A stretch of DNA of 64,000 nt from Candidatus Aenigmatarchaeota archaeon. GTDB lineage: Archaea; Aenigmatarchaeota; Aenigmatarchaeia; GW2011-AR5. The DNA lies in the NCBI GenBank assembly GCA_018304605.1, contig JAGVVU010000034.1:3555-67554 (forward strand). Reading direction: 5' to 3'. The notes under the pieces were generated by a model. It did not search any database and was not told the DNA's origin. It saw only the letters and a list, made by a program, of their open reading frames with translations. Shown here in pieces: positions 1 through 64,000 of this stretch. Within the stretch, counting starts at the first letter, position 1. The number at the start of each line of letters is the position of its first letter. The position numbers and the translations under genes are program-made.

Positions 1-150
1 AATTCTGATGGACGCAAACAAACAGACGAATGCCAGCAGTCTGCGTCGTTCTGTTGAAAAGATTGTAAGAAAATATATTAAAGCACCTTGATCATTCCCA
101 GAACTGCTTCGGACTTGTTTTCCGGGTTTGCGGATATCACATGTTCTGAT

Positions 151-254
151 ATACCCACACCTTTAGGTGTGGGTTTGTTTTGAACATGGGATCCCGAATG
201 CGCCTCTAATACATGCCGCCTAAAGGCGGCAGTTTCAGGCGCATTCAAGATGAA
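151..254. repeat. Structured repeat element, copy A: hairpin cccacacctttaggtgtggg, then a 10-bp outer stem gaatgcgcct/aggcgcattc enclosing the inner hairpin gccgcctaaaggcggc
   Basis: Near-identical copy at 30231-30334 with compensatory substitutions in both hairpins. Read directly from the sequence. Confidence 0.8.
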
Positions 255-346
255 CTCGTCTCTCTAATTTTCTCCAACAGGCGGTTTGCATACTGAATAC
301 TAACCGGACCAAGAAAAATAAAAATTAGAGTTAAAAGAAAAAATCT

Positions 347-976
347 CTAAACTTTGAGCTTTCTGACCCATCTCTTCGATACGTCAGCAAACGCTTCTTT
401 CGCACCAAGACCGAATGCGAGCGCGAATCCAAGGCCGACCGAGGCTATGATTACCAGCAAGATGTTATTCACCAGACTTGCTGATATTCCCAGTATAGGC
501 AACGCAAGCGCGATTGAAACGTACAAGACAAAGAAGAACAGTGTCTTGCCGACCAATACTGCGTACAGGCTGTTTGCCTTCCTCAGGTGGCTCTTGATGT
601 ATTCTGCCAGCACGTAGCCCACAACCATGATGACTGCGGCTCCGATGATCCTTGGTATGAAGGCGTTTATATCGGCGATCCACAAGGACAGCGCCGTGAT
701 GCCAAGGACTTCCCTGGACAATGCGGCGGTTATGAATCCGAGATATATCCACCACTTTGCTATAACAGAAAACAGGTTTGAAACGCTGATTGCAGGCTTG
801 TGTGTTTCCGTTATGTAGTAGTCCAGCTTGACTCTTTCGAGAACTTCCTTGACAACCCTTCCGACAACCTTTCCGACTACCAGGCCTATGACCAAAAGTA
901 TCACGGCAGCCACGAGGTTTGGAAGGAACGTCACTGTATTCGTGGTTAGTTCGCCCAAGATGTCGACTAACACCAT
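347..976 (-). CDS. Multi-pass membrane protein (conserved TM-helix repeat type)
   Basis: ORF 347-1015. The internal ATG at 974-976 is preceded by GGAGGAG (RC of actcctcc at 983-990). Hydrophobic helices throughout. Confidence 0.55.
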   Translation of the reverse strand: MVLVDILGELTTNTVTFLPNLVAAVILLVIGLVVGKVVGRVVKEVLERVKLDYYITETHKPAISVSNLFSVIAKWWIYLGFITAALSREVLGITALSLWIADINAFIPRIIGAAVIMVVGYVLAEYIKSHLRKANSLYAVLVGKTLFFFVLYVSIALALPILGISASLVNNILLVIIASVGLGFALAFGLGAKEAFADVSKRWVRKLKV

Positions 977-1152
977 TTTTTTACTCCTCCATATAGAATT
1001 CCGCGGCTTGTGCAAACGTGATTCCCGCGTAATTCTCCTTTGTATAAATGGCTAAACCCCGTTAATAAAGATTTTGCTAGAGGAAAAGCATGAAAAATCA
1101 CGGGAAAATCACATCTTCTTGTGTTGGAAGGTGTGATCACAATTTGGAAAAG

Positions 1153-1350
1153 AAAAAAGCGCCGGCGGCAGGATTTTCATCCGTGGTAGCATTAGCGGAG
1201 CCACCTAAGGTTGGTAAGACCTTAGGAAGGATATCCTTCCTCGGTTTTGAACCTGCATGTGCGTCCTCAACAGACGTGCGAAGCACGCCATTCGCAAAGG
1301 CACTCTAGCTCTCAAGGCTAGCGCATTTACCAAGCTCTGCCACGCCGGCA
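1153..1350 (-). ncRNA. Candidate structured ncRNA of about 195 nt, identity unknown
   Basis: On the minus strand the 5' GCCGGCG pairs with the 3' CGCCGGC, extended by GCAG/CTGC. Internal perfect hairpins include GGAAGGATATCCTTCC, CCTAAGG-N9-CCTTAGG, CGTGC-TTC-GCACG and GGATGAAAATCC. There is TTTTTT at the 3' end. A TATA-like TTTTTAAT (plus-strand coordinates 1378-1387) lies about 28 nt upstream of the 5' end. Confidence 0.4.
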
Positions 1351-1430
1351 TTTATTATCAACTCTACATCTCTAAGGATTAAAAATAGCCGCATGACTAA
1401 TCATATAAAAATGAAAACAAAAAGAAAAAT

Positions 1431-1799
1431 TTATTTCTTCTTCACGAGAAATGAGCCGATTACACCGCCGATGAGCCCAAGAACCAGGCCTGCGATTGCC
1501 GCAGCAACCACGGCTACAGCTCCAAGCGCTGCGCCGAATCCGCCAAGTCCGAGTGCCCCGCCGACTGCCGCGAAAAGCACGCCGAGTATTATTCCCTCAA
1601 CGAGCCCTCCGATAAGGCCTGCCAAAAGACCCACTACGAGTCCATCCGTCACGCTCTTGACTTTGGCAAACCATGCAGCTACCAATCCTCCGATTATCCC
1701 GCCAACGAACCCCAAGACGGGGTGCGCCAGGGAAAGGACGATGGTAAGGACGATGAAAGCCACGGCTCCCACCAAAACTGCTTTCCAACTTATAGCCAT
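1431..1799 (-). CDS. Small Gly/Ala-rich (glycine-zipper) membrane protein
   Basis: 122 aa with GxxxG repeats and transmembrane segments. The antisense ORF 1393-1827 is low-complexity Pro/Ala/Thr and is judged the spurious partner. Confidence 0.5.
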   Translation of the reverse strand: MAISWKAVLVGAVAFIVLTIVLSLAHPVLGFVGGIIGGLVAAWFAKVKSVTDGLVVGLLAGLIGGLVEGIILGVLFAAVGGALGLGGFGAALGAVAVVAAAIAGLVLGLIGGVIGSFLVKKK

Positions 1800-2042
1800 A
1801 ATTCTAATTGTTTCGGCGGGCTTTTAAAGCATGGAAGCGCCGACGGCAGGAATTTCTCCAAGGAAGAATAGCTCTTCTGTGGCTTTGAACCTGCAAGTCC
1901 TAGGGACACCAGTTTTCGAGATTCGCCTCACAATTAAGTGATCTGGCGCAATGCCAAGTTTCATGGCGCACAAAATTTGCACGCCTTTATGCGACGTCGG
2001 CTCTTTTTAATACGTTACAGCAGTAACCTTTAAAGTGGTTTT

Positions 2043-2231
2043 ATGAAGGTCAAAATAAACGACAACTCAATAGAGGTTGACAAGGATTCAAATGTATTTG
2101 ATGCCCTTAAGGCGGCAAAAATCAATCCCGAGACAGTTCTTGTCAAGAGAAACAACAAACTAATTCCCCATGACGCTGCTTTGAAAGACAATGATCATAT
2201 ACAGACTGTAACGGTAATCTCAGGTGGCTAA
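2043..2231 (+). CDS. ThiS/MoaD-like ubiquitin-fold sulfur carrier (TtuB/SAMP-like) ending in Gly-Gly
   Basis: 62 aa, C-terminal ...VISGG. Immediately upstream of a TtuA-like PP-loop ATPase. Confidence 0.7.
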   Translation: MKVKINDNSIEVDKDSNVFDALKAAKINPETVLVKRNNKLIPHDAALKDNDHIQTVTVISGG

Positions 2232-2233
2232 TC

Positions 2234-3121
2234 ATGAATTGCAAATGCGGCCGTGATGCCGTTTATCTACGCGTGCAGGAAGGGGTGCATTACTGTCCTG
2301 CATGCTTAAGCAGGCAAACAGAAAGGCAATTCGAGAAAACAATATCCAAGGGAAAAATGCTCGAGAAGAACGACACGGTGGCTGTGGGGGTGAGCGGCGG
2401 GAAAGACTCGATGGTGCTGCTGCATCTCATGAAAAAACTTTCGGAGAAGCTACCGATGAAGCTCATTGCGGTAACCGTGGATGAGGGCATAGCCGGCTAC
2501 AGGGACAGGAGCATTGGGGCGATAAACGAATTCGTAAAAGCCATGGACATAGAGCACCAGACGTTTTCCTTTGAAAATGAATTTGACATTACCATAGACA
2601 ATCTTGTCAAAAACGACCCTTCAATCAAGTCATGCACGTACTGCGGCGTTTTCCGGAGAACCCTCCTCAACAAGGCAGCAAGGGAAGTCAGCGCCACGAA
2701 ACTAGCTGTCGGGCACAATCTTGACGACGAGGCGCAAAGCATACTCATGAACGTGATGCGCGGCGACGTTACCCGGATGGCGCGTCTCGCAAAAACATCG
2801 GAACATTTCGTCCGTCGCATAAAGCCGATGAAAAATATCCCGGAAAAGGAGATTGTGGCATACGCCATACTAAACAACATACCATACTTCGACGGCGAGT
2901 GCCCAAACTCCTTCAACAATGCGCGGCGGGACGTGCAGGCACTGCTCAACAACATGGAGCAGAAATATCCCGGCACGAAAAGCAACGTAATAAGCTTCTA
3001 CAGAAAACTGCCGACATTAGAGGAAAAAGGAATTATCATGCGATGCGCGAAGTGCGGCGAGCCTTCCTCGCATGAAACATGCAAGGCTTGCGAGCTGCTG
3101 GATAAAGTCGGGACAAAGTGA
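2234..3121 (+). CDS. ttuA: TtuA/NcsA-family tRNA 2-thiolation PP-loop ATPase
   Basis: SGGKDS PP-loop. N- and C-terminal CxxC zinc-finger pairs. 295 aa. Confidence 0.8.
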   Translation: MNCKCGRDAVYLRVQEGVHYCPACLSRQTERQFEKTISKGKMLEKNDTVAVGVSGGKDSMVLLHLMKKLSEKLPMKLIAVTVDEGIAGYRDRSIGAINEFVKAMDIEHQTFSFENEFDITIDNLVKNDPSIKSCTYCGVFRRTLLNKAAREVSATKLAVGHNLDDEAQSILMNVMRGDVTRMARLAKTSEHFVRRIKPMKNIPEKEIVAYAILNNIPYFDGECPNSFNNARRDVQALLNNMEQKYPGTKSNVISFYRKLPTLEEKGIIMRCAKCGEPSSHETCKACELLDKVGTK

Positions 3122-3154
3122 CATCTAGAGGCAGTTTTTAAGTGTTTCTGATAT

Positions 3155-3613
3155 TTGCATAGCATGTCAACCGTAGTTATTAAGCGAGCTGAAACGGATG
3201 ATGAAATATTATCGATTATTCCATTAAAGCAATCAGACGATTCTGAATGCATCAAACAACAAGTTCCAGAAGAGGTTGCGCTACAAAGGGTTATCGAATG
3301 GCGCGAGATGCATTATGATGTATGGATGGCAAAAGCGGGGCTTGATGTCGTTGGATATGCCGTCGGCAAGCGGCAAGATGGGGGATATCGCTCCTACGGG
3401 ATCTATGTAGAACCAGCTCATAGAAACAGGGGGATAGGAACCCTTTTAAAAAATGCCCAGATTGAACATGCACGAAAATGCTATTGTGAATACATTTGGT
3501 CAAACGTTTCGGAAAATAATAAACCGAGTATCAGGGTTCAGGAAAAACATGGCTTCGAGTTCGAAAGAAGCGGGGCAGGATACGTTGTTACAAAGAGCCT
3601 GAAAGATTTTTAG
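3155..3613 (+). CDS. GNAT family N-acetyltransferase
   Basis: Motif ...IYVEPAHRNRGIGTLL... typical of the acetyl-CoA binding site. Confidence 0.7.
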   Translation: MHSMSTVVIKRAETDDEILSIIPLKQSDDSECIKQQVPEEVALQRVIEWREMHYDVWMAKAGLDVVGYAVGKRQDGGYRSYGIYVEPAHRNRGIGTLLKNAQIEHARKCYCEYIWSNVSENNKPSIRVQEKHGFEFERSGAGYVVTKSLKDF

Positions 3614-3851
3614 ACTCCGGCCGATTCAGAGCTCATTAAGGTATCACAAAGGACACCAACTTAAGACGTGGTCTTAAGCCTGAGATTCTCCACAGCCAGA
3701 GCCCAAACTAGTCCAATGAAACACTAAATCCTTCCAGAAACGAACAACGGACTGAAGCGCTTTGCGCTTCCGTCCACCTGAGCTCTGATCTTCATAACAG
3801 ATTATGTATCCTTCAGCCCCGTATTTAAAGCTAACCCAAAAAAGCACCTAA

Positions 3852-4664
3852 TCAAGCTTTCGGTCTTTCGCCAAGCTTGCTTAATATGGAATTCGCCTGC
3901 GATATCAAGTCCTTTGCGCCGATCTTCGGCTTCTCACGGATGAGATCCTGAAGCGTTAAAATTTTCTTATTTAGCAGCCCTCTCTGCACTGAAACGTCTG
4001 TCTTCAGAATTGTCACCGGCAGCACTTTTTTTGCCTGCACGAGCTTCTCCAGCGCGAATTCCTCGTCGTAACGCCAGCCTGTCAGGCGGATGCCAACACC
4101 CTTCGCGTACATCTTCGCGTGGTCGGAGAATTTCGTGTTGGTGACTACCCATGCTGCGTCGAACTTGTAATTGTTCTTTCCGTTCTTGCTTCCCAACATA
4201 ATGTCATTCAGCCGTGCTTCGACCTGCAGGCATATGTTAAGCCCGGTGAACCTGTGGGGGTTGAAATGCCTCTTACACTCGACAAGGAAGCTTCTCTCCT
4301 TGTTCGCTATCACATCAACCTGATGCTCGACATTCATGCCTTTTATCAGCTTGTTCCACATGCAGCGGTAGCCATGCGCTTCAAGCACTTTCTTGACGTA
4401 AAGCTCAAAACTTATCGGATCAAGGTTTGCTATCGCCTCGCGAAGCATGAAAATCGAGGAGCCGTTGGCCATGTCAAGCTCGGCAAGAATCATGGTATAG
4501 ATCTTGTGGGTTGTCATCCCGTTCTGGACCGACCCCGCTATCTTTTTCGCTATCGACCTGGCCATATCCGGTGCGACGCCTGACCTGACGCATGTCCTGA
4601 CTATCTTTTCCTGGCTGAATTCTTCCTTCCTGCCATCTGCCTTCAAAACGAACATAATTATCAA
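3852..4664 (-). CDS. ATP-cone domain protein fused to a restriction-endonuclease-like (Mrr-type) domain
   Basis: N-terminal VLKADGRKEEFSQEKI (ATP-cone). The central and C-terminal part has a nuclease-like core. Confidence 0.55.
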   Translation of the reverse strand: MIIMFVLKADGRKEEFSQEKIVRTCVRSGVAPDMARSIAKKIAGSVQNGMTTHKIYTMILAELDMANGSSIFMLREAIANLDPISFELYVKKVLEAHGYRCMWNKLIKGMNVEHQVDVIANKERSFLVECKRHFNPHRFTGLNICLQVEARLNDIMLGSKNGKNNYKFDAAWVVTNTKFSDHAKMYAKGVGIRLTGWRYDEEFALEKLVQAKKVLPVTILKTDVSVQRGLLNKKILTLQDLIREKPKIGAKDLISQANSILSKLGERPKA

Positions 4665-4682
4665 CCTGCCTGTTTCTTTTGA

Positions 4683-5867
4683 TTATTTCTTTTGATTAAA
4701 CTTTTCTTTATAAGAAAAGTTTACGCTCAACATCTTTTTCATCGGGTTGTCCGCAACGAAGCTGCCCCTGCAGGATTTCTCATCGAACCGCCCGCCATCG
4801 GCATCCTCGTCTGCCGCATAAATAAGGAAAGGCACGGGCCCGAAAACATGATTGCCGGTACTAGAATCTGTGATGTGATCGCTTATAACTGCTATATTTA
4901 TATGGCGGAGCCTCACCACCTGCGAAAACACTTCCCTGTCTATCTTTTCAATATATTTCACCTTCCCCGAAAAGTCGCGGTTATGGGCGTTCGTATCCGC
5001 GCCGTTAATGTGCAGGATAACAAAATCATATTTCTCAAGTGCATCAGCGGCTTTCCTGGCGCGCGAAAGCAGGTCGTCTTCAAGCTGGCTGAGGGGCGTG
5101 TTTATGATATCTATCCCGAGGTATTCTGACGTGCCCCTAACGATGTTGACACCGCTTATGGAGCATGCCTTCATCCTGTATTTTTTATTGAAGGACCCGA
5201 CCTTTCTATAAGCGCCCGCTGACCGCAACAGGATGAAATTGGCCGGGAACTTGCGCTTTTTATTCGAAGGATGGCCCAAAAGCAGCAAGCGCGAACGCTC
5301 CACATACTTGTTGAGTATATCAGATGTCTTCCTGGCTCCCGGATTGAGCGGCTTTATTTTCTGCGGGCTGCTGCCCATATCACCATCGCTTACCTGTATG
5401 CTCAGGCCCTTTCCCGAGAGGACGAGCACGAGGCGATGACCGACAGCCCTGCATAATTTTGTCTTTATCCCGTCAATGGATTTGATTTGCCTGTTAAGGT
5501 CCTTTACCATCACATCAAGACCTCTTTCGTCGCGCCCGGCCCTCCTGTCCCTGATCGTTTTACCGCGCACAGTTGCAAAATTTCCGCGGACGCAGACGTC
5601 GCTCTTTTTCAATTTCAATCCGATCCCGAGGGCCTCAAGATAGCCGCGCCCCGGCTCGTCATGCCATGAGTAGCCAAGTATCTCCAGCGTTGCGACGCTT
5701 GACATACTCCTGGGATTATAGTGCGGCGCATGCGGGCCGGACCATATGCCGCAGGTGCTGTTGGAAGCCAGCATGTCCAGGTTCGGCTTCTTTGCCTTGG
5801 CCAGCGCGCTTTTTTTGTCTGCCACTCCATCCAATATGACAAGAAGAGATTTTTTCATGAATATCAC
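4683..5867 (-). CDS. apgM: 2,3-bisphosphoglycerate-independent phosphoglycerate mutase, archaeal type
   Basis: 394 aa. LLVILDGVAD ... HINGADTNAHNRD motifs of the archaeal iPGM family. Confidence 0.85.
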   Translation of the reverse strand: MIFMKKSLLVILDGVADKKSALAKAKKPNLDMLASNSTCGIWSGPHAPHYNPRSMSSVATLEILGYSWHDEPGRGYLEALGIGLKLKKSDVCVRGNFATVRGKTIRDRRAGRDERGLDVMVKDLNRQIKSIDGIKTKLCRAVGHRLVLVLSGKGLSIQVSDGDMGSSPQKIKPLNPGARKTSDILNKYVERSRLLLLGHPSNKKRKFPANFILLRSAGAYRKVGSFNKKYRMKACSISGVNIVRGTSEYLGIDIINTPLSQLEDDLLSRARKAADALEKYDFVILHINGADTNAHNRDFSGKVKYIEKIDREVFSQVVRLRHINIAVISDHITDSSTGNHVFGPVPFLIYAADEDADGGRFDEKSCRGSFVADNPMKKMLSVNFSYKEKFNQKK

Positions 5868-6241
5868 TTTCTTTTTTCCATGTTATCCAGTCTTTTCTCT
5901 ATCCTTTCCAGCCTTTTTTTCATGTCATCCCACATGTCCAGAACTATCTCATGCGGCGGCTTTGGCCTGAACTCCTCAGGGATAGCCCGCCTCTTTTTCA
6001 GGAAATCAAGGATTTTCTTTTCCTTTAGAGAATAGTATTTCTTCCCTTCACGCCATTCGCCTCTGACGAGACCAATTTCCTCGAGCAGGTTAAGATGAAA
6101 GTCCACAGTCTGCGGCTTCTTCTTTATTTCTTCGGCTATTTCAGTCAGATACTTGTCCTTCTTCTCCAGGCTTAGCAGTATCTCTCTTCTGATGTCGCTG
6201 GAAAGCGCCTTGTGAAGTATCTCGTCAAATATCGGCGGCAT
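5864..6241 (-). CDS. ArsR-family winged-helix transcriptional regulator
   Basis: DIRREILLSLEKKDKYLTEIAEEIKKKPQTVDFHLNLLEEIGLV winged-helix motif. Confidence 0.75.
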   Translation of the reverse strand: MPPIFDEILHKALSSDIRREILLSLEKKDKYLTEIAEEIKKKPQTVDFHLNLLEEIGLVRGEWREGKKYYSLKEKKILDFLKKRRAIPEEFRPKPPHEIVLDMWDDMKKRLERIEKRLDNMEKRK

Positions 6242-6547
6242 AACATTACTTGTTCCACTTTACTATTAAAGTCTATATTTCGGGTTTAATGGGATACACG
6301 AAAGCTTTAAGTATTTTTCTATTCCACTATCATATGAAAGTCGAAAATACAAAAGAGGTGGACAAAATGAACCTGATAAAATATGTTCTTGACATGTTCA
6401 GGGAAATGCAGAACGAGCGCCGACAGTGCTATGAATGGTGTTTTGAAGACCCTGAAAAAATGGAAAGACGATTGCGAATATATGACGAAGTGAACATGAC
6501 AATGAGAGGACAATACTAAATACTCAGAAAAATGAGGAGGTGAAAAA

Positions 6548-6667
6548 ATGCATCCGCATGAAAGACATGAAAAACCGCCACATGAGGAGCTTATCGAGCT
6601 CGTAGAAAGAAAATTCAGGGAGCTGAACGAGCGACTTGACGACATGGAAGCAAGGATAGAAAAATAG
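6548..6667 (+). CDS. Small coiled-coil protein (39 aa)
   Basis: Strong RBS GAGGAGGTG 7 nt upstream of the ATG. MHPHERHEKPPHEELIELVERKFRELNERLDDMEARIEK. Confidence 0.35.
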   Translation: MHPHERHEKPPHEELIELVERKFRELNERLDDMEARIEK

Positions 6668-6836
6668 TTTTATTTATTTTTCCTCCCAATATTTTTCTTT
6701 CTTGTTTTCTCAACTTCAATTACTATCGGACCGACGTATCCGCACCTGCAGCTGTAATTCCCTGTTTCAAGCCCTATGAAAAATTCTATGGTCGGCTTCC
6801 TGCATGACGGGCAGATTTTGACCTTGTTTTTATTAA

Positions 6837-8333
6837 TCATATCTTCTCAACCAGCATCTTTCTTCTGCCGGAAAGGATGCCGTATATTTCATATGATTTT
6901 GCCGTCTTTATTGCAGCGTTCAGCTTCTGGCGCTTCTCGGCGAATATCGTGAACAGGGCTTCTCCTTCTTTTACGCTGTCGCTTATCTTCTTGCTCAGCA
7001 GCACGCCTGCGCCCCGGTCTTTCGGGGTGCCTGCGGCGCGGCAGATGTCGACAAGAGCGGCATTGCTGATGCTTGAGACTGTTCCGCCAAGCCTCGAACG
7101 CACTGTGAAACTATAAGGCCCCACATCTATGTCTTCAGGCTTTACCTTTGGGTCGCCTCCCTGGGCTTCTATTATCTCCCGCAATTTGCGCTCGGCTTTT
7201 CCGCTCTTTACCATCAGCTCAGCTATTTTCCTGTTCCCCTTGCCGGCCATTCCGAGGAGCATGCCTGCTACGGAAGTTGCTTTGTCAAAAACGTCGCTTT
7301 GTTTCATATTCATGACTACTTCCAGCGCCTCCCTTGCCTCAAGCGCAGGACCTACAGCGTAGCCGACAGGCTGGTCTCCGCGCGTGACCGCACAATCAAC
7401 CTTTATTCCCATGCTCTTCCCGATCTCTATGAAATCCCTTGCCAGCTTTTCCGCCTCTTCCCTGTTATTTATTTTCGCGCCGGTGCCTGTCGGGATGTCT
7501 ATGACAAGATATTTGCAGCCGACTGACTTCTTCTTGCTCATCACGGAAGGAAGCAGCAGCGGGTCAAGGCCGAGCGGGTGCTCTATCCTTATGAAAAGAT
7601 CGTCTGCAGGCGCAAGGTCGACTGACCCCCCCCAGACAAGACATCCTTTTGTCTTCCTGATAACTTTCTTTATCTCATCAATATGCAGATCGACCGGCGC
7701 CAATATTTCCATGCGGTCGGCCGTTCCAGAAGGCGACGTAATGGAGCGCGATGATGTCTTTGGTATTGTCAGGCCCGATGCGGCTATTATCGGCACGACA
7801 AGCATTGATGTCTTGTCTCCAGGCACTCCACCGATAGAATGCTTGTCAACCACAGTCCCGGGAAATTTGAGCCGTTTGCCGGTCTCTATCATGGCTTTTG
7901 AGAGGCTGATGCTCTCATCGAGCGTAAGGCCGTGTATGTGCAGGGCTGTAATGAATGAAGCCAATTCCAGGTCGTTGAGGTTGTGCGCGATGACATCGTC
8001 AACAATTGTCCTGAGCTCCAGGCAGGTGAGCTCATGCCCGTCAGTCTTTTTCCTTATGTACAGCTTGCTCACAAGAGGCTTCCTCGGCTCGACATAGACT
8101 TTGTCGCCGCTCCGGATTTTTATAATTTTCTTCAGGTCGTGATAGAGCACAATCGTTCCCGGCTTGATGAAATTTCTTGTCGTATCAACTGTAACAGTCA
8201 CTTTCCTGTTCCCTTTTGTTAAAACAATCTTGTCCAAAGGATGCACGCCAAGCTCAAGTGCATCCTTCTCATTCACTATGCCGATCATCTTTCCGCCGGC
8301 ATTCAGCTCCAATACTTTTACCTTCATCTTCAT
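6837..8333 (-). CDS. deoA: AMP phosphorylase (thymidine phosphorylase family)
   Basis: 498 aa. N-terminal extension plus pyrimidine-nucleoside-phosphorylase core (SIGGVPGDKTS, TGTGAKIN). Operon partner of the R15P isomerase. Confidence 0.85.
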   Translation of the reverse strand: MKMKVKVLELNAGGKMIGIVNEKDALELGVHPLDKIVLTKGNRKVTVTVDTTRNFIKPGTIVLYHDLKKIIKIRSGDKVYVEPRKPLVSKLYIRKKTDGHELTCLELRTIVDDVIAHNLNDLELASFITALHIHGLTLDESISLSKAMIETGKRLKFPGTVVDKHSIGGVPGDKTSMLVVPIIAASGLTIPKTSSRSITSPSGTADRMEILAPVDLHIDEIKKVIRKTKGCLVWGGSVDLAPADDLFIRIEHPLGLDPLLLPSVMSKKKSVGCKYLVIDIPTGTGAKINNREEAEKLARDFIEIGKSMGIKVDCAVTRGDQPVGYAVGPALEAREALEVVMNMKQSDVFDKATSVAGMLLGMAGKGNRKIAELMVKSGKAERKLREIIEAQGGDPKVKPEDIDVGPYSFTVRSRLGGTVSSISNAALVDICRAAGTPKDRGAGVLLSKKISDSVKEGEALFTIFAEKRQKLNAAIKTAKSYEIYGILSGRRKMLVEKI

Positions 8334-9106
8334 CTAATCATCTTCTTGACCCCTTTTTCTGTGATGACCGCCGTGATGTATTTCCATGGTGTCAGGTCAA
8401 AAGCCGGGTTGAAAATCCTCGCGCCTTTCAGGTTTGCGTGCAGCTCAGAAGCCGGGCGCTGCTCCATCACTATCTTTGGCCTTTTGTCAACCGTGAAAGA
8501 AGACGTTATGACGTAAAACGGCTTCCTGTTCTCTTTCGCGACAACGGCCAACGGATGCGTTCCGACCTTGTTGATGAGGCCCTCATTCCTGAGCGCGTCA
8601 GCGCCTACCACGACCATGTCGGCATTGCCTATGAAATCGCTGATCGCAGAGTCGATTATGTAAGAAACTTTGACCTTATTCTTCAGGAGCTCTTTTGCGG
8701 TGATGAGGCCCTGATCCCTCGGCCTGGTCTCGGTGACTATGACTTCCTTTATTTTGGATTTGTTTTTTACGAGAGCTGCGACGACAAAGCTCGAGTGGCA
8801 ATGGGTCAGGACAACCGAGCGCTTGAATATTCTCGAGGCATTTCCAGCGGCTGCGGTCTTGGACGCTTCGAGCTCTTTGATGACTTTGTTGATGCCTTCC
8901 TGCGACCTGGATTTTTTCACCTTTTCTATCGCATTGAAGAGATCAACCGCCGTCGGCCTCGCTTCGAGCAGCTTTTTACACTCCGTGTCGAACTTTTTGC
9001 CGAATCCGTATTTCCTAGAAAATCCGGATAAGTGTTTCAGGGATTCGACCGTAATGTTCGTCGCGCCCTGTATCTGAATTTTCTTCAGGCGTGATACGAA
9101 ATCCAT
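8330..9106 (-). CDS. Ribose-1,5-bisphosphate isomerase (eIF-2B alpha/beta/delta-like)
   Basis: The C-terminal 258 aa of ORF 8330-9811 (from MDFVSRLKK...) has the eIF2B-like fold motifs GADALRNEGLINKVGTHPLAVVAKE. The upstream part of the ORF looks non-coding and overlaps the real gene 9191-9793 on the other strand. Confidence 0.75.
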   Translation of the reverse strand: MDFVSRLKKIQIQGATNITVESLKHLSGFSRKYGFGKKFDTECKKLLEARPTAVDLFNAIEKVKKSRSQEGINKVIKELEASKTAAAGNASRIFKRSVVLTHCHSSFVVAALVKNKSKIKEVIVTETRPRDQGLITAKELLKNKVKVSYIIDSAISDFIGNADMVVVGADALRNEGLINKVGTHPLAVVAKENRKPFYVITSSFTVDKRPKIVMEQRPASELHANLKGARIFNPAFDLTPWKYITAVITEKGVKKMIR

Positions 9107-9190
9107 ATTATTACTATGCAGATTGGGGAAATATATAGTAAACCTGGCGGATTCTAGTGCCTTAAGAATTTTCCATTCACAATAAGCACA

Positions 9191-9793
9191 ATGATTTTCG
9201 ACAGCAAGGACGACAAGGTAAACAGGCTGAAAAAGGACGTGCATGACATGGAGAGGCGCGTGGAGAGCAGCCTGCAAAAGATGAATGAGACAATAAAGAC
9301 GCTGAACGATATAATACTCCGCCTCCAGAGGGAGAATGTCCAGCTGAGAAGCGAGAGGGATTTCCTTGTGGAGCGGCACAAGAAGATGCTGAAGCGCGTT
9401 CCCGTCCCGGATCTTGCGGCAGAGATAAACGAAAAGCTCGTAAAACCGGCAGCAGGAAAGATAAGGGAAAATGCGGAATTCGTTCAGCTCCTCGCGAAGG
9501 AGGGCTTTGTGGAGCTCAAAGATCAGGGGCCAAAGCGCCAGGCAGTCGCGAGGGATCCGGTCAGCGAATTGAAGAGTACTATAATCGACGTATCCAGCAG
9601 GAGCCATGGGAAGTCCATAGACAGCCTTTTCGAGATAGTCAGCAGGGCGGGCAAGATAAGGGCCGACGATGCAGCCAGAAGGCTGAATGTTCACGAAGTC
9701 CAGATAGAAGAATGGGCAAAAATACTGGAAGACCATGAAATGGTTACACTGAAAAAATCCCCGATGGGCAAGATGGAAATCGTAAAAATCTAA
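9191..9793 (+). CDS. Coiled-coil hypothetical protein
   Basis: 200 aa with heptad-rich N-terminus and balanced composition. Confidence 0.5.
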   Translation: MIFDSKDDKVNRLKKDVHDMERRVESSLQKMNETIKTLNDIILRLQRENVQLRSERDFLVERHKKMLKRVPVPDLAAEINEKLVKPAAGKIRENAEFVQLLAKEGFVELKDQGPKRQAVARDPVSELKSTIIDVSSRSHGKSIDSLFEIVSRAGKIRADDAARRLNVHEVQIEEWAKILEDHEMVTLKKSPMGKMEIVKI

Positions 9794-10149
9794 GACTTGC
9801 AAACAACGCATCCGTCAACGCCATGGAATTTTCCAACCTTTATCAGGCCATTGCTGATTATAAGATTTGAGACCGAGCACATTTTTGTCGAGAGGTCTTC
9901 GGAAGTTATCTGGTTCTGATGCAGCTTGCCGCTTATCTCCTTTATTTCATCCTGCACGGCCTTGTTCTCCAAAAAGCCGCTCTTTCCGCGAAGCTGCCGA
10001 AGATACTGCGATACGGCAGGCTGGCTCACGTCAAGCAGCTTTGCCACCTCGCCCTGATTAAGATTATAGCTGGCTATCAGCTCCTTAGCTATTGCTGCTC
10101 TAAGCGTAGGCAATATATCATGGACAACAACCTCGCAAACGGTTTTCAT
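9790..10149 (-). CDS. HTH DNA-binding regulator with C-terminal Cys cluster
   Basis: LNQGEVAKLLDVSQPAVSQYL helix-turn-helix. C-terminal GCVVCKS. Confidence 0.6.
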   Translation of the reverse strand: MKTVCEVVVHDILPTLRAAIAKELIASYNLNQGEVAKLLDVSQPAVSQYLRQLRGKSGFLENKAVQDEIKEISGKLHQNQITSEDLSTKMCSVSNLIISNGLIKVGKFHGVDGCVVCKS

Positions 10150-10263
10150 GCTTAATCAACCCCTTTCTTGATGACCATTATTTGATTGTGCGAAGACTTT
10201 AAATCTATAAGCCTGTTTTAAAAAATATGACTCCGTAGAAACCCTGTGAGAAAATCCCCATAT

Positions 10264-10689
10264 TTATTGCACTCGCCCCGTGCATGTTGCCGAATCCCTG
10301 TTGTTATCTATCCCATTCATCATATCGTAGAGTATTGAGATTTTCGAGCTGAACATCTCGTCCGCTTTCCTGCCGGTGGGGTCATGAGACGACGTTATTA
10401 TAAACTTGTCCCCTGCCGCGACATCGACGCTGGAAATTCCTATATTGACGCCGTCGACCGTCGCGCTATTGACGCGTATGCCGCTCACTCCGTTCAGCAG
10501 CTCAATTGCATAGGAATCCTCGGTCATCTTTTGGTTCAGAAAGACAAAGTACTGGAAGCCTGCGCACGTCGACCTCGTTTCGGTCCCCGGTAGGATTATC
10601 ACGACAAAAACAACGGCGATTATAACCGCCATAAGGGCAACCCAGGTGTATTTCACCAGCATGTCGGGGCTGAATTTCATATCCATCAT
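10264..10689 (-). CDS. Membrane-anchored hypothetical protein
   Basis: N-terminal transmembrane helix. 141 aa. Confidence 0.45.
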   Translation of the reverse strand: MMDMKFSPDMLVKYTWVALMAVIIAVVFVVIILPGTETRSTCAGFQYFVFLNQKMTEDSYAIELLNGVSGIRVNSATVDGVNIGISSVDVAAGDKFIITSSHDPTGRKADEMFSSKISILYDMMNGIDNNRDSATCTGRVQ

Positions 10690-10773
10690 TTACTCACCAT
10701 ATTTTTATAGTGAACCCACAAAAGAATCCGGACACGTCTGTGGGTTCACATACAGTGCACAAGGAAGTAATAA

Positions 10774-11616
10774 TCATCCGGGTTGTTTCCTTGCAGCACT
10801 ATAAGACTGACGTTTCTTTAGCATCAAATATGTGAACAGGCCGCCCAGATTGGCAAACACAAGATTCCTGAGGAACTCCAGTATTATCCATGTCGTGAAG
10901 GCGGCCGAGACGGGCAGCCACGTGATATATGCGCCAAAGAATTTCGAGCCAGTCAGGGATGCTGTTGTAGACTCCACGCGTTCGTCAAGCATTTCTGGGG
11001 ACATGCTGGACGCGCCCGGCAAAGACAGCGCAAGCGTCCGGACTGACTCCTTCAACTCCTCCTTGAACGAGGATTCGTATTGCGCCTGACTGGCCAATAT
11101 GGAAGAAAACACTCCCAGAGAGATGATTATATTGACGATAAGGAGGGTCTTTCCTGCTGTGCTGGAACCGACCCTGAAATTTACCCATTTTTTCATTTCC
11201 CTGGCATACATGCCTGAAAAACGGCTCGCGTAGGAGCATGACAACAGGGCAATTGCCAGGAATACGCCTGCTAATGTCGGAAACAGGACTACTGCAAACA
11301 ATGCGCCTATAAACCCCGAAATGATTCCAGCCCTCCACACATCCTTTCTGCTGCCGAAATATGCAAGAATTGCTATTGCGAGCGTCAGGAAAACCAGAGA
11401 CATGACAACAAACGCGAAGGGCCTGAGAAGCATTCCCAGTGCGTTGAACGTGTCTGTTGATGCTGAGAAAATAACTGATTTTATTATATGATTGTAGAAA
11501 TTAACAACTGAGGCTGTGGAAAAGCCGCTGAACCTGAGGAACAGCAGGAAAGCGAGGAAGGAAAGCGAAGTTAGCAAGACGACTTTTTTCCCTGCCCTGT
11601 CCAGATTTAGTCGCAT
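10774..11616 (-). CDS. Polytopic membrane protein
   Basis: 280 aa with six or more hydrophobic helices. Last gene of the surface-protein operon. Confidence 0.5.
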   Translation of the reverse strand: MRLNLDRAGKKVVLLTSLSFLAFLLFLRFSGFSTASVVNFYNHIIKSVIFSASTDTFNALGMLLRPFAFVVMSLVFLTLAIAILAYFGSRKDVWRAGIISGFIGALFAVVLFPTLAGVFLAIALLSCSYASRFSGMYAREMKKWVNFRVGSSTAGKTLLIVNIIISLGVFSSILASQAQYESSFKEELKESVRTLALSLPGASSMSPEMLDERVESTTASLTGSKFFGAYITWLPVSAAFTTWIILEFLRNLVFANLGGLFTYLMLKKRQSYSAARKQPG

Positions 11617-11622
11617 AATCGA

Positions 11623-12882
11623 TCATTTCTTTTTTCTAAGGAAACCTTTCTTTTCACCACTGACGGATGTGTTTCGCACGTCATATGACTTCTCCAAAAA
11701 GCTTGATGCTTTTGACTTTGATTTTTTCGGCGGCAGAACCAGGTAGATGACGAACACCACAACGCCCGCGATGACCGCAAGAATTATCATGAACGTGAAA
11801 TCCGCCGGCGCGCCAGCTGAAGGCAGCTCTATGGAGCCTGCCTGGCTTGATGCCGCGTCCAGAAGTCCCCTGACGTCATCCAGCAGCTGCTGTGCAGTGA
11901 AGTAGTCTTTTGCCTCAAGAGACTGATTGACCTGATAAAGCTTGCTTCTTGCATTCAGCAGCAGGGACTCGATCTCCTCGACATTGGCACCGGCAGACTT
12001 GAGGGAGGTAACGTTTGATTCGAGTTCGGACAGCAGAGACACATATCTGCCATATTCCGGGAAAATCTGCTCCTGAACTGTCTGGTTGCTGGGCTTGAGG
12101 TTGATGCTGAACGACTTGCTCGCCCTGGCCGATGTGTTGTGAGTGGTGACTTCGATGGTCACGGCATAAGTCTTCACATCAGCGCTGGATGGCGCCGTAA
12201 AATTTATAGTGAAACCGGTCTCGTTGTTCTTCACGCTCTGATTCCATTTCACAGGCGTTACGGATGCCCAGGTCAGTGATGAAGAAAGCGTTATATTGTA
12301 GAGCGTCGCGTTGCCGTTGTTCTTTACCGCCACCACCCTCACCACTGATTCTCCCTGAGTCATTTCAAAGTTCAGAGGAGCCGAGGTAAATATAATCGAT
12401 GATGTCCTGCTTGTCGTGTTTGTCGTGGACGAAGATCCACTGCTGCTTGAGCTGCTCGAGCTGCTGCCCGTGCAGTTGCCGGGCGTGCCGAATTCAGAGG
12501 GACAGGTCTGCCCGGAGCTGCAATTGTCCACCCCAAGCCATGCTCCGGAGCTGCATGCTCTGGTCGTTATGTTTGTCACGCAGATGTTGGTGCCTGATGA
12601 GTAAGCGCTGTTGTTGTGATAACAGTTGGTCGTGCTGCTTGCATTGCACCAGCCGTAGCTTGCAGATCTGCTAAAATTATCGTAATCGAAGAAGCATGCA
12701 AGGCCAACTCCCTGAGGCATACAATTCGAAGTTGAATTGCACAAGTCCACAGTGTATGCCCAGATGCCTGTGACCGCAGACCGGTTGCCCGAATTCGAGA
12801 AATTTATGGTACCTGAAAAATCCGCAAAAGCAGCTGCGGAGAATAAAAGTAAGAAAATTGCAGATGCGCTTATTGCCCTCAT
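11623..12882 (-). CDS. Secreted surface glycoprotein with Ser-rich linker and C-terminal transmembrane anchor
   Basis: Signal peptide MRAISASAIFLLLFSAAAFA, poly-Ser tract, many N-x-S/T sequons, and a C-terminal TM helix followed by KKSKSK. Confidence 0.6.
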   Translation of the reverse strand: MRAISASAIFLLLFSAAAFADFSGTINFSNSGNRSAVTGIWAYTVDLCNSTSNCMPQGVGLACFFDYDNFSRSASYGWCNASSTTNCYHNNSAYSSGTNICVTNITTRACSSGAWLGVDNCSSGQTCPSEFGTPGNCTGSSSSSSSSSGSSSTTNTTSRTSSIIFTSAPLNFEMTQGESVVRVVAVKNNGNATLYNITLSSSLTWASVTPVKWNQSVKNNETGFTINFTAPSSADVKTYAVTIEVTTHNTSARASKSFSINLKPSNQTVQEQIFPEYGRYVSLLSELESNVTSLKSAGANVEEIESLLLNARSKLYQVNQSLEAKDYFTAQQLLDDVRGLLDAASSQAGSIELPSAGAPADFTFMIILAVIAGVVVFVIYLVLPPKKSKSKASSFLEKSYDVRNTSVSGEKKGFLRKKK

Positions 12883-12887
12883 TTCAA

Positions 12888-14246
12888 TCACGGAATCGCT
12901 CGGAATAAAAAGTTGTATATCGTAAACCAATTGCTCGAAATTGCCGTGCCTGAAGGGATTACCATCCTCAAAATCACGGTGAATGTGGAAGCCGTGCTAG
13001 CCGTGTGATTGATGCCCGTAGTCCCGTTGTACCTGTTTAGTATGTTGAACCTGCCGGTCGTGTTGAAGTTCGTCTCGTTCCTCATCGTCGCATAGAATTC
13101 CGTCTCGCTTGAATTTGCCAGGCTTATGTTGTTGACGCCGTCCGACCAGTTATACATCTTGAACTGTATTATTCCGGGCACGGCCGCGCTGAAGTTGAGC
13201 GTGAAATTGAATTCCCAGTAGTCGGAGCCGTTGATTATTGCCGCGCCTTTTGTTATCATGACAGACGTGCCGTTTATTATGGGCTGCGTGGTTATGTTGC
13301 TATAGGTGCCGAGAACAGAAGACGATACGTTATACATCGTCAAATCGCTGCTGTATAGCGTTGAATTGACTGTTGATGTCGGAAGTGCTGAAAGAGAGGT
13401 ATTGACAAGCATTGTAACAGAAACATTGGCACCTTTTGCCAGAGTTGGCGTGTAAGTCAAATTGACCTCAGTAGTACCTACGTTGGTGCAGACGTCCGTG
13501 GCAACAGGACAAATGTCTATGCTTCTTGCCAGGTCGTTAAGCGTGACGCCTGAAATATTGACGAGAGTATATCCCGAAGGGAGTGTTATCCGTGTCTTGT
13601 TGACTGTCGTGACACCAGTGATCGTGAAATTATACACTATCGTCTGGTTCGTCACGTTCGTATCTACATAATTAGGCCGCATCGTCACGTTCGCATGGAC
13701 ATCCCTTGTCTCGCCCAAGCCTGAAGATATCGGGAAGCTGCCTGAAACCGTCTCATTGGTGCCTATGCTTGCCGCGCTCGTTATGTTCGCAGAAATATTC
13801 GCGATCACGGGAGCTGTTATGTTGAGACGGAATACGACCAAGAGCCTGACTGCATTGGCCGTGCCAACCTGTATCGGGCCTACGGTAATATTTGTCAAAT
13901 TTATTCTCGTCTGATTGCCGAATGTTATGTTGCTGCCGAAGAGCGTCGTGTCATTCGAATGAAAAATCCCGTCCCCGTCCGTGTCATTGTATATGCTGAC
14001 ATTCACGACGAAAGCGGAAATATTATTGGCTTCGACGGTAGTATAAGGAGTGCTGAAATTTACCAAAATCGAGGTCAGGTTGATCGTGGAATTGGCAGCG
14101 AGCAGCGATATGTTGAGCATCGTGACGTTGTCGCCGGAATTAATATAGCGGGGAACCTGGCTTGTCCCGCTGACCGTCAAAGTGGCGTCTGCGAAGACTG
14201 GGCTGACCAGAAATGCCAATACAAGAACAACTATGAGCGCTTTCAT
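12888..14246 (-). CDS. Secreted, heavily N-glycosylation-sequon-rich surface protein (S-layer candidate)
   Basis: Signal peptide MKALIVVLVLAFLVSPVFA. About 60 N-x-S/T sequons in 452 aa. Confidence 0.65.
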   Translation of the reverse strand: MKALIVVLVLAFLVSPVFADATLTVSGTSQVPRYINSGDNVTMLNISLLAANSTINLTSILVNFSTPYTTVEANNISAFVVNVSIYNDTDGDGIFHSNDTTLFGSNITFGNQTRINLTNITVGPIQVGTANAVRLLVVFRLNITAPVIANISANITSAASIGTNETVSGSFPISSGLGETRDVHANVTMRPNYVDTNVTNQTIVYNFTITGVTTVNKTRITLPSGYTLVNISGVTLNDLARSIDICPVATDVCTNVGTTEVNLTYTPTLAKGANVSVTMLVNTSLSALPTSTVNSTLYSSDLTMYNVSSSVLGTYSNITTQPIINGTSVMITKGAAIINGSDYWEFNFTLNFSAAVPGIIQFKMYNWSDGVNNISLANSSETEFYATMRNETNFNTTGRFNILNRYNGTTGINHTASTASTFTVILRMVIPSGTAISSNWFTIYNFLFRAIP

Positions 14247-14270
14247 TAAGATATCATTGTGGTGTGGCGA

Positions 14271-14280
14271 AATATAAAGA
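14271..14280 (-). promoter_or_regulatory. TATA box (TTTATATT) about 24 nt upstream of the ATG of the surface-protein gene
   Basis: AT-rich octamer at the expected archaeal promoter spacing. Suggests a leaderless or near-leaderless transcript. Confidence 0.4.
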
Positions 14281-14289
14281 TTTCAGTGT

Positions 14290-14655
14290 TTACGCGACAT
14301 TTCTTCTTGCTGCATGGCCGCTTTTCCTGGCTGTAAAAGGCTCTATCTTTATGGACCTGCCGTTCGTAACGTTCACAAAGTCCGCGTCAAGATAGTCAGA
14401 AAACTGCCTGTCGAGCAATACGCAATGACCATGCACTTCAAATTGCCGGCTGGCATAGTTAAAATGCAATTTTCCGCTGCCAGAAAGCTCCTTTTTAAAA
14501 AAGTTATCCCACTGTCCCGGATACAAGAGAGTCATAGAAGTGGCATCCCTAGTCATGTTTCTCACGGCCACTATGCTGCCATCGCCTGGCCCGAACGGCA
14601 GAAGAATCCTGCTGCTACCATCCCTGCAATATTCGACTCTTGCTATATACTCCAT
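14290..14655 (-). CDS. Hypothetical protein
   Basis: 121 aa with diverse composition. The overlapping plus-strand ORF is judged spurious. Confidence 0.35.
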   Translation of the reverse strand: MEYIARVEYCRDGSSRILLPFGPGDGSIVAVRNMTRDATSMTLLYPGQWDNFFKKELSGSGKLHFNYASRQFEVHGHCVLLDRQFSDYLDADFVNVTNGRSIKIEPFTARKSGHAARRNVA

Positions 14656-14668
14656 ATTTTATCACAAG

Positions 14669-14844
14669 CGTCCCCGGCGCGATTCGAACGCGCGACCCCC
14701 TGCTTTCCCGGACGACGCATTCGAAGAATGCGTCAGTCTATCTCTCAGATATGATGTCATCATCACACAACCCGCCGGCTGTGCTCTGTTCACCTCCATA
14801 CCTGATAGGAGGCAGGTGCTCTATCCAAGCTGAGCTACGAGGAC
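14669..14844 (-). tRNA. tRNA-Arg(CCU) with an intron of about 100 nt in the anticodon loop region
   Basis: Acceptor GTCCTCG/CGGGGAC. D arm GCTC-AGCTTGGATA-GAGC. Anticodon stem CCTGC/GCAGG with loop CTCCTA+A. T arm GCGCG-TTCGAAT-CGCGC. The intron contains the perfect hairpin GACGCATTCTTCGAATGCGTC. Confidence 0.7.
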
Positions 14845-15176
14845 TTACAGTAAAAGTATACGGAAATCGTTAAAAATAACCCAAATCCATAGATTACCAA
14901 TGGAAATCGGGTTCATCGGCGGCTTCATCATTCTTGGCGCCTGGATATACGAGGCCTACCTTTCATGGAAAAAAGGCGAAACGCCCGACATAAAATTTAT
15001 CCTCGCGTATGTCGTAGGACTTTCGTTCTTGACATATTACACATTCCAGATAAAGGATATGCCTCTCCTTTTCTTAAATGGCGCAATACTCTCCCTTACG
15101 CTTCTCGAGCTTGATCTGGCGCTAAGGCAGCGACATAAAAAGAAAAACAAGCGGCGCCAAACCAGAAAGTCGTCGG

Positions 15177-16933
15177 CTAATTTATGAATACCTTCAGCTT
15201 GTCATTCACCAGCGCCCTGAGAACTTCCTTGCCGACCTCGCTGTCCTTTGCCACGCGTATCTGGCTGTTCTTGCCAAGAGTAGCTGAGAACAGATATTCG
15301 TCCTCGACGTAGAAATTCACTATCTTGCCCGGGCGCGCCTCCAGTGTGAAGACGATGTAGGCGCCCGTTTCCTCTTTCTCGAAATCAACCGCATTGCCCA
15401 AAGTGGCTACCTTTGGGGAAATCTCTATGCTTATTCCAAGCTTCTCCTCGAGCGCTTTTACGGTTTCTCCGCCCTTTCCTATGATTCTCGGTATCACGTC
15501 ATTTTCGACCCTGACTATCGCCTTGTTATCGCCGACTATCTCCACGACTGCCGAGTGGTCGAAGCGCCGCAGCTCAGCAAGAAGCTGCTTTTTCGCCAAT
15601 TTCACCAGCCCAGATTCTTTCTTGCTGGCATCTTTCACTGGGATTATCACGTTCTCCTCGCCGTACGTGTAAATTTCGTATTCCAGAGCCGCTGTTTCAA
15701 AGTTCTTCACCTCAACCACCGGACGAGCCAGGTCTGCTTCTGTCATTCCAGTCGGGGTCCGGACAGTCAGCGAAAGCATGTAAACCTTTTCAACACGCCC
15801 CTCTTTTATGTAGATTATCGTATCGATTATGTGCGGAATCATCCCAAGTTCCACGCGGCCGATGAATCGCTGTATGGCATCTATCGGCTCTGTCGCGTGC
15901 ACCACGCCTATCATGCCTATGCCTGCCAGCCGCATGTCGGCGAATATCTCGAAGTCGTTTGTCTTCCTGACTTCGTCGTATATGGTATAATCAGGCCTTA
16001 CAAGCAGTAGCATGTCAGCAGTGTTTTCGAAAGATCCCTTGAGCTTTGCGTACTGCGTTATCTCAGGCTTTACCTGAAGGTCGCGCGGAGATTCCATGGT
16101 CTTGACTATCTTTCCTCCGGACTCCAGAAATTCGGCTATGCTCGCGGCGAAAGTACTCTTGCCAGAGCCGGGTGGACCTGCTATAAGAACGCCGTCGACC
16201 TTTTTAGACAGCCTTTCCTTAAGCTTGTCAGAGAGCTTGTACTCGTCAAGCGTCAGCTTCGTTATTGGCCTGACCACGGTTATCTCTATCCCGTCCGAAA
16301 ATGGCGGACGTGCAATCGCGATTCTCATGTCGCCAAGCTGGACAACGCTGGCCGTATAGCCGCTGACTTCCACAAATGAGTCATCCTCGTAGCGCGCGGC
16401 ATCCATTATCTCCTTTATTATTGCCTCCAGCTGCTCGGGCGTGGTGCGCTCCTCAGATATCCTGACAAGGTCAAAACGGCCCGGCATTCCTCGTTTTGCC
16501 ACTGGCATTGTGCCTTCCTTGAGATGCAGGCTCATGGTGTCCGGAGTCATCATACCGGACAATGCCGTCGTTTTTTTCTTCTCATACGGCTTGAAGTATC
16601 GCGACTTGACGCCCTCGGCCTCCGCGAACATGTACTGGACATAATCCGACGTGTATATGGTAGCGGGCCGCTCTTTGCAAGCTGGATCTCCTCATATGTC
16701 TGGCGACGCCCGCTTTTCGTCATCGTCACGTTGCTGTAGAGCGTGCGCAGCTTCTTCATCTCCTCAAGACCCTTGAAGCCGATTTCCCGGCCCTTGGATG
16801 CCTGAGCACGCAATTCCTCAACAGCAAATTCCGGAATGATTATTTCCGCTTCTGCTATTTCCCCTTTCTCTATCAGATCAGTAAGTATGCCCGATATGAG
16901 CACGCTCGTGTCTGGTACTATTTTTTCTTTCAT
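15177..16933 (-). CDS. PIN-domain / PilT-type ATPase / KH-domain protein (COG1855 family), interrupted by a frameshift near 16640-16690
   Basis: N-terminal PIN motifs (IVPDTSVLI) are in ORF 16550-16933. The PIN C-terminal motif ATIYTSDYVQ, the Walker A motif GPPGSGKST and the KH domain are in ORF 15177-16631, in another frame. Confidence 0.65.
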
Positions 16934-17144
16934 TTAATTCACCTTTTTTATCAAGATATTCGTTTTTGTAACAACATGCATCGTTACAAATGCCTTGCCT
17001 TTATTCTAACATCATCTTTTTCCAGAAGAAGTAAGAGTCAAGATTATTATGACAGGTGTTTATTTAAACCTTCTGAAAAGCCGGCTGCAGGATTGCTCCC
17101 CGACGTAAGCAGGACCAACGCGCAACGCCCGGTTTTCATTTTTT

Positions 17145-17253
17145 GTCAAGCGAAAGCGAACTCCTCTACTACAATACCACATTCCCTGCAATACTTGCTG
17201 TCATGCGCCGGATCGTACGATATCTTGTCCGAGCCGCATTCCATACAGTTCAT
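17145..17253 (-). CDS. Small C4 zinc-ribbon protein (36 aa)
   Basis: MNCMECGSDKISYDPAHDSKYCRECG. RBS GAGGTG 7 nt upstream. Confidence 0.4.
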
Positions 17254-17369
17254 ATACCACACCTCTGACAAGAAATAGGCTTTTATTATAAAGGCTTTTG
17301 CTGATTCGCAAAATATTTTTCAGAAAGAAGAAATGCTTTTAACCTGAGTCACTAAAAACCTGTGAACTG

Positions 17370-18638
17370 TCACTCAGAACCGATTATGTCTTTTATCCTC
17401 TTGATATTCCTTATCTCTACCTCCTTCTCATTGCCGCTTGCCATGTTCCTCAGCTTGACGACCCCGCTCTTCGCTTCCTTCTCACCGACAACGATTGAGT
17501 ATTTTATCCCCTTTGAATTGACATATTCCAGCTGCTTGCCCAGACTTCTTGCAGATACATCGTATTCTGCATTTATGCCGAGCTCCCTGAGCTGCTTTGC
17601 TATTTCCACGCAAAATGCTTTTGAGCCTTCGTCCACGTTTGACAGATAAACTGCAACCTTCGTCTTCCCGAAATCAACCTGTATGAAGCCCATCAGCCTG
17701 TCGACGCCGAGCGATATGCCTGTTGCCGGTGTTGGTTTGCCGCCGAACGCCTCTATCATCCTGTCGTAACGACCGCCTGCTGTAATTGTCAGCTCGCTGC
17801 CGCGCTGCATAATCTCGAAGATGTTTCCAGTGTAGTATTCCAGGCCGCGCACCATGCTCATGTCCACCTCGGCAGAAAACCCGAATTTTTCAAGTCCCTT
17901 AAGCAAAACATAAAGCTCATCTATGCCCTCCTTGCCACTTTCGTCTTTTATGAGTGGAGAGGCTTTTTTCACGTCGGTTATTTTCACGAACCTCATTATT
18001 TCCTTTACCTTATCCTCGCTGACGCCCTTGCCTTTTAGCTCCTCCACGACTTCCTTCTCCCCTATCTTGTTCAGCTTGTCCACCGTCCTCATCACGCTGA
18101 CCGAATCAGCTCCCAGCGAATCCAAAAAAGAGCTTATTATCTTCCTGTTGTTTATGCGAACGTAGAAATTTGACAGTCCAATCTTTTGCAAAACGCTGCA
18201 CGCGCACGCGACCACTTCCACGTCGGCTTCTGGACCTGCTGCGCCTACTATATCTACGTCAGCCTGGCAGAATTCCCTGTAACGCCCAGCGCCCGGGCGG
18301 TCGTACCGCCAGACCGTGCCGAGCTGATAGCGGCGGAATGGCTTCGGCAGGTTAGGATTGCTGGCGGCAACGCGACAAAGAGGTACTGTGAAGTCAAAAC
18401 GCAGGCCAAGCTCCCTGTCACTTTTGTCTTTGAAATAGTAAATCTCATCCTTTATCGCTTCCCCGCTTTTTGCAGTCAATAGCGCGAAGTCTTCAAATGC
18501 AGGCGTATCGAGCGGGTCGAATCCCCAGCTCTCGAACACGGCACGCGCCGTGTCTAAAATAAACTGGCGCTTTATCATGTCCTCAGGCAGAAGATCTCTC
18601 GTGCCGCGTGGCGGCTGGAATTGTGCCATATCTATCAC
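17370..18638 (-). CDS. hisS: Histidyl-tRNA synthetase
   Basis: Class II motifs: PRGTRDLLP, LRFDFTVP, GGRYD. Confidence 0.9.
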   Translation of the reverse strand: MIDMAQFQPPRGTRDLLPEDMIKRQFILDTARAVFESWGFDPLDTPAFEDFALLTAKSGEAIKDEIYYFKDKSDRELGLRFDFTVPLCRVAASNPNLPKPFRRYQLGTVWRYDRPGAGRYREFCQADVDIVGAAGPEADVEVVACACSVLQKIGLSNFYVRINNRKIISSFLDSLGADSVSVMRTVDKLNKIGEKEVVEELKGKGVSEDKVKEIMRFVKITDVKKASPLIKDESGKEGIDELYVLLKGLEKFGFSAEVDMSMVRGLEYYTGNIFEIMQRGSELTITAGGRYDRMIEAFGGKPTPATGISLGVDRLMGFIQVDFGKTKVAVYLSNVDEGSKAFCVEIAKQLRELGINAEYDVSARSLGKQLEYVNSKGIKYSIVVGEKEAKSGVVKLRNMASGNEKEVEIRNIKRIKDIIGSE

Positions 18639-18763
18639 TTATATCTTTGTTCTTTCCGATTTAAATCGGCAGGGGCTTCTTCTGCGGCCTTGCACTCTTT
18701 CTCTCATTCGCCGTCATTTCATAGAACCACCTCATGCAACCACCTAAAAATATTCACTAAATT

Positions 18764-18960
18764 CCATCCTCTTCACACCTCTTTGTGAAAATTATTTTCC
18801 CTTCAGAAACAAACAGAGCTAGCTCTAGCTTGTCGGCTATGTTAATGCCTAGCGTCTTGCGTATCTCAACAGGCAATGATATGCGCCCTTTCTCGTCGAC
18901 AGAAACAGTGAATTTTACGGAGCGATCTCTAGATCTTGTGAACTAATCCACCAGTTTTAC
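18764..18960 (-). pseudogene. AbrB/SpoVT-type DNA-binding domain ORF lacking an in-frame start (possibly frameshifted)
   Basis: VKFTVSVDEKGRISLPVEIRKTLGI matches the swapped-hairpin AbrB fold. The nearest ATG (MECKTGGLVHKI) is in another frame. Confidence 0.3.
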
Positions 18961-19026
18961 ACTCCATGTTAATCACAACAATCATAGAAATATCAAGCCA
19001 TTTAAAGTTTAGGTGGGAGGAGGATG

Positions 19027-19437
19027 TTACTCAACTGGCTGCAGACCAAGAGCGCCTATGCCGGCTTTGCCGAGATTTACGATGTGTCCTTCCCTGTGCT
19101 CGTATACAAGCTTCATGAACGCGACTACATCAGGCGGCAGCTCGACGTCCTGAAGGGCTCCTATCTGAATTGGCTCTGTTATGTTGGGATTATCGTAGTG
19201 CGGCATATCCAAGTGCACCTTGGTACGAGAGATGTAGACCCTGATTTCACCTTTTACAGGACTCTCTCTCAGGGCCATCCAGGATGTCTCTGCTTCCATA
19301 AAATATGTGCCATTGTACAGTCCTCTCTCTTTGTAGTGGACTTCGCATATGACTCTATCGGGCCTCTCATCAAATAACGTGTAGTACAATCCGTTCTCAT
19401 CAAAATGTTTCAGGCTTTTCCTGTTTATCTCCGCCAT
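19027..19437 (-). CDS. Hypothetical protein
   Basis: ORF 19027-19539, trimmed to the internal Met (MAEINRKS) to avoid overlapping the parvulin gene. Confidence 0.4.
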   Translation of the reverse strand: MAEINRKSLKHFDENGLYYTLFDERPDRVICEVHYKERGLYNGTYFMEAETSWMALRESPVKGEIRVYISRTKVHLDMPHYDNPNITEPIQIGALQDVELPPDVVAFMKLVYEHREGHIVNLGKAGIGALGLQPVE

Positions 19438-19512
19438 CACAGGAATCTTTGCCCTTACCATACAGCAAAGATAAACCAAATCTTTATAAGAGCTTGCAAA
19501 AATTATGAATTC

Positions 19513-19788
19513 ATGACAAACCAAGTCCACTGCGCGCACATCCTTGTCAAGACAGAACAGGAAGCAAAAGATGTTTTAGAAGACCTAATAGACGGCACTA
19601 GCTTTGCATCTGTGGCACAGCAGAAATCACTGTGCCCGTCGCGCAAGCAGGGCGGCGACCTGGGAAGGTTCGGGCGCGGCCAGATGGTCAAGCCATTCGA
19701 AACGGCTGCATTCGCCCTTGAGAAAGGGCAGACGTCGCAACCGGTCAAAACGGAATTCGGCTGGCACATTATCAAGCGGCTGGGATGA
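19513..19788 (+). CDS. Parvulin-type peptidyl-prolyl cis-trans isomerase (PpiC/PinA-like, 92 aa)
   Basis: HILVKTEQEAKDVLEDL ... GGDLGRFGRGQMVKPFE ... FGWHIIKRL. Confidence 0.75.
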   Translation: MTNQVHCAHILVKTEQEAKDVLEDLIDGTSFASVAQQKSLCPSRKQGGDLGRFGRGQMVKPFETAAFALEKGQTSQPVKTEFGWHIIKRLG

Positions 19789-20297
19789 TAATGAATTTTT
19801 TAATAAGGCAGATAGAAAAAAGGGATTTCTCAAGGATTCATGAGATTGCACTAAAAGGCTGGCTCTTTGCATATGGATATCTGCCAAAAGAATCCCTGAA
19901 GGGCTTGGTAGACGAATACTATTCTGATGAGAGCCTTACTTTTTCCCTTAATCGCGTGGAAAGCGGCACGGATTTCTTCGCAGTCGCTGAGCTTAATGGC
20001 AAAATAATCGGCTTCTGCCATGTAACTGAAGAAAACCAAGAAGGCGCGGCAGAATTATTGCGACTTTACCTGGATTTAGATTACATGGGTCATGGAATAG
20101 CCAAACAGTTATTGGTGAACTGCGAAAACTTCCTTCGGGACAAAAGCTGCAGGAAATATAACACGTTCTGCAACAAGCACAACAAAAAGGGCATTGAATT
20201 CTATCTAAGGAATAAATTCCTCCATATAGAAAACAAAGACAAGGAAGACGAATTCAAAAACGGGAAAGTTCTGTGGCATCTTGAGAAGACGCTTTAA
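19785..20297 (+). CDS. GNAT family N-acetyltransferase
   Basis: GFCHV...LYLDLDYMGHGIAKQLL acetyltransferase core. Confidence 0.65.
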   Translation: MIMNFLIRQIEKRDFSRIHEIALKGWLFAYGYLPKESLKGLVDEYYSDESLTFSLNRVESGTDFFAVAELNGKIIGFCHVTEENQEGAAELLRLYLDLDYMGHGIAKQLLVNCENFLRDKSCRKYNTFCNKHNKKGIEFYLRNKFLHIENKDKEDEFKNGKVLWHLEKTL

Positions 20298-20462
20298 TTA
20301 CTCTTTTTCTATAATGACTTTGGATTTCTCTATTTTCGCTACGAGTTTGTCTTTGACATCAAGAGGGAAAGAACTGTCTTCAACTAATGATTTAGGTATA
20401 TAGATTATCCAGCCACCACGATCTTCTCTATAGTTCGCTTTGATGTTAACTTTTGAAGTCAT
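20298..20462 (-). CDS. Small hypothetical protein (54 aa)
   Basis: Clean ATG-to-TAA frame, divergent from the LAGLIDADG gene. Confidence 0.3.
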   Translation of the reverse strand: MTSKVNIKANYREDRGGWIIYIPKSLVEDSSFPLDVKDKLVAKIEKSKVIIEKE

Positions 20463-20520
20463 ATCTATTCTTTAGAATACAAAACTATTTATATTTAGCT
20501 TAACAAATGTTATAACATAA

Positions 20521-21312
20521 GTGATAACTATGGAGAGTGTGTACTTAGGAATTAGAAAGAATAAATTGAAGGCTGTAAAACTTCAAGAGAATAATAAATA
20601 TTTAGGACTTGCTTCTCTTACAGAAGGTTTCAAAAATTCAAGTGTTAGGTTACCAACAAAACTGACTCCGGAATTGGGGGAAGAAATCGGCATTCATATA
20701 GGTGACGGACATTTATCATCTAATCGTTACAGGTACAAACTTTTCGGTAACATAGACGAATCTGAATATTACGAGAATTTTGTGGCTGGATTGTACCAAA
20801 GGCTATACAACATAAACGTGAGATTAGAAAAAAGAGAAAGAGATGGTAATATCATAGGGTTTGAATTTTGTTCTAAACCCGTATGGATTTTCAAAACAAA
20901 AACCATCGGATTGATAACAGGTAGAAAAGACAATGTGTCAGTTCCCATCCTAATTCTAAACTCTAACCCGGCAATTTTGCGGGCATTCGTAAGAGGCTTA
21001 TTCGATACAGACGGGAATCTTTATTTCCAAAGCAGATATGGCTACAAAAACTACTATCCTCTTATTTCTCTTACATCCAAGTCAAAAGATTTATGCAAGT
21101 CGACATGTGAAATTCTGACAAAACTTGGATTCAAGGCAAATTATTACACAACACGAAATGAGGCAGTTGTCCAATTATATGGATATGAAAATCTTTTGAA
21201 ATATGCAAGTGAAATCGGGTGGCACAATACTAAACAGCTCAATAGATTCCTTGATTGGAAAAAACGCTTTCCGAATCTTGTGGAAAAGAAAAGGGCAGCT
21301 ATCGGGATTTGA
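20521..21312 (+). CDS. LAGLIDADG-family (double-motif) homing-endonuclease-like protein
   Basis: Motifs IGIHIGDGHL and LRAFVRGLFDTDGNL. Paralogue of the gene at 57008-57757. Its last 19 nt are antisense to the 3' end of tRNA-His. Confidence 0.7.
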   Translation: MITMESVYLGIRKNKLKAVKLQENNKYLGLASLTEGFKNSSVRLPTKLTPELGEEIGIHIGDGHLSSNRYRYKLFGNIDESEYYENFVAGLYQRLYNINVRLEKRERDGNIIGFEFCSKPVWIFKTKTIGLITGRKDNVSVPILILNSNPAILRAFVRGLFDTDGNLYFQSRYGYKNYYPLISLTSKSKDLCKSTCEILTKLGFKANYYTTRNEAVVQLYGYENLLKYASEIGWHNTKQLNRFLDWKKRFPNLVEKKRAAIGI

Positions 21313-21386
21313 ACCCGACCCGAAAGCTTTCTGTCAGCATAAGCTGGCCACAGGCTTGCATGCTACCAAGCTACACTATAGCTGCC
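21294..21386 (-). tRNA. tRNA-His(GUG) with encoded G-1 and an intron of about 19 nt after position 37
   Basis: G-1 opposite discriminator C73. Acceptor GCAGCTA/TAGCTGC. D arm GTGT-AGCTTGGTA-GCAT. Anticodon loop CTGTGG. T arm TCGGG-TTCAAAT-CCCGA. Confidence 0.7.
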
Positions 21387-21435
21387 ATTTGCCTATAGAG
21401 TGTATAAGAAAACATATTTAATAAAGAAGTGGGCA

Positions 21436-21795
21436 CTAGTCTTCTTCATAACCTAGCAGCTTAATTTTCAATGCTTTTTCCAGCTTTCTAGCGAGCGAAT
21501 CAGTTGGCCGCATTCCCTTCTCTACGCGCTCGAGCACTGACGCTTTCTCACTGATACGCTTTCCAAGCCCTTCCAGGCTCAACCCGGACTTCTTGCGAGC
21601 ATTAATGATAACGGAGGCGAATTCCGGATTCATCGAGGAAACACTGACATTCTTTGGTCTTTTCTCACTGACTCCGAAGCCTATCGGGTCAATCCTTCTT
21701 CCAAGCCTTGCGCAGGATTCGCAAACGTTCAGAAGCGTGCCCTCTACTTCTGCTTTTGCACCCGCATTAGAACGCCCGCATAGTTCGCATTCCAT
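21436..21795 (-). CDS. Archaeal MBF1-like transcription factor (N-terminal zinc ribbon plus C-terminal HTH_XRE)
   Basis: CELCG...CESC zinc ribbon. LSLEGLGKRISEKASVLERVEKG helix-turn-helix. Confidence 0.7.
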   Translation of the reverse strand: MECELCGRSNAGAKAEVEGTLLNVCESCARLGRRIDPIGFGVSEKRPKNVSVSSMNPEFASVIINARKKSGLSLEGLGKRISEKASVLERVEKGMRPTDSLARKLEKALKIKLLGYEED

Positions 21796-22064
21796 AATTC
21801 AATGTTAAGAAAAAAGCTTATAAGTGTCACTAATCAAAATAGGAGACGGTATGGTTCCACAAGGAGCATGCTACATAACTCCCTTGTGAACTATATGTGA
21901 ACCCAGAAAATACGAGAGGGGTTAACAATATGGCAGGCTTTCTAATCATAGCGGATATCCTGAACGGGATTAAGATTAGCCAGTAAACCATAAGCTGTCC
22001 CTGCTTCTTTTCTTTTCCAAGAATTTCCGCGGGGACATACAACTGTAAAACGAGGTGCATAGAA

Positions 22065-22573
22065 ATGCCAGGATCAACAGACGGCTTGGAAAGAAGAAAT
22101 AGGAGGATCGAAGGGTTTGGTGGGAGCTACATTGGTGAATTCCCACTTTCTATGACAAGGGATATGGACCCGACCACCAGAATCGTTTACGTTCAAATTG
22201 GAGACAGGGAGCATCCCGCCATTCCAAATGAAGATGGCAGCTGCAGGCTGCTACACCCTACGGTTACTCAAAGAGCCAGGAGATACAAAGACTCTTAGAA
22301 ATGGAGATGTAAAGCATGGTTGGTTACAGAGAAAAACCGAATTTGAGGAATGCCAGGAGGTCTGTTGTTTGGCCGATGGAGAATGTGCCAAGCCCTATCG
22401 GAACGTTGATCGTTTACAAAGAGAGGAAAATCCATCTTGCTCAACACCCTGAAGATGAAAATACATTTGCAAGAGTTTATCCAATTACTGAAGGCTACAG
22501 AAAAGGTGATTTTGCCTGCGTATCTGAGAGTGAAGCAAGAAGGCTTGGATATCTAACCGGAAAAGAATCTTAG
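22065..22573 (+). pseudogene. Possible hypothetical gene broken across three successive frames
   Basis: Three head-to-tail overlapping ORFs (22065-22298, 22198-22452, 22316-22573), each shifted by one frame. Interpretation is uncertain. Confidence 0.2.
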
Positions 22574-22616
22574 AAGCCTTTTAACCGCTAACTTCCAAAT
22601 ACCCTTAGGTCTTATT

Positions 22617-25451
22617 ATGAACAAGTCTCATGAAGATGAAATTAAACGCTTTTGGGGGAGCCGGGACATCTATGCCAAGGCGAAGGCCGACAGGCGCGGG
22701 GCGTCGGCCACTACCAGCAGGAAAAAATTCTATTTCTTGGACGGACCGCCATATGCGACCGGCAGCATCCACATGGGAACCGCCTGGAACAAGATTCTCA
22801 AGGACGCTTACATACGTTTCTGGAGAATGACGGGATTCGACGTCTGGGACCAGCCGGGATATGATACGCACGGACTGCCAATAGAAAACAAAGTAGAGAA
22901 GGATTTCCAGATAAAATCGAAGAGCGACATAGAAAAGCTTGGTATAGAAAAATTCATCCATGAGTGCAGGAAATTCGCGACAAAATACATAGACATCATG
23001 AACGCGCAGTTTGCAAACTTGGGCGTATGGATGGACTGGTCAAACCCGTACCTGACGCTTAACAACGAATACATAGAGGGCGCATGGCACACGTTCAAGA
23101 TCGCATTCGAGAAAGGCCTGCTGTATCAGGGACTGTATCCAGTCCATGTTTGCCCGCACTGCGAGACAGCCGTCGCCTACAATGAGATAGAATACACCAA
23201 GGTAACCGACCCCTCTGTTTATGTCAAGTTTCCGGCAAAAGGCGGCGAATTCCTCCTTATATGGACTACAACGCCGTGGACATTGCCAAGCAATACAGGC
23301 ATAATGGCCAAGCCGTCCGCTGATTATGTGAAAGTAAAGATCGGGGATGAGACGCTAATCATGGCGAAAGACCTGATGGATGACGTCATGAAGAGGGCTG
23401 GTGTAACAAGCTACAAGATAGTAGGGACCATGAAGGGGAAAAAGCTCGCGGATATGGAATATGATCATCCTCTAAAGGATATTTTCAGGTTCCAAGAGCC
23501 CGTCAAGCACCGCGTAGTTCTGTCCGAACAATATGTCGATCTGGAGAGCGGCACGGGTCTCGTTCACACTGCTCCGGGGTTCGGGCAGGAGGACTACAAG
23601 GTCGGTGTCGAAAATGGACTGGCAATAATATCCCCGCTGAAACTTAACGGGACGTTCAACGAGACTTGCGGGCAATTCGCCGGGATGTACGCGAAAACGG
23701 CGGACAGGAAAATAATGGACATTCTCAAGGAGCGCGGCCTGCTTCTTCACGAGGAGAAAGTCACTCACGATTATCCGCTTTGCTGGAGGTGCAGTTCACC
23801 GCTCCTGGAAATGGCTGTCAGCCAGTGGTTCTTCAAGGTGACTCAGATAAGAAAAGATCTTCTGAGGGAGAACAAAAAAGTGAACTGGTATCCGGAATGG
23901 GCCGGACAGAGATTCGAGAATTGGCTGAATAGCCTGGGCGACTGGCCGATATCAAGGCAGCGCTACTGGGGAATACCGCTCCCCATCTGGACGTGCGCAT
24001 GCGGTGAAGTCAAGATAATAGGCTCGTCGAGCGAACTGCCTTCAAAGCCAAAAGACCTTCACAGGCCCTATATAGACGCAATCAAACTTCCTTGCAAGTG
24101 CGGGCAGCAGATGACGCGCATCCAGGATGTCCTTGATGTCTGGTTCGACTCGGGGCTTGCGAGCTGGGCGTCTCTTGGCTATCCGGACAAAAAAGAATCC
24201 TTCGAGGGCATGTGGCCTGCCGACCTTAACATAGAAGGTCCGGACCAGATAAGGGGCTGGTGGAATTCCCAGTTGATAACCAGCGTGATAACGTTCGGTC
24301 GCGCCCCGTTCAAGAACATACTGTTTCACGGATTCACGCTGGATGTCCACGGATCGAAGATGTCAAAGAGCAAAGGCAATGCGACTGCACCCGAGGAAGT
24401 GATCGACAAATACGGCAGGGATGTTCTAAGGCTTTACCTGCTCTCTTCGCCCCCATGGGACGACTTCGTATTCAAATGGGCAGACGTGGACGGCATAGCA
24501 AAATCATTCATGGTTCTCGAGAACACCTACAATTACGTCAAGACATATGTTCCCAAGGCGAAAAAAGTGAAAAACCTCGAGCCTGAGGACGCCTGGATAC
24601 TTTCAAGGCTGAACGCGCTTGTTGACGAAGTTACAAGACACTACAAATCATACAACATACATCGTGCTGCTAACTCAATAACAAGCTTCATGCTCGAGGA
24701 CTTTTCCCGTGTATACATAAAAATGGTGCGGGACCGCGTATGGCCTACATACAATGAAAGCGACAAAGCATCGGCCGCGTTCGCGCTCCTTGAAGTCGCA
24801 AGAGAATGCTCAAAACTTCTCGCGCCAATGTGCCCGTTCTTCTCCGAGCATGTCTACCAGACGTGCGGACTTGGCAAGGAAGAGAGCGTGCACATGTGCA
24901 AATGGCCAAAGCCGTACAAAAAATATGCCAACCTTCAGATCGAGAAAGAGATGAAAATAGTGCAGGAAATAATCGAGGCCGTAAACGCGGCAAGGAAGGA
25001 AAATAACGTGAAAATAAGATGGCCGGTTGAGAGCGTGCATATAGAGACCGAGGATGAAACCGCGAAAAGCGCCGTGATAACATTTGAAAAAGTCCTGAAG
25101 AATATGACCAACTCGAAAGATGTGTCTATGGGAAAAACAGATGGCTATGAAAAAGACTTTTCCAAAGGCAAGATTTACGTTAGCAAAAACATTCTCAAGA
25201 ACGAGGCACTGCTGAGAGAGCTCTTCAGGGAAGTGCAGAGCCAAAGGAAGCAGAGCAAGCTGAATGTCGAGGATAAAATAGTGCTTTATCTCGACAATGA
25301 TTCGATGCAGGAGTTTGAAAAGGAAATAAAGGACAAGGTTGGCGCAAAGAACATCGTGTTCGGACCTGTTGGCAATCCCACTGGACATGTGCGTATTGAA
25401 GAGGAAAAAATATCCTTCAAGATCGAGGTCCTGCAGAAAATATACGACTAA
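22617..25451 (+). CDS. ileS: Isoleucyl-tRNA synthetase
   Basis: HMGTAWNKI (HIGH-type). WPISRQRYWGIPLPIW. KMSKSKGN. Confidence 0.9.
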   Translation: MNKSHEDEIKRFWGSRDIYAKAKADRRGASATTSRKKFYFLDGPPYATGSIHMGTAWNKILKDAYIRFWRMTGFDVWDQPGYDTHGLPIENKVEKDFQIKSKSDIEKLGIEKFIHECRKFATKYIDIMNAQFANLGVWMDWSNPYLTLNNEYIEGAWHTFKIAFEKGLLYQGLYPVHVCPHCETAVAYNEIEYTKVTDPSVYVKFPAKGGEFLLIWTTTPWTLPSNTGIMAKPSADYVKVKIGDETLIMAKDLMDDVMKRAGVTSYKIVGTMKGKKLADMEYDHPLKDIFRFQEPVKHRVVLSEQYVDLESGTGLVHTAPGFGQEDYKVGVENGLAIISPLKLNGTFNETCGQFAGMYAKTADRKIMDILKERGLLLHEEKVTHDYPLCWRCSSPLLEMAVSQWFFKVTQIRKDLLRENKKVNWYPEWAGQRFENWLNSLGDWPISRQRYWGIPLPIWTCACGEVKIIGSSSELPSKPKDLHRPYIDAIKLPCKCGQQMTRIQDVLDVWFDSGLASWASLGYPDKKESFEGMWPADLNIEGPDQIRGWWNSQLITSVITFGRAPFKNILFHGFTLDVHGSKMSKSKGNATAPEEVIDKYGRDVLRLYLLSSPPWDDFVFKWADVDGIAKSFMVLENTYNYVKTYVPKAKKVKNLEPEDAWILSRLNALVDEVTRHYKSYNIHRAANSITSFMLEDFSRVYIKMVRDRVWPTYNESDKASAAFALLEVARECSKLLAPMCPFFSEHVYQTCGLGKEESVHMCKWPKPYKKYANLQIEKEMKIVQEIIEAVNAARKENNVKIRWPVESVHIETEDETAKSAVITFEKVLKNMTNSKDVSMGKTDGYEKDFSKGKIYVSKNILKNEALLRELFREVQSQRKQSKLNVEDKIVLYLDNDSMQEFEKEIKDKVGAKNIVFGPVGNPTGHVRIEEEKISFKIEVLQKIYD

Positions 25452-25535
25452 GGGTTTTCCTTGGAAAGACCAGCCAAATTATCGGTCTTGCCAAGGTTTT
25501 TATACGATTCTTTCAAGTGTTAATATTCGACTCTC

Positions 25536-26630
25536 ATGAAGATGGTGCAAATGAAAAAAGCCGTGAATTTCCTTGAAAACATAAAGAAAACGGACGAGAT
25601 AGTCGTAGTATTCAACAATGACGGCGACGGGATATCTTCCTGCGTACTCCTTAACAAATTCCTGGCTAAGACGGGCAGGAAAAAGCCTTACATCATAAAC
25701 CAGCCCATGCCTATGGACAAGAACATCATACAAAGAATACAGACAACAGTGCCTCACAAGATAATATTTCTTGACATAGCCGCCGACCAGCAGCAAAACG
25801 TGCTCAAAAAGCTGGGTGGCATATGCGACATGATGATTGTGGATCACCACCAGGTCTTCAAGAACATGAACCAGCCAAAAGACGCATCTTCGATGCGCCG
25901 TACATCTGTTGTGGTGCATTACAATCCAAGGATGGAACGGCATGATGTCTACCAGTCCACTTCATACTGCGTGTACAAGATCTGCTCGAAGATAATCGAC
26001 ATGTCAGAAGACCTCTGGATAGCCGGGGTCGGCATGGTGTCTGACTACAACCTGAATGATTCGAAAGATCTTGTAAAAATCCTAAAAGAAAAATACGGCC
26101 TCAGCGAGCCGCTTTATGGGACCAAGCTGGGACGGATAGCGGACATGATTTCTGCAACGCGCGCAGTCAACGCGCTCTCATGCGAGCAGATGGTTGAGGT
26201 GCTGGAGAAAGCAAACTTCGAGGGCTTTGAAGAAGCAAAGAATGCGGATAAAATGATAGAGGCCCGGGATGCAATAGAGAAGGAAATGGCCTCACTGCTC
26301 CAGGATGTGGAGGAGCATTCCGAAAAGATAGGGAAGATATTGTTCTACAATATAAAATCCAAATTCAATCTGGGCTCGTCCTTATCGACGAAGGTAAGCG
26401 AGAATTTCCAGAAGGATCTGGTCATAATCTACGAGCGCAGCGGCAACAGGGTAAAGGTCTCGGCGCGAAACCAGGCAAAGAACATAAATGCTGGTCTCGT
26501 GCTTCAAAGGGCTGCGAGCTCTGCCGGTGGCAGCGGCGGAGGGCATGAAGCTGCCGCAGGCGCGACCATCTCCGCAGAAAACTGGGAGAAGTTCAGAGAG
26601 ATTCTGATAAAGTCAGTAAACAAGAGCTAA
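25536..26630 (+). CDS. DHH-family phosphoesterase (RecJ-like / nanoRNase-like)
   Basis: DHH motifs NNDGDGISS and VDHHQ. DHHA1 motif GGSGGGHEAAAG. Confidence 0.75.
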   Translation: MKMVQMKKAVNFLENIKKTDEIVVVFNNDGDGISSCVLLNKFLAKTGRKKPYIINQPMPMDKNIIQRIQTTVPHKIIFLDIAADQQQNVLKKLGGICDMMIVDHHQVFKNMNQPKDASSMRRTSVVVHYNPRMERHDVYQSTSYCVYKICSKIIDMSEDLWIAGVGMVSDYNLNDSKDLVKILKEKYGLSEPLYGTKLGRIADMISATRAVNALSCEQMVEVLEKANFEGFEEAKNADKMIEARDAIEKEMASLLQDVEEHSEKIGKILFYNIKSKFNLGSSLSTKVSENFQKDLVIIYERSGNRVKVSARNQAKNINAGLVLQRAASSAGGSGGGHEAAAGATISAENWEKFREILIKSVNKS

Positions 26631-27253
26631 AAATCAACACCCAAATGATTTAGGTCGTTTCTGAGCTTTTCAGCGCTCTCGAAAAGGATTGTATGAATGC
26701 CAAGTTCTTTTGCAGCAACCAACTTTTCCGGCGTATCATCAATCATGACACATTCATGCGGCTTGGCTTTTGCCATTTCAATGGCTTTTCTATAGATATC
26801 TTTGCCTGATCTTTTTGTCGACTTGGCATTAACTGAATCTATTACAAAATCAAATATTTTGTAATTTCCTTTCTCCAGATGGATCTTTAGGTGAACAGGG
26901 TCTACATCTGTTATCGAAGCAACCGTATAATTTTTCCCTTTCAATTTTATTATTATAGACTCAATATCAGGATTTATTGCGAACATTTCCTCTGCAGTCC
27001 ACATTTCAGCCAGGGTTTTCGTATCGATTCCAAGCTTTGAAGATAGGCGCTGATAATATTCTTCTTCGGCAATGTTTCCAATCCCAAATTCACTCCATAT
27101 ATCATGAAAAATCTTTTGCACATCTTCAATCCTAGAATTCAAAAGGCATGAAACCCTGTTTATCACATAACTTCCGGTCCCCTTTGCATATACGCCGCCA
27201 ATATCGAAGAATACAATTTTTATTGGGCTCATTTTCTCGCCACTATCATGCAA
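26627..27253 (-). CDS. HAD-superfamily hydrolase
   Basis: N-terminal IVFFDIGGV (DxG). C-terminal MIDD motif. Confidence 0.65.
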   Translation of the reverse strand: MHDSGEKMSPIKIVFFDIGGVYAKGTGSYVINRVSCLLNSRIEDVQKIFHDIWSEFGIGNIAEEEYYQRLSSKLGIDTKTLAEMWTAEEMFAINPDIESIIIKLKGKNYTVASITDVDPVHLKIHLEKGNYKIFDFVIDSVNAKSTKRSGKDIYRKAIEMAKAKPHECVMIDDTPEKLVAAKELGIHTILFESAEKLRNDLNHLGVDF

Positions 27254-27888
27254 TGCTTTTCCTCATGAGGTTCCAGGTCTATCATCTGGACAATCTCAAA
27301 TCCGGCTCTTTCCAGCCTGTTCTTTTCCTGCTCGTAAATCTGCTGCGGCCTTTTCGTTACGTCGATGCTTTGCGACTTTATCGCTATCATCAAACAGCCG
27401 CCTTTCTTCAGGAATTCCGTGGAATTCCTGATTGCCATATCGGTTTCTTGGGGGTCGGCTATATCACAGAATACTACATCGCATTCCTCTATCCACTTAT
27501 AGACCTCAGGCTTGCGGGCGTCAGCCATCATAGCAGCTATGTTTTTCCTCTGGTTCGCAAGCTCAACCAGGTTCCTAAGGACCCGCTCAGCGAACTCGAT
27601 GCCATAAGCGAATCCGTCCTTTCCTATGATATCACTTACATGGGAAATTGTCGTGCCTGTGGATGCCCCCAGATACAGGACTACGCTTCCTGGCTTGATT
27701 GGCATCTCTTTCAGCCCGTTGACTATGGCAGCACCAAGCTTGCTCCTCCTTGGATCCCACTCTCGAAGCTGCTTTGCGCCTTGCTTTTCATCAATCAGCT
27801 TCTCGCCATAAACCTTTTTGCCGGGGGTTAAATTAACCGTATAAACCCTGTTTCCGTCTTTGAATACGCCCGGGAAAATTTCCTTCAT
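27229..27888 (-). CDS. flpA: Fibrillarin-like rRNA/tRNA 2'-O-methyltransferase
   Basis: VLYLGASTGTTISHVSDI SAM-binding motif. Operon with Nop5. Confidence 0.9.
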   Translation of the reverse strand: MKEIFPGVFKDGNRVYTVNLTPGKKVYGEKLIDEKQGAKQLREWDPRRSKLGAAIVNGLKEMPIKPGSVVLYLGASTGTTISHVSDIIGKDGFAYGIEFAERVLRNLVELANQRKNIAAMMADARKPEVYKWIEECDVVFCDIADPQETDMAIRNSTEFLKKGGCLMIAIKSQSIDVTKRPQQIYEQEKNRLERAGFEIVQMIDLEPHEEKHCMIVARK

Positions 27889-28853
27889 CCAGACACCCTC
27901 TTTATCTCGTCTTCCATTTCCTTTCTGAGCTTCTCCGCATCGTCCCTGCCGGAATAATAATCTATGCGTGCAGCGAGCATCAGCTTTGACGATATTATCC
28001 TGGCTATTTTTCCCTTCTGCTCGTTCGTCGCGTTCTGTATCAAAGGCGAGTTGTAAATTATCCCGTACTTGGGGCTCTTGCCCTTCTGGTGGAGATGGCG
28101 AAACAATGCTTTCTCCGCGCCCAGAAGCTGTATTGTTGATGCCGGCATCCTTGCTATCTTTTCCATGGAACCTGCCGCAGCGATAAGGCGCGCCCCCAAA
28201 AGCGGATCGACCAAGGCAGAAAAGTTAGGCGCGACATCCCTCATTGCAGACGCCACGTATCTCTCGAGGTTCTTCTTCTGCTTTTCCATATCATCTATGG
28301 CTTTTGCAAAATCAGCCAGGGCTTTTTCATCCTCCTCATTCAGGTCTACGCCTGTGCTGGATTTGAAGCCGGGAATATTCCCGCGTCTGCCGTATTTCAG
28401 CACTGTGTCCTTCACGTTGACGTTCTTCATCTCCGGATAATGCAGCGAGAACCATTCGTAAAGGCGCTCAAGAAACACGTTAATCGCCCTCGTCAGATCG
28501 TCAAGGGACCTGACCGACTGGACGATAAGCCTGTCACGGCTTATCGCACCCATGAGGCTCCTTTTTGAGAGGGCAATAGAGAAGCCGGAGAGGAACTCAT
28601 TCAGCTCCTGATCGTCCTTTACGAATCCCAGGCTCTTTGCATAATCGCGAAAGCTCTTCCTTAGCAGCGCATAAGCACGCGGCGATTCTTCCGGCTTATA
28701 GCCAGAAAGGCTGGAAACAAAATCCTTGTCAAGTTCTTTAGCAAGGAATTTTTCTAATGCAACCTTCGGATTCCAGAGCTTGTAGTAAAGCAAGCTTCCG
28801 TCCTCTCCGAAGGCAAAAAGCCCCGCAGGGCTCCTTGCGATTAGCGCTCTCAT
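27885..28853 (-). CDS. nop5: Nop5/Nop56/58 C/D-box sRNP protein
   Basis: NOP domain (LGARLIAAAGSMEKIARMPASTIQLLGAEKALF). Adjacent to fibrillarin. Confidence 0.85.
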   Translation of the reverse strand: MRALIARSPAGLFAFGEDGSLLYYKLWNPKVALEKFLAKELDKDFVSSLSGYKPEESPRAYALLRKSFRDYAKSLGFVKDDQELNEFLSGFSIALSKRSLMGAISRDRLIVQSVRSLDDLTRAINVFLERLYEWFSLHYPEMKNVNVKDTVLKYGRRGNIPGFKSSTGVDLNEEDEKALADFAKAIDDMEKQKKNLERYVASAMRDVAPNFSALVDPLLGARLIAAAGSMEKIARMPASTIQLLGAEKALFRHLHQKGKSPKYGIIYNSPLIQNATNEQKGKIARIISSKLMLAARIDYYSGRDDAEKLRKEMEDEIKRVSG

Positions 28854-28928
28854 GAAATAAAGTGGTCATAAGAACGTATTAAAGCATTACCAAGAAAGAG
28901 ACGTTAGTCAATTCGAGAGGGAAATATA

Positions 28929-29117
28929 ATGGGAAATGTCAGAACAAAGGACATCAAGCGCGCTGCTTTCCAGCTGAAAGAGGCGTACAAGGACAAGTTC
29001 AGCGGCGGCTTCGAGAAGAACAAGGACGCCGTCAAGGAGCTTGGCTTGATAGAGAACAAGAGAATGAGGAACAGGGTCGTGGGCTATCTTACGCGCGCGA
29101 TGAAAAGGCCCGAATAA
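28929..29117 (+). CDS. rps17e: Ribosomal protein S17e
   Basis: MGNVRTKDIKRAAFQL... The 62-aa size matches archaeal S17e. Confidence 0.8.
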   Translation: MGNVRTKDIKRAAFQLKEAYKDKFSGGFEKNKDAVKELGLIENKRMRNRVVGYLTRAMKRPE

Positions 29118-29120
29118 AGC

Positions 29121-29657
29121 TTATAGTAAGGACTTCCAATTCTTCATATAAAATTGGGATTTTTTATCGAAGTCTTTTTTGGGTGTAATATCAATACCCA
29201 ATGATTCTAGCTTTTGTTTGAGAAAATAAAACTCCTTCTGTTTAGAAGCCTTGGAACACATCTTTTCAAGCTCAATTATGTAGCCGTGTCCCTTCGTGAA
29301 ATCCAGGCAAACTGTAATGCCACCCCATTTAAATTCAGACCTTTTTCTGAACCATTTTACTTTTATTTTATAGCCTAAATTAAGAAATAATTTTTCCAAG
29401 TTATCAAATTCCTTTCTGTCAAACTTGATTTCTATCTCTTCTCGATGATTATCATGCAATTTGCCTTTTTTCATCCATATTTTAGAAAAGAAATTATTTC
29501 TTTGTATCCTAAGGTCCTGGTCGAAGTAGAAAGTTTCCTGATTGTCGTTTTCTGTAATCATATCAGAATTTTTCTTGAAGAAATCCAACAGTTTCTTGTA
29601 CTGTTCTTTAGAAATAAAGCTCCTGACTTCCACTTCAATATTTTTCATGACAACCAT
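29121..29657 (-). CDS. CYTH-domain protein (class IV adenylate cyclase / triphosphatase fold)
   Basis: EVEVRSF ... alternating Glu/Lys beta-strand pattern of the triphosphate tunnel family. Confidence 0.6.
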   Translation of the reverse strand: MVVMKNIEVEVRSFISKEQYKKLLDFFKKNSDMITENDNQETFYFDQDLRIQRNNFFSKIWMKKGKLHDNHREEIEIKFDRKEFDNLEKLFLNLGYKIKVKWFRKRSEFKWGGITVCLDFTKGHGYIIELEKMCSKASKQKEFYFLKQKLESLGIDITPKKDFDKKSQFYMKNWKSLL

Positions 29658-29669
29658 CCAGAAATTTGA

Positions 29670-30188
29670 TTAAGTCTTTCCTATATGATACAGGAATCTT
29701 CGGAAACAAAGCTTGAACCATGGCGTGTATTTTCCCGGGTTCTTTTCCATGTCAGCCCGCAGCTCGCCCAGGTCTATCCACTTAAATTCATCAATCTCGT
29801 CTTCATTCGGCTTCACGGGACCGTCATAATATCCGACGAACACATGGTCGAGTTCGTTCTCTCCCCATTCGTCGTCATACTTGGCTGAATATTCAAACTT
29901 GAAAAGAAAATCAGGCTTGCATGCGAACCCCAATTCCTCTTCAACACGACGTTGACCTGCAAGTTCGACAGGCTCGCCGCTCCGCGGGTGGCTGCAGCAG
30001 GTATTGGACCAGAATCCGGGCCAAGTCTTCTTGTGCAAGCTGCGCTTTGTGATAAGAAGCTGGTCTTTATTATTCAATACAAAGACAGAGAACGCGCGGT
30101 GCAAAGGAACGGGATTTCTGTGCGTCTCGAATTTTTCCTTCAGTCCCACCTCGTTGTCCTCGCTGTCCACAAGAATTACTTCTTCCAT
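29670..30188 (-). CDS. idi: Isopentenyl-diphosphate delta-isomerase, type 1 (Nudix fold)
   Basis: HRAFSVFVLNNKDQLLITKRSLHKKTWPGFWSNTCCSHP...GEPVELAGQRRVEEELG matches IDI-1 active-site Cys/Glu motifs. Confidence 0.8.
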   Translation of the reverse strand: MEEVILVDSEDNEVGLKEKFETHRNPVPLHRAFSVFVLNNKDQLLITKRSLHKKTWPGFWSNTCCSHPRSGEPVELAGQRRVEEELGFACKPDFLFKFEYSAKYDDEWGENELDHVFVGYYDGPVKPNEDEIDEFKWIDLGELRADMEKNPGKYTPWFKLCFRRFLYHIGKT

Positions 30189-30230
30189 GAGTAGAATTTA
30201 TTGAGAAAGAGATTAAAATCACATCTTCCT

Positions 30231-30334
30231 TATATCCCACGACTAAAGTCGTGGGTTTGTTGGAAGATGGGATCCCGAATGCGCCTCTAGTATATGCCGT
30301 CTAAAGACGGCAGTTTCAGGCGCATTCAAGATGA
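30231..30334. repeat. Structured repeat element, copy B: hairpin cccacgactaaagtcgtggg, then outer stem gaatgcgcct/aggcgcattc, then inner hairpin gccgtctaaagacggc
   Basis: About 93% identical to copy A over the 3' 80 nt. All differences inside stems are compensatory. Confidence 0.8.
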
Positions 30335-30339
30335 AATTA

Positions 30340-30843
30340 TTATAGAAGTTTCCTGCATTCGTTAAATACTCTTATTGACCAACTGCTGAACGGTCTGGGC
30401 TTTTTTCTCATTAAATTTTCTAGCTGGTTAGTAGATAAAAATTTGGCTTCTGAAACTTCTTTGCTGTTGATTTTTATCCTAGATTTTTCTGATATTTTAC
30501 ATGTAAAAATTTCGTCAAATTCTGTTTCTCTTCTTGAGGAAATCTTCATTTTTGATATTTTTCTAACATTCGCCTTTTTGATGCCCAATTCTTCTCTAAG
30601 CCCTCTGATTGCCGCGGACTTATAACTCTCGCCAATTTTGTTATGCTCACCCATAAATTCCCATCTTCCAGGATTTGTATCCGCTTTCATTCCACGTTTT
30701 TGAATCATGACTTCGCCTTTCCTATTAATTATGATTACAAAAACTCCTCTGTGAATAAGCTTGGGATTTTTGTGGCACTCGCTGCGCAGGGCGCGGCCTA
30801 CGACATTGTCATTCTTGTCCACCACGTCGAAATATTCAGGCAT
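30340..30843 (-). CDS. Nudix hydrolase
   Basis: GVFVIIINRKGEVMIQKRG...GRWEFMGEH...ESYKSAAIRGLREELGI Nudix box. Start taken at the internal Met (MPEYFDV). Confidence 0.6.
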   Translation of the reverse strand: MPEYFDVVDKNDNVVGRALRSECHKNPKLIHRGVFVIIINRKGEVMIQKRGMKADTNPGRWEFMGEHNKIGESYKSAAIRGLREELGIKKANVRKISKMKISSRRETEFDEIFTCKISEKSRIKINSKEVSEAKFLSTNQLENLMRKKPRPFSSWSIRVFNECRKLL

Positions 30844-30871
30844 GTCTAAACCTGGCTTGGATGCTTTATAA

Positions 30872-31981
30872 TTATTCTTTCCTGACGCCTTGCCTGTCAA
30901 TAGTCACATCCAGAGGCGTGAGACCTTCGTCCTGCCATGCAGCAGTGATGTTGTTCGCTGTTATGTCGTCGAAGCATACAGCTATCCCGCAATCGCCGCC
31001 GCCTGCACCCGAAAGCTTGCCTGTAGCGCCGTAATCTTCGGCAATCTGGGAAAGCTTCTTCAGCTCAGGCGTCTCGATATTAACGCCGCTTGCCTTTCCG
31101 AGATCAGCCAATGCTTCCTCATTTTCATTAAGGCATTCAAGGAACTCGTCATTATTGCCTGCTTTGAAACTTTCTATTGCCCTGCTTGCTATACAGGCAA
31201 TATCATTGTAAAGCCTGTAGTATTCACTGGAGTTTGCTGCTTTGAACTCGTTCATCTGCTTGATCGCAGCACTTGTCGATGCTGATTCGCCTGTCCAGCC
31301 AACCAAAAGACGAAAGTTGTCAGGCACTTCAAGCTCCTCTATTACAAGGCTGGGCCAATCCTGGCTTACGATGCTCCTTAACGATTCGCCTGCTTCCACC
31401 TTTTTTGTCAGCCATACAGGATCGAAGCGGCTGTAGACGAACAATCCGCCATAAGTTGAAGCAGCCACGTCGAAAGCGCTACCTACCTTGCCTTGTGCAT
31501 AATAGTGGGCTATCGTAGACAGCTTGTAAATCTCGTCCTTCGTTGCATCATAGCCGTGAAAATCTAACACAGCGGCTATCGCTGCGACAACAACGGCTGC
31601 AGAAGAGCCGAAGCCAACTTTTTTCATTTCCCCATTAACCTCGAACTGCGTGTCCCTGCTGCTGGTTGACAAATGAAAGGGCTTTGAATCTATTCCGCTG
31701 TCTTCCAGATACCTCAAGGATACTGACAATGCTTCTCCAATAAGCTTCATAGCGGCTCTTGACTTGTCATCCAGGCCAGAAAAAGAAACTTTGCCGTCTT
31801 CGTAAACAGCCTTAGCATCATGTATCTTGAACTCTTCGGCAGTTACCCTCATTTTGTCCGAAGGTTCGATTGAAACGTGCACGCGGTTGTTGATAGCAGC
31901 CACAAGGCCGTAGTTGCCGACCTCTAGTATCGCCCATTCGCCGCTTATGAAGAGTTTGCCAGGTGCGCTGTATTCCAGCAT
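30872..31981 (-). CDS. mvaK2: Phosphomevalonate kinase (GHMP kinase, bacterial/eukaryotic ERG8 type)
   Basis: APGKLFISGEWAILE N-terminal motif. GFGSSAAVVVAAIAA. C-terminal GKLSGAGGGDCGIA. Confidence 0.75.
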   Translation of the reverse strand: MLEYSAPGKLFISGEWAILEVGNYGLVAAINNRVHVSIEPSDKMRVTAEEFKIHDAKAVYEDGKVSFSGLDDKSRAAMKLIGEALSVSLRYLEDSGIDSKPFHLSTSSRDTQFEVNGEMKKVGFGSSAAVVVAAIAAVLDFHGYDATKDEIYKLSTIAHYYAQGKVGSAFDVAASTYGGLFVYSRFDPVWLTKKVEAGESLRSIVSQDWPSLVIEELEVPDNFRLLVGWTGESASTSAAIKQMNEFKAANSSEYYRLYNDIACIASRAIESFKAGNNDEFLECLNENEEALADLGKASGVNIETPELKKLSQIAEDYGATGKLSGAGGGDCGIAVCFDDITANNITAAWQDEGLTPLDVTIDRQGVRKE

Positions 31982-33010
31982 TTAATCAACCCTAACTCCA
32001 TCAACAGCCAATTCAGTCTCAATAGGCTTGTATCCCAGGGAAGAGATCGTATCTACAAGACTTTCCCTGTCACTATGGTGGCAAAGCATCATCCCTCCGC
32101 CGCCCGCTCCGCAGAGCTTCGCGGCACCGCCTATCTCAACAACTGCTGAAACAATATCGTCTATTTCTGGTATTGATACGCCCAATTCTTTCAAATTCTT
32201 CTGCGTCTTATTTATCAAATTCTGTATCGTCTTTATGTCTTTCTTCTTTAGCGCTTCCAGCATCTGGTGTGTCATCCTGCCGAGTTCCTGGATACGCGGT
32301 CTCCTGAACGACTCGTCCAGATTCCTTACCAGTTGAACCAGTTCTCCTGTGTTCTTTTCTGGAGGCTTCGTGTAGACAAGAACGAAATTCTCCAGCTTGT
32401 AAGGCACTTCTTTTGAAAGAGGTTTGATTATATTTTTAGGCTGCGCTTTCTCGAACCATATAACTCTGCCGAAACAGCAAGCTGAATTGTCGCCGCCACT
32501 CGGGGTGCCGTGTATCAGTTGCTCCATGCTAAAAGCTATGTCATTTATCTCTTCCAATGAAACCTGCTTCCCGTATTCCGCGGCAATTGCCTGGACGCCT
32601 GTCACAGCAAGTGATGCAGATGACCCTATACCCGCCCCGGAAGGAATGTCAGATTTGATGTTTATGGAAATCCCCCCGTCTATTTTCAATCTTTTCATTG
32701 CAAGTCCTATCATGGATTTCTTGTAGTTCGCATATTTGTTTTCCTTTATGCTCTCAAAAAGGTCTGAAAAATTTCCTTTCTCTGCGCACTTATTCCATAA
32801 ATCAAGAGTATTCTGCGTGGTTGATTTTACATCATCCAAGGAAAAAGAATTGTCATGACCCCATCGACTGTCACGATAACATATTTTATTTGATCTCTCC
32901 GCCTCGATTGTTGTTCGTAACCCGACTGCTGCCAAAATTGCTGGCTCGCCGTAAACTACCGCGTGTTCCCCTATTAAATGAACTTTTCCCGGTGCTGATG
33001 CAATCTTCAT
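31982..33010 (-). CDS. mvk: Mevalonate kinase
   Basis: APGKVHLIGEHAVVYG. GAGIGSSASLAVT. KLCGAGGGG. Confidence 0.85.
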   Translation of the reverse strand: MKIASAPGKVHLIGEHAVVYGEPAILAAVGLRTTIEAERSNKICYRDSRWGHDNSFSLDDVKSTTQNTLDLWNKCAEKGNFSDLFESIKENKYANYKKSMIGLAMKRLKIDGGISINIKSDIPSGAGIGSSASLAVTGVQAIAAEYGKQVSLEEINDIAFSMEQLIHGTPSGGDNSACCFGRVIWFEKAQPKNIIKPLSKEVPYKLENFVLVYTKPPEKNTGELVQLVRNLDESFRRPRIQELGRMTHQMLEALKKKDIKTIQNLINKTQKNLKELGVSIPEIDDIVSAVVEIGGAAKLCGAGGGGMMLCHHSDRESLVDTISSLGYKPIETELAVDGVRVD

Positions 33011-33014
33011 TATA

Positions 33015-34252
33015 TCACGATAGACCGAGCCTTTTTAAGAGTTCTGGGTGCATCCGCAATTCTTTGAAAATTGCGACCGTTCCAGGCGTGAACTTCTCTT
33101 TCTTCATCATTTCATCTATCCTCTTTACAGGGAAGAATTTTACAGAATCAACTTCTTCCTTGTTTATTCTGAAAGGACCCTCGTGACGTCCCATGTAAAA
33201 CATAATCCGCTCCCTGTCGTGCTTTCCTTCTTCTCTGTAATCTTTCATTGTCACCAGAAGAGGCTTTAGTTTCGTCTTGATTCCAAGTTCCTCCTTCAGT
33301 TCCCTGTATGCGCTCTCGCCATAACTATCGCCGCTGGCAACATGTCCGCTTGCTGATGATGTCCACCAGCCTGAATACAGGTCCTTCTTTTTGCTTCGTT
33401 TCTGCAGGAGGAATTCACCTTCCTGTTCAGTATCATTATATGGACAGAGCGGTGCAACAGCCCTTTCCTGTGGCACTCGTCCCTCGGCGCCTTGCCTATA
33501 ACCTTGTTTGATTTGTCTATGACGTCGAAATATTCTGTATTCTCTGCGTTTAGCGTAGTGATCAGATTTTTCTTATCCAGGACTTTTATTCCCAGTTTTT
33601 TTGCTTCCTTTATATCCTCTTTTAAAACAAAACCCCATGACGCGAGTGCAGCGTTTACACCTGTTGGAATCACTTCTTTTATGTGGTCAATTGAATCTTC
33701 CACGAACATGATATCAAACGTACTAACCTTCTCGCGCCTCGCCACTATCTTAATCAAATCACTCTTGTTTTTCGAAATTGTGCTGTCAAGTATATTCTCC
33801 GGTTTTACGGCAATTTTACTGCGGCAAAGAATATCTATTACCTGGCTTTTTTTGTTGCTGGTCACGATATAAACAGTTTCTTTTCTTGAAAGCCTTTGCA
33901 TGATGGGCACGATAAACCTGAAAGGTCCGTAAAGCCGACAAAACTTTTCTTTGTCTGTCTTAATGAATTTTTCCTTCTCGTCGAAAAATGTATCGGACAT
34001 TATCTTGGCTTTTTCAGGATTTTCTTCTGCAACCTTCCTCACGGCGGCTCTTGTAACTTTCATGTTATTTGATAGCAGAAAGAGAAGCCCGTAATTGTCT
34101 TTTGCCGTGCTTATGTAAGGTCTGTGTTTCTCAATTGACTTAACTGGTGGTGCGTTTTTATTCCCGAGACGTTTCCAAGCCCTATGAGAAAAAAATGCCG
34201 ATCCTTTAGCGCTGTCCGCAATAACCCCGTCGAAATCAAAGGCATAAATCAT
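33015..34252 (-). CDS. HAD hydrolase fused to a Nudix hydrolase, with a -1 frameshift near 33410 at a G-run
   Basis: The HAD motif [10 protein letters not shown] and the Nudix N-terminus [12 protein letters not shown]...[12 protein letters not shown] are in ORF 33296-34252. The Nudix box [10 protein letters not shown]...[10 protein letters not shown] is in ORF 33015-33476. The sequence aggaaggtgaa should be aggaagggtgaa to be in frame. Confidence 0.5.
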
Positions 34253-34254
34253 GC

Positions 34255-35244
34255 TTAGAATAAGTGCTCCGTAACTATTTTAGCGCCATCGCCCGGCTTG
34301 CATAGAATAGTGTTCGTTACGCCCTCAAGCTCCGCGAGGCGCATGCTTATTTCCTTAACATCCTGCTCCTGGCATAGCACCTTCACATTCGGCCCGGCAT
34401 CCATGGTAAAATAAGCCTGTATTCCTTCCTCCCTCATCTGCCTGACTGCGTGTATAATCTCCATCGTTGCAGGTATCCAGTAGATTATAGAAGGCTTCGT
34501 CGTGATCATGGTCGCATGCATCTTCAGGGCATTAAATTCGGCTACGCTGCCAACCTTTTCGAAGTCCCGTTCCTCTATCGCTTCCTTCATGACTTTCAAG
34601 TCCCCGTCAACAGTTGCAAGCCAGTCCTTGTAATAGGGACAGGTAGCAACTGTTTGAGCCATTCCCCCGCGGCTGCTGACAGGCTTTTTCTTTGATTCAA
34701 CTATCGTCGCAATCATCCTGAACTCCGGCCAATATTCCTTGCCAACTATTTCCTCGGCATAACTGTCACTTCCGTCATCGCGCTGGCCCCTATGCCATTC
34801 CACGAAGCCGCCGAAGACGCTGCGGCAGGCCGAGCCGGAGCCCTGCCTTGTTAATATTGAAAGCTCTCTTGGAGAAAGTTTGAGCCCCGCTGCCTGGCAG
34901 GCTGCCATAGTCAATGCAGAGAAACCGCTAGCGCTGCTTGCCAAGCCGGCCGCAACAGGAAAGTTGGATTCAGAAACAACACGCGCGTGCTGTTTTATTC
35001 CGGCTAATTTGCAGACCCTGTCGATATGCCCGTGAATGTCCTTTTCGTCCTTCTTGAATTCCTCATCGTTAATTGTTACCGTATGCTCGGCGTACTGCTC
35101 AGAGAACTCGACCGTCGTCTTTGTAGCCATCCCTTCGCATGTCATTGAGATGCTGCCGTTCTGCGGCAGTATCGGATCACTGCTCCTTTTCCCCCAGTAT
35201 TTCACTAGAGCTATGTTTGCGTTTGCTGTTGCCGTCGCTTTCAT
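34255..35244 (-). CDS. mvaD: Diphosphomevalonate decarboxylase
   Basis: NIALVKYWGKR. AAGLASSASGFSAL. GSGSACRS. Confidence 0.85.
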   Translation of the reverse strand: MKATATANANIALVKYWGKRSSDPILPQNGSISMTCEGMATKTTVEFSEQYAEHTVTINDEEFKKDEKDIHGHIDRVCKLAGIKQHARVVSESNFPVAAGLASSASGFSALTMAACQAAGLKLSPRELSILTRQGSGSACRSVFGGFVEWHRGQRDDGSDSYAEEIVGKEYWPEFRMIATIVESKKKPVSSRGGMAQTVATCPYYKDWLATVDGDLKVMKEAIEERDFEKVGSVAEFNALKMHATMITTKPSIIYWIPATMEIIHAVRQMREEGIQAYFTMDAGPNVKVLCQEQDVKEISMRLAELEGVTNTILCKPGDGAKIVTEHLF

Positions 35245-35294
35245 GCTTTAACAATAAATCAAATCTTTTTAAGGATTTTACAGATAGTTGAAAT

Positions 35295-35720
35295 ATGGAG
35301 TACAATGCGGCGTTCTTCGGGCTTCAAGAGGTCTATTTTCTGGTCCTTAAAGAAGAGAAAGGCGAGCAGTTTGCTTTAGAAATGCTCAAGAAAGTCATGG
35401 AGCGGACGCTGGGCAAGGCGTACACATTTGCCGGCTTCAGGAAAGGCGATCCTCACAGCTTTGCCAGGGTTGTGGAAGGCAGGGACGAGGCAGTCGGACT
35501 CCATGTCGAGTTTCCCGAAGTTACCGAACGGGCAATAGTCTACCAGTTCCACACAGACCCTTTCCCGAACCTGAAGGGTCATGTTGACAGCGAGAAGCTT
35601 GATGCGGCATACATGAAATTCAAGGTTGAATTTCTCCTGGGGAAAGACTGGAGCTACAGGACTACAAAGCACCTTTGGAACGGGGATGCATACACTGAAC
35701 ATGTTATCGAGAAGAAATAG
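35295..35720 (+). CDS. Hypothetical protein
   Basis: 141 aa with balanced composition. Confidence 0.4.
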   Translation: MEYNAAFFGLQEVYFLVLKEEKGEQFALEMLKKVMERTLGKAYTFAGFRKGDPHSFARVVEGRDEAVGLHVEFPEVTERAIVYQFHTDPFPNLKGHVDSEKLDAAYMKFKVEFLLGKDWSYRTTKHLWNGDAYTEHVIEKK

Positions 35721-35731
35721 GGGAGTAAAAT

Positions 35732-36745
35732 ATGAAAGTGAAGATAGACGAGATGACAAAGCTGATGAAAAATGTGCTTGCCAAAAACGGGCTCTCCAAA
35801 AGAGAAGCTGAACTGCTTGTAGAAGATTACGTTCTAGGCGAACTCGAAGGCAAGAAGTCTCACGGCATGATGGCGTTCCCGTCCTTTGTCGAGAAGATAC
35901 CCAAAACCAAACGTGGCAAAATTGTCATTGAAAAAGAAGGGATTTCTTTCGCTCTGCTTAACTGCAATCAGGAGTTCGGACAGATCGCGGCAGAAGAAGC
36001 GAGAAAAATCCTTGTCAAGAAAGCTAAGGCAAATGGGATAGCCATGGTAGGCGCTTACAACATGCGCGCATTCTTGAGGCCTGGTACTCAGGCGGAAAAA
36101 ATCGAGAAAGAAGGTATGATAGGGATAGTCGTGAACAACGGAGGACTCGGCTCCATTGCACCTACCGGTTCCATAGACCCCATCTTGGGCACGAATCCCG
36201 TCGGCTTGGCAATCCCGACAAAAGAGAACCCTATCACCGGCGATTTTGCTACATCAAAACGAGCATGGGGAGAGGTGAGAGTGGCCAAGGCGGAGGGAAG
36301 AAAGCTGCCGGAAAATACCTTCATGGACAAGGAAGGAAATTTCACCACAGAACCCGACAAAGCTGAATCCGTAGTTCCTTTTGGCGATTACAAAGGTTAC
36401 ATACTTGCCCTGTTCATCGAGATACTGACCGGCTCATTGGTCAATATGCCAATGGGAGTCAATCCGGAAGACAGTGGGCAGGGTAGCCTCAGGTTCCTTA
36501 CGAAGAAAGGGGACATGAGAGGCGCAATATTCATAGCGATTGACCCGTCGAAATTCACGGATTTCAAAAGATTCAAGGCTGCAAACACAAAGCTGTTGGC
36601 ACAGATCAAAAGCTCCAGAAAGGCGAGAGATGTTAGGGAGATCCTTATTCCCGGAGAGCGTTCTCTGAAAAATAAAAACAAAGCAAGAAGTCAGGGATAT
36701 TTTGAAATCGATAAAGACCTGTATGAAAAAATAAAAAATCTGTGA
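35732..36745 (+). CDS. Ldh_2-family malate / L-sulfolactate dehydrogenase
   Basis: About 337 aa. EGKKSHGMMAFPSFVEKI...GTNPVGLAIP consistent with the Ldh_2 (MDH/ComC) family. Confidence 0.7.
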   Translation: MKVKIDEMTKLMKNVLAKNGLSKREAELLVEDYVLGELEGKKSHGMMAFPSFVEKIPKTKRGKIVIEKEGISFALLNCNQEFGQIAAEEARKILVKKAKANGIAMVGAYNMRAFLRPGTQAEKIEKEGMIGIVVNNGGLGSIAPTGSIDPILGTNPVGLAIPTKENPITGDFATSKRAWGEVRVAKAEGRKLPENTFMDKEGNFTTEPDKAESVVPFGDYKGYILALFIEILTGSLVNMPMGVNPEDSGQGSLRFLTKKGDMRGAIFIAIDPSKFTDFKRFKAANTKLLAQIKSSRKARDVREILIPGERSLKNKNKARSQGYFEIDKDLYEKIKNL

Positions 36746-36748
36746 AAA

Positions 36749-36897
36749 TGGGCTCGGGCGGATTCGAACCGCCGACCTTTGCCGTATCTTCAACCAATCC
36801 TTTGCGTTCTTTCCGTTAACGCTTTCTTTAAAGAAGGGGTTAGTGAAGGCAACGTCATCTCGTGCCTGATTTTCAGGTACCACTAGACTACAAGCCC
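36749..36897 (-). tRNA. tRNA gene with about 76 nt of intronic insertion (D-loop hairpin insertion CCTGAAAATCAGG plus a further insertion), isotype unresolved
   Basis: Acceptor GGGCTTG/CGAGCCC with discriminator A. D arm GTCT-AGTGGTA. T arm GGCGG-TTCGAAT-CCGCC. Variable loop AGGTC. Followed by TTTT. Confidence 0.55.
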
Positions 36898-37065
36898 GTG
36901 ATTTTCCGTTATTCAGAAAACTTTAAGATAGAAGGGATTAATTTATTATCATGGATCTTACCAAAGAAGAAAAGGCGGCTGCCGCCATTATCGTCGTTGG
37001 ATTTGCCGTGGCGATGGTCTTGATGGGCGTGTTCGCTTTCCAGTTCTAATGTGCTGCAAGGAATA

Positions 37066-37725
37066 TTAGCCCTCTATTACGGTCCCGATTGCCGAGCCCT
37101 TCAGTGCTTTTAGTATATTCTTCGGCTCTTTTCCGTCCAATACAATCGTCTTGATTTTTGCCGAGGAAAGTGCCTGAACGGCAGTCCTGTCCAGGACCCC
37201 GTATTTGTTCGGGCTGCCCTTCACCGCGAGCTTCTTCATGCCGGCAAATGTTATCTTGTCCAGCTTTCTTGCGCTACTGGACTTTTTCGGGTCTTTTGTG
37301 TATATCCCGTCGACGTTCGTCATCTTGATGAAAACATCTGCGCCAATACGCTTGGCTGCGATCGCCCCGTTGGCGTCCGTGCTCCTGCCAGGAACAATTC
37401 CTCCTATCACTCCACTCGTATTTGGCCTGATCTCATCGAGCGAGAATATCGGCTTCATCTTCAACATGGCCGAGAGAAACCTTACATTGGCTTCTATCAA
37501 TTTTATGAATATTTCCTCCTTTTCGTTCCTTGCCAAACCGAATTTTTCTATGGATTTCCCGTAGGCGCGCGTAAGCTTGCCGCCGCCTATGACAATAATC
37601 AGCTGATTTTTCCTTTTTATGCCCTCAAGAACAGGAAGCAGGCGGGAGAAATAAGAAAAGTCGGGGCCTTTTTCGCCGATGGAAACAGACCCCCCGATTT
37701 TTACCACGATTTTCATGCTCTGCAC
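37066..37725 (-). CDS. pyrH: Uridylate (UMP) kinase
   Basis: KIVVKIGGSV amino-acid-kinase fold. Archaeal PyrH length. Confidence 0.85.
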   Translation of the reverse strand: MQSMKIVVKIGGSVSIGEKGPDFSYFSRLLPVLEGIKRKNQLIIVIGGGKLTRAYGKSIEKFGLARNEKEEIFIKLIEANVRFLSAMLKMKPIFSLDEIRPNTSGVIGGIVPGRSTDANGAIAAKRIGADVFIKMTNVDGIYTKDPKKSSSARKLDKITFAGMKKLAVKGSPNKYGVLDRTAVQALSSAKIKTIVLDGKEPKNILKALKGSAIGTVIEG

Positions 37726-37769
37726 TTCACGCGAACGCTTTAATAGTTTTTATGGCATTTCTATTATTA

Positions 37770-38157
37770 ATGAGTTCGAAAGATTTCCAAAACTACCGGA
37801 AGATGCAGGACAAATTCAAACTGCCCCAGCTTAACGAACTCAAAGAAACATTCAAATTCGAGCTGGAAGATCATCGCGGGCAGCGAATCGTATTCTTGCA
37901 TTTTCGAACAGGAGATGCTGACTGACGAGGAAAGGCAGAAACTTTTTGACATATACAAGAAGATACAAGTTCTCAAGTGGGAGAACAACCTGCTGATGCT
38001 TCATCCGGACGAGAAAAAGGCTGCCGCGTGGGTGAAGAAGACCTGGGAAATATGGAACAGCGAGATAGAAGGAGAACTTTCGAAGGTGTGCAAAAAGCTT
38101 TCGAGCAGCTGGGGAAGCCTGAGATTCAAAAACGACCGCCCGACCTACAACGGATGA
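37770..38157 (+). CDS. Hypothetical protein, possibly two frames joined by a frameshift near 37915
   Basis: A 52-aa ORF (MSSKDFQNYRK...) runs into the 80-aa ORF 37915-38157. Confidence 0.25.
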
Positions 38158-38699
38158 GCCTGCAGTCTCACTTCTAATTCAAAAAATTATTTTTTGCGGA
38201 AACCTTTTTCTGGGTTAACTGTATAGTGGCAAACGAAAGGGTTTTTCATATTATTTTTCGTTTGAACTACATGGTGAAGCGAAATTTCACCCGTACCGGA
38301 GAACTTTTTTGCTCTCCGTGCATCTGTTAACTCGAAAATTGAAAAATTTCTTTTTTGAGTTAACTATATATATGAAACGTGGACATTATTCTACATAAAT
38401 GGTGATATAAATGGCAGCAAAGAAAAAAAAGAAGAAATAATTCGGGCTTAATTTCGGTCTGAGTTTTGTCAGTTTTTGATCGGACACGTTTTCTAGTTCT
38501 TTTTTTTATTCTCTTAATCCTTTTCTTTCAGGAAAAGAGAGTCATTAATGGAAAAGAAAAATATTGCATAGGCTCATTGGCATTTGCCCTGCATTCAGAG
38601 TAATATGTTTCTTTTTCCAGGGGTTTTTCTTTGCAAATCTGCAAAGAGCGAAGCTCTTTGAGATGCCAGAAAGCGAAGCTTTCTGAGCAAGAAAGAGGC

Positions 38700-39617
38700 T
38701 TACCAGTTCTTTATGAGCCGCTTTATGTCACGCTGCTGCATAGAAGCTAGCTCGTCTTCCCTGATTGTAGGTATACCAAAGTTGAATTCTTCCTTGGTTA
38801 TAATGACTGCCGATTTCCCGACCAGCCTGGAAAAGCCGGATATGTAAGGGATGTTTTTCTGGATCTGCTTTTTGCTCTCCTCGACGTCCGAAAGCAACAT
38901 GAATTTCTTCTCCTTTGCTATCATGTTGAAGGGCGATTGGTACACAAAATCTGTATCGAAGCCTATTTTCCTGAAATTCCTGGAAATCTTGGTCTCAAAA
39001 TCGCTTCTTGGGACAGCTTCTGTCTCGTAGGAGAAACTTATATCAAGCGGCGTGATTATCTTGGTCTTCAGAATCCTCTCTATCTTGAGCGCATTCTTGT
39101 ACATGATCTTAAGCTTCCTGCTCTCGTGCTCGTAAATGCTCTTCTTTGTCACGCCAACCCTGCTCGCCAGTTCCGACTGGCTGAGGCCGGCATTTTGCCT
39201 GGCGTCCCTGAGAGTCTCCGGACTTATCTCGACGAACAGTCCCCCCCTGAACCTGTAGATTTCAGGGAACAGGCCGTTTAGTATGCTTTCCAGAGTCCTG
39301 GGGTTCAGCGCAGGGATGTCAAACCTGTCATAGACAATATTGTCAGAAAGGGCTTCCCTTCTCGTATGCAGACCGACCAGCAGCGACCTTGCATCCAGCT
39401 CCCTTGATAGTATCTTCAGGTTCCGCGCCTGCTCCTCCTGGAAGGAATCGATGTTGCTAAGGACCTTTATGAGCAGCATCGATGGCTGGCGCTGACCTGA
39501 CGGACGTTCTGCAAACGTCTTCCTCTCCTTGCGGGCGGCTATATCAAAGCATCCGCTGTACTCGCAGTAATCAAAGCCTCTCTCTGTGAGCACTCCCTCG
39601 ATTTCCTGAAGCAGCAT
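38700..39617 (-). CDS. Archaeal HTH_XRE-containing transcriptional regulator (COG1395-like)
   Basis: Central LRDARQNAGLSQSELASRVGVTKKSIYEHE helix-turn-helix. Confidence 0.65.
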   Translation of the reverse strand: MLLQEIEGVLTERGFDYCEYSGCFDIAARKERKTFAERPSGQRQPSMLLIKVLSNIDSFQEEQARNLKILSRELDARSLLVGLHTRREALSDNIVYDRFDIPALNPRTLESILNGLFPEIYRFRGGLFVEISPETLRDARQNAGLSQSELASRVGVTKKSIYEHESRKLKIMYKNALKIERILKTKIITPLDISFSYETEAVPRSDFETKISRNFRKIGFDTDFVYQSPFNMIAKEKKFMLLSDVEESKKQIQKNIPYISGFSRLVGKSAVIITKEEFNFGIPTIREDELASMQQRDIKRLIKNW

Positions 39618-39670
39618 ACAATCGCTTCCTCAACAAGCTTATAAGATTTTTACTGCAAGTTTTGGCAGTG

Positions 39671-39806
39671 GGGCCGGTAGCTTAGCTTGGTAGAGCATCT
39701 GTCTTATATGACGTGCTTTGATAATAAACAAAATCAAAGCATTTGGCGTGACATCGTCATTGTCTAAGCCAGCAGAAGGTCATGAGTTCAAATCTCATTC
39801 GGCCCA
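39671..39806 (+). tRNA. tRNA with anticodon UAU (Ile, AUA-reading) if spliced at the canonical 37/38 site; intron of about 63 nt
   Basis: Acceptor GGGCCGG/TCGGCCC with discriminator A. D arm GCTT-AGCTTGGTA-GAGC. Anticodon stem TCTGT/GCAGA with loop CTTATA|intron|A. T arm ATGAG-TTCAAAT-CTCAT. The intron has an 8-bp hairpin GCTTTGAT/ATCAAAGC. Confidence 0.6.
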
Positions 39807-39815
39807 CCTTTTTTA

Positions 39816-40811
39816 TTATAATCTTGGTCCCTTTTGAAGCATATCAGCCAAAATTCTGTATCTGTTTTCTTTCCACGGTTTGTCCTCAGGGCCCCTGATA
39901 TAAGGCTGGACCCAGTGCCTTACAATTCCGGCTCTGGTATGATACCTGTGGAAAGCTCCCCTGACCCATTCCCTGTACTCCATTTTTGATTCTTCTTCTC
40001 TGTTCCTTTCTCTTGCTTCGCTTTGTCTTACATCAATCCAATAATACGGCTTTAGATTTGGCAAAGGCTTTTTGCCGTGTCTAATACGCCTCGCATTTAT
40101 TCCAGATAAGCCTCCGTTTTGCCTGTCTTCGCGCCTTACTGTAACATTATGCGCATTGATATAACTTATTGTATTAAGACAAAGGCCTGTCATCCCTGAA
40201 TAAAAATTCACGTTCATGGGAGGATTGGGTCTTGTTAACATATTGGTCTCAAACAGAGTCCCGTTGGCAAACTCTTCTGGCCTGAATACCAGATGTAACT
40301 TATCCGAGCCGCATATAACATTATCAGGCAAGTCAAATTCCTTCATTGTATCATAAAAAAACAGGAAAGAAAAGGTTTTTCCAGACATTTCAGCATGCTG
40401 AGCGATTGCCCACCTATAGAATGGGTCTGCATCGATTGATTTGCCAACCATCATGGCTGTTAATCTTGTTTTTTCCCCATGTATACGCTCTACTTCAAGC
40501 GGGTCCATTAATTCGAAAAACATAACAGGAAAAGGTAATCTTGTAGCTGTTTCATAATCTGTATATTCTGGTGGCATATGGTATAGATCGTCTACCACCG
40601 CTCCATTCAAGAGAAACAACTTGGACTTATCAAGCACCTGTAAAGTATGTCCTATTATATCCCTTTTGGTCGTTCGATATGCATTATTATCCATTACTTG
40701 CACTTTGCCATCTGCGTATGATGTCTGAATATCCGGTCTGTGAGGTTTCTGCAAGGCGGTTTTATATCTACTCACCAGATGATCAAAATACACCTGTCTT
40801 TGTTTTGTCAT
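39816..40811 (-). CDS. ORFan protein (331 aa, Arg/Trp-rich C-terminus) immediately downstream of the tRNA
   Basis: Long clean ORF with no recognisable motif. Ends 10 nt from the tRNA 3' end. Confidence 0.45.
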   Translation of the reverse strand: MTKQRQVYFDHLVSRYKTALQKPHRPDIQTSYADGKVQVMDNNAYRTTKRDIIGHTLQVLDKSKLFLLNGAVVDDLYHMPPEYTDYETATRLPFPVMFFELMDPLEVERIHGEKTRLTAMMVGKSIDADPFYRWAIAQHAEMSGKTFSFLFFYDTMKEFDLPDNVICGSDKLHLVFRPEEFANGTLFETNMLTRPNPPMNVNFYSGMTGLCLNTISYINAHNVTVRREDRQNGGLSGINARRIRHGKKPLPNLKPYYWIDVRQSEARERNREEESKMEYREWVRGAFHRYHTRAGIVRHWVQPYIRGPEDKPWKENRYRILADMLQKGPRL

Positions 40812-40974
40812 GTGAACCCTGTAAATAAAACGCTTATAAGCCTTTCTATCTTATATGTGCATGGAAGTATACTGCACCTTTTCTAAAAGAAAAGCTGCAC
40901 CAAAGAAATAATATTTCTTTTGGCTGCAAGCTACTTTTCTTCTAAAGAAAGGGAGCTTATGGAGGTAGAACATC

Positions 40975-42621
40975 ATGAACGGACAATATGGAGGACAGCC
41001 AATATTTATTCTGCCGGAAGGCACGCTCAGGACTACTGGGCGCGACGCGCAGTCGCAGAACATAGCTGCGGCAAAAGCAGTGGCAGACCAGGTACGCACC
41101 ACTCTTGGACCGAAAGGCATGGACAAGATGCTCGTGGACAGCATAGGCGACGTCACAATCACGAACGACGGCGCAACGATACTCAAGGAGATGGAGATAG
41201 AGCATCCTGCTGCAAAGATGATAGTTGAGGTTGCAAAGACCCAGGAAGACGAGGTCGGCGACGGCACAACGACTGCTGTAGTCCTTACTGGAGAACTATT
41301 GAAAAAGTCAGAACTGCTTCTTGAACAGGACATTCATCCTACTATGATAATACGCGGCTATCGTCTGGCTAAAAACAAGGCGCTTGAGATAGTCACGAAG
41401 CTCGGGGAAGATGTGACAATAAACGACACGGACATGCTTGAAAAGATAGCCATGACTGCCATGACAGGCAAGGGCAGCGAGGCTGCAAGAGAGCCGCTGG
41501 CAAAGCTGGCCGTCCAGGCTGTCAAAACTGTGGCGGAAATTCGCAATGGAAAATCGGTCATCGACAAGAGCGACGTCAAGATAGAGAAGAAACAGGGCGG
41601 ATCTATAGATGACACAGAACTCATCAGAGGCATAGTCATTGACAAGGAGATCGTTCATTCGAACATGCCAAAGCGTGTGCAGAACGCAAAAATCCTGTTG
41701 CTGGACGCGGCCTTGGAAGTGAAAGAAACAGAAACCAGCGCGGAAATCAGGATAACGGATCCGCACCAGCTCCAGGCATTCATAGAGCAGGAATCCAGGA
41801 TGCTCAAGGACATGGTCAAGAAGGTCGTGGACAGCGGCTGCAACGTTGTCTTCTGCCAGAAAGGGATTGATGATCTGGCACAGCACTATCTGGGCAAGAA
41901 TGGCATAGCTGCCGCAAGGCGAGTAAAGAAGAGCGATATAGAAAAGCTCGCAAAAGCCACCGGAGCCAACATAGTTTCGAGCATAGACGAGCTGACAAAA
42001 GAGGATATAGGCTTCGCAGGGCTCGTGGAGGAGCTGAAGATGGCAGGCGAAGAGATGATTTTCGTCCGCGACTGCAAGGACCCGAAGGCCGTTTCAATAC
42101 TGGTAAGAGGCGGAACTGAGCATGTCGTGGATGAGGCGCAGCGGGCCATGGACGATGCAGTTCTGGGCATAATAAGCGCAGTCGAAGTCGGCAAATTTGT
42201 CGCCGGCGGCGGGGCTGTTGAAATAGAGCTTGCAAGAAAATTGCGTGAATACTCGGATACAGTCGGCGGCAGGGAGCAGTTGGCTATCAATTCGTTTGCC
42301 GAGGCAATCGAGATAATCCCCCGCACCCTTGCGGAATCAACGGGAAAGGACGCAATTGACTTGCTTGTTAACCTAAGGACGATGCATGAAAAGGGAGAGA
42401 CGACTTTCGGCATCGACGTCATGAGAGGGGAGCTCGCAGACATGAAGGCTCTTGGCGTAATCGAGCCGCTGAAGATAAAGACACAAGCCATCAAGTCCGC
42501 CAGTGAAGCGACAGAAATGATCCTCCGCATAGACGACGTAATCAAGTCGAGGGCCCCGTCAGGCCCGCCGGGTGGAATGCCTCCGGGCGGAATGGGCGGC
42601 ATGGAAGATTATGGGGACTAG
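40975..42621 (+). CDS. ths: Thermosome (group II chaperonin) subunit
   Basis: [25 protein letters not shown]-terminal GGMPGGMGGM tail. Confidence 0.92.
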
Positions 42622-42767
42622 ATACCGAGGAAGGATACATGGTTAAGCTTGCGTTCATCTGCATAAAGCTTATCCTGGCAGATTTGAAAAACAAAGACCT
42701 GATAAGTTGATTTTTCTATTTTTGCTTATTCGAAACTTTTTATACCCCCTCTCCACATAAAGTAAAT

Positions 42768-43193
42768 ATGCCAATGGAAGAGGAAGAATACGAGCTTGTG
42801 CCGGTCGGTCCGCTCAGACGTATCGAGAAGCGCATGGAGAAGATAGAGAAGGGCGGAACAAGCAGCGAGATGGTCAAGGAGCTTATTGATGTAGTGAGGA
42901 CAAACCAAAAGATAATAGACGAGGTTGTCAAGATAAACAGTGAGATGATAAGCAAGGTTTCCGACCTGAACGCAAAAGTAAGCGAGCTCACAGAAAAGAT
43001 GAGCGACTTCCTGGAAAGGGTGGAAACAGGTAACGAGACTGAGAGCGTTGCTCCTGTTGAGCAAAAGAACCCGGAAACGGACCTGCGAATAGAGAAGCTG
43101 GAAAAGCGAATAAATTCGCTGCTCTTATCTACGATTAAGGCGAAGCAGCTGCGACCGCCGATGCCTGTCCAGAGAAGACCTCTGCCGGCGTAA
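42768..43193 (+). CDS. Coiled-coil protein at the head of the pilus/archaellum-like locus
   Basis: 141 aa, heptad-rich. Confidence 0.45.
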   Translation: MPMEEEEYELVPVGPLRRIEKRMEKIEKGGTSSEMVKELIDVVRTNQKIIDEVVKINSEMISKVSDLNAKVSELTEKMSDFLERVETGNETESVAPVEQKNPETDLRIEKLEKRINSLLLSTIKAKQLRPPMPVQRRPLPA

Positions 43194-43265
43194 GCAAACT
43201 CCAAACATTTTCTTGCGGTTTTTTCACATATTACGTTTAAATTACCCTTTCACCAAATAGTTTCT

Positions 43266-43868
43266 ATGAGATTCAGCAAGGGTCAGCAGGAGGCGTTATC
43301 TGCCGTACTGATTTCGGGCATACTCATCGGCGTAGTCGGCTCTGTCTATTTCTGGGGCGTGCCGCTGATACAGAAGAACAAAGACATCTCGCTGCTTGAA
43401 ACCTCAGAAAGTTTCATGAGGCAGCTTGACGAGAAGATCAGGTCAGTGGCAAACAATGGCGGCAGGGACCAGATAGTCATCCCAGTCCCTGGAATATTAA
43501 GCTTTGACGGGGCGGAAGTGAAGCTGACAATAGAGACACAGGGGACGATATATGCAACGGACGCGGAGATTCCGCTGGGCAGGAACACCCTGGAGCAGAG
43601 CGGCGGGGGAACATGGGGTATCGACGACCCAGTCATCTTCAACGTGAAAAGCGTAAAGATGGGGGAGAACAACTACAGGAACGAATACACGCTCATCTAT
43701 ATTGAGTTGAGGAACGAGGACTCATTGAGGGACTTCAAGATCGGGCTTACGGGTCCCAGCACCTCAGGCGGCCAGGACAATACGATAATAATGGAGAGCC
43801 AGGGAGACACGACAGCCGAATCTGCAAGGACCTTAATAACTAGCAACGTGAAAATTTCCGTCATATAG
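43266..43868 (+). CDS. Pilin-like protein with class III (type IV prepilin-like) signal peptide
   Basis: MRFSKGQ|QEALSAVLISGILIGVVGSVYF N-terminus. Confidence 0.5.
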   Translation: MRFSKGQQEALSAVLISGILIGVVGSVYFWGVPLIQKNKDISLLETSESFMRQLDEKIRSVANNGGRDQIVIPVPGILSFDGAEVKLTIETQGTIYATDAEIPLGRNTLEQSGGGTWGIDDPVIFNVKSVKMGENNYRNEYTLIYIELRNEDSLRDFKIGLTGPSTSGGQDNTIIMESQGDTTAESARTLITSNVKISVI

Positions 43869-44089
43869 AACAAATTATATTTCTGGCTCGCCGCCCGCTT
43901 TTCTTTAATCCAAAAATCTAGCTTCTTAGAAATGCTCAATGAAAACCAGCAGGGAGGGTATTGTGCTTTCACAATACCCTCTAGTTACTAACCCTATTGT
44001 GGATACACAATAGGGTTCCTGCTGGTTTTCTCATAGGCTTTCTAAGAAGCTAAAAATCTTAATATCCCGCCATGAAGAAACAATGAAAT

Positions 44090-44530
44090 ATGAAGGGACA
44101 GTACAGGATAATAAGCGAGATCATACTTTTCGGCGTCGGAATCCTCATCACCAGCTATGTCATAATAAATTTCAACAACCTGCAAAGCGCCGTGAAGGAA
44201 ATAACCCTGGACGACCAGATGAACAGCGTCGCGGATGTCGTGTCCGCGGCTGTGATCAAGGTCGCAAGCGCCGACAACGCATCAATAAGGCTTGTCATAC
44301 CCGACAAGATATCAGACAGCATCTACAGGATCGCAATAAGGGACGCCGACGGCGGCAAGCTCGTCATAAGCAAGCTTGACGGAACAGCATCCGTCGAGAG
44401 AAAACTCTTTAATATAAACTACGACAATACAATTAGCAGCAACAACGTAATCAACAACAGCGAAGTAGTGAGCAGCGCCCAGTTCATAGAGATTGTCAAG
44501 AACGAGAAGATTACGATTCTAAGGCGGTAG
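44090..44530 (+). CDS. Pilin/FlaG-FlaF-like protein with class III signal peptide
   Basis: MKGQ|YRIISEIILFGVGILITSYVI N-terminus. Confidence 0.5.
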   Translation: MKGQYRIISEIILFGVGILITSYVIINFNNLQSAVKEITLDDQMNSVADVVSAAVIKVASADNASIRLVIPDKISDSIYRIAIRDADGGKLVISKLDGTASVERKLFNINYDNTISSNNVINNSEVVSSAQFIEIVKNEKITILRR

Positions 44531-44532
44531 TC

Positions 44533-46251
44533 ATGGAGAAAAAACTTTTTTTCAAGGTAAAGGGCGGCCGGGGCTTTGCCGTGAAGCCAAGACAGGAGGA
44601 GGCCGTAAAGACGGGGCTTATCGAGTCATCAGCTGCCTTGGTGCCTGCCGCACCTATTCAGATGCAATCATTTCATCAGTTTTCGCCCCGCGTGTACTCC
44701 GTTGAAGGTGTGGCAGTGCCGGACATAAAAAGCGAGAAGATACCAGTAATAGATACGGAAGAGATTCAGCGCACCAACATAAAATATCCGCTTATACCAT
44801 CGAATCCCGCGAAAGGCGAGAGGATTTTTGCCTACGCACACATATACTTCGACAGGCGCTCGGGCGAGCTTGTCTATGACGTGATCGAGCCGCCTGTATC
44901 AGACCAGCAGCTGCTCAATTCCATAAAGGAATACATAGAGGAGAAGCTGGACATCAACTTCAGCCAGATCAGGAAGGGCGACGCAATAAGCTATCTTAAT
45001 GTCGTCTTCTCGAAAGCATTGTCGTACTTTAATACAAAGCTTGACAAGGAAGCAACTGATATACTGAGATATTACGTTGTGCGGGATTTCATAGGGTTGG
45101 AGAAGATAGAGCCGCTCATGCAGGATAAGTACATAGAGGACATCTCATGCGACGGAGCGAACATACCCATCTTCGTTTACCACAGGCTCCCGCAATTCGG
45201 ATCTGTAAAAACATCCATAACGTTCAACAACAGAGATTTGCTGGACTCTTTCGTGAACAAGCTCTCCGAGCGGTGTGGGCGGACGATATCCGTGGCAAAA
45301 CCTCTTCTTGATGGAACTCTGCCAAACGGTTCGAGGCTGCAGGCCACATTGGGCAGTGACATTGCCCGCAACGGGTCCAACTTCACCATCAGAATGTTCT
45401 CAGACAAGCCCATGACGCCTGTGGACCTGATAAAATCAGGAACATGCGACCTCAAAATGATGGCATATTTCTGGCTCCTGATAGAGCACGGATCGTCTGT
45501 TTTGATATCCGGCGGCACGGCTTCCGGCAAGACATCATTGCTGAATGTGCTCTCGCTTTTCATAAAACCTCAGATGAAGATCATAAGCATCGAGGATACC
45601 TCTGAGATAAGGCTTCCGCACATGCACTGGGTGCCGGAAGTCGCAAGAACTCCCATATCCGAGGAGGGCAAGGTGGATATGTTTGAGCTGCTGAGAGAGT
45701 CGCTAAGGCAGCGCCCTGACTACATAATAGTGGGGGAAGTAAGGGGCAAGGAAGCGTACGTGTTGTTCCAGCAAATGGCTGTCGGTCATCCGGGTCTTTC
45801 GACCATACACGCCGAGAACTTCTCAAAGCTCTTCGACAGGATGACCTCGCCGCCCATCAGCCTCCCTCCAAATCTCATGGAAAACCTCGACCTGATACTT
45901 TTCATGAAGCGCGTCAAGCAGGGAAGAAAATACAACAGGCGAATTTTTTCTGCCGTAGAGGTCGCCGGTTTCGACAGCGATGCAAAAATGCCGATAACCA
46001 ACGAGGTGTTCGGATGGGATGCCAAGAGCGACGAATTCAAGACGCTGAAAAAGAGCTCGCTCCTCAAGAAGATATCTGACATGACAGGTCTGACGGACGA
46101 ACAGATAGCAAAAGAACTGGAGCGGAGGGCTAAGGTGATAAAATGGCTCGTCAGCAAGGACATAACCGACTACAGGAAGATAGCCTCCGTCATCAGCATG
46201 TTTTATCTTTCTCCTGATTTTCTCATGGGCCGGATTGAGGGAGAAGTATAG
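44533..46251 (+). CDS. flaI: FlaI/ArlI-like secretion ATPase (VirB11/PilB superfamily)
   Basis: Walker A GGTASGKTS. Asp box. His box. 572 aa with FlaI-type N-terminal domain. Confidence 0.85.
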   Translation: MEKKLFFKVKGGRGFAVKPRQEEAVKTGLIESSAALVPAAPIQMQSFHQFSPRVYSVEGVAVPDIKSEKIPVIDTEEIQRTNIKYPLIPSNPAKGERIFAYAHIYFDRRSGELVYDVIEPPVSDQQLLNSIKEYIEEKLDINFSQIRKGDAISYLNVVFSKALSYFNTKLDKEATDILRYYVVRDFIGLEKIEPLMQDKYIEDISCDGANIPIFVYHRLPQFGSVKTSITFNNRDLLDSFVNKLSERCGRTISVAKPLLDGTLPNGSRLQATLGSDIARNGSNFTIRMFSDKPMTPVDLIKSGTCDLKMMAYFWLLIEHGSSVLISGGTASGKTSLLNVLSLFIKPQMKIISIEDTSEIRLPHMHWVPEVARTPISEEGKVDMFELLRESLRQRPDYIIVGEVRGKEAYVLFQQMAVGHPGLSTIHAENFSKLFDRMTSPPISLPPNLMENLDLILFMKRVKQGRKYNRRIFSAVEVAGFDSDAKMPITNEVFGWDAKSDEFKTLKKSSLLKKISDMTGLTDEQIAKELERRAKVIKWLVSKDITDYRKIASVISMFYLSPDFLMGRIEGEV

Positions 46252-46431
46252 AAGACACGAATTTTTGCGGATTCACTCCCAATGACATCTGATGTGCGTG
46301 CCGTTCCGCCTTGTGAATCTTCAATTCTTGCCTGTATTCTCGCATCTGCGGTCTTTAGACCGCAGCATTCAATGCATTATAGGATAAAACCTTAATATTC
46401 CCCCGTGCGCAAATCATTATTGGTGCTGTAA

Positions 46432-47267
46432 ATGAGCTATGCTGAAGTATCCTACAGGCTTTTCGGCGGTCTGGTAAAATACGCCAAGCCTTATTTTCTG
46501 GACATAAAGGAAGAGCTTCGCCAGGCCAACATCAGCTACACGCTCGAGGAATATCTTTCGATAGCGCTCCTCACGACCGCAGTCACGTTCATCATGGAGG
46601 CGATGATGCTCTCGTTCATATTCGGCCTTCTTGTCTCCCCGATAATAGCCGTAATACTGGCATTGACGCTTTCGATGACGATATCAGGCATACTGTTCTT
46701 CCTGTTCTACTCGTACCCGACAACCGCCTCGAAAAGCAGGGGGACCAAGATAAAGAAGATACTGCCATTCTCCGTTTCCTATATGGCGACGATAGCGAAG
46801 TCGAATGTCCCTCCCATAACCATATTCAAGACACTGAGCGAGTTCAAGGAGTATGGCGCATAGTGAGGGATGTGGAGTTGTTCGGCATGACAACTTCGGC
46901 AGCCATAAAGAAGCAGGCAAAGATAACACCGTCGAAAGAATTCAGGGATCTCCTCTTCGGCATAAATACAATGATAACAAGCGGCGGCAACCTCGGGTCG
47001 TATCTCAAGGACAGAAGCAATGAGCTGATGGGTGACTACAGAAGAAGGATAAGAAAATACTCTCAGGACCTCTCGCTTTATGTCGAAATGTACCTAACAC
47101 TCATAATAACAGGCTCGATATTCTTCATAGTCCTCTCATCCATCATATCGACCATCTCCGCCGGTCTGGGCACGATCCTTGTCCAGACGTTCGTTGTATT
47201 CATCCTCCTGCCGCTGCTTTCCATAGGCTTCATAATACTCATCCGTGCCACGTCCCCGACAGGCTAG
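46432..47267 (+). CDS. flaJ: FlaJ/TadC-like membrane protein, N-terminal domain, interrupted by TAG and a frame change at 46861-46865
   Basis: Two ORFs (46432-46863 and 46863-47267, the second with a GTG start overlapping the TAG) together form one TadC-like polytopic domain. Confidence 0.55.
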
Positions 47268-47342
47268 CATCACGCATAAATTACCCGGCTGAATTGTGTT
47301 TTTAATCCCAGCGCCCAATTATAATGATATGCTCTGATATAA

Positions 47343-47437
47343 CCCACATCTAAAGATGTGGATTTCTATGAGCATAGCATCCAGAATGCATTGAGTTTCA
47401 TCACACGACTAAAGTCGTGTGTTTTCAATGCATTCTC
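47343..47437. repeat. Structured repeat element, copy C (divergent): hairpin cccacatctaaagatgtgg, then 11-bp outer stem gaatgcattga/tcaatgcattc enclosing the inner hairpin cacacgactaaagtcgtgtg
   Basis: Same architecture and conserved GAATGC/GCATTC and CTAAAG loop as copies A and B. Sits between the FlaJ N-domain and C-domain genes. Confidence 0.7.
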
Positions 47438-47463
47438 GGATAATAAGCGGGGTCGTCCAAAGC

Positions 47464-48429
47464 ATGAAAAAAAGCTACAGAACAAAGGAGTCTAGGATCG
47501 GCAAAGAGCGCAAAATCCTGATAGTTTCTGTCGTCATTTTTCTGACGCTTGTTTCAGTCTCTGTCTATATAGGCAGCATTGCTCTGATCGCCAATATGCT
47601 CTTCCTTGGGATGCTCATAATAATCGTGCCATACAGCCTGTACAAATTCTTCCGCCTCAAAAAAATCAGGTCCTATGAGAATGACTTTCCTAATTTCCTG
47701 AGAGACATATCAGAAAGCCTGCGCGCGGGGCTTTCACTCATACAGGCGATACAGGCCACATCGAAATCCGACTACGGCGCGCTCACTGGTGAAATCAAAA
47801 AGATGAATAATCAGCTCAGCTGGAATATCACGCTGGATCGCGTGCTCAAAAATTTCGGGACCCGAATCCCAGACAGCAGGATAATAACCAGATCACTCAT
47901 GATAATAGACCAGGCAAACAAGTCTGGCGGCAATATAGAAGACACGATGGATTCCCTTGCAAATCACATAGAGTCGATAAAGGAGGCGCAGCAGGAAAAA
48001 TCCGTCCTGCTGAACCAGCAAGTCCTCATGATGTACGCAATCTTCTTCATTTTTGTCGGCATAACGATTGCTCTCATCAAGTTCCTCATTCCACTCCTGC
48101 AAACACAGTCCCAGACGGGTGGATTCGGCGTGCAGGGCTTCAATCCCAATCCCTGCTCGCTGTGCGGGAATAATCCGGACCTCGCCTGCATGGGTTGCAA
48201 CACGTTCTCAACAATCTCACAGGCTTTCGAGCTTGGCGATCCAAGAGAGGCATCTTCATACTACAAGTCGCTGTTCCTGGCGATGATACTGATACAAGGC
48301 TTCTTTTCAGGACTAATAGCGGGCCAGATAGGCTCCGATTCAATAGCCGTGGGAATCAAACACAGCCTGATAATGCTCCTGAGCGGCTTCATAATTTTCA
48401 TACTTCTGATAAAAACAGGAATAATATGA
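47464..48429 (+). CDS. flaJ: FlaJ/TadC-like membrane protein, C-terminal domain
   Basis: FPNFLRDISESLRAGLSLIQAIQA (TadC signature). Multiple TM helices. Start moved to the ATG at 47464 (RBS GGGG) out of the repeat hairpin. Confidence 0.7.
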   Translation: MKKSYRTKESRIGKERKILIVSVVIFLTLVSVSVYIGSIALIANMLFLGMLIIIVPYSLYKFFRLKKIRSYENDFPNFLRDISESLRAGLSLIQAIQATSKSDYGALTGEIKKMNNQLSWNITLDRVLKNFGTRIPDSRIITRSLMIIDQANKSGGNIEDTMDSLANHIESIKEAQQEKSVLLNQQVLMMYAIFFIFVGITIALIKFLIPLLQTQSQTGGFGVQGFNPNPCSLCGNNPDLACMGCNTFSTISQAFELGDPREASSYYKSLFLAMILIQGFFSGLIAGQIGSDSIAVGIKHSLIMLLSGFIIFILLIKTGII

Positions 48430-48551
48430 CTCTATAACGGAAAAGATGCTTGTTGCGCTCAAGAGATGACAAAAACGGAGAATACCGAGGACGACGCCTC
48501 CTGCGTCGGTCTCCTTTGCGTCTTTTCAACTTGGAAAGAAAGGGGTTTATA

Positions 48552-49067
48552 ATGAAGGGAATTGCCGAACTTGAATTTATCATCTCAGTTTTCGTCTTCA
48601 TAACTACGATATCTTTCGTGACCTTTCTCATAATAAACAACATACCCATACTTCACAGCGCCTCGGTCTCGGACGGCCTGAAATCCAGAAGCTATCAATA
48701 TTCTGAGCTGCTCCTGTTCGACGAGGGCGCGCCGATGAACTGGGAAAATGACCCGCAAAGCGCGGACCGCATCGGCTTGTCTAATGGCAGAAGATATTTT
48801 GCTGACAAAGACAAGATTGATGCGCTCGCAAGCCTCTGCTTCGATTACCAGCTTGCCAAGGAAAAGCTTGCCCTGCAAAAAGAGGATATAGTCATAGAGG
48901 TGTCTTATCTGGATGGAGCGGCAGTGAGCGGGTCCTCGGCAGCAATATGCAAGCCACCTGTCACCACGCAATTGAGGTCGCAGTTCCAGATCACAAGGTT
49001 CGGCGTTCTTCCGCTGCCGGCAGGCACATATGTTGTGAAGATCAAGGTAACAATCATAGGCGACTAA
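48552..49067 (+). CDS. Pilin-like protein with class III signal peptide
   Basis: MKG|IAELEFIISVFVFITTISFV. RBS GGGG upstream. Confidence 0.5.
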   Translation: MKGIAELEFIISVFVFITTISFVTFLIINNIPILHSASVSDGLKSRSYQYSELLLFDEGAPMNWENDPQSADRIGLSNGRRYFADKDKIDALASLCFDYQLAKEKLALQKEDIVIEVSYLDGAAVSGSSAAICKPPVTTQLRSQFQITRFGVLPLPAGTYVVKIKVTIIGD

Positions 49068-49089
49068 AGCAGAAAGAGAGGAATCTGTA

Positions 49090-50133
49090 ATGAAAGGGTT
49101 CGCAAAAATTTTTGAGGCAATAGTTGCATCGATTGTTCTCTTAGCGTCGCTGACATTTTTCTTCACACCTAATGTTCAGAGGTCTGGATGGGACAGAGCC
49201 TCGCTGCAGATCCTTGTAGAAGACGCGCTGGAAAGCGCCTACTTGAACGGGACCCTTGAACGTTATGTCAAGACCGACAACACCACTCAGCTGAATATGT
49301 TATTTTCTGCTATGTTACCGAAGACCGTTGACTTTTCGATAGAGGTCAGTGGCATCCCTGGCAAAACAATTAACATAGTGTGTGTCGACTGTAATCAGGC
49401 TAACATGGATGACCTTTCTGCAATACTCGACCCGAGAGATTTCAGCTACAAGATGAAGAACACGAGCATACGTATCGAGCCGCTCGTTCTGGCAACGCAA
49501 AACATACCGGAAAGCACAAACATGCTCTTCTTTTTCGACAAAACAAAAATATCAGCATACCAAACAAAAATAAACGATTTCCTTAATGCCAGTGGAGGCG
49601 TGTTCCTTTTTGCAAATTTAGATGCTGGCGACGTCGGGAATACTTCTGTAGGCAACACGTTCGGCCTTGTGTGGGGTGATATCACAAACCTGCCCGGAAG
49701 ATTTGGCAACGTATACGATGCAAGCTTGCCAGGGCATTTTGTCGCAAGATATTATGCAAATATATCAACCAGGCACCTTCAGGACGTACAGAGCGAAACA
49801 TTCACAGCATTCTTGCCAACAGGTATAAGTGGCCAGAATGACCAGAGGAACGTCGTCAGGACTGATAATGACAGGGCATACGTTCGGACGAATGAGGTTG
49901 GACAGGGCAGGACCGTATGGTTCCAGGATTATGCAAGGTCTGACCATGACAACCAATTTACAAAACAGATTGACAATCTTACAAAAGCATCGATAATGTG
50001 GGCTAGCGGAGAGCGTTCAAAGCTTGACATGATCAAAAAGACACCGGCTCCAGTGAATTTCAAGTCGAGCATATTCGTGTACGACGGGGACAACTACATA
50101 ATCGAACTGACCATATGGAGGATATTTTTCTGA
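49090..50133 (+). CDS. Large pilin-like/adhesin protein with class III signal peptide
   Basis: MKG|FAKIFEAIVASIVLLASL. 347 aa, N-glyco-sequon-rich. Confidence 0.5.
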   Translation: MKGFAKIFEAIVASIVLLASLTFFFTPNVQRSGWDRASLQILVEDALESAYLNGTLERYVKTDNTTQLNMLFSAMLPKTVDFSIEVSGIPGKTINIVCVDCNQANMDDLSAILDPRDFSYKMKNTSIRIEPLVLATQNIPESTNMLFFFDKTKISAYQTKINDFLNASGGVFLFANLDAGDVGNTSVGNTFGLVWGDITNLPGRFGNVYDASLPGHFVARYYANISTRHLQDVQSETFTAFLPTGISGQNDQRNVVRTDNDRAYVRTNEVGQGRTVWFQDYARSDHDNQFTKQIDNLTKASIMWASGERSKLDMIKKTPAPVNFKSSIFVYDGDNYIIELTIWRIFF

Positions 50134-50148
50134 ATATTTCTGATAAAT

Positions 50149-51390
50149 TTAATCGGTGCGGAATAGAATCAATGGATCCTCATAAGTTGCAAAGGCGTCA
50201 AGAACAAGGTCTGTAGGATATCGCCTTTTTAGTTCTATTCTTTCAACTCCAGGATGTCTTTCATTCAGGGTAGATTTACCGGCAGCTCTTACTGCTTCAG
50301 CACTATAAGGTGTCATAATAGCACTGGAAGAACCCTGTCTACTGAGAGATACTATTGGGACAGATTTTCCGGAAGTGGACGTAAAGCTAGTTAATCTGCC
50401 TATTGCGTGTTCATAATGCTGTTTGAATTTTCCAAGAGCCCCATCTTTTATTCTTGCCTGCAATATTCCTGTCGGCTCGTCATATGTTTTTAACCTTATG
50501 GCACTTCTGTCTTCTCCTGTAGTTTCCAGCATGAGTGGAAGTTCGTTCTGCCTGAAATAGACAGTGACTCTTCCGCTTTTCACGCTTCCTATTCTGAAAT
50601 TATATTCTTTTTGGGATTCAACATATAACTGCCTTAATTGCCGCGAATGCTTCACAAGCATAGCCAATTCTTCGGGTAGTATACACTGTTTCCCATCTGT
50701 GAGTGCAAAGTCTGGGTCATCATGAACCTCTATTAAAAGTGCGTCAGCGCCAGCCGAAACTGAGGCCAAGGCGGCTTGATAAACCATATCTCTCCTGCCG
50801 GTGGCATGGCTGGGATCAAATGCAACAGGCAGTTTGGAATGCCTCTGTGCATAAGCAACAGCTGTGATGTCACCCAAGTTTCTGAATTCCGGGTCTATGG
50901 TGGCAACCCCTCTTTCGCATAAAATAACGTTTGAATTACCGAAGTGAGTTATGTGACCTGCAGCTCCAAGCCACTCTTTTACTGTGCTCCCTTTCCCTCT
51001 CTTTAACAGTACAGGGACCTGTAGTTTTCCCAATTCATCCAGAAGGCTATAATTTTGTGCATTTCGTGTTCCGACCTGATAAATATCGACGCCGTGTTCT
51101 TGGAACATTGATATATGCCCTGTTGACATTATCTCGGTAACTATCGGAAGCCCGTATATTTCTTTTGCCTCGGCAAGGTATCTCAAACCTTCTTCTTTCA
51201 GTCCGTCAAATTCTCCAGGATTTGTCCTTGGCTTGAATGCCCCGCTGCGATACGCATCCGCTCCACCTTCCTTTGCAGCGTGCATCATTTCCATTGTATG
51301 CAATCTGCTTTCGGTAGAACAAGGCCCAGCCATAACTACAAGTTCAGGGCCACCAATGTCCAACTTACCTGCGTATACTCGCCCGGACAT
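50149..51390 (-). CDS. DAHP synthase / KDO8P-synthase-family aldolase (class I-beta) with an unassigned C-terminal extension of about 140 aa
   Basis: GPCSTES, KPRTNP, LCERG, FDPSHATG catalytic motifs in residues 1-270. Residues 270-413 have no recognisable motif. Confidence 0.7.
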   Translation of the reverse strand: MSGRVYAGKLDIGGPELVVMAGPCSTESRLHTMEMMHAAKEGGADAYRSGAFKPRTNPGEFDGLKEEGLRYLAEAKEIYGLPIVTEIMSTGHISMFQEHGVDIYQVGTRNAQNYSLLDELGKLQVPVLLKRGKGSTVKEWLGAAGHITHFGNSNVILCERGVATIDPEFRNLGDITAVAYAQRHSKLPVAFDPSHATGRRDMVYQAALASVSAGADALLIEVHDDPDFALTDGKQCILPEELAMLVKHSRQLRQLYVESQKEYNFRIGSVKSGRVTVYFRQNELPLMLETTGEDRSAIRLKTYDEPTGILQARIKDGALGKFKQHYEHAIGRLTSFTSTSGKSVPIVSLSRQGSSSAIMTPYSAEAVRAAGKSTLNERHPGVERIELKRRYPTDLVLDAFATYEDPLILFRTD

Positions 51391-51511
51391 AATGAACGTA
51401 TTAAATTAAAGGATTTAAGACTGATCCAAAATTACGTTTGCATGACGGCAATTCAAATTATTTCCTGCTGCATGCCTTGTTCTTTAATAGCTTAGTGCTG
51501 TTACTAATTTC

Positions 51512-52111
51512 ATGTTTTGCATAAAATGCGGACGTCCTGCGAGTATAGGCAATTTTTGCAGCGAGCATTTCCTGGAGTCCCGAATACTCTTCACGCTGAA
51601 GGATTTCTCTTATATCTACTGCAAGCTTTGCGGAATAAACGAGGCTGCACTAAGGGAGAAGATAGAGCAGTCAATAAAAACCGGCAATACCATCATCAGC
51701 AGGAAAGTCTTCCTAAAGACTGTCGGCAACAAAGTCCACGTGACCATGACCGCCGAGGGGAAGATAGAGGGAGTAAAGAAGACAGAGACCCACAAGTCCC
51801 TGGTCATACTTCGCCAGCAGATGTGCGACATGCACGTCAAGCTCTCCGGAGGCTACTACGAGGCGATGATACAGGTGCGGGGGCCCGAGAAAGATGCAAT
51901 ACTGAGGAAGGTAAGGCAGGCCATACCTGAAAAAGCTGTAAGCAGCGTAGAGGAGATAAAGGAAGGCTACAACGTGAAGATATTGAGAAAGTCAAACGCC
52001 GCGGCTGCTGCAAAAGCCCTGAGGGAGAGATTCTCGGTCAAGGAGTCGTATAAGGTCGGCGGGAGCAAGAAAGGCCAGATGGTCTACAGGAACTATTACG
52101 CAGTGAGATGA
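51512..52111 (+). CDS. NMD3-family (ribosome export/biogenesis) protein homologue
   Basis: N-terminal CxxCG...CxxC zinc cluster, then the GGYYEAMIQVRG motif. Confidence 0.55.
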   Translation: MFCIKCGRPASIGNFCSEHFLESRILFTLKDFSYIYCKLCGINEAALREKIEQSIKTGNTIISRKVFLKTVGNKVHVTMTAEGKIEGVKKTETHKSLVILRQQMCDMHVKLSGGYYEAMIQVRGPEKDAILRKVRQAIPEKAVSSVEEIKEGYNVKILRKSNAAAAAKALRERFSVKESYKVGGSKKGQMVYRNYYAVR

Positions 52112-52112
52112 C

Positions 52113-52451
52113 ATGCGAATCAAAACACTGGATGAACTTGTCGGATTTTATGTCAAGCTTGGATATGTTGGATTCAAGTTAAAATCCGTAATAGAAAAAG
52201 ACAAGCGATACGCCCAGCTTCTCAAGAAAAGAAAAGATTATCTCACAAAAATCGGAGTAAGTAGTAGCGAGCAGAAAAAATACGTGTTGCTCACAGGCAA
52301 GGACATAGAAATCCTTAGAAGATGCAACAGGCTTGAAAAAAACGCAGGACAGGATGCCGACATAATTAAGCTTATTAAGTCTCAGTTGGAAGAGGATTGG
52401 AGAAGGCCTCTGCTGAAAAAGCTGAAGGCCTTAGGGAAGAAATGCAGGTAG
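52113..52451 (+). CDS. Hypothetical basic protein
   Basis: 112 aa, Lys-rich. Confidence 0.4.
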   Translation: MRIKTLDELVGFYVKLGYVGFKLKSVIEKDKRYAQLLKKRKDYLTKIGVSSSEQKKYVLLTGKDIEILRRCNRLEKNAGQDADIIKLIKSQLEEDWRRPLLKKLKALGKKCR

Positions 52452-52457
52452 AGTTTC

Positions 52458-52757
52458 ATGTATCATCGGCCAGACGAGCCAGTAAGAGTGAAAATGCCGA
52501 GGCAAGGCGAAATTCTCGGGATAGTCGAAGCCATGCTCGGCTCGAACAAGCTGCGCGTGAGGTGCCAGGATGACAAGATAAGGCTGTGCCGCATACCCGG
52601 AAAGCTCAGGAAGAGCATGTGGATAAAGGAGAACGATGTTGTTCTCGTAAAGCCGTGGGACATTCAGAAAGAGACGCATGGCGATATTGTGGTAAGATAT
52701 ACCCAGACGCAGGTTTCGGTGCTTAGAAGGAAAAACATACTAAAGATGGAATATTGA
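52458..52757 (+). CDS. eif1a: Translation initiation factor 1A (aIF-1A)
   Basis: GEILGIVEAMLGSNKLRVRCQDDKIRLCRIPGKLRKSMWIKENDVVLV S1-like OB fold. Confidence 0.85.
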   Translation: MYHRPDEPVRVKMPRQGEILGIVEAMLGSNKLRVRCQDDKIRLCRIPGKLRKSMWIKENDVVLVKPWDIQKETHGDIVVRYTQTQVSVLRRKNILKMEY

Positions 52758-52911
52758 GAACTTTGATAACCCTATAATTTATCAAAGTTCATAATAAGGA
52801 CTTTGAACAAAAATATATATTTATTATTCAAAGCCCTCTATTGAACTACTTCTCCGTACTGAAGCAGAATGAACGAATCACTCTTTATATGTTCAAATTT
52901 CACCTATATTT

Positions 52912-53406
52912 ATGATAAAAAATATCAAGATACCGGAGGAGCGGCTTCCTGTGCTGATCGGGAAAAATGGAATGACAAAAAGGTCCATACAAAGAAAGAC
53001 AAAAACGAAAATCGACGCAAGCGAGGAAGAAGTAATAATAGAAGGCGAATCCATCGGCGTCCTGGACGCGGAGAGTATAATAAAAGCCATCGGGCGCGGC
53101 TTCTCTCCCGTGCATGCGGAGCTGCTGCTGGACGAGGACAATACATTCCTGATAATAGAGCTTCCCAAGGGTGAAAAGACATTGAAAAGATTGAAATCAA
53201 GGCTGATAGGTACCAGAGGCAAGTCGCGGCGCAATATAGAGAGGCTCACAGGCACCTATATTTCCGTTTACGGCAAGACTGTTTCGGTGATTGGCAAATA
53301 CAGCAATGTCAACATGGCCGAGCAGGCTGTACAGAAGATTATAAAAGGTATACCACACAGATTTGTATACGAATTTCTGGAGGCACGGCAGGATGAGCGA
53401 GCATAA
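52912..53406 (+). CDS. Double-KH-domain RNA-binding protein (Dim2/Pno1-like)
   Basis: VLIGKNGMTKRSIQRKT and LIGTRGKSRRNIERLTG GxxG loops. Confidence 0.7.
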   Translation: MIKNIKIPEERLPVLIGKNGMTKRSIQRKTKTKIDASEEEVIIEGESIGVLDAESIIKAIGRGFSPVHAELLLDEDNTFLIIELPKGEKTLKRLKSRLIGTRGKSRRNIERLTGTYISVYGKTVSVIGKYSNVNMAEQAVQKIIKGIPHRFVYEFLEARQDERA

Positions 53407-55020
53407 AAAAGCGGAAGACTTCGCGAAGGAGCAGAAGGAAATCAGCGTGAGCGAATTCTTTGAGAAAAACAAGCACCTTCTTGGATTTGACAACCCTACA
53501 AAGTCGCTGCTCATGGCAGTGAAGGAAGCTGTTGACAATTCTCTGGATGCCGCAGAGGAAGCAGGAATTCTTCCGGACATAACAGTCAAGATAAAGCAGG
53601 TGGACGAGAACACTTACATAGTTTCCGTGGCAGACAACGGACCGGGAATCGTCAGGGAGAACGTTCCCCGCGTATTCGGAAAGCTTCTGTATGGGAGCAA
53701 GTTCCACAGGCTGCTTCAGGGCAGAGGCCAGCAAGGCATCGGCATAAGCAGCGTGACACTCTATGCCCAGCTCACCACAGGGGTGCCGACAAAAGTCTGG
53801 TCGAAGGTGGAGAGCAAGAAAAAGACTTACTATTGTGAATTGCACCTGAATACTGCAAAGAACGAGCCCGACGTAATCAAGGAAGAGGAAATAGACAAGG
53901 AGGTCGTTGGTGAGCATGGCGTCAAGGTCGAGATGGAGATACACGGGCGTTACAGAAAAACCGTAGAGGATTACCTAAAGCAGACTTCTATCTCAAATCC
54001 GTTTGCCAAAATCGCATACACGTCTCCGGATGGAACGAAAACGGTTTTCCCGCGCTCACTCAATGATCTGCCAAAACCTCCTAAGAGGATGAAACCGCAT
54101 CCGCACGGCATGGAATTCGGAATTCTGCAACGCCTGCTCCAGAACACAAGCTCGCGTACACTGCTCTCTTTCCTGACGAACGAATTCTCTTCTGTAGGCA
54201 GTCAGAGCGGAAAGGAAATATGCAAACTGGCAAAAATTCCGGAAGATACAAAGCCGCAGGAACTTGACAGGATTGCGATAGAAAAGCTCATCCCCCGACG
54301 GACTGCTTGTCACCCATCGGTTCAGCGGAACTTGAGAAAAGCCTGAAGAAAGAATACCCGAACGCGGAATTCGTGACCTCAATAACAAGAGATCCTGAAG
54401 TTTACAGGGGGTTCCCGTTCCTCATAGAGGTCGGGATTGTTTATGGTTTGGGCGATGAAGTGCAAGCAAAAAGAAAAAAGGAAAACGATGATGACAAAAA
54501 GGAAGACGTGATAGAATTGATAAGATTCGCGAACCGGGTGCCACTGCTCTACCAGCAGAGCGCCTGCGCGCTGACAGAGGCGGTCAAGGATGTGGACTGG
54601 AGGCGCTACAATCTCTCGCAATCAGGCAGCAACCTTCCGTCGGGTCCTATGAAGCTGGTGATACACATCTGCTCCGTCTGGGTCCCGTTCATGTCCGAAA
54701 GCAAGGAGGCCGTTGCTGCATACCCGGAGATAATAAAAGAAGCGAAGCTTGCAATACAGGACGCTGGCCGCAAGCTCTCATCGTACCTGAGCGGAAAGCG
54801 CCGCGCGGGAGAGCAAAAACGCAGGATGCAGATGTTCGACCGCTACGCCGGCGAGGTGTCCGACGCACTGGCAATACTGACAGGAAAGAACGACAAGGAA
54901 ATAGAAAAGAAGCTCAGGGCACTCGTAGAGAGCAGGGTGCACATCAAAGAAGAGTTTGTTGACGAATCCGTAGAAATGTCGGATGCCAAGAAAGGGATAA
55001 AATCTGAAAAGAAACCATAA
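53393..55020 (+). CDS. top6B: DNA topoisomerase VI subunit B, interrupted by a frameshift in a C5 run near 54290-54300
   Basis: GHKL ATPase motifs (EAVDNSLDA, DNGPGI, GRGQQGIGIS) are in ORF 53363-54346. The transducer domain is in ORF 54307-55020. The frames rejoin if one C is added or removed in atcccccgacgg. Confidence 0.8.
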
Positions 55021-55047
55021 AAGAAAACAAATGAAGTGATAATAATG

Positions 55048-56124
55048 GCAAAAGAAGTCAAGAAAGAGCTGCAAAAACTCGGGGACAAGCTGCTACAGGA
55101 CATAGAAAAGAAGGAAAACCCGAGCATAGAAATACCTATACGGGCATTATCCAACGTTGTCTTCGACAAGAAACTGGGTCAGCTTACCCTGGGGGACAAG
55201 ACTGCGAAAAGATATTACTTCAACGTGGCGCACGCAAAGAAATTCATGCAGACCGCGATGGTTGCTTCATTCTCAAAGCAGCTGATAGACCAGAACATAC
55301 ATGCGAGCATCAGAGACATGTTCTACAACCTGAAGCGCACGCTCCCCGACAGCAATGAAAACACTTTTGACGAGCAATCAGAAAGCGATCCGATAATAGT
55401 CGATCTGGAAGTCGCAATAGATGTGCTTCGCGAGCAGCTTCACCTTACTACGGACAGAAAGGGGATAGTCGCCGGCAATGTCATCATCCAGGACAGGGGT
55501 GACAATATAGACTGGTCAAAGCTTGGCAGCGGCGGATGGTCTATCCCGAGTACGGTGGATGAAATCACGTTCAAGAAAGTCGATGCGGAATTTGTCCTGG
55601 TCGTAGAGAAGAACGCAGGATTTGAGCGCCTGCATGAGGACAAGTTCTGGCAGAAGCACAAATGCATACTCGTCGGAACCGGAGGCCAGCCATCCCGCGG
55701 CACAAGACTTCTGATACAGAGGCTGAATCAGGAGCACAAGCTGCCTGTTTACGTATTTTGCGACGCGGATGCATACGGCGCATATATTTATTCCGTAATA
55801 AAATCCGGCTCCATCAGCCTTGCGCATGTCTCCGACCGCATCTCAACGCCAAGCGCGAAATTCATCGGCTTGACCATAAGCGATGTGTACGAGTATGACC
55901 TGAAGAAGGCAACCATAAAGGCGAAAGACGTCGACATAAAGCGCGCGAAGGAGATGCTGAATTATGAATGGTTCAAGAAGAACCCGAGATGGCAGAAAGA
56001 GCTGAACCTCATGATAGAAAAGGGCATAAAAGCGGAAATAGAGGCTCTCTCCCACAAGGGCCTGAAGTTCATGTCGGAAACCTACCTGCCGGACAAGCTG
56101 AAGAAGAAAGATTTCCTAGACTAG
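55048..56124 (+). CDS. top6A: DNA topoisomerase VI subunit A (Spo11 homologue)
   Basis: Winged-helix plus Toprim. YVFCDADAYG acidic Toprim motif. Confidence 0.9.
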   Translation, partial: AKEVKKELQKLGDKLLQDIEKKENPSIEIPIRALSNVVFDKKLGQLTLGDKTAKRYYFNVAHAKKFMQTAMVASFSKQLIDQNIHASIRDMFYNLKRTLPDSNENTFDEQSESDPIIVDLEVAIDVLREQLHLTTDRKGIVAGNVIIQDRGDNIDWSKLGSGGWSIPSTVDEITFKKVDAEFVLVVEKNAGFERLHEDKFWQKHKCILVGTGGQPSRGTRLLIQRLNQEHKLPVYVFCDADAYGAYIYSVIKSGSISLAHVSDRISTPSAKFIGLTISDVYEYDLKKATIKAKDVDIKRAKEMLNYEWFKKNPRWQKELNLMIEKGIKAEIEALSHKGLKFMSETYLPDKLKKKDFLD

Positions 56125-56729
56125 GCTTTAATCATCTTTACCTTACCGTTCTTAACAAAAGCCGCACCGCCTTCTCTTATTTTCACGTATTTGTATCCGG
56201 TCTTTTTCAAGTCTTCCATAACTTTTGTATATGGCTTGGAGTATTTCTTATTTCCGAAATGAGGCAAAGGTACAAAACCAACAAGATTAAGTCCCTTGAA
56301 TGACTTGAGCTTTGCTTTGGAAGGGTCGTCCAGAAATCTTATGGAACGTATATTAGTACCTGCAACAGCCGCTCCTGCGCTCGAGCCGACATAAATCTTG
56401 CCTCCTCTAAGAAGTTTCTTAATAATCTTATCGAAACCAGATTCCCTCATTTTCTGCAAGAGGTAGAATGTATTTCCGCCAGCAACATAAATTATGTCAA
56501 ATTCGTTGAGTTTTTTTAACAAATTACTCTTTTTCATCCCTTTCAGGTCAACTGTGACCAACCTAAATCCTTTCTTTGTCAGAATTTTTCTATCTGCCCT
56601 GATCCACCACTTATCTTTGTAAGGGTCAGCTGCTGTCGGTATAAAGGCGAGCTTCAGTTTCGTCTTTGACTTTTGAATTGCTTTATCTACCAAACTAGAA
56701 GCATCAGAAGCCAGCAAGATATCGGTCAT
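56121..56729 (-). CDS. Peptidase E / S51-family dipeptidase
   Basis: IYVAGGNTFYLL and GSSAGAAVAG motifs. Confidence 0.65.
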   Translation of the reverse strand: MTDILLASDASSLVDKAIQKSKTKLKLAFIPTAADPYKDKWWIRADRKILTKKGFRLVTVDLKGMKKSNLLKKLNEFDIIYVAGGNTFYLLQKMRESGFDKIIKKLLRGGKIYVGSSAGAAVAGTNIRSIRFLDDPSKAKLKSFKGLNLVGFVPLPHFGNKKYSKPYTKVMEDLKKTGYKYVKIREGGAAFVKNGKVKMIKA

Positions 56730-56784
56730 AATCCTAACATGACGATTTCCTTTTAAATATTCCGCAAAAAGTTATTAGAGTCAT

Positions 56785-56899
56785 GCCCTGGTAGCTCAGC
56801 AGGTAAGAAGCTAGGCTTCTCTATAAAGAGCGCTTGAGATTTTAGGAATCGGCGAAGCTGTTAACCAAGAGGTCCGCGGTTCGAGCCCGCGCCGGGGCG
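56785..56899 (+). tRNA. tRNA-Asn(GUU) with two short non-canonical introns (about 22 nt in the D-loop, about 20 nt at position 30/31)
   Basis: 73-nt mature tRNA plus 42 nt. Acceptor GCCCTGG/CCGGGGC. D arm GCTC-AGCAGGTA-[AGAAGCTAGGCTTCTCTATAAA]-GAGC. Anticodon stem CTTG[intron]G/CCAAG with loop CTGTTAA. Variable loop AGGTC. T arm CGCGG-TTCGAGC-CCGCG. Confidence 0.6.
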
Positions 56900-57042
56900 C
56901 AAGGTAGCTCAGCTCGGGAGAGCACATAGTGTGAGGAAAACCTCATATTAGCTTAAACGGCTGAAGTTTAGGCAGGAACCGTACTGTAAAACACTGGTTT
57001 TATAGGTTTAAGCTGTCGAGGGTTCAAATCCCTCTCTTCCCA
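56900..57042 (+). tRNA. tRNA-like gene with about 70 nt of insertions; acceptor pairing and anticodon unresolved
   Basis: Canonical D arm GCTC-AGCTCGGGA-GAGC. Stem CTTAA/TTAAG flanked by a 9-bp helix AGCTTAAAC/GTTTAAGCT. Variable loop CTGTC. T arm GAGGG-TTCAAAT-CCCTC. The 5' CGCAAGG does not pair cleanly with the 3' TCTTCCC. Confidence 0.4.
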
Positions 57043-57757
57043 CTGCAATTTCAACTTTCCTTATATGTTTAGGATTATGAAATCCAATTTTTCCCATCCA
57101 GTTCTTTGCGTTTTTTCTTCCATTGATATAAATTCTACTTCCTTTAGAAGAGAAACCTCGATTGTCATTAACGATGGTGTCATATTCTGTATACATTGAG
57201 AACCCCATTTCTTTTAGAATTAATTCTAATTGTTCAACAAGTTTACGACTCTTCTGTTTTACTGAAATTACAGGATAATTATGTCCTTGTTTTTTTAATG
57301 ACACGGAACCATCAGTGTCGAAAAGTCCTCGAATGAATGGAATTATGAATTTTTTATTTTTGAGAATAAATTTGGGTATTTCTATGTTATCTTTTGGTCC
57401 AATATTGAATCCTATATCTTTTAGGAAATAAAATAATCCTTTTGATCTTGTTATAATTCGGATTGTATTTTGACCCTTCAGCTTTACGGGTTTTAATTTT
57501 ATATTGAATACCCTGAAAATTAAAGGCACTATAAAATTATCTATATACTCTTTGTCGTCAGTAAAGGAGCACGTTATAGAAATAGAGTATTCTGATGCCG
57601 TGCCGCCTTTAAACCGGTATTTGTTAATGCTTCCGTCACCTGTCATAATGCCTAAAAATTCTGCAAGTTCTTCAGATAAAACTACAGGCAATTGTAGACC
57701 TTTTCTTTTATCTCCGTAAGTAATGATTGATTTCATGTGATCACTTATGGACTTCAA
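57008..57757 (-). CDS. LAGLIDADG-family (double-motif) homing-endonuclease-like protein
   Basis: LAEFLGIMTGDGSI and IPFIRGLFDTDGSV. The C-terminal 12 codons are antisense to the T-arm of the tRNA-like gene. Confidence 0.7.
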   Translation of the reverse strand: MKSISDHMKSIITYGDKRKGLQLPVVLSEELAEFLGIMTGDGSINKYRFKGGTASEYSISITCSFTDDKEYIDNFIVPLIFRVFNIKLKPVKLKGQNTIRIITRSKGLFYFLKDIGFNIGPKDNIEIPKFILKNKKFIIPFIRGLFDTDGSVSLKKQGHNYPVISVKQKSRKLVEQLELILKEMGFSMYTEYDTIVNDNRGFSSKGSRIYINGRKNAKNWMGKIGFHNPKHIRKVEIAVGREGFEPSTA

Positions 57758-57813
57758 TACTCTATACTATAGAGTTCTAAACTATATAAAGATTTGTGTT
57801 CTTCTAGATAAAT

Positions 57814-58020
57814 ATGCCGAAGAAAAGGGGGTTTGGTCCGGATAAATACAAAATAGAAATACTCAATGTTCTTAGGAAATACCCATTCATGTCTACGTCA
57901 GAAATTTGCGATAATCTCAATATGGGTTATGAGACTGGGTTGAAGTATATTGAGCAGTTATCAAAAGAAGGTAAAATAAAGCACCGTAAAATAGGAAACC
58001 GGCAATTTTGGTACATCTAG
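57814..58020 (+). CDS. Small winged-helix DNA-binding protein
   Basis: 68 aa. ILNVLRKYPFMSTSEICDNLNMGYETGLKYIEQL. Confidence 0.5.
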   Translation: MPKKRGFGPDKYKIEILNVLRKYPFMSTSEICDNLNMGYETGLKYIEQLSKEGKIKHRKIGNRQFWYI

Positions 58021-58062
58021 TATTTCTCATCTTTTTATAAAAGCCGGGAAAATATACTACAC

Positions 58063-58635
58063 ATGGGTTACAGCTATGCACCCCAAAGCAGCGGAGGCTT
58101 GCAACTCGGGAAACGAGGCAAGCACCTCGCGATAGCCGCCGTAATAATCCTCTTTGTCGGGACATTCTATTTTGTTGGCAATACAATGACAGGCTATGTC
58201 ACTTACAGCGAGAGCCTTGAACAGCAATTAAATGAGACGCATAACAAGTTTCTCGACATGAAGGCACAATACGAAACCTGTGATGCATACCTGGGAAATG
58301 CGAACAGCAACATAGCGTCGCTGAACACCAGCCTGAATGCGTGCAGCACAGACATGTTTTCGCAAAAGCTGGCAGTGACTAGCTGCAATAATGAGAAAGA
58401 ACGGCTAGGCAGGGAAAAATCAGACCTGTCGAATTCCCTTTCATCCTGCAGGAGCGAACAGGTTTCATCCACAGAATCCTACAAGCAACTGGCACGCAAT
58501 TCGGTCAAGGCCATATGCTGCAGCTTCGGGGATGTGCAAAGCGGCTCTGTGCGCAACTGGAACATCACCAACAACAGTATAGTATGCACTGGCAATTACA
58601 CCATCAACTGCACCACCGGGGAATCGAACTATTGA
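58063..58635 (+). CDS. Membrane-anchored Cys-rich extracellular protein
   Basis: N-terminal TM helix. Coiled-coil. Ten Cys in the C-terminal half. Confidence 0.45.
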   Translation: MGYSYAPQSSGGLQLGKRGKHLAIAAVIILFVGTFYFVGNTMTGYVTYSESLEQQLNETHNKFLDMKAQYETCDAYLGNANSNIASLNTSLNACSTDMFSQKLAVTSCNNEKERLGREKSDLSNSLSSCRSEQVSSTESYKQLARNSVKAICCSFGDVQSGSVRNWNITNNSIVCTGNYTINCTTGESNY

Positions 58636-58793
58636 AGTTGGCTGGCTTTTTAAAGTTAAGTTAAAAACAGATAAAAGAAGTGGACAAAGGGCACCAGACT
58701 GTCGACTAGGCGCTGAAAGCGTCATGTTTGTTTGATGCTCGTCTGACTTACATAATTCAAAATGGTTCAGATCAGTCGACTTCTGTGATTTTT

Positions 58794-59417
58794 ATGCCAA
58801 AAAAACACAAGCAAAATCAAGACCAAAAAATAGAACAATCAGAGGACTTCGAGAGGAGGGAATATGTCGAGCCTGAGCCAGTAAAAGTCGTAGTTGACAC
58901 GCTCCTTGCAGAAGACAAGGTAATCGCTGTCGAGAATCGTGAGCATATCTATGAACCGGGCTATTACGGCAAGGATCTTGGCGAGAGGCTCGAGCTGGCT
59001 TTGGTCGAAGCGGTCCTGCTGCTCAAGCGCGGCAGGATAAAGGTGTCCTCCCTGGGAAAACAGCTGTCATTCAAGGAACTTTACGACCATGCATGCTCCA
59101 TGGACAAGAGATTCCCTCATAAATACAGGGTATATGAAGACCTGCGTGAGAGAGGGCTGCTGGTAAGGACGGGCTTCAAATTCGGCTGCGATTTTCGCGT
59201 ATATGAAAGAGGGGTACAACTGAAGAAAGGGCCAAAATCGGCAAAGGAACACACGAAATGGATAGTCTTCTCGGTGCCAGAGGACTTCACTATGTCTTTC
59301 GCCGAGCTTTCGAGAAGTGTAAGGTTGGCGCACAACATACGTGCCCGCATGCTCTGGGCTGTTGTTGACAACGAGGCTGATGTGACTTTTTATCAGATCA
59401 CTCGCCACAAACCGTAG
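58794..59417 (+). CDS. endA: tRNA-splicing endonuclease (EndA) catalytic subunit
   Basis: YRVYEDLRERGLLVRTGFKFGCDFRVYE and KEHTKWIVFSVPED...LAHNIRARMLWAVVD catalytic-domain motifs. Start set at the internal Met (MPKKHK). Confidence 0.75.
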   Translation: MPKKHKQNQDQKIEQSEDFERREYVEPEPVKVVVDTLLAEDKVIAVENREHIYEPGYYGKDLGERLELALVEAVLLLKRGRIKVSSLGKQLSFKELYDHACSMDKRFPHKYRVYEDLRERGLLVRTGFKFGCDFRVYERGVQLKKGPKSAKEHTKWIVFSVPEDFTMSFAELSRSVRLAHNIRARMLWAVVDNEADVTFYQITRHKP

Positions 59418-59425
59418 GTGATTAG

Positions 59426-60556
59426 ATGAACGTAAGAGAACTCATGACAAAAAATATTGTTTCTGCAAGGCCTGACGAGCATATCAGCCAGGCACTGGGT
59501 AAGATGGAAAAGCACAGGCTACATCAGCTGTTGGTCATGACCGACAGCAGGCTCTACGGTATGCTTGAGCTCAAAAAAATAGTTTCCAAGAACATGGACA
59601 TATCCTCTGCAAAGGTAGAAAATTTCGCGACAAACGTCCCTAACATCGATGCGAATGCAAGCGTGGAAAGCGCCACCCAGCTGCTTCTCAGCAGTGCATT
59701 AAGGGCGGTACCGGTCACGGATGGCGGAGATGTAGTTGGGATTATTTCGGAATCAGACATCATGAAAGTGGCGAAGCAATTCGTCAAGCCACTGAACGAG
59801 CCTGTTGACCGGATTGCCAGCGAGGCAGAGCATATCACGAAGGACGGAAACTACGGCCAGATCAAAAGGCTCATATTTGACAGAAATGTGTCGCGCGTCC
59901 CGATAGTGGACGATGGGAAAGTCGTCGGAATAGTAAGTACGCTTGAGATGATCAGGATGCTCAGGGGGAAGGAAACTATGGAAGTCAGGGGCGGAACGCA
60001 GGAAAAAGCCGCCAGGGAAAAGATTAGGATGGAGGAGACGCCCGCAACTGCAATGATGAGAAATGCGATAATAGTGCCGGGAAGCAAGGCCATAACAGAC
60101 GTTATAGACCTTCTGAGGACGAATGAGGAAGTAATAATTTCTGGTGAAGGAATTAAGATAGTAACGCACAGGGACATCCTGGAGCTGTTCCCACAGGCGA
60201 AGCAAAATGGCGTTCACGTACAGATAACAGGAATGCAGGACGAATCGATTGATTTCAAGGCTAAGATGGACACAACCGTCACTGATTTCGTAAAGAAAAT
60301 CTCCAGGATGGTAAATAGAATGGAATATCTAGTTGTTCACATCGAAAAAATGCATAAACAAAGCCCGAAAGAAAAATACTCGATACGCGCCAGGTTCAAG
60401 TCGCCTGAAGGCTTTTTTGTAGCTCACGCATGGGGATGGAAACCGATCGATGTTATTCAAGAAGTGTTCGGTAATCTCGAAAGAGAAGTACTAAACAAGC
60501 ATGGCAAAATCAGGTCAGATGTAAAGAAAAGCCGTGCAATGAGAAAAGCCCGGTAA
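59426..60556 (+). CDS. Four-CBS-domain protein with a C-terminal ribosome-hibernation (RaiA/HPF)-like domain
   Basis: Repeated CBS pairs. C-terminal YLVVHIEKMHK...YSIRARFKSPEGFFVAHAWGW. Confidence 0.65.
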   Translation: MNVRELMTKNIVSARPDEHISQALGKMEKHRLHQLLVMTDSRLYGMLELKKIVSKNMDISSAKVENFATNVPNIDANASVESATQLLLSSALRAVPVTDGGDVVGIISESDIMKVAKQFVKPLNEPVDRIASEAEHITKDGNYGQIKRLIFDRNVSRVPIVDDGKVVGIVSTLEMIRMLRGKETMEVRGGTQEKAAREKIRMEETPATAMMRNAIIVPGSKAITDVIDLLRTNEEVIISGEGIKIVTHRDILELFPQAKQNGVHVQITGMQDESIDFKAKMDTTVTDFVKKISRMVNRMEYLVVHIEKMHKQSPKEKYSIRARFKSPEGFFVAHAWGWKPIDVIQEVFGNLEREVLNKHGKIRSDVKKSRAMRKAR

Positions 60557-60595
60557 TCTTTCCAAGATAAAAGAGGAAAATAAAAAATTCCTAAT

Positions 60596-60778
60596 TTAAA
60601 TATCTCTTCCTTTCACTGTGCTGCGTCTGTTCGCTTTTGCGCGTTCCACTGCTCGGTCAACAAGGCGCATTACTTCCCTGCTGAGGGCGTCTGCAGCATC
60701 TCCGCCAAGATTCACTTTCTTCTTCTTCGCGTATTCACGAACCTTGCTCTTTACAACAAGCATCTCAACTTTTGCCAT
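60596..60778 (-). CDS. Small histone-fold (archaeal histone-like) protein
   Basis: 60 aa. C-terminal RRSTVKGRDI resembles archaeal histone RKTVKxEDI. Confidence 0.5.
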   Translation of the reverse strand: MAKVEMLVVKSKVREYAKKKKVNLGGDAADALSREVMRLVDRAVERAKANRRSTVKGRDI

Positions 60779-60821
60779 TTTTTCTACCTCCTATATTTCT
60801 ATTCAATAATCAGCTTTAAAA

Positions 60822-62318
60822 TCATTTTATGGGCGTTCCGAGGCTTTCAATAGCCGTGCCTGACAGGAATTTTCCGAGGATTTCCGGCAGCTCCGCGATT
60901 ACCACGCGCACCTGCTGCATCGAATCTCTGTCGCGTATGGTCACTGTCCTGTCTTCGAGAGTTTTGTGATCGACAGTTATCGAAGCAGGCACGCCTATCT
61001 CATCCATTCTCCTGTAACGGCGCCCGATGCTTCCCGAGTTGTCATAGAAAACAGAGAAGCCTGCGTCCCTCAGGAATGCTTTTAGCTCTTCTGACTTTTC
61101 ATCCAGGCCGTCCTTGCTGACCAAAGGAAACAGACCACAATCGAATGGTGATAAGTTCCTAGGAAATGCAAACGTACTCCTCTCCCTGTCTTCCCTATAA
61201 CACAACTCCAAAAGGGCGTATATATTCCTGTCAACGCCGAAACTTAGCTCAAGGACATGGGGCACAAACTTTTTACCGCCGACGAAAACAGACATATCCT
61301 GTTTCGAAAATTTCTGATGCGCTCCCAAATCGTGATCTGTTCTGTAATGAACTCCTCCTACTTCCAAGAAACCCCCAATGCTTTCAAGCTTGACTTCTAT
61401 GTCCCAGTGGTATTTGTTATAGAAAGCCTTCTCTTCGTCCGACAGTTCCTTAAAACGAAAAAATGCCTCTCTGGGTATTTTCATCACGTTCAAGAAGAAC
61501 TGCTGGACTCTGGCCATATGATAAACATAGAATTGAGGCACATGCCTGGTCATCTCCTCGCAGGTAATTTCCATTGCCTGCGGCCGGTTTTTGACCGGCA
61601 TTGCAAGCAATCTGTAGTCCTTCACGCTTTCGAATTTTGGATGTTCTTCTATTTTGTCCGGGTCGAAAAATATCTGGAGCTCTGCCTGGGTGAATTCTCT
61701 CATGCGTGTAATCAGCTGCCTCGGGCTTATCTCATTTCTGAATGCCTTGCCCACTATAGCCAGTCCCAGAGGAAGTTTTTTTCTTAAGCACTCGAACTCG
61801 CGCAAAAAATTGACATAAGCAGCTTGCGCAGTTTCTCCGCGCAAATATGCCCTGACATCGTTTCCTGCGGTTATCGGAAACATCAGATTCAGGACGCCGA
61901 CTTCTTCCAGGGAGCCTTTGCATTTAATGCACCTCAAGTTATGGTTTTTAATTACATTGGAAAGCTCTTCGAGCGATATGCCCTCGAAATTCTCTTTCAG
62001 CTGCTCTTCAAGAAGCTTGTCTGCCCGCTCGATATTTCCGCATTTTTTGCACTTCACAACAGGATCGACAAACGACTCCACATGACCTGAAGCCTGCCAC
62101 ACTTTTTCATGCATTATCTCTGCCGGCTGTATTTCGAAAAAATTGTCGTCTAGCCCAAGAAAGAAACTCCTCCATTCCTTTTCCCATCTGGCTTTTATAA
62201 GACTGCCGAGGTGTGCATAATCGTAGAAGCCGGATAAGCCGCCGTAAATTTCAGAGCCTATCCAGAAAAGTCCTCTCCTGCGGGCTATTTCCTCTATTTT
62301 ATCGTAACTAGAAGCCAT
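60822..62318 (-). CDS. glyS: Glycyl-tRNA synthetase (archaeal/eukaryotic alpha2 type)
   Basis: RRRGLFWIGSEIYGGLSGFYDY. FRNEISPR. Class II motifs. Confidence 0.9.
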   Translation of the reverse strand: MASSYDKIEEIARRRGLFWIGSEIYGGLSGFYDYAHLGSLIKARWEKEWRSFFLGLDDNFFEIQPAEIMHEKVWQASGHVESFVDPVVKCKKCGNIERADKLLEEQLKENFEGISLEELSNVIKNHNLRCIKCKGSLEEVGVLNLMFPITAGNDVRAYLRGETAQAAYVNFLREFECLRKKLPLGLAIVGKAFRNEISPRQLITRMREFTQAELQIFFDPDKIEEHPKFESVKDYRLLAMPVKNRPQAMEITCEEMTRHVPQFYVYHMARVQQFFLNVMKIPREAFFRFKELSDEEKAFYNKYHWDIEVKLESIGGFLEVGGVHYRTDHDLGAHQKFSKQDMSVFVGGKKFVPHVLELSFGVDRNIYALLELCYREDRERSTFAFPRNLSPFDCGLFPLVSKDGLDEKSEELKAFLRDAGFSVFYDNSGSIGRRYRRMDEIGVPASITVDHKTLEDRTVTIRDRDSMQQVRVVIAELPEILGKFLSGTAIESLGTPIK

Positions 62319-62461
62319 GATATTGTATTTTTACCGAGTTTACTTTAAAAGCATTGTACCATAAGTAAGAGAAGGTGGATTGATGCCGTACCAATTCCAA
62401 TAGTCTGCGATAATACGTGCAGACCTTTTTCTAGATTAATTATAAATGGCAGGAAAACAGA

Positions 62462-63733
62462 GTGATTAGCATGAGCTACGTACTGACGGAAGAGGGAAGG
62501 CGCTACCTTAAGCATGGATTGCCTGAAAGGAGGCTTATCGAGCTGGTAAAGAATCGCAACGGCGTCAGCATGAAAGATGCAAGCTCTACTTTGGGCGGCG
62601 AATTTTCAATCGCCCTGCAATGGTGCAAGAAATACGAGTGCATTGAAGCAACGGGCGGAAAACTCATTCTTGTGGAGGAAAAAGTAAAGGAAATAGAAGA
62701 GCAAACAGACGCGATGGAGCGGCTTGCCGGGGGCGAGGAGCCCGCAGAAGACTTGCTGCAAATCCTCATCCAGAGAAAGCTGGCAGAAAAGAGAAGTGAA
62801 GGTATAGTAGAGCGCGCGGAGAAATTTGCAGGGAAGGAAGTAATCAACCTTAACACAGACATCATCAAGACCGGCATATGGAGAAAAGTTAAATTAAAGC
62901 CCTATAACGTCGAGGCTGCCGGCAAGCCAGTGTATATCGGGAAGCAGCAGCCCTACAACAGATTCCTGCAGGACGCAAGAAGGAAACTTGTCGAAATGGG
63001 CTTCGAGGAAATGACAGGGCCGACGGTCGAGACGGAATTCTGGAACTTCGATGCCTTGTTTCAGGCACAAAATCATCCAAGCAGGGAGTGGACCCAGACA
63101 TATTCGCTGAAAAATCCAAAGGAAGGCAGTCTGCCAGACAAGAGCCTGGTAGAACGCGTGAAAGCCAGTCATGAAAACGGGTGGAAAACAGGCGGCACCG
63201 GATGGGGATACAGATGGGATCCCTCGAAGGCCGCATGCTTGATGCCAAGGGCTCACGGCACTGCCGTATCGGCAAGGACGATGGCGGGCAAGCCAAATAT
63301 TCCCGGAAAATATTTTGCTATCCTGAGATGCTACAGGCCTGATGTTATTGATGCTACTCATGGCAGCGAGTTCAACCAGACTGAGGGCATAGTGCTTGAT
63401 GAATCGCTGAATTTCAGAAGCCTGCTCGGCATATTGAAAGACTTCGCGATAGAATTCGCCGGCACCGAAAAAACCAAGTTCCTGCCTGATTATTACCCTT
63501 TCACGGAGCCGTCTGTGCAGCTTTCCGCAAAACACCCCCAGCTCGGTTGGGTAGAATTCGGCGGCGCCGGCATATTCAGGGAAGAACTGACAAAGCCGCT
63601 AGGGATAGATGTTCCTGTCATTGCGTGGGGACTGGGCATCGACAGGCTTGCAATGTTCAAACTGGGAATAAGCGATATACGCAGCCTATTCAGCCAAAAT
63701 CTTGAATGGCTCAGGAAGCAGGTGGTGCTATGA
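62462..63733 (+). CDS. pheS: Phenylalanyl-tRNA synthetase alpha subunit
   Basis: FRPDVIDATHGSEFNQTEG. GWVEFGGAGIFREEL. GLGIDRLAM. Confidence 0.9.
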   Translation: MISMSYVLTEEGRRYLKHGLPERRLIELVKNRNGVSMKDASSTLGGEFSIALQWCKKYECIEATGGKLILVEEKVKEIEEQTDAMERLAGGEEPAEDLLQILIQRKLAEKRSEGIVERAEKFAGKEVINLNTDIIKTGIWRKVKLKPYNVEAAGKPVYIGKQQPYNRFLQDARRKLVEMGFEEMTGPTVETEFWNFDALFQAQNHPSREWTQTYSLKNPKEGSLPDKSLVERVKASHENGWKTGGTGWGYRWDPSKAACLMPRAHGTAVSARTMAGKPNIPGKYFAILRCYRPDVIDATHGSEFNQTEGIVLDESLNFRSLLGILKDFAIEFAGTEKTKFLPDYYPFTEPSVQLSAKHPQLGWVEFGGAGIFREELTKPLGIDVPVIAWGLGIDRLAMFKLGISDIRSLFSQNLEWLRKQVVL

Positions 63734-63963
63734 GCAAAATGAAAGAAGTTGATATGTCTGATATACTGAAACATGCGGAAGAGTGCAACAGGAAGAAAGT
63801 GAAGTGGCATTTTCATATCCTTACCCCGGATTGCGCTTTCAGCCGGAATAAACGGTATTCAATCGTATTCGAGCGTGAGAAAGGCGAACATCTTATTGCA
63901 TTTTTCAAGGAAAAACCGCCGAGACAGGAGAAACTGGAAATACTTTTCCATGGACGTGCTTAA
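63730..63963 (+). CDS. Hypothetical protein (ATGA overlap with the pheS stop)
   Basis: 77 aa. Translational coupling signature. Confidence 0.35.
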   Translation: MSKMKEVDMSDILKHAEECNRKKVKWHFHILTPDCAFSRNKRYSIVFEREKGEHLIAFFKEKPPRQEKLEILFHGRA

Positions 63964-64000
63964 AATGCCAAAAATAGATGTGTCTTACAAGGATCTTTGC

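Follow-up and report, generated by a model that had tools for sequence, protein, structure and literature searches.

The locus examined here lies within a 64-kb window (the whole stretch of DNA that was analysed) and comprises genes for a coiled-coil protein, an assembly ATPase, two platform proteins and four prepilin-like proteins, with dispersed repeat elements in the spacers. Its features are as follows:

42768..43193, forward strand: cc141, coiled-coil protein of 141 aa, no signal peptide and no transmembrane segment
43266..43868, forward strand: pil200, prepilin-like protein of 200 aa, DUF7289-like, class III-like N-terminus, candidate major pilin
43905..44065, no strand assigned: intergenic Y-shaped inverted-repeat element with 58-nt arms, member of a dispersed repeat
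44090..44530, forward strand: pil146, prepilin-like protein of 146 aa, DUF7266-like, single copy, candidate minor pilin
44533..46251, forward strand: assembly ATPase of 572 aa, GspE/VirB11/FlaI superfamily, PilB3-like C-terminal domain
46316..46389, no strand assigned: repeat copy D, partial single-hairpin version of a double-hairpin repeat, in the ATPase-F1 spacer
46432..47267, forward strand: F1, first platform gene, one T2SSF domain, 285 aa when intact, counterpart of the FlaJ N-terminal half
47324..47445, forward strand: repeat copy C, 120-nt double-hairpin dispersed element with covariation, in the F1-F2 spacer
47464..48429, forward strand: F2, second platform gene of 321 aa with one T2SSF domain, counterpart of the FlaJ C-terminal half
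48552..49067, forward strand: pil171, prepilin-like protein of 171 aa, DUF7287-like, class III-like N-terminus, candidate minor pilin
49090..50133, forward strand: pil347, large prepilin-like protein of 347 aa, weakly DUF7288-like, candidate tip/adhesin subunit

The first-pass annotation of this DNA had noticed four N-termini with [KR]G followed by a hydrophobic stretch (43266, 44090, 48552 and 49090), and this class III-like motif is indeed retained in all four families, for each of which 47-95 homologues were aligned. With the predicted cleavage site written as a slash, pil200 starts with MRFSKG/QQEALSAVLISGILIGVVGSVYFWG (QQEAL directly after the site; conserved in 95 sequences), pil146 with MKG/QYRII..., pil171 with MKG/IAELE..., including a Glu at +5 from the site, and pil347 with MKG/FAKIF.... 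Across all six frames of the window the motif occurs in eight ORFs, four of which are these genes. The families match the archaeal DUF7289, DUF7266, DUF7287 and DUF7288, not archaellin: DUF7289 is matched by 34 of 42 pil200 homologues, DUF7266 by 21 of 38 pil146 homologues and DUF7287 by 10 of 38 pil171 homologues. For the four proteins of the window itself, the Pfam scores stay under the cut-offs (17, 26, no match and no match; for pil146, 26.3 bits against the 27.6 bits required for DUF7266), so that DUF membership is visible at the family level only.

The AlphaFold2 (AF2) model of pil200 (pLDDT 85) combines a helix (residues 5-64) with a beta-sandwich, i.e., the "lollipop" shape of pilins; a Foldseek search gave no significant match to solved pilins, and a profile search found no PDB sequence. 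Because the family is often multi-copy (1-3 copies per locus) and the modelled fold has this classic shape, pil200 is likely the main subunit. The pil146 family, with its conserved KGQ and hydrophobic stretch, always lies directly upstream of the ATPase, and in the window its stop codon is 2 nt ahead of the ATPase start. The AF2 model of pil347 (pLDDT 89) shows the N-terminal helix followed by a bundle of helices, an alpha/beta domain of ThuA/GATase1-like type, for which Foldseek gave 2gk3, 3soz and 1t0b (E about 1e-5), and a C-terminal beta domain. The protein has seven N-glycosylation sequons, and its family ranges from about 120 to 790 aa, a size variation that, together with the fold, suggests a tip adhesin.

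The coiled-coil protein proposed at 42768 was substantiated by a strong 3.5-residue hydrophobic periodicity in residues 30-95 that was matched by 0 of 2000 shuffles. A further 43 homologues were aligned, all from the same place upstream of the pilin genes, and they share an N-terminal motif (EEYE-l-v-P-x-x-P-i-R-r-LE-k-R) and a Pro-rich tail; Pfam gave weak coiled-coil-type matches only. No signal peptide or membrane segment was found in cc141, and judging from its sequence it looks cytoplasmic.

What had been called a FlaI-like ATPase is a secretion ATPase with a T2SSE domain (111 bits) and a PilB3_C domain (33 bits), and its Walker A motif (GGTASGKT), Asp box, Walker B motif (DYIIVGE) and His box are all intact. 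It is 100% identical to a protein from a Candidatus Aenigmarchaeota MAG and 87% identical to that of archaeon GW2011_AR5 (AR5), in keeping with the earlier suggestion of a DPANN-like symbiont. The FlaJ N-domain and C-domain are, as had also been proposed, encoded by separate genes. Intact F1 aligns with FlaJ across the latter's N-terminal half and has 93% amino acid identity to AR5 with a dN/dS of 0.03, while F2, which has an ATG start, five hydrophobic segments and a T2SSF score of 63 bits, covers positions 181-396 of the 465 of the FlaJ model and is annotated with 321 aa in sibling assemblies. The view of this split as something unusual had to be abandoned: the ATPase, F1 and F2 are adjacent separate ORFs in 70 of 81 related loci, and separate platform genes are therefore the normal, near-universal state of the family. 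Two tadC genes are likewise common in euryarchaeal Clade 2 pili (Makarova et al. 2016, PMC4858521).

The repeat between the platform genes is present as announced (copy C); AR5 has another element in this position. Copy D has a hairpin, CTGCGGT-CTTTAG-ACCGCAG, at 46346-46365 and matches model R1 weakly (16.9 bits). The inverted-repeat element at 43905-44065, whose spacer folds at -87.8 kcal/mol (z = -10.5) and which has an 85% identical copy in L105 (76-202), stands outside the pilus machine.

The survey of 81 non-redundant related loci spans Aenigmat-, Undin-, Nanohal-, Parv-, Nano-/Woese- and Micrarchaeota, and the full eight-family cassette is collinear in 28 of them, in several DPANN phyla. 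Purifying selection is strong on every gene of the locus (dN/dS 0.02-0.10). In the window, the sibling assemblies and AR5, housekeeping genes border the cluster: a thermosome gene upstream and, downstream, those for DAHP synthase, NMD3, eIF-1A, a KH protein and Topo VI. We are confident that this part of a Candidatus Aenigmarchaeota genome carries a functional cluster for type IV pilus-like assembly, of the cluster-2 DPANN kind and related to euryarchaeal "Clade 2" pili. As far as its sequence can tell, the product is most likely a working adhesion or host-contact pilus, and its likely use would be the attachment of an episymbiont to surfaces or host cells.

The known workings of type IV and archaeal pili allow a mechanism to be proposed. 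The four prepilin-like proteins would insert into the membrane via their N-terminal hydrophobic helix, and an A24 prepilin peptidase, presumed to be encoded elsewhere in the genome, would cleave them after [KR]-G. The hexameric ATPase would dock onto a platform of the two single-domain T2SSF proteins, arranged like TadB/TadC, and, driven by ATP, raise pilins from the membrane into a filament stacked through their N-terminal helices. In this scheme, pil200 would form the bulk of the filament, and pil146, pil171 and the large, size-variable and sequon-rich pil347 would be minor pilins that prime assembly and occupy the tip, with pil347 conferring binding specificity. The coiled-coil protein may be an accessory that perhaps binds the ATPase or the platform.

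Type IV filament machines serve DNA uptake and secretion besides adhesion, and the machine might thus be mainly an uptake or secretion device, e.g., a pilus for the import of DNA or nutrients or a short host-contact pseudopilus. DNA import via pili has been speculated on in DPANN papers (PMC9563170; PMC5498576), the pil347 domain is of the ThuA/GATase1-like alpha/beta type and does not have the plain Ig-like fold of an adhesin, and conservation of the cluster goes strictly together with that of a cytoplasmic coiled-coil partner. However, no gene for a DNA-binding or channel component (e.g., ComEA or ComEC), a retraction ATPase or a secreted substrate is linked to the cluster in the window or the 81 loci, and in haloarchaea the homologous PilB3 system is responsible for adhesion to surfaces (PMC4858521); we consider this use unlikely.

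The attachment pilus would be unable to assemble if F1 were truly broken in this strain. In the window, a 22-nt gap after 46858 splits the gene into 46432-46863 and 46863-47267, with a TAG at 46861-46863 and continuation in the -1 frame, and neither an N-run nor any other sign of a scaffold join is seen at this site. The stop and frame change of the first-pass annotation are thus present in the window sequence, but not as a biological feature, since the gap is specific to this record. It is missing from all six sibling loci compared (L004-L007, L088 and L089), which are otherwise about 99.7-99.9% identical to the window and keep the intact 285-aa F1. The truncated 143-aa product is on record in no public assembly, whereas the proteins neighbouring F1 were read on 19-22 contigs. 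Further gaps of 80 nt (37870/1), 31 nt (54291/2) and 4 nt are private to the window, one of which, that of 31 nt, splits the essential Topo VI-B gene, a pattern that indicates a problem of the record; N-run gaps occur in scaffolds from the same site. A true inactivating deletion is accordingly quite improbable, and we read the frame change as an artefact of this sequence record. The locus is an ordinary, intact representative of a gene cluster that has been described before across DPANN archaea; its kind is already known and not new.

A degenerating or minimal archaellum, i.e., a motility operon stripped of archaellins, FlaH and accessory genes, is hardly credible: the best NCBIfam matches of the ATPase and both platform halves are FlaI/FlaJ models, and relatives go under the name "flagellar protein FlaI" in some sources, but the scores stay under the curated cut-offs (415 versus 550 bits for the ATPase against FlaI, and 108 versus 550 and 59 versus 400), the non-archaellar Archaeoglobus fulgidus GspE (2OAP, 365 bits) ranks ahead of FlaI (273 bits) in the PDB, the pilin-like genes are members of families other than archaellin, and DPANN-wide collinearity in 28 loci under purifying selection is unexpected in a decaying operon. 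Archaellin, a KaiC-like FlaH and an A24 prepilin peptidase were absent from Pfam scans that covered about 70 ORFs of the window, as the annotation had stated, and no FlaG/F gene was found within the 64 kb. Its alternative of archaellum decay hence falls, the frame change being a gap in the record, and its preferred non-archaellum type IV filament stands, all the more so as the same DPANN cluster has been published.

Among known systems, the archaellum shares a homologous ATPase and platform and the class III signal peptides of its filament subunits, but the locus has no archaellin, FlaH or FlaF/G, its ATPase and platform fall under the FlaI/FlaJ equivalog cut-offs, and archaellum FlaJ is a single two-domain protein in contrast to the two genes found here. 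The bacterial Tad/Flp pilus (CpaF/TadA, TadB, TadC) resembles the locus in its two separate single-domain T2SSF platform proteins and in an ATPase of the same broad clade (136 bits to CpaF structures, 158 bits to the TadA-family model). The ATPase is, however, far under the TadA cut-off of 373 bits, the pilins are large and archaeal-type, and a Flp-type pilin, a secretin and TadZ/TadD/TadG are lacking at the locus. Of the solved structures, A. fulgidus GspE (2OAP/2OAQ) is nearest to the ATPase (residues 114-569); it covers the ATPase alone, not its filament.

Several features of the locus agree with the euryarchaeal "Clade 2" pili, examples of which are Haloferax volcanii PilB3/PilC3 and the PilB4 locus, which has a pilin set of its own (PMC4858521): the PilB3-like C-terminal ATPase domain, two tadC-like genes and several pilin-like genes, including a large size-variable one, of the families DUF7289, DUF7266, DUF7287 and DUF7288. 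The published model differs in having neither a coiled-coil gene nor the ThuA-like domain of pil347, and a PilA-type pilin (arCOG02416) is not seen at the locus. TadA/TadB/TadC clusters are common to Nanohaloarchaeota and Undinarchaeota (PMC9563170). Hamm et al. 2024 (Nat Commun 15:6449; PMC11291902) describe DPANN loci in which CpaF, TadC and filament proteins are encoded together with coiled-coil proteins next to GroEL, and they report detection by proteomics in Ca. Nanohaloarchaeum antarcticus. In its gene classes, our locus corresponds to their "Locus 1" of cluster-2 DPANN type IV pili, for which we infer orthology gene by gene: both have a CpaF/FlaI-type ATPase, a TadC-type platform, filament proteins, an adjoining coiled-coil protein and a GroEL/thermosome neighbour. 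Protein cc141 is probably the "CCP" of these published loci; the coiled-coil proteins are likened there to viral attachment fibres, whereas cc141 appears to be cytoplasmic instead. The spread given there for "Locus 1", which includes Aenigmarchaeota and Undinarchaeota, agrees with our 81-locus survey.

The cluster consists of nine ORFs, representing eight genes, which all lie on the plus strand between positions 42768 and 50133:

42768-43193, plus strand: cc141, hydrophilic protein of 141 aa with weak, coiled-coil-type Pfam matches
43266-43868, plus strand: pil200, prepilin-like protein of 200 aa, N-terminus MRFSKG-QQEALSAVLISGILIGVVG
44090-44530, plus strand: pil146, prepilin-like protein of 146 aa, N-terminus MKG-QYRIISEIILFGVGILI, DUF7266 at 26.3 bits (cut-off, 27.6)
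44533-46251, plus strand: ATPase of 572 aa, T2SSE at 111 bits, PilB3_C at 33 bits
46432-46863 and 46863-47267, plus strand: F1, first platform gene, two overlapping ORFs of one T2SSF protein (285 aa when intact)
47464-48429, plus strand: F2, second platform gene, 321 aa, T2SSF at 63 bits
48552-49067, plus strand: pil171, prepilin-like protein of 171 aa, N-terminus MKG-IAELEFIISVFVFITTISFV
49090-50133, plus strand: pil347, prepilin-like protein of 347 aa, N-terminus MKG-FAKIFEAIVASIVLLASLTFFF

The ATPase has an identical (100%) counterpart in a Candidatus Aenigmarchaeota metagenome-assembled genome (MAG), in which locus tag J4400_04695 encodes pil200, and it shares 87% identity with that of archaeon GW2011_AR5 (AR5). 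Upstream, cc141 directly follows a thermosome gene (40975-42621), and downstream the cluster is bordered by genes for DAHP synthase (minus strand), NMD3, eIF-1A, a KH protein, and subunits B and A of Topo VI; the order of the flanks is the same in AR5, except that the DAHP synthase gene is missing there. By eye, A/T-rich TATA-like boxes were located 22-34 nt before the start codons of cc141 (CTTTTTATAC), pil200 (CGTTTAAATTAC), pil146 (AAAATCTTAATATC), and F1 (AAACCTTAATATTC), pil146 and the ATPase gene are separated by 2 nt, and a GGGG Shine-Dalgarno-like run precedes pil171. Judged from such visual inspection, the cluster probably comprises several transcription units rather than a single operon. 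Further upstream, a complete Rfam tRNA match over 136 nt that was missed by ARAGORN (39671-39806, plus strand) is probably an intron-containing tRNA, and the 331-aa ORF directly beside it (39816-40811, minus strand; no Pfam match), which is not found at the same position in AR5, may be an insertion next to the tRNA.

Three hallmarks of a type IV filament system are present: an assembly ATPase with intact nucleotide-binding motifs, two T2SSF domains encoded by two genes, and subunits with class III-like N-termini and a pilin fold, the latter in an AF2 model of pil200. The first-pass annotation had described a FlaI-like ATPase with TadC-like FlaJ domains encoded as separate N- and C-domain genes, and both components are present. 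The T2SSE match of the ATPase (111 bits) far exceeds the cut-off of 24.9 bits, and its Walker A motif (GGTASGKT) was read from the translation, while the Asp box (EDTSEI), Walker B motif (DYIIVGE), and His box (HPGLSTIH) were located by pattern search. T2SSF was matched by F2 (63 bits) and by the C-terminal piece of F1 (29.6 bits). On the NCBIfam FlaJ models, intact F1 aligns at positions 11-249 and F2 at positions 181-396 of 465 and 261-451 of 555, i.e., with the N-terminal and the C-terminal half, respectively, and the platform, with four hydrophobic segments in F1 and five in F2, is thus truly encoded by two genes.

The four ORFs for which [KR]G-plus-hydrophobic N-termini had been proposed (starting at 43266, 44090, 48552, and 49090) indeed carry this motif, and it is conserved in their homologues. 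In a six-frame scan of the whole window, M-x(0-12)-[KR]-[GA] ahead of a strongly hydrophobic stretch was found in only eight ORFs, four of which are pil200, pil146, pil171, and pil347; these begin with M-x(0-4)-[KR]-G and about 20 hydrophobic residues, a pattern resembling class III (prepilin) signal peptides. Alignments of 47-95 homologues per family showed that [KR]-[GA], then Q, F, or I, and then about 20 hydrophobic residues are kept in all four families, and that a Glu at +5, as is likewise carried by bacterial pilins, is conserved in the pil171 family. At the family level, the proteins correspond to four consecutive archaeal Pfam families, i.e., DUF7289 for pil200 (34/42 homologues), DUF7266 for pil146 (21/38), DUF7287 for pil171 (10/38), and, weakly, DUF7288 for pil347 (17/33, with weak matches to GATase1-like families as well); a literature search for these DUF names found nothing.

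The AF2 model of pil200 (pLDDT 85) consists of a 60-residue N-terminal helix (residues 5-64) and a beta-sandwich, for which Foldseek found no match below E = 0.06 in the PDB; profile searches of pil200 and pil347 against PDB sequences gave no meaningful match either. Structure prediction of the large protein at 49090-50133, which had been recommended as a check, yielded a pil347 model (pLDDT 89) with an N-terminal helix, a short helical bundle, an alpha/beta domain, and a C-terminal beta domain. The alpha/beta domain resembles the ThuA/GATase1-like proteins 2gk3, 3soz, and 1t0b, with E values of about 1e-5 and a target TM score of about 0.5. The protein has seven N-glycosylation sequons, and the members of its family are about 120 to 790 aa long. 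From the motifs, families, models, sequons, and sizes, we infer that pil200 is the main subunit and that pil146, pil171, and pil347 are minor pilins, with pil347 at the tip. The coiled-coil protein reported for the locus was verified as well: residues 30-95 of cc141 show a 3.5-residue hydrophobic periodicity (power of 105 versus 10.7 +/- 10.7; reached by 0/2000 shuffles). The protein lacks any hydrophobic segment, and the absence of an export signal from its sequence is hard to reconcile with its acting as an attachment fibre outside the cell.

For the analysis of conservation, one genome per species was scanned with an alignment of 12 ATPases, resulting, together with the AR5 locus, in 81 non-redundant loci, and iterative HMMs of the eight window proteins were run against every ORF of these loci; many contigs are cut, and all counts are lower bounds. 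The strict order cc141 - pil200 (1-3 copies) - pil146 - ATPase - F1 - F2 - pil171 - pil347 was present in at least 28 of the 81 loci, and the core from pil146 to pil171 in at least 38. The separation of the two FlaJ domains, which had been pointed out in the first-pass annotation, is normal for the family, since ATPase, F1, and F2 are separate adjoining ORFs in at least 70 loci and only a single T2SSF ORF exceeds 450 aa. Complete cassettes (nearly complete in a few loci) occur in Aenigmatarchaeota, Undinarchaeota, Nanohalarchaeota, Parvarchaeota, Nanoarchaeota/Woesearchaeota, and Micrarchaeota; the ATPase with two platform genes is also present in Theionarchaea, Thermoplasmata, Thermococci, and Bathyarchaeota. 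In the comparison of the window lineage with AR5, dN/dS was 0.02-0.10 for every computable gene, values that are qualitative as dS is saturated, and F1 is the best-conserved gene (93% amino acid identity).

DPANN archaea need physical contact with their hosts, and type IV pilus-like loci are leading candidates for making it. The most likely function of the locus is adhesion or host contact. A more specific reading, namely, that the cassette encodes the host-contact organelle of the symbionts and not a plain adhesion pilus, appears improbable to us. The cytoplasmic, strictly co-conserved cc141 and the large, pilin-anchored ThuA/GATase1-like subunit are both without counterparts in characterised archaeal pili. 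If it were true, these two proteins could adapt a type IV filament machine to the recognition of the host surface and perhaps also to opening the site of contact or feeding through it.

The machine is expected to work on the same principle as the archaellum. When about 70 ORFs spanning the 64-kb window were scanned with Pfam, neither an archaellin (FlaB/ArlB, Arch_flagellin) nor the KaiC-like ATPase FlaH/ArlH, FlaF/FlaG, or an A24 prepilin peptidase (PibD/FlaK/EppA) was found, as had been noted for FlaH, FlaB, and the peptidase in the first-pass annotation. Archaellum genes immediately outside the cluster, which would have made it an ordinary archaellum operon, are not present; housekeeping genes flank it directly on both sides. 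On the NCBIfam FlaI model NF058587, the ATPase scored 415 bits (cut-off, 550), and the platform halves reached 108 (cut-off, 550) and 59 (cut-off, 400) on the FlaJ models, so that none attained the equivalog thresholds. Among solved structures, the ATPase is closest to the non-archaellar euryarchaeal GspE of Archaeoglobus fulgidus (PDB 2OAP; 365 bits), ahead of FlaI of S. acidocaldarius (273 bits) and CpaF (136 bits), and its PilB3_C score of 33.2 bits lies above the cut-off of 27 bits. The combination of subthreshold FlaI/FlaJ scores, the GspE match, the missing archaellum genes, and pilins that are not archaellins rules out that the cluster is an archaellum. The proposal of a non-archaellum type IV filament in a DPANN-like symbiont is hence supported by ATPase ranking, pilin families, and gene absences. 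A degenerating archaellum, the other option initially considered, is rejected, because collinear cassettes of conserved order and low dN/dS values are not how a decaying operon would look. A bacterial Tad pilus is dismissed by a score of only 158 bits on the TadA/CpaF model TIGR03819 (cut-off, 373) and the lack of Pfam matches to Flp pilin and the RcpA secretin.

In other DPANN archaea, the gene for the A24 prepilin peptidase lies away from the pilus genes (PMC5498576). Within the window, one multi-TM ORF alone was left unexplained (10774-11616, five TM segments); it was considered as a diverged peptidase and discarded, as it has no Pfam match, and no GxGD-type motif was seen on reading. It is the first of three genes in a row on the minus strand (10774-14246), followed by 11623-12930 and 12888-14246, whose products of 435-452 aa have classical signal-peptide-like N-termini; none of the three has a Pfam match, and their products may be surface proteins of the symbiont. 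A second T2SSE ATPase (15177-16631, minus strand) was likewise rejected as a pilus component, having a KH domain and neither platform nor pilin neighbours; it is a P-loop ATPase of the PilT-like/KH type, in which the KH domain is joined to a T2SSE-type core, and probably has nothing to do with pili.

The stop and frame change reported in the FlaJ N-domain does exist in the window, where it divides F1, yet as a biological feature it does not stand and is most likely an artefact of the record rather than a sign of pseudogenisation. In sibling assemblies from the same population, which are 99.7-99.9% identical to the window, F1 is intact (285 aa), and the alignment shows that 22 nt (AGCTCAGCAAGGAGGCTGAAAA) are absent from the window after position 46858; the intact protein reads ...EYGELSKEAENIVRDVELFG..., and AR5 reads likewise. 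The truncated 143-aa product is on record in no public assembly; the neighbouring proteins were found on 19-22 contigs. A programmed frameshift or a recoded TAG at 46861 was rejected, because the siblings simply contain 22 additional bases. Further private gaps comprise 80 nt at 37870/37871 within a 144-aa gene, 4 nt at 56901, and 31 nt at 54291/54292, the last of which splits the Topo VI-B gene, an essential gene whose product has 552 aa in the siblings, into 53363-54346 and 54307-55020. A patch of substitutions and small indels relative to the siblings is located in the Topo VI-A gene (55346-55449). The gaps and this patch are suggestive not of biology but of defects of the record or of a read set that diverges. 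Absence of the 22-nt gap from all other assemblies is an observation, unlike its cause, for which collapsed scaffold gaps are perhaps responsible; one scaffold of the same aquifer data set contains an N-run gap. Caution is called for, as what looks like a pseudogene is most likely a flaw of the record.

The spacers of the cluster contain hairpin-rich dispersed repeats, including the copy reported between the two FlaJ genes:

136-256, plus strand: double-hairpin element (120 nt), copy A
30218-30337, plus strand: double-hairpin element, copy B
47324-47445, plus strand: double-hairpin element, copy C, in the F1-F2 spacer
about 46316-46389: half copy of the double-hairpin element
43905-44065: Y-shaped inverted repeat, in the pil200-pil146 spacer
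10700-10804 and 21883-21910: sites of a third family

Each hairpin of the first family has a lower stem of 9-10 bp, an internal loop, an upper stem of 7-8 bp, and a tetraloop, mostly UAAA closed by C-G. A pattern scan detected the double hairpin in 44 metagenome stretches, some of them on AR5 contigs and nearly all of them from Rifle groundwater assemblies, and a covariance model recovered about 42 full copies from Rifle groundwater Aenigmarchaeota contigs, including the AR5 genome. In 31 distinct copies, pairing was kept in 98.5% of the cells, and compensatory double changes were found in 22 of 34 pairs (slid controls, at most 7). The copies are intergenic, occur in either orientation, and have unrelated flanks. 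No Rfam family was matched by the hairpin elements when window and spacers were scanned, and the model of copy C (R1) detected none in a further 40 pilus loci of Aenigmarchaeota. The double-hairpin element does not belong to the conserved make-up of the operon; it may be either a small RNA or a MITE/REP-like element. The spacer with the Y-shaped element folds at -87.8 kcal/mol (z = -10.5), and an 85% identical copy beside a double-hairpin element in metagenome locus L105 (76-202) identifies it as a second dispersed repeat family. In the F1-F2 spacer of AR5, an unrelated third family (about 100 nt, the inverted pair I2 of the window) is located exactly at the point of copy C (L001, 10964-11063), with further copies in the Aenigmarchaeota loci L010 (two), L129, L131, and L132. 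The F1-F2 spacer looks like a hot spot for hairpin elements, and the spacer elements behave like MITE- or REP-type mobile elements and not like parts of the pilus machine. Two free-standing LAGLIDADG_3 homing-endonuclease-like ORFs (20521-21312, plus strand, adjoining tRNA-Pro at 21293-21385; 57008-57757, minus strand) lie in low-GC patches (0.39 and 0.37, versus about 0.47 elsewhere).

With respect to known systems, the euryarchaeal 'Clade 2' pili combine ATPases of the PilB3/PilB4 type with pilin sets of their own, among them a large pilin of variable size, and many of them possess two tadC-like genes (Makarova, Koonin and Albers 2016, PMC4858521). Here, too, there are two tadC-like genes and a linked pilin set with a size-variable large member, and the ATPase, given its PilB3_C and GspE matches, may be of the PilB3-like clade. 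The pilins of DPANN pilus loci have been noted to be unrecognisable (Makarova et al. 2019, PMC6393860), and TadA/TadB/TadC clusters, in which no pilins could be annotated, are common to Nanohaloarchaeota and Undinarchaeota (PMC9563170). The current study defines the cassette gene by gene, identifies four 'hypothetical' genes as prepilin-like and assigns them to Pfam families, and describes a ThuA-like domain in pil347. The cassette is made up of a coiled-coil gene, one to three DUF7289-like pilins and one DUF7266-like pilin, followed by the ATPase and the two platform genes of one domain each; a DUF7287-like pilin and the DUF7288-like pilin of variable size, which has the ThuA-like domain, complete it. 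Genes often left as 'hypothetical' are therein conserved prepilin-like genes. Two conserved type IV pilus-like loci have been reported across cluster-2 DPANN, naming Aenigmarchaeota, and in Undinarchaeota, with several of their products seen by proteomics in Ca. Nanohaloarchaeum antarcticus; Locus 1 comprises CpaF, TadC, filament proteins, a coiled-coil protein, and a GroEL neighbour (Hamm et al. 2024, PMC11291902). The present cluster, with its coiled-coil gene by the ATPase, TadC, and filament genes and the neighbouring GroEL/thermosome gene, fits this description, the match being one by description, and the kind of locus was therefore already known. The window provides a clean Aenigmarchaeota example of this DPANN type IV pilus-like cluster and leaves the current picture unchanged.

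Follow-up and report, generated by a model that had tools for sequence, protein, structure and literature searches.

In the genome of a Candidatus Aenigmatarchaeota archaeon, a stretch resembling a tRNA gene lies between a tRNA-Asn gene and a gene for a LAGLIDADG protein, and its two acceptor strands do not pair. What kind of gene is this, and why does the LAGLIDADG reading frame run into it? The first-pass annotation had offered three answers: a tRNA that needs unusual processing, a partial tRNA duplication left by a mobile element, or a decoy. Here we analyse the locus within the whole stretch of 64,000 nucleotides (hereafter the window) and compare it with other assemblies; the features are listed in Table 1. 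Very probably it is a packed pair of intron-rich DPANN tRNA genes with a selfish endonuclease gene set against the second.

Table 1. Features of the locus and of the related pair elsewhere in the window (BHB, bulge-helix-bulge, the splice-site motif of archaeal introns: a 4-bp helix with a 3-nt bulge on either side, each cut after its second nucleotide).
Feature	Position	Strand	Remarks
LAGLIDADG gene, paralog	20521-21312	+	32% identical to the gene at 57008-57757; stop codon in the T-loop of the convergent tRNA-His
tRNA-His(GTG)	21294-21386	-	encoded G-1 (21386), C73; canonical 19-nt BHB intron 21329-21347
TATA-like box TTTTAAATA	56751-56759	+	about 30 nt 5' of tRNA-Asn; found by eye; candidate promoter of a tRNA-Asn/tRNA-Phe co-transcript
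tRNA-Asn(GTT), 115 nt	56785-56899	+	exons 56785-56804, 56827-56836, 56857-56899; discriminator G73 at 56899
tRNA-Asn intron 1, 22 nt	56805-56826	+	D-loop, position 20/21; relaxed BHB (BHB scan)
tRNA-Asn intron 2, 20 nt	56837-56856	+	position 30/31; strict BHB (BHB scan)
4-nt deletion site, peculiar to the window	56900-56901	+	others G73(Asn)-CC-GGGAAGG; window G73-C-AAGG
tRNA-Phe(GAA), positions 4-73 as present	56901-57042	+	exons 56901-56925, 56957-56966, 56978-56982, 57012-57042
tRNA-Phe intron A, 31 nt	56926-56956	+	position 27/28; strict BHB
tRNA-Phe intron B, TTTAGGCAGGA, 11 nt	56967-56977	+	canonical position 37/38; relaxed BHB (manual analysis)
tRNA-Phe intron C, 29 nt	56983-57011	+	position 42/43; BHB with 9-bp inner hairpin
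LAGLIDADG endonuclease gene, free-standing, single-chain	57008-57757	-	ORF of 249 aa; Pfam LAGLIDADG_3, 2.3e-14
TATATAAA/TTTATATA box	57783-57790		candidate promoter(s) between the divergent LAGLIDADG and winged-helix genes; found by eye
Winged-helix protein, 68 aa	57814-58020	+	Pfam HTH_24; divergent from the LAGLIDADG gene
tRNA-splicing endonuclease EndA	58728-59417	+	called gene 207 aa; Pfam tRNA_int_endo_N and tRNA_int_endo

The tRNA-Asn gene had been read as 115 nt with two mini-introns of 22 and 20 nt, and both are placed correctly: the spliced product is a 73-mer that forms a perfect cloverleaf (ARAGORN) with the anticodon loop CTGTTAA and the anticodon GTT. The 20/21 intron contains an inner hairpin, AGAAGC/GCTTCT, which is recovered by RNAfold; its central helix GCAG/CTAT has three of four pairs, and the bulges are GT·A and AA·A (dots mark the splice sites). 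In the 30/31 intron the central helix is CGCT/GGCG, the inner and outer helices have 5 bp and 2 bp, and TG·A and AA·G are the bulges. As a whole, the tRNA-Asn precursor folds no better than shuffled sequences (z = -0.86).

The second gene is, as read from its sequence, an ordinary archaeal tRNA-Phe(GAA) with three small BHB introns, at positions 27/28, 37/38 and 42/43. Spliced, and with GGG restored at its 5' end, it is 74 nt long and forms a perfect cloverleaf in ARAGORN. The anticodon loop, which had been considered impossible to identify unambiguously, is CTGAAGA, with the anticodon GAA. In intron A the 10-bp inner hairpin is capped by an AAAA loop; GAGC/GCTT is the central helix, and AC·A and AA·A form the bulges. 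In intron B the anticodon stem serves as outer helix and CTG/CAG as central helix; GA·A forms the 3' bulge, and the 5' splice site falls within a loop. For intron C the central helix is AACC/GTTT, with three of four pairs, and the bulges are GT·A and AA·G. The splice sites are set by the bulges and were not picked to fit; they yield the perfect stems CTTGG/CCAAG in tRNA-Asn and CACGG/CCGTG in tRNA-Phe. Perfect tRNA modules had been described in the unspliced gene: the D-arm and the T-arm are indeed contiguous, but the anticodon stem is built from four exons. Further, the intact precursor has a minimum free energy of -58.3 kcal/mol (z = -5.76), and none of 200 shuffled sequences was as good. 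When it is folded without constraints, the acceptor stem and T-arm appear, together with the intron A BHB and the intron C hairpin.

Several other models were rejected. A tRNA-Tyr (GTA) with an AGTGT/ACACT stem needs a 4-nt spacer from D stem to anticodon stem, and the 9-bp helix AGCTTAAAC/GTTTAAGCT, taken as the anticodon stem, gives no 7-nt loop. For intron C, another register (56981/57012; outer helix of 5 bp, no inner helix) would delete one base of the stem. When introns are permitted, ARAGORN proposes Gln for the tRNA-Asn, an antisense Ser and, for the tRNA-Phe, a Tyr whose variable region has 22 nt, models that require mismatched stems.

Two of the five introns (Asn 30/31, Phe 27/28) have the strict BHB form and three a relaxed one, the defect being a single mismatch in the central helix (Asn 20/21, Phe 42/43) or a missing 5' bulge (Phe 37/38). 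The BHB scan is permissive and gives many chance matches, so that the fit to the motif is weak by itself, supportive and not decisive. The case for the introns therefore rests on the cloverleaf and, for tRNA-Phe, on the orthologs. A comparison with orthologous loci had been proposed as a check, and two of them match the predicted splicing. In L095, a relative whose EndA is 80% identical, the uninterrupted sequence CACGGCTGAAGACCGTG is exactly the predicted spliced anticodon arm of tRNA-Phe. In L012, which is syntenic with the window (TopoVI-A, tRNA-Phe, LAGLIDADG, EndA), the tRNA-Phe gene has a homologous 12-nt intron at 37/38, CAAAAAGCAGGA, and GCAGGA is common to it and the 11-nt intron of the window.

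The enzyme expected to remove all five introns is the EndA encoded nearby. Its closest solved structure is the alpha4 EndA of M. jannaschii (1a79, 2.5e-33), and from its sequence it looks alpha4-like; a six-residue insertion between the catalytic Tyr and His, KKGPKS, is common to the alpha subunit of N. equitans (3iey_A). We infer splicing, the mature ends and co-transcription of the two tRNAs from the DNA. The TATA-like box, at about -30, would drive a single transcript of both genes. The introns would be cut at the bulges by EndA, whose gene is 1.7 kb downstream, and the exons would then be ligated, while a cut by RNase P at G1 of tRNA-Phe would leave a tRNA-Asn ending in G73-CC.

The two genes are further examples of the multi-intron tRNA genes known from Thermoproteales and from ARMAN/DPANN archaea (PMC4090602, PMC5829648). 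There, too, the introns are short and lie at 37/38 and at non-canonical positions, each junction has a strict or a relaxed BHB, a gene can have up to three introns and the genome encodes an EndA. We see no difference in kind; what is new are the genes and their intron positions in Aenigmarchaeota.

Default ARAGORN, and Rfam at its gathering threshold, find neither the tRNA-Asn nor the tRNA-Phe gene. A run of tRNA finders had also been suggested as a check, and these misses reflect a limitation of the tools and do not count against the genes. The window has six tRNA genes; all of them bear introns, ten in total. Default ARAGORN calls one of the six, with the wrong identity, and Rfam calls the same one and a second; tRNA-His is labelled Pro by the default call. 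The tRNA complements of DPANN archaea are therefore badly under-called, which Kaneta et al. 2018 (PMC5829648) had suspected; they note that standard tRNA finders miss DPANN tRNA genes.

The acceptor stem of tRNA-Phe is a separate matter. In the window the 5' CGCAAGG does not pair with the 3' TCTTCCC (C1xC72, C3xC70), just as the first-pass annotation had described. The stem looks open because a deletion of CGGG, that is the second C of the spacer and G1-G3 of tRNA-Phe, removes these first bases, and nothing else is wrong with it. The Asn/Phe junction reads GCGCCGGGAAGG in 13 contigs of 13 other assemblies, while the deletion form in the window is GCGCAAGG. With CGGG, which is present in all 13, the stem closes perfectly as GGGAAGG/TCTTCCC, including G7.U66. 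Over the 1.1 kb of the tRNA and LAGLIDADG genes (56730-57830) the extra CGGG is the only difference between the 13 assemblies and the window, and in contig L008 it is the only difference over about 6 kb. Contigs L007 and L008 both carry CGGG and otherwise have 0-2 mismatches to the window over 6-7 kb. Further, among 16 metagenome loci with the same 3' end, each of the 12 complete, uninterrupted tRNA-Phe(GAA) genes starts with GGGAAGG. In the natural population only the two bases CC lie between the Asn and Phe genes, and GGGAAGG is the start of tRNA-Phe.

The missing CGGG is probably an error of assembly or consensus, or else a rare defective variant. If the deletion is real in the strain, the tRNA-Phe gene would be a recent pseudogene or encode a crippled tRNA, and another copy of tRNA-Phe would do its work. 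Several strains do exist, since there are further SNPs and indels against some of the other assemblies, and the contigs of two assemblies (L009 and L010) stop exactly at the Asn/Phe junction, as expected of a polymorphic site; such breaks could, however, reflect an assembly error or a real variant alike. We nevertheless consider a real deletion unlikely, given the 13 contigs with CGGG, the near-identical L007 and L008 among them. The site itself is a GC-rich tandem repeat (two copies of GCGCCGGG) by a strong hairpin, probably a place prone to consensus errors, and tRNA genes in DPANN genomes are usually single-copy.

We now turn to the protein gene, which directly follows the 3' end of tRNA-Phe in convergent orientation. 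Its reading frame ends in AVGREGFEPSTA before the stop codon and runs antisense through the 3' acceptor strand and the T-arm, the last ~11 codons being antisense tRNA-Phe. The conserved C-terminus, NPKHIRK, stops about 18 nt short of the tRNA end, and from there the frame continues into the antisense of the tRNA until it meets a stop. The gene is J4400_04785 of Candidatus Aenigmarchaeota at NCBI, and public calls give it 242 aa from the ATG at 57736. The closest solved sequence is I-DmoI. The motifs LGIMTGDG (D41) and IRGLFDTDG (D149) align with D21 and E117 of I-DmoI, which we take to be its catalytic residues, and both acidic residues (GDG, DTDG) are invariant in 30 homologs. An AF2 model (pLDDT 92.5, pTM 0.89; below 50 in the read-through tail, 242-247) and its Foldseek matches to I-DmoI, I-Tsp061I and PI-PfuI (probability 1.00, E ~1e-10) have the pseudo-dimeric alpha-beta-beta-alpha-beta-beta-alpha LAGLIDADG fold. 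By sequence and model the protein is an I-DmoI-like single-chain homing endonuclease from a free-standing gene, and cleavage is predicted. It has the same two-domain monomeric fold, both catalytic acidic residues and an archaeal host in common with I-DmoI and I-Tsp061I. However, these are encoded in BHB introns of rRNA, whereas the window gene is free-standing, outside any intron or intein and outside the tRNA, and members of its family are often on the strand opposite to the tRNA.

In L011 a homolog of the winged-helix protein, 60% identical, is likewise divergent from a LAGLIDADG gene. As a general partner of the element it was rejected because it recurs in L011 only.

The overlap with the tRNA is not confined to this gene. 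The window had been credited with an earlier LAGLIDADG-tRNA overlap, and this exists, between the paralog and tRNA-His; the antisense reading through the T-arm of tRNA-Phe is real, and the overlap is systematic. The family has at least 496 copies confirmed by tblastn in species-representative genomes. We scored adjacency to tRNA genes in 78 homolog loci from the best 80 matches. In 47 of these 78 DPANN loci, 21 convergent and 26 on the same strand, the LAGLIDADG stop codon has a tRNA boundary at a distance of -105 to +52 nt; the 404 kb of the loci hold just 12 other tRNAs. A T-arm motif scan and Rfam concur, and in several of the 30 loci in which ARAGORN calls no tRNA there are T-arm motifs or manually identified multi-intron tRNAs. 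The distance from the conserved NPK motif to the tRNA boundary is short and fixed in both orientations. Further, the nearest-neighbour gene is beside the same type of tRNA for 25 of 32 labelled genes (mean 4.4 and maximum 14 in 2000 permutations). The copy at 57008 goes with Phe and the other copy in the window with His; Arg-GCG, Gln, Thr and others also have their clades. The 3' end of the family sits against the tRNA boundary, and the clades are specific to one tRNA species. In the literature searched we found no description of LAGLIDADG genes adjoining archaeal tRNA genes.

Same-strand T-arms downstream of many homologs had raised the idea that the LAGLIDADG genes lie inside tRNA introns, which was rejected as ARAGORN shows complete tRNAs that start at or near the stop codon. 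Two loci, L050 (with a 761-nt intron call) and L043, are possible intron-encoded cases.

The gene is present or absent at a fixed site in three pairs of related genomes. Between L041 and L104 about 1.03 kb is inserted at the 3' end of tRNA-Phe with the flanking genes conserved, and between L013 and L091 about 1.4 kb is inserted 5' of tRNA-Phe. In the third pair, the window and L095, three genes differ and not the LAGLIDADG gene alone. The GC content is 0.37-0.39 in the 2-kb segments with the two LAGLIDADG genes, against 0.43-0.50 elsewhere.

We tentatively propose, at somewhat less than even confidence, that a DPANN-wide family of free-standing single-chain LAGLIDADG proteins uses tRNA genes as homing sites, with clades that are tRNA-specific. 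Each lineage would home to a site beside its cognate tRNA gene: it would cleave alleles without the endonuclease gene, and repair would copy the gene in. Insertion would take place within ~0-50 bp of either mature tRNA end, 5' or 3', with the 3' end of the gene always facing the tRNA. Since the strands of the acceptor stem are inverted repeats of each other, an approaching element would meet the same 7-mer in the same orientation at either end of the tRNA gene; this is a possible reason why one clade is found at either end and never points away. In a very compact genome a conserved, essential tRNA gene would offer a stable target and a harmless landing site. It is pure speculation that the intron load of the tRNAs is linked to the endonucleases, for instance through disruption of their target sites.

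Alternatively, the proteins could be domesticated host factors, such as WhiA-like DNA-binding regulators or RNA maturases, with the adjacency reflecting function or co-regulation. LAGLIDADG scaffolds have been domesticated before, in WhiA and in the bI3 maturase; bI3 is among the fold matches and JGI labels a few homologs as WhiA. In addition, other Aenigmatarchaeota (L011, L012) keep copies 44-47% identical at this site, which also fits old vertical inheritance. We find domestication improbable all the same: both catalytic acidic residues are invariant, the distribution among syntenic relatives is patchy, the many paralogs are each tied to a different tRNA and the base composition is lower in GC. 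A role in splicing is unlikely, as many of the partner tRNAs have no introns.

That the tRNA-like gene is a remnant of integration, either a partial tRNA duplication (an att-site remnant) or a decoy produced by the LAGLIDADG insertion, is very hard to maintain. The LAGLIDADG gene does abut the 3' end of a tRNA, as integrative elements do, and the lower GC around the LAGLIDADG genes would agree with an insertion. However, the sequence makes up a complete tRNA-Phe in which no arm is missing, not a decoy, and syntenic relatives keep this tRNA-Phe whether or not they have the LAGLIDADG gene. Pfam finds no integrase domain in the neighbouring ORFs. No second T-arm or copy of the tRNA 3' end, such as a direct repeat at the far border of an integrating element, was found near 57758-58100, so the LAGLIDADG gene is not flanked by the second 3' end that a duplication would leave.

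Of the unusual processing first suggested, the part that stands is the splicing of introns at non-standard positions; an acceptor-stem intron, a trans-spliced 5' piece or a permuted gene can be dismissed almost entirely for this locus, even though L093 and L105, from other uncultured archaea, have an acceptor-stem intron in tRNA-Phe (GGGAA[intron]GG) and split and permuted tRNAs are known from DPANN and TACK archaea (PMC5829648), because 13 other assemblies carry an intact, contiguous and colinear allele whose stem closes perfectly, the 4-nt gap is too short for a BHB intron, no GGG 5' exon was found in the 85 nt 5' of tRNA-Asn, and CCTTGCG (as 3' acceptor strand) and GGGAAGR (as 5' exon) occur in the window at chance level with none suitably placed. 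Two further models, a tRNA-Asn nested in an acceptor-stem intron of tRNA-Phe and an overlap of the two genes through the GGG of the Asn 3' strand, are unnecessary given the CGGG allele.

The homing proposal has relatives in known systems. SegB of phage T4 and other free-standing homing endonucleases (PMC2988022, PMC13096335) are likewise encoded by free-standing genes among or beside tRNA genes, and in such intronless homing the endonuclease is presumed to cut a nearby allele that lacks the gene, which is then co-converted with its flanks. SegB, however, is a GIY-YIG protein in a phage tRNA cluster, while here LAGLIDADG proteins in archaeal chromosomes form clades tied to single tRNA species. 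The retrotransposons Ty3, TRE5-A and DGLT-A of compact eukaryotic genomes (PMC5006619) also use the flanks of tRNA genes as safe landing sites among densely packed genes. These elements rely on reverse transcription and on tethering to the Pol III machinery, so that the mechanism is wholly different and the analogy one of logic only.

In conclusion, the aberrant-looking tRNA is a normal, essential tRNA-Phe, masked by three introns and damaged by a four-base error or variant in one assembly. Its overlap with the LAGLIDADG gene did not arise by chance but marks a large family of endonucleases, with clades that follow tRNA identity. If these are active homing enzymes, they would amount to a natural collection of meganucleases on related scaffolds whose targets, in the flanks of tRNA genes, differ and can be predicted, and to a new instance of the ways in which selfish elements endure in minimal genomes. 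If the homing proposal is true and has not been described before, tRNA genes would be the main safe haven for protein-only selfish elements in the ultra-small genomes of archaea.

The gene at 56900-57042, described in the first-pass annotation as tRNA-like with an acceptor stem that does not close, is a tRNA-Phe(GAA) with three introns (see table). The annotation's account of the sequence of this stretch, with its tRNA-Asn, tRNA-like gene and LAGLIDADG reading frame, matches the window. At 56785-57042 no tRNA was called by ARAGORN at default settings or by Rfam at its gathering threshold, and the Gln, Tyr and antisense Ser proposed by ARAGORN with introns allowed were rejected as poor models. 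The introns were therefore located by the rule for the bulge-helix-bulge (BHB), the motif at archaeal introns: the 5' exon ends with the 4-nt strand of the central helix plus two bulge bases, and the 3' exon begins at the third base of the opposite bulge. This rule was checked against the canonical 37/38 geometry. The window is archaeal DNA, with genes for topoisomerase VI subunit A, an S51 peptidase and the tRNA-splicing endonuclease, EndA, and the same locus is present in many groundwater metagenome assemblies.

Window coordinates of the genes, exons and introns discussed
Feature	Position	Strand	Remark
Second LAGLIDADG copy	20521-21312		32% identical to first
tRNA-His(GTG)	21294-21386	-	overlapped by second LAGLIDADG copy
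Topoisomerase VI subunit A	55036-56124		
S51 peptidase	56121-56729		
tRNA-Asn exons	56785-56804, 56827-56836, 56857-56899		anticodon GTT
Asn D-loop intron, 22 nt	56805-56826		position 20/21
Asn intron, 20 nt	56837-56856		position 30/31, strict BHB
Phe intron A, 31 nt	56926-56956		position 27/28, strict BHB
Phe intron B, 11 nt	56967-56977		position 37/38, relaxed BHB
Phe intron C, 29 nt	56983-57011		position 42/43, BHB, central helix 3/4 pairs
LAGLIDADG ORF	57008-57757	-	Pfam LAGLIDADG_3
EndA (tRNA-splicing endonuclease)	58728-59417		

In tRNA-Phe no intron breaks the D-arm (GCTC AGCTCGGGA GAGC) or the 3' part (CTGTC GAGGG TTCAAAT CCCTC TCTTCCC A). Intron A has the central helix GAGC/GCTT, bulges AC^A and AA^A (caret, splice point) and an inner hairpin of 10 bp; in intron B the anticodon stem is the outer helix, with central helix CTG/CAG and 3' bulge GA^A, and intron C forms a 9-bp hairpin with bulges GT^A and AA^G. 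With splicing at the points that the bulges set, the anticodon arm becomes CACGG-CTGAAGA-CCGTG and the variable loop CTGTC. Folded without constraints, the intact precursor (z = -5.76) again forms the acceptor stem and T-arm, along with the intron A BHB and the intron C hairpin.

Orthologous loci, one of the checks proposed in the annotation, support this model. In L095, a metagenome contig from a relative whose EndA is 80% identical to that of the window, the anticodon arm is uninterrupted (CACGGCTGAAGACCGTG). In L012, an Aenigmatarchaeota genome syntenic with the window (TopoVI-A, tRNA-Phe, LAGLIDADG, EndA), tRNA-Phe has a 12-nt 37/38 intron, CAAAAAGCAGGA; what this shares with its window counterpart TTTAGGCAGGA is exactly the central helix and bulge. 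Where the introns of tRNA-Phe sit changes fast from relative to relative: L097 has them behind position 9 and within the anticodon stem, L011 at 9/10 and in the T-loop.

The open acceptor stem is explained by four missing bases. Between 56730 and 57830 the window aligns identically to the other public contigs of the locus except for one gap, CCGGGGCGC----AAGG in the window versus CCGGGGCGCCGGGAAGG in the others. All 13 junction-spanning contigs, from 13 assemblies (L001-L005, L007, L008, L110-L115), carry CGGG and none has the window form; in L008 it is the sole difference across about 6 kb. With CGGG, tRNA-Phe starts GGGAAGG, which pairs perfectly with TCTTCCC (G7.U66), so the stem is open in the window because CGGG is missing there. 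A scan of the collection for the tRNA-Phe 3' end returned 16 loci, including two of another tRNA identity (L100 and L106; anticodon loop CTGATAA, acceptor GGGAGGA) and L095, with its 5' end cut off. Among the 13 complete tRNA-Phe(GAA) genes, the 5' acceptor strand is unbroken in 12, and all 12 start with GGGAAGG; in L105, the thirteenth, and also in L093 this strand, read by eye, is seemingly interrupted by an intron, GGGAA[...]GG. L093 and L105 are tRNA-Phe genes on metagenome contigs of other uncultured archaea.

The 4-nt deletion falls in a GC-rich tandem repeat (GCGCCGGG, two copies), and contigs from two other assemblies (L009, L010) end at the same spot. It may be an assembly or consensus error or a rare real variant; on either account the tRNA-Phe gene of the population is intact. 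The annotation had offered an acceptor-stem intron, trans-splicing or permutation; none is needed, and the intact allele, which is contiguous, contradicts them. The window holds no suitably placed CCTTGCG or GGGAAGR. A partial duplication left by a mobile element, or an att remnant, is excluded: the tRNA is complete, and neither an integrase nor a second T-arm beyond the LAGLIDADG gene was found at the locus. Nothing points to a decoy. Thus the introns and the LAGLIDADG overlap seen by the annotation are real, while its explanations for the open stem were wrong. This assembly departs from the others in one more small structural feature, at 54291/54292, where alignments to all of them break and about 31 nt of the other contigs are unaligned to the window.

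For tRNA-Asn, described as having two mini-introns, every point was borne out by the BHB scan and by the spliced form, a perfect 73-nt cloverleaf with loop CTGTTAA and discriminator G. The 30/31 intron has central helix CGCT/GGCG, bulges TG^A and AA^G, and inner and outer helices of 5 and 2 bp. The 20/21 intron forms a 6-bp hairpin, AGAAGC/GCTTCT, with bulges GT^A and AA^A and one C.A mismatch in the central helix. The minimum free energy fold of the precursor retains the acceptor and D stems as well as the hairpins of both introns, but is no better than shuffled sequence (z = -0.86). In the intact allele CC alone separates tRNA-Asn from tRNA-Phe, so that an RNase P cut at G1 of tRNA-Phe would give a tRNA-Asn with the 3' end G73-C-C. 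In assembly ERZ27254752 the locus is split between two contigs, L006 and L115, one stopping at 56805, the start of the first Asn intron, and the other beginning at about 56865; the unassembled stretch (56805-56865) contains both introns, and could reflect intron presence/absence polymorphism or low coverage.

Each of the window's six tRNA genes (Arg, His, Val, Ile at 39671-39806, Asn and Phe) is interrupted, with ten introns in total across the six. In tRNA-His, G-1 is encoded, position 73 is C, and the intron (21329-21347) is a canonical BHB intron of 19 nt; default ARAGORN called this tRNA Pro(TGG), which was rejected. An unannotated tRNA-Val(CAC) on the minus strand (36749-36896), missed by both default tools, has a 20-nt intron in the D-loop (ACCTGAAAATCAGGCACGAG) and a 57-nt one at 36/37 or 37/38, and ARAGORN calls its spliced form Val. 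An unannotated tRNA-Arg(CCT), also on the minus strand (14668-14844), has a 101-nt intron at 37/38 and splices to a clean cloverleaf.

Archaea are already known to have tRNAs with several introns and relaxed BHB motifs, so the window tRNAs are further cases of a known kind, and the core tRNA finding is ordinary once resolved. DPANN alpha4-type EndAs with an extra loop have been linked to disrupted tRNA genes, and tRNA predictions are incomplete in DPANN (Kaneta et al. 2018, PMC5829648). The window EndA most resembles the alpha4 enzyme of M. jannaschii and shares a 6-residue Lys-rich insertion with the alpha subunit from N. equitans. In place of this single EndA, L012 has two tandem paralogs (682-1700; 59% and 47% identical to it), which may be an alpha/beta pair.

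The LAGLIDADG protein beside tRNA-Phe matches NCBI 'hypothetical protein J4400_04785 [Candidatus Aenigmarchaeota archaeon]' at 100% identity, which places the organism among the DPANN archaea; the closest solved relative of the protein is I-DmoI. D41 (LGIMTGDG) and D149 (IRGLFDTDG) align to I-DmoI D21 and E117 and are invariant in 30 homologs. The AlphaFold model (pLDDT 92.5) matches I-DmoI, I-Tsp061I and intein endonuclease domains; its sole disordered stretch is residues 242-247, in the tail encoded antisense to the tRNA. The conserved C-terminus NPKHIRK stops about 18 nt from the tRNA-Phe 3' end and the frame merely runs on to the first stop, so the overlap is a by-product of very tight apposition. 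GC is 0.37-0.39 in 2-kb windows with the two LAGLIDADG genes, versus 0.43-0.50 in the rest of the window.

Overlap with a tRNA is a trait of the family. A scan of species-representative genomes gave at least 496 relatives; nearly all of the best 80 carry DPANN labels (Aenigmatarchaeota, Woesearchaeota, Nanoarchaeota, Micrarchaeota, Pacearchaeota, Iainarchaeum, Altiarchaeales), with a few labelled Methanosarcinales, Thaumarchaeota or plain 'archaeon'. The ORF is complete in 78 loci, and in 47 of them a tRNA boundary called by ARAGORN falls -105 to +52 nt from the LAGLIDADG stop (21 convergent, as in the window, and 26 on the same strand). Over all 404 kb there are just 12 tRNAs besides these, and just 4 loci have one in the 300 nt upstream of the LAGLIDADG gene. 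A T-arm motif scan and Rfam (20 loci) concur and add cases not called by ARAGORN, and intron-containing tRNA-Phe genes were found by hand in L011 and L012. In both orientations, about 20-30 nt lie between the conserved NPK motif and the tRNA boundary.

LAGLIDADG clades follow tRNA identity. The most similar other family member adjoins the same tRNA species for 25 of the 32 genes with a confident tRNA label (permutation: mean 4.4, maximum 14 in 2000). The window gene groups with L011, L012, L013, L035, L102, L029 and L041, all adjoining tRNA-Phe, and the second copy with genes adjoining tRNA-His. Within a clade the gene may sit at either tRNA end, always pointing toward the tRNA.

Presence and absence at the site, in three comparisons, fit a putative homing element. 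Loci L041 and L104 have flanking genes in common on both sides. From the 3' end of tRNA-Phe, which carries an oligo-T tract, to the following gene the distance is about 1.03 kb in L041 (a 62-aa ORF and LAGLIDADG) and about 29 nt in L104 by tblastx coordinates, or about 13 nt to the neighbour's stop codon by eye. Upstream of tRNA-Phe, L013 is longer than L091 by about 1.4 kb, and 1.7 kb (LAGLIDADG, a winged-helix (wHTH) protein and a 190-aa ORF) separates tRNA-Phe from EndA in the window, which are adjacent in L095. Long residence of the gene at its site also fits, in agreement with copies 44-47% identical at the same site in other Aenigmatarchaeota. Small putative DNA-binding ORFs lie beside some copies, the 62-aa one upstream in L041 (about 2165-2440) and, in the window (57814-58020) and L011 (2192-2395), a wHTH of 68 aa that is divergent from the endonuclease gene; they are not general to the family.

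The nearest analogues are I-DmoI, with the same fold but intron-encoded in Archaea, and free-standing phage enzymes, for example T4 SegB of a tRNA cluster. A full-text literature search of limited scope returned nothing on LAGLIDADG genes abutting archaeal tRNA genes. ARAGORN tRNAs with introns of 761 nt (L050, 2490-3344) and 876 nt (L043, 3-972) would enclose a LAGLIDADG ORF in sense and antisense, respectively; these are possible false calls and, if real, would be intron-encoded members of the family. What deserves follow-up is the way this family of endonucleases is placed, systematically and with specificity for the tRNA.
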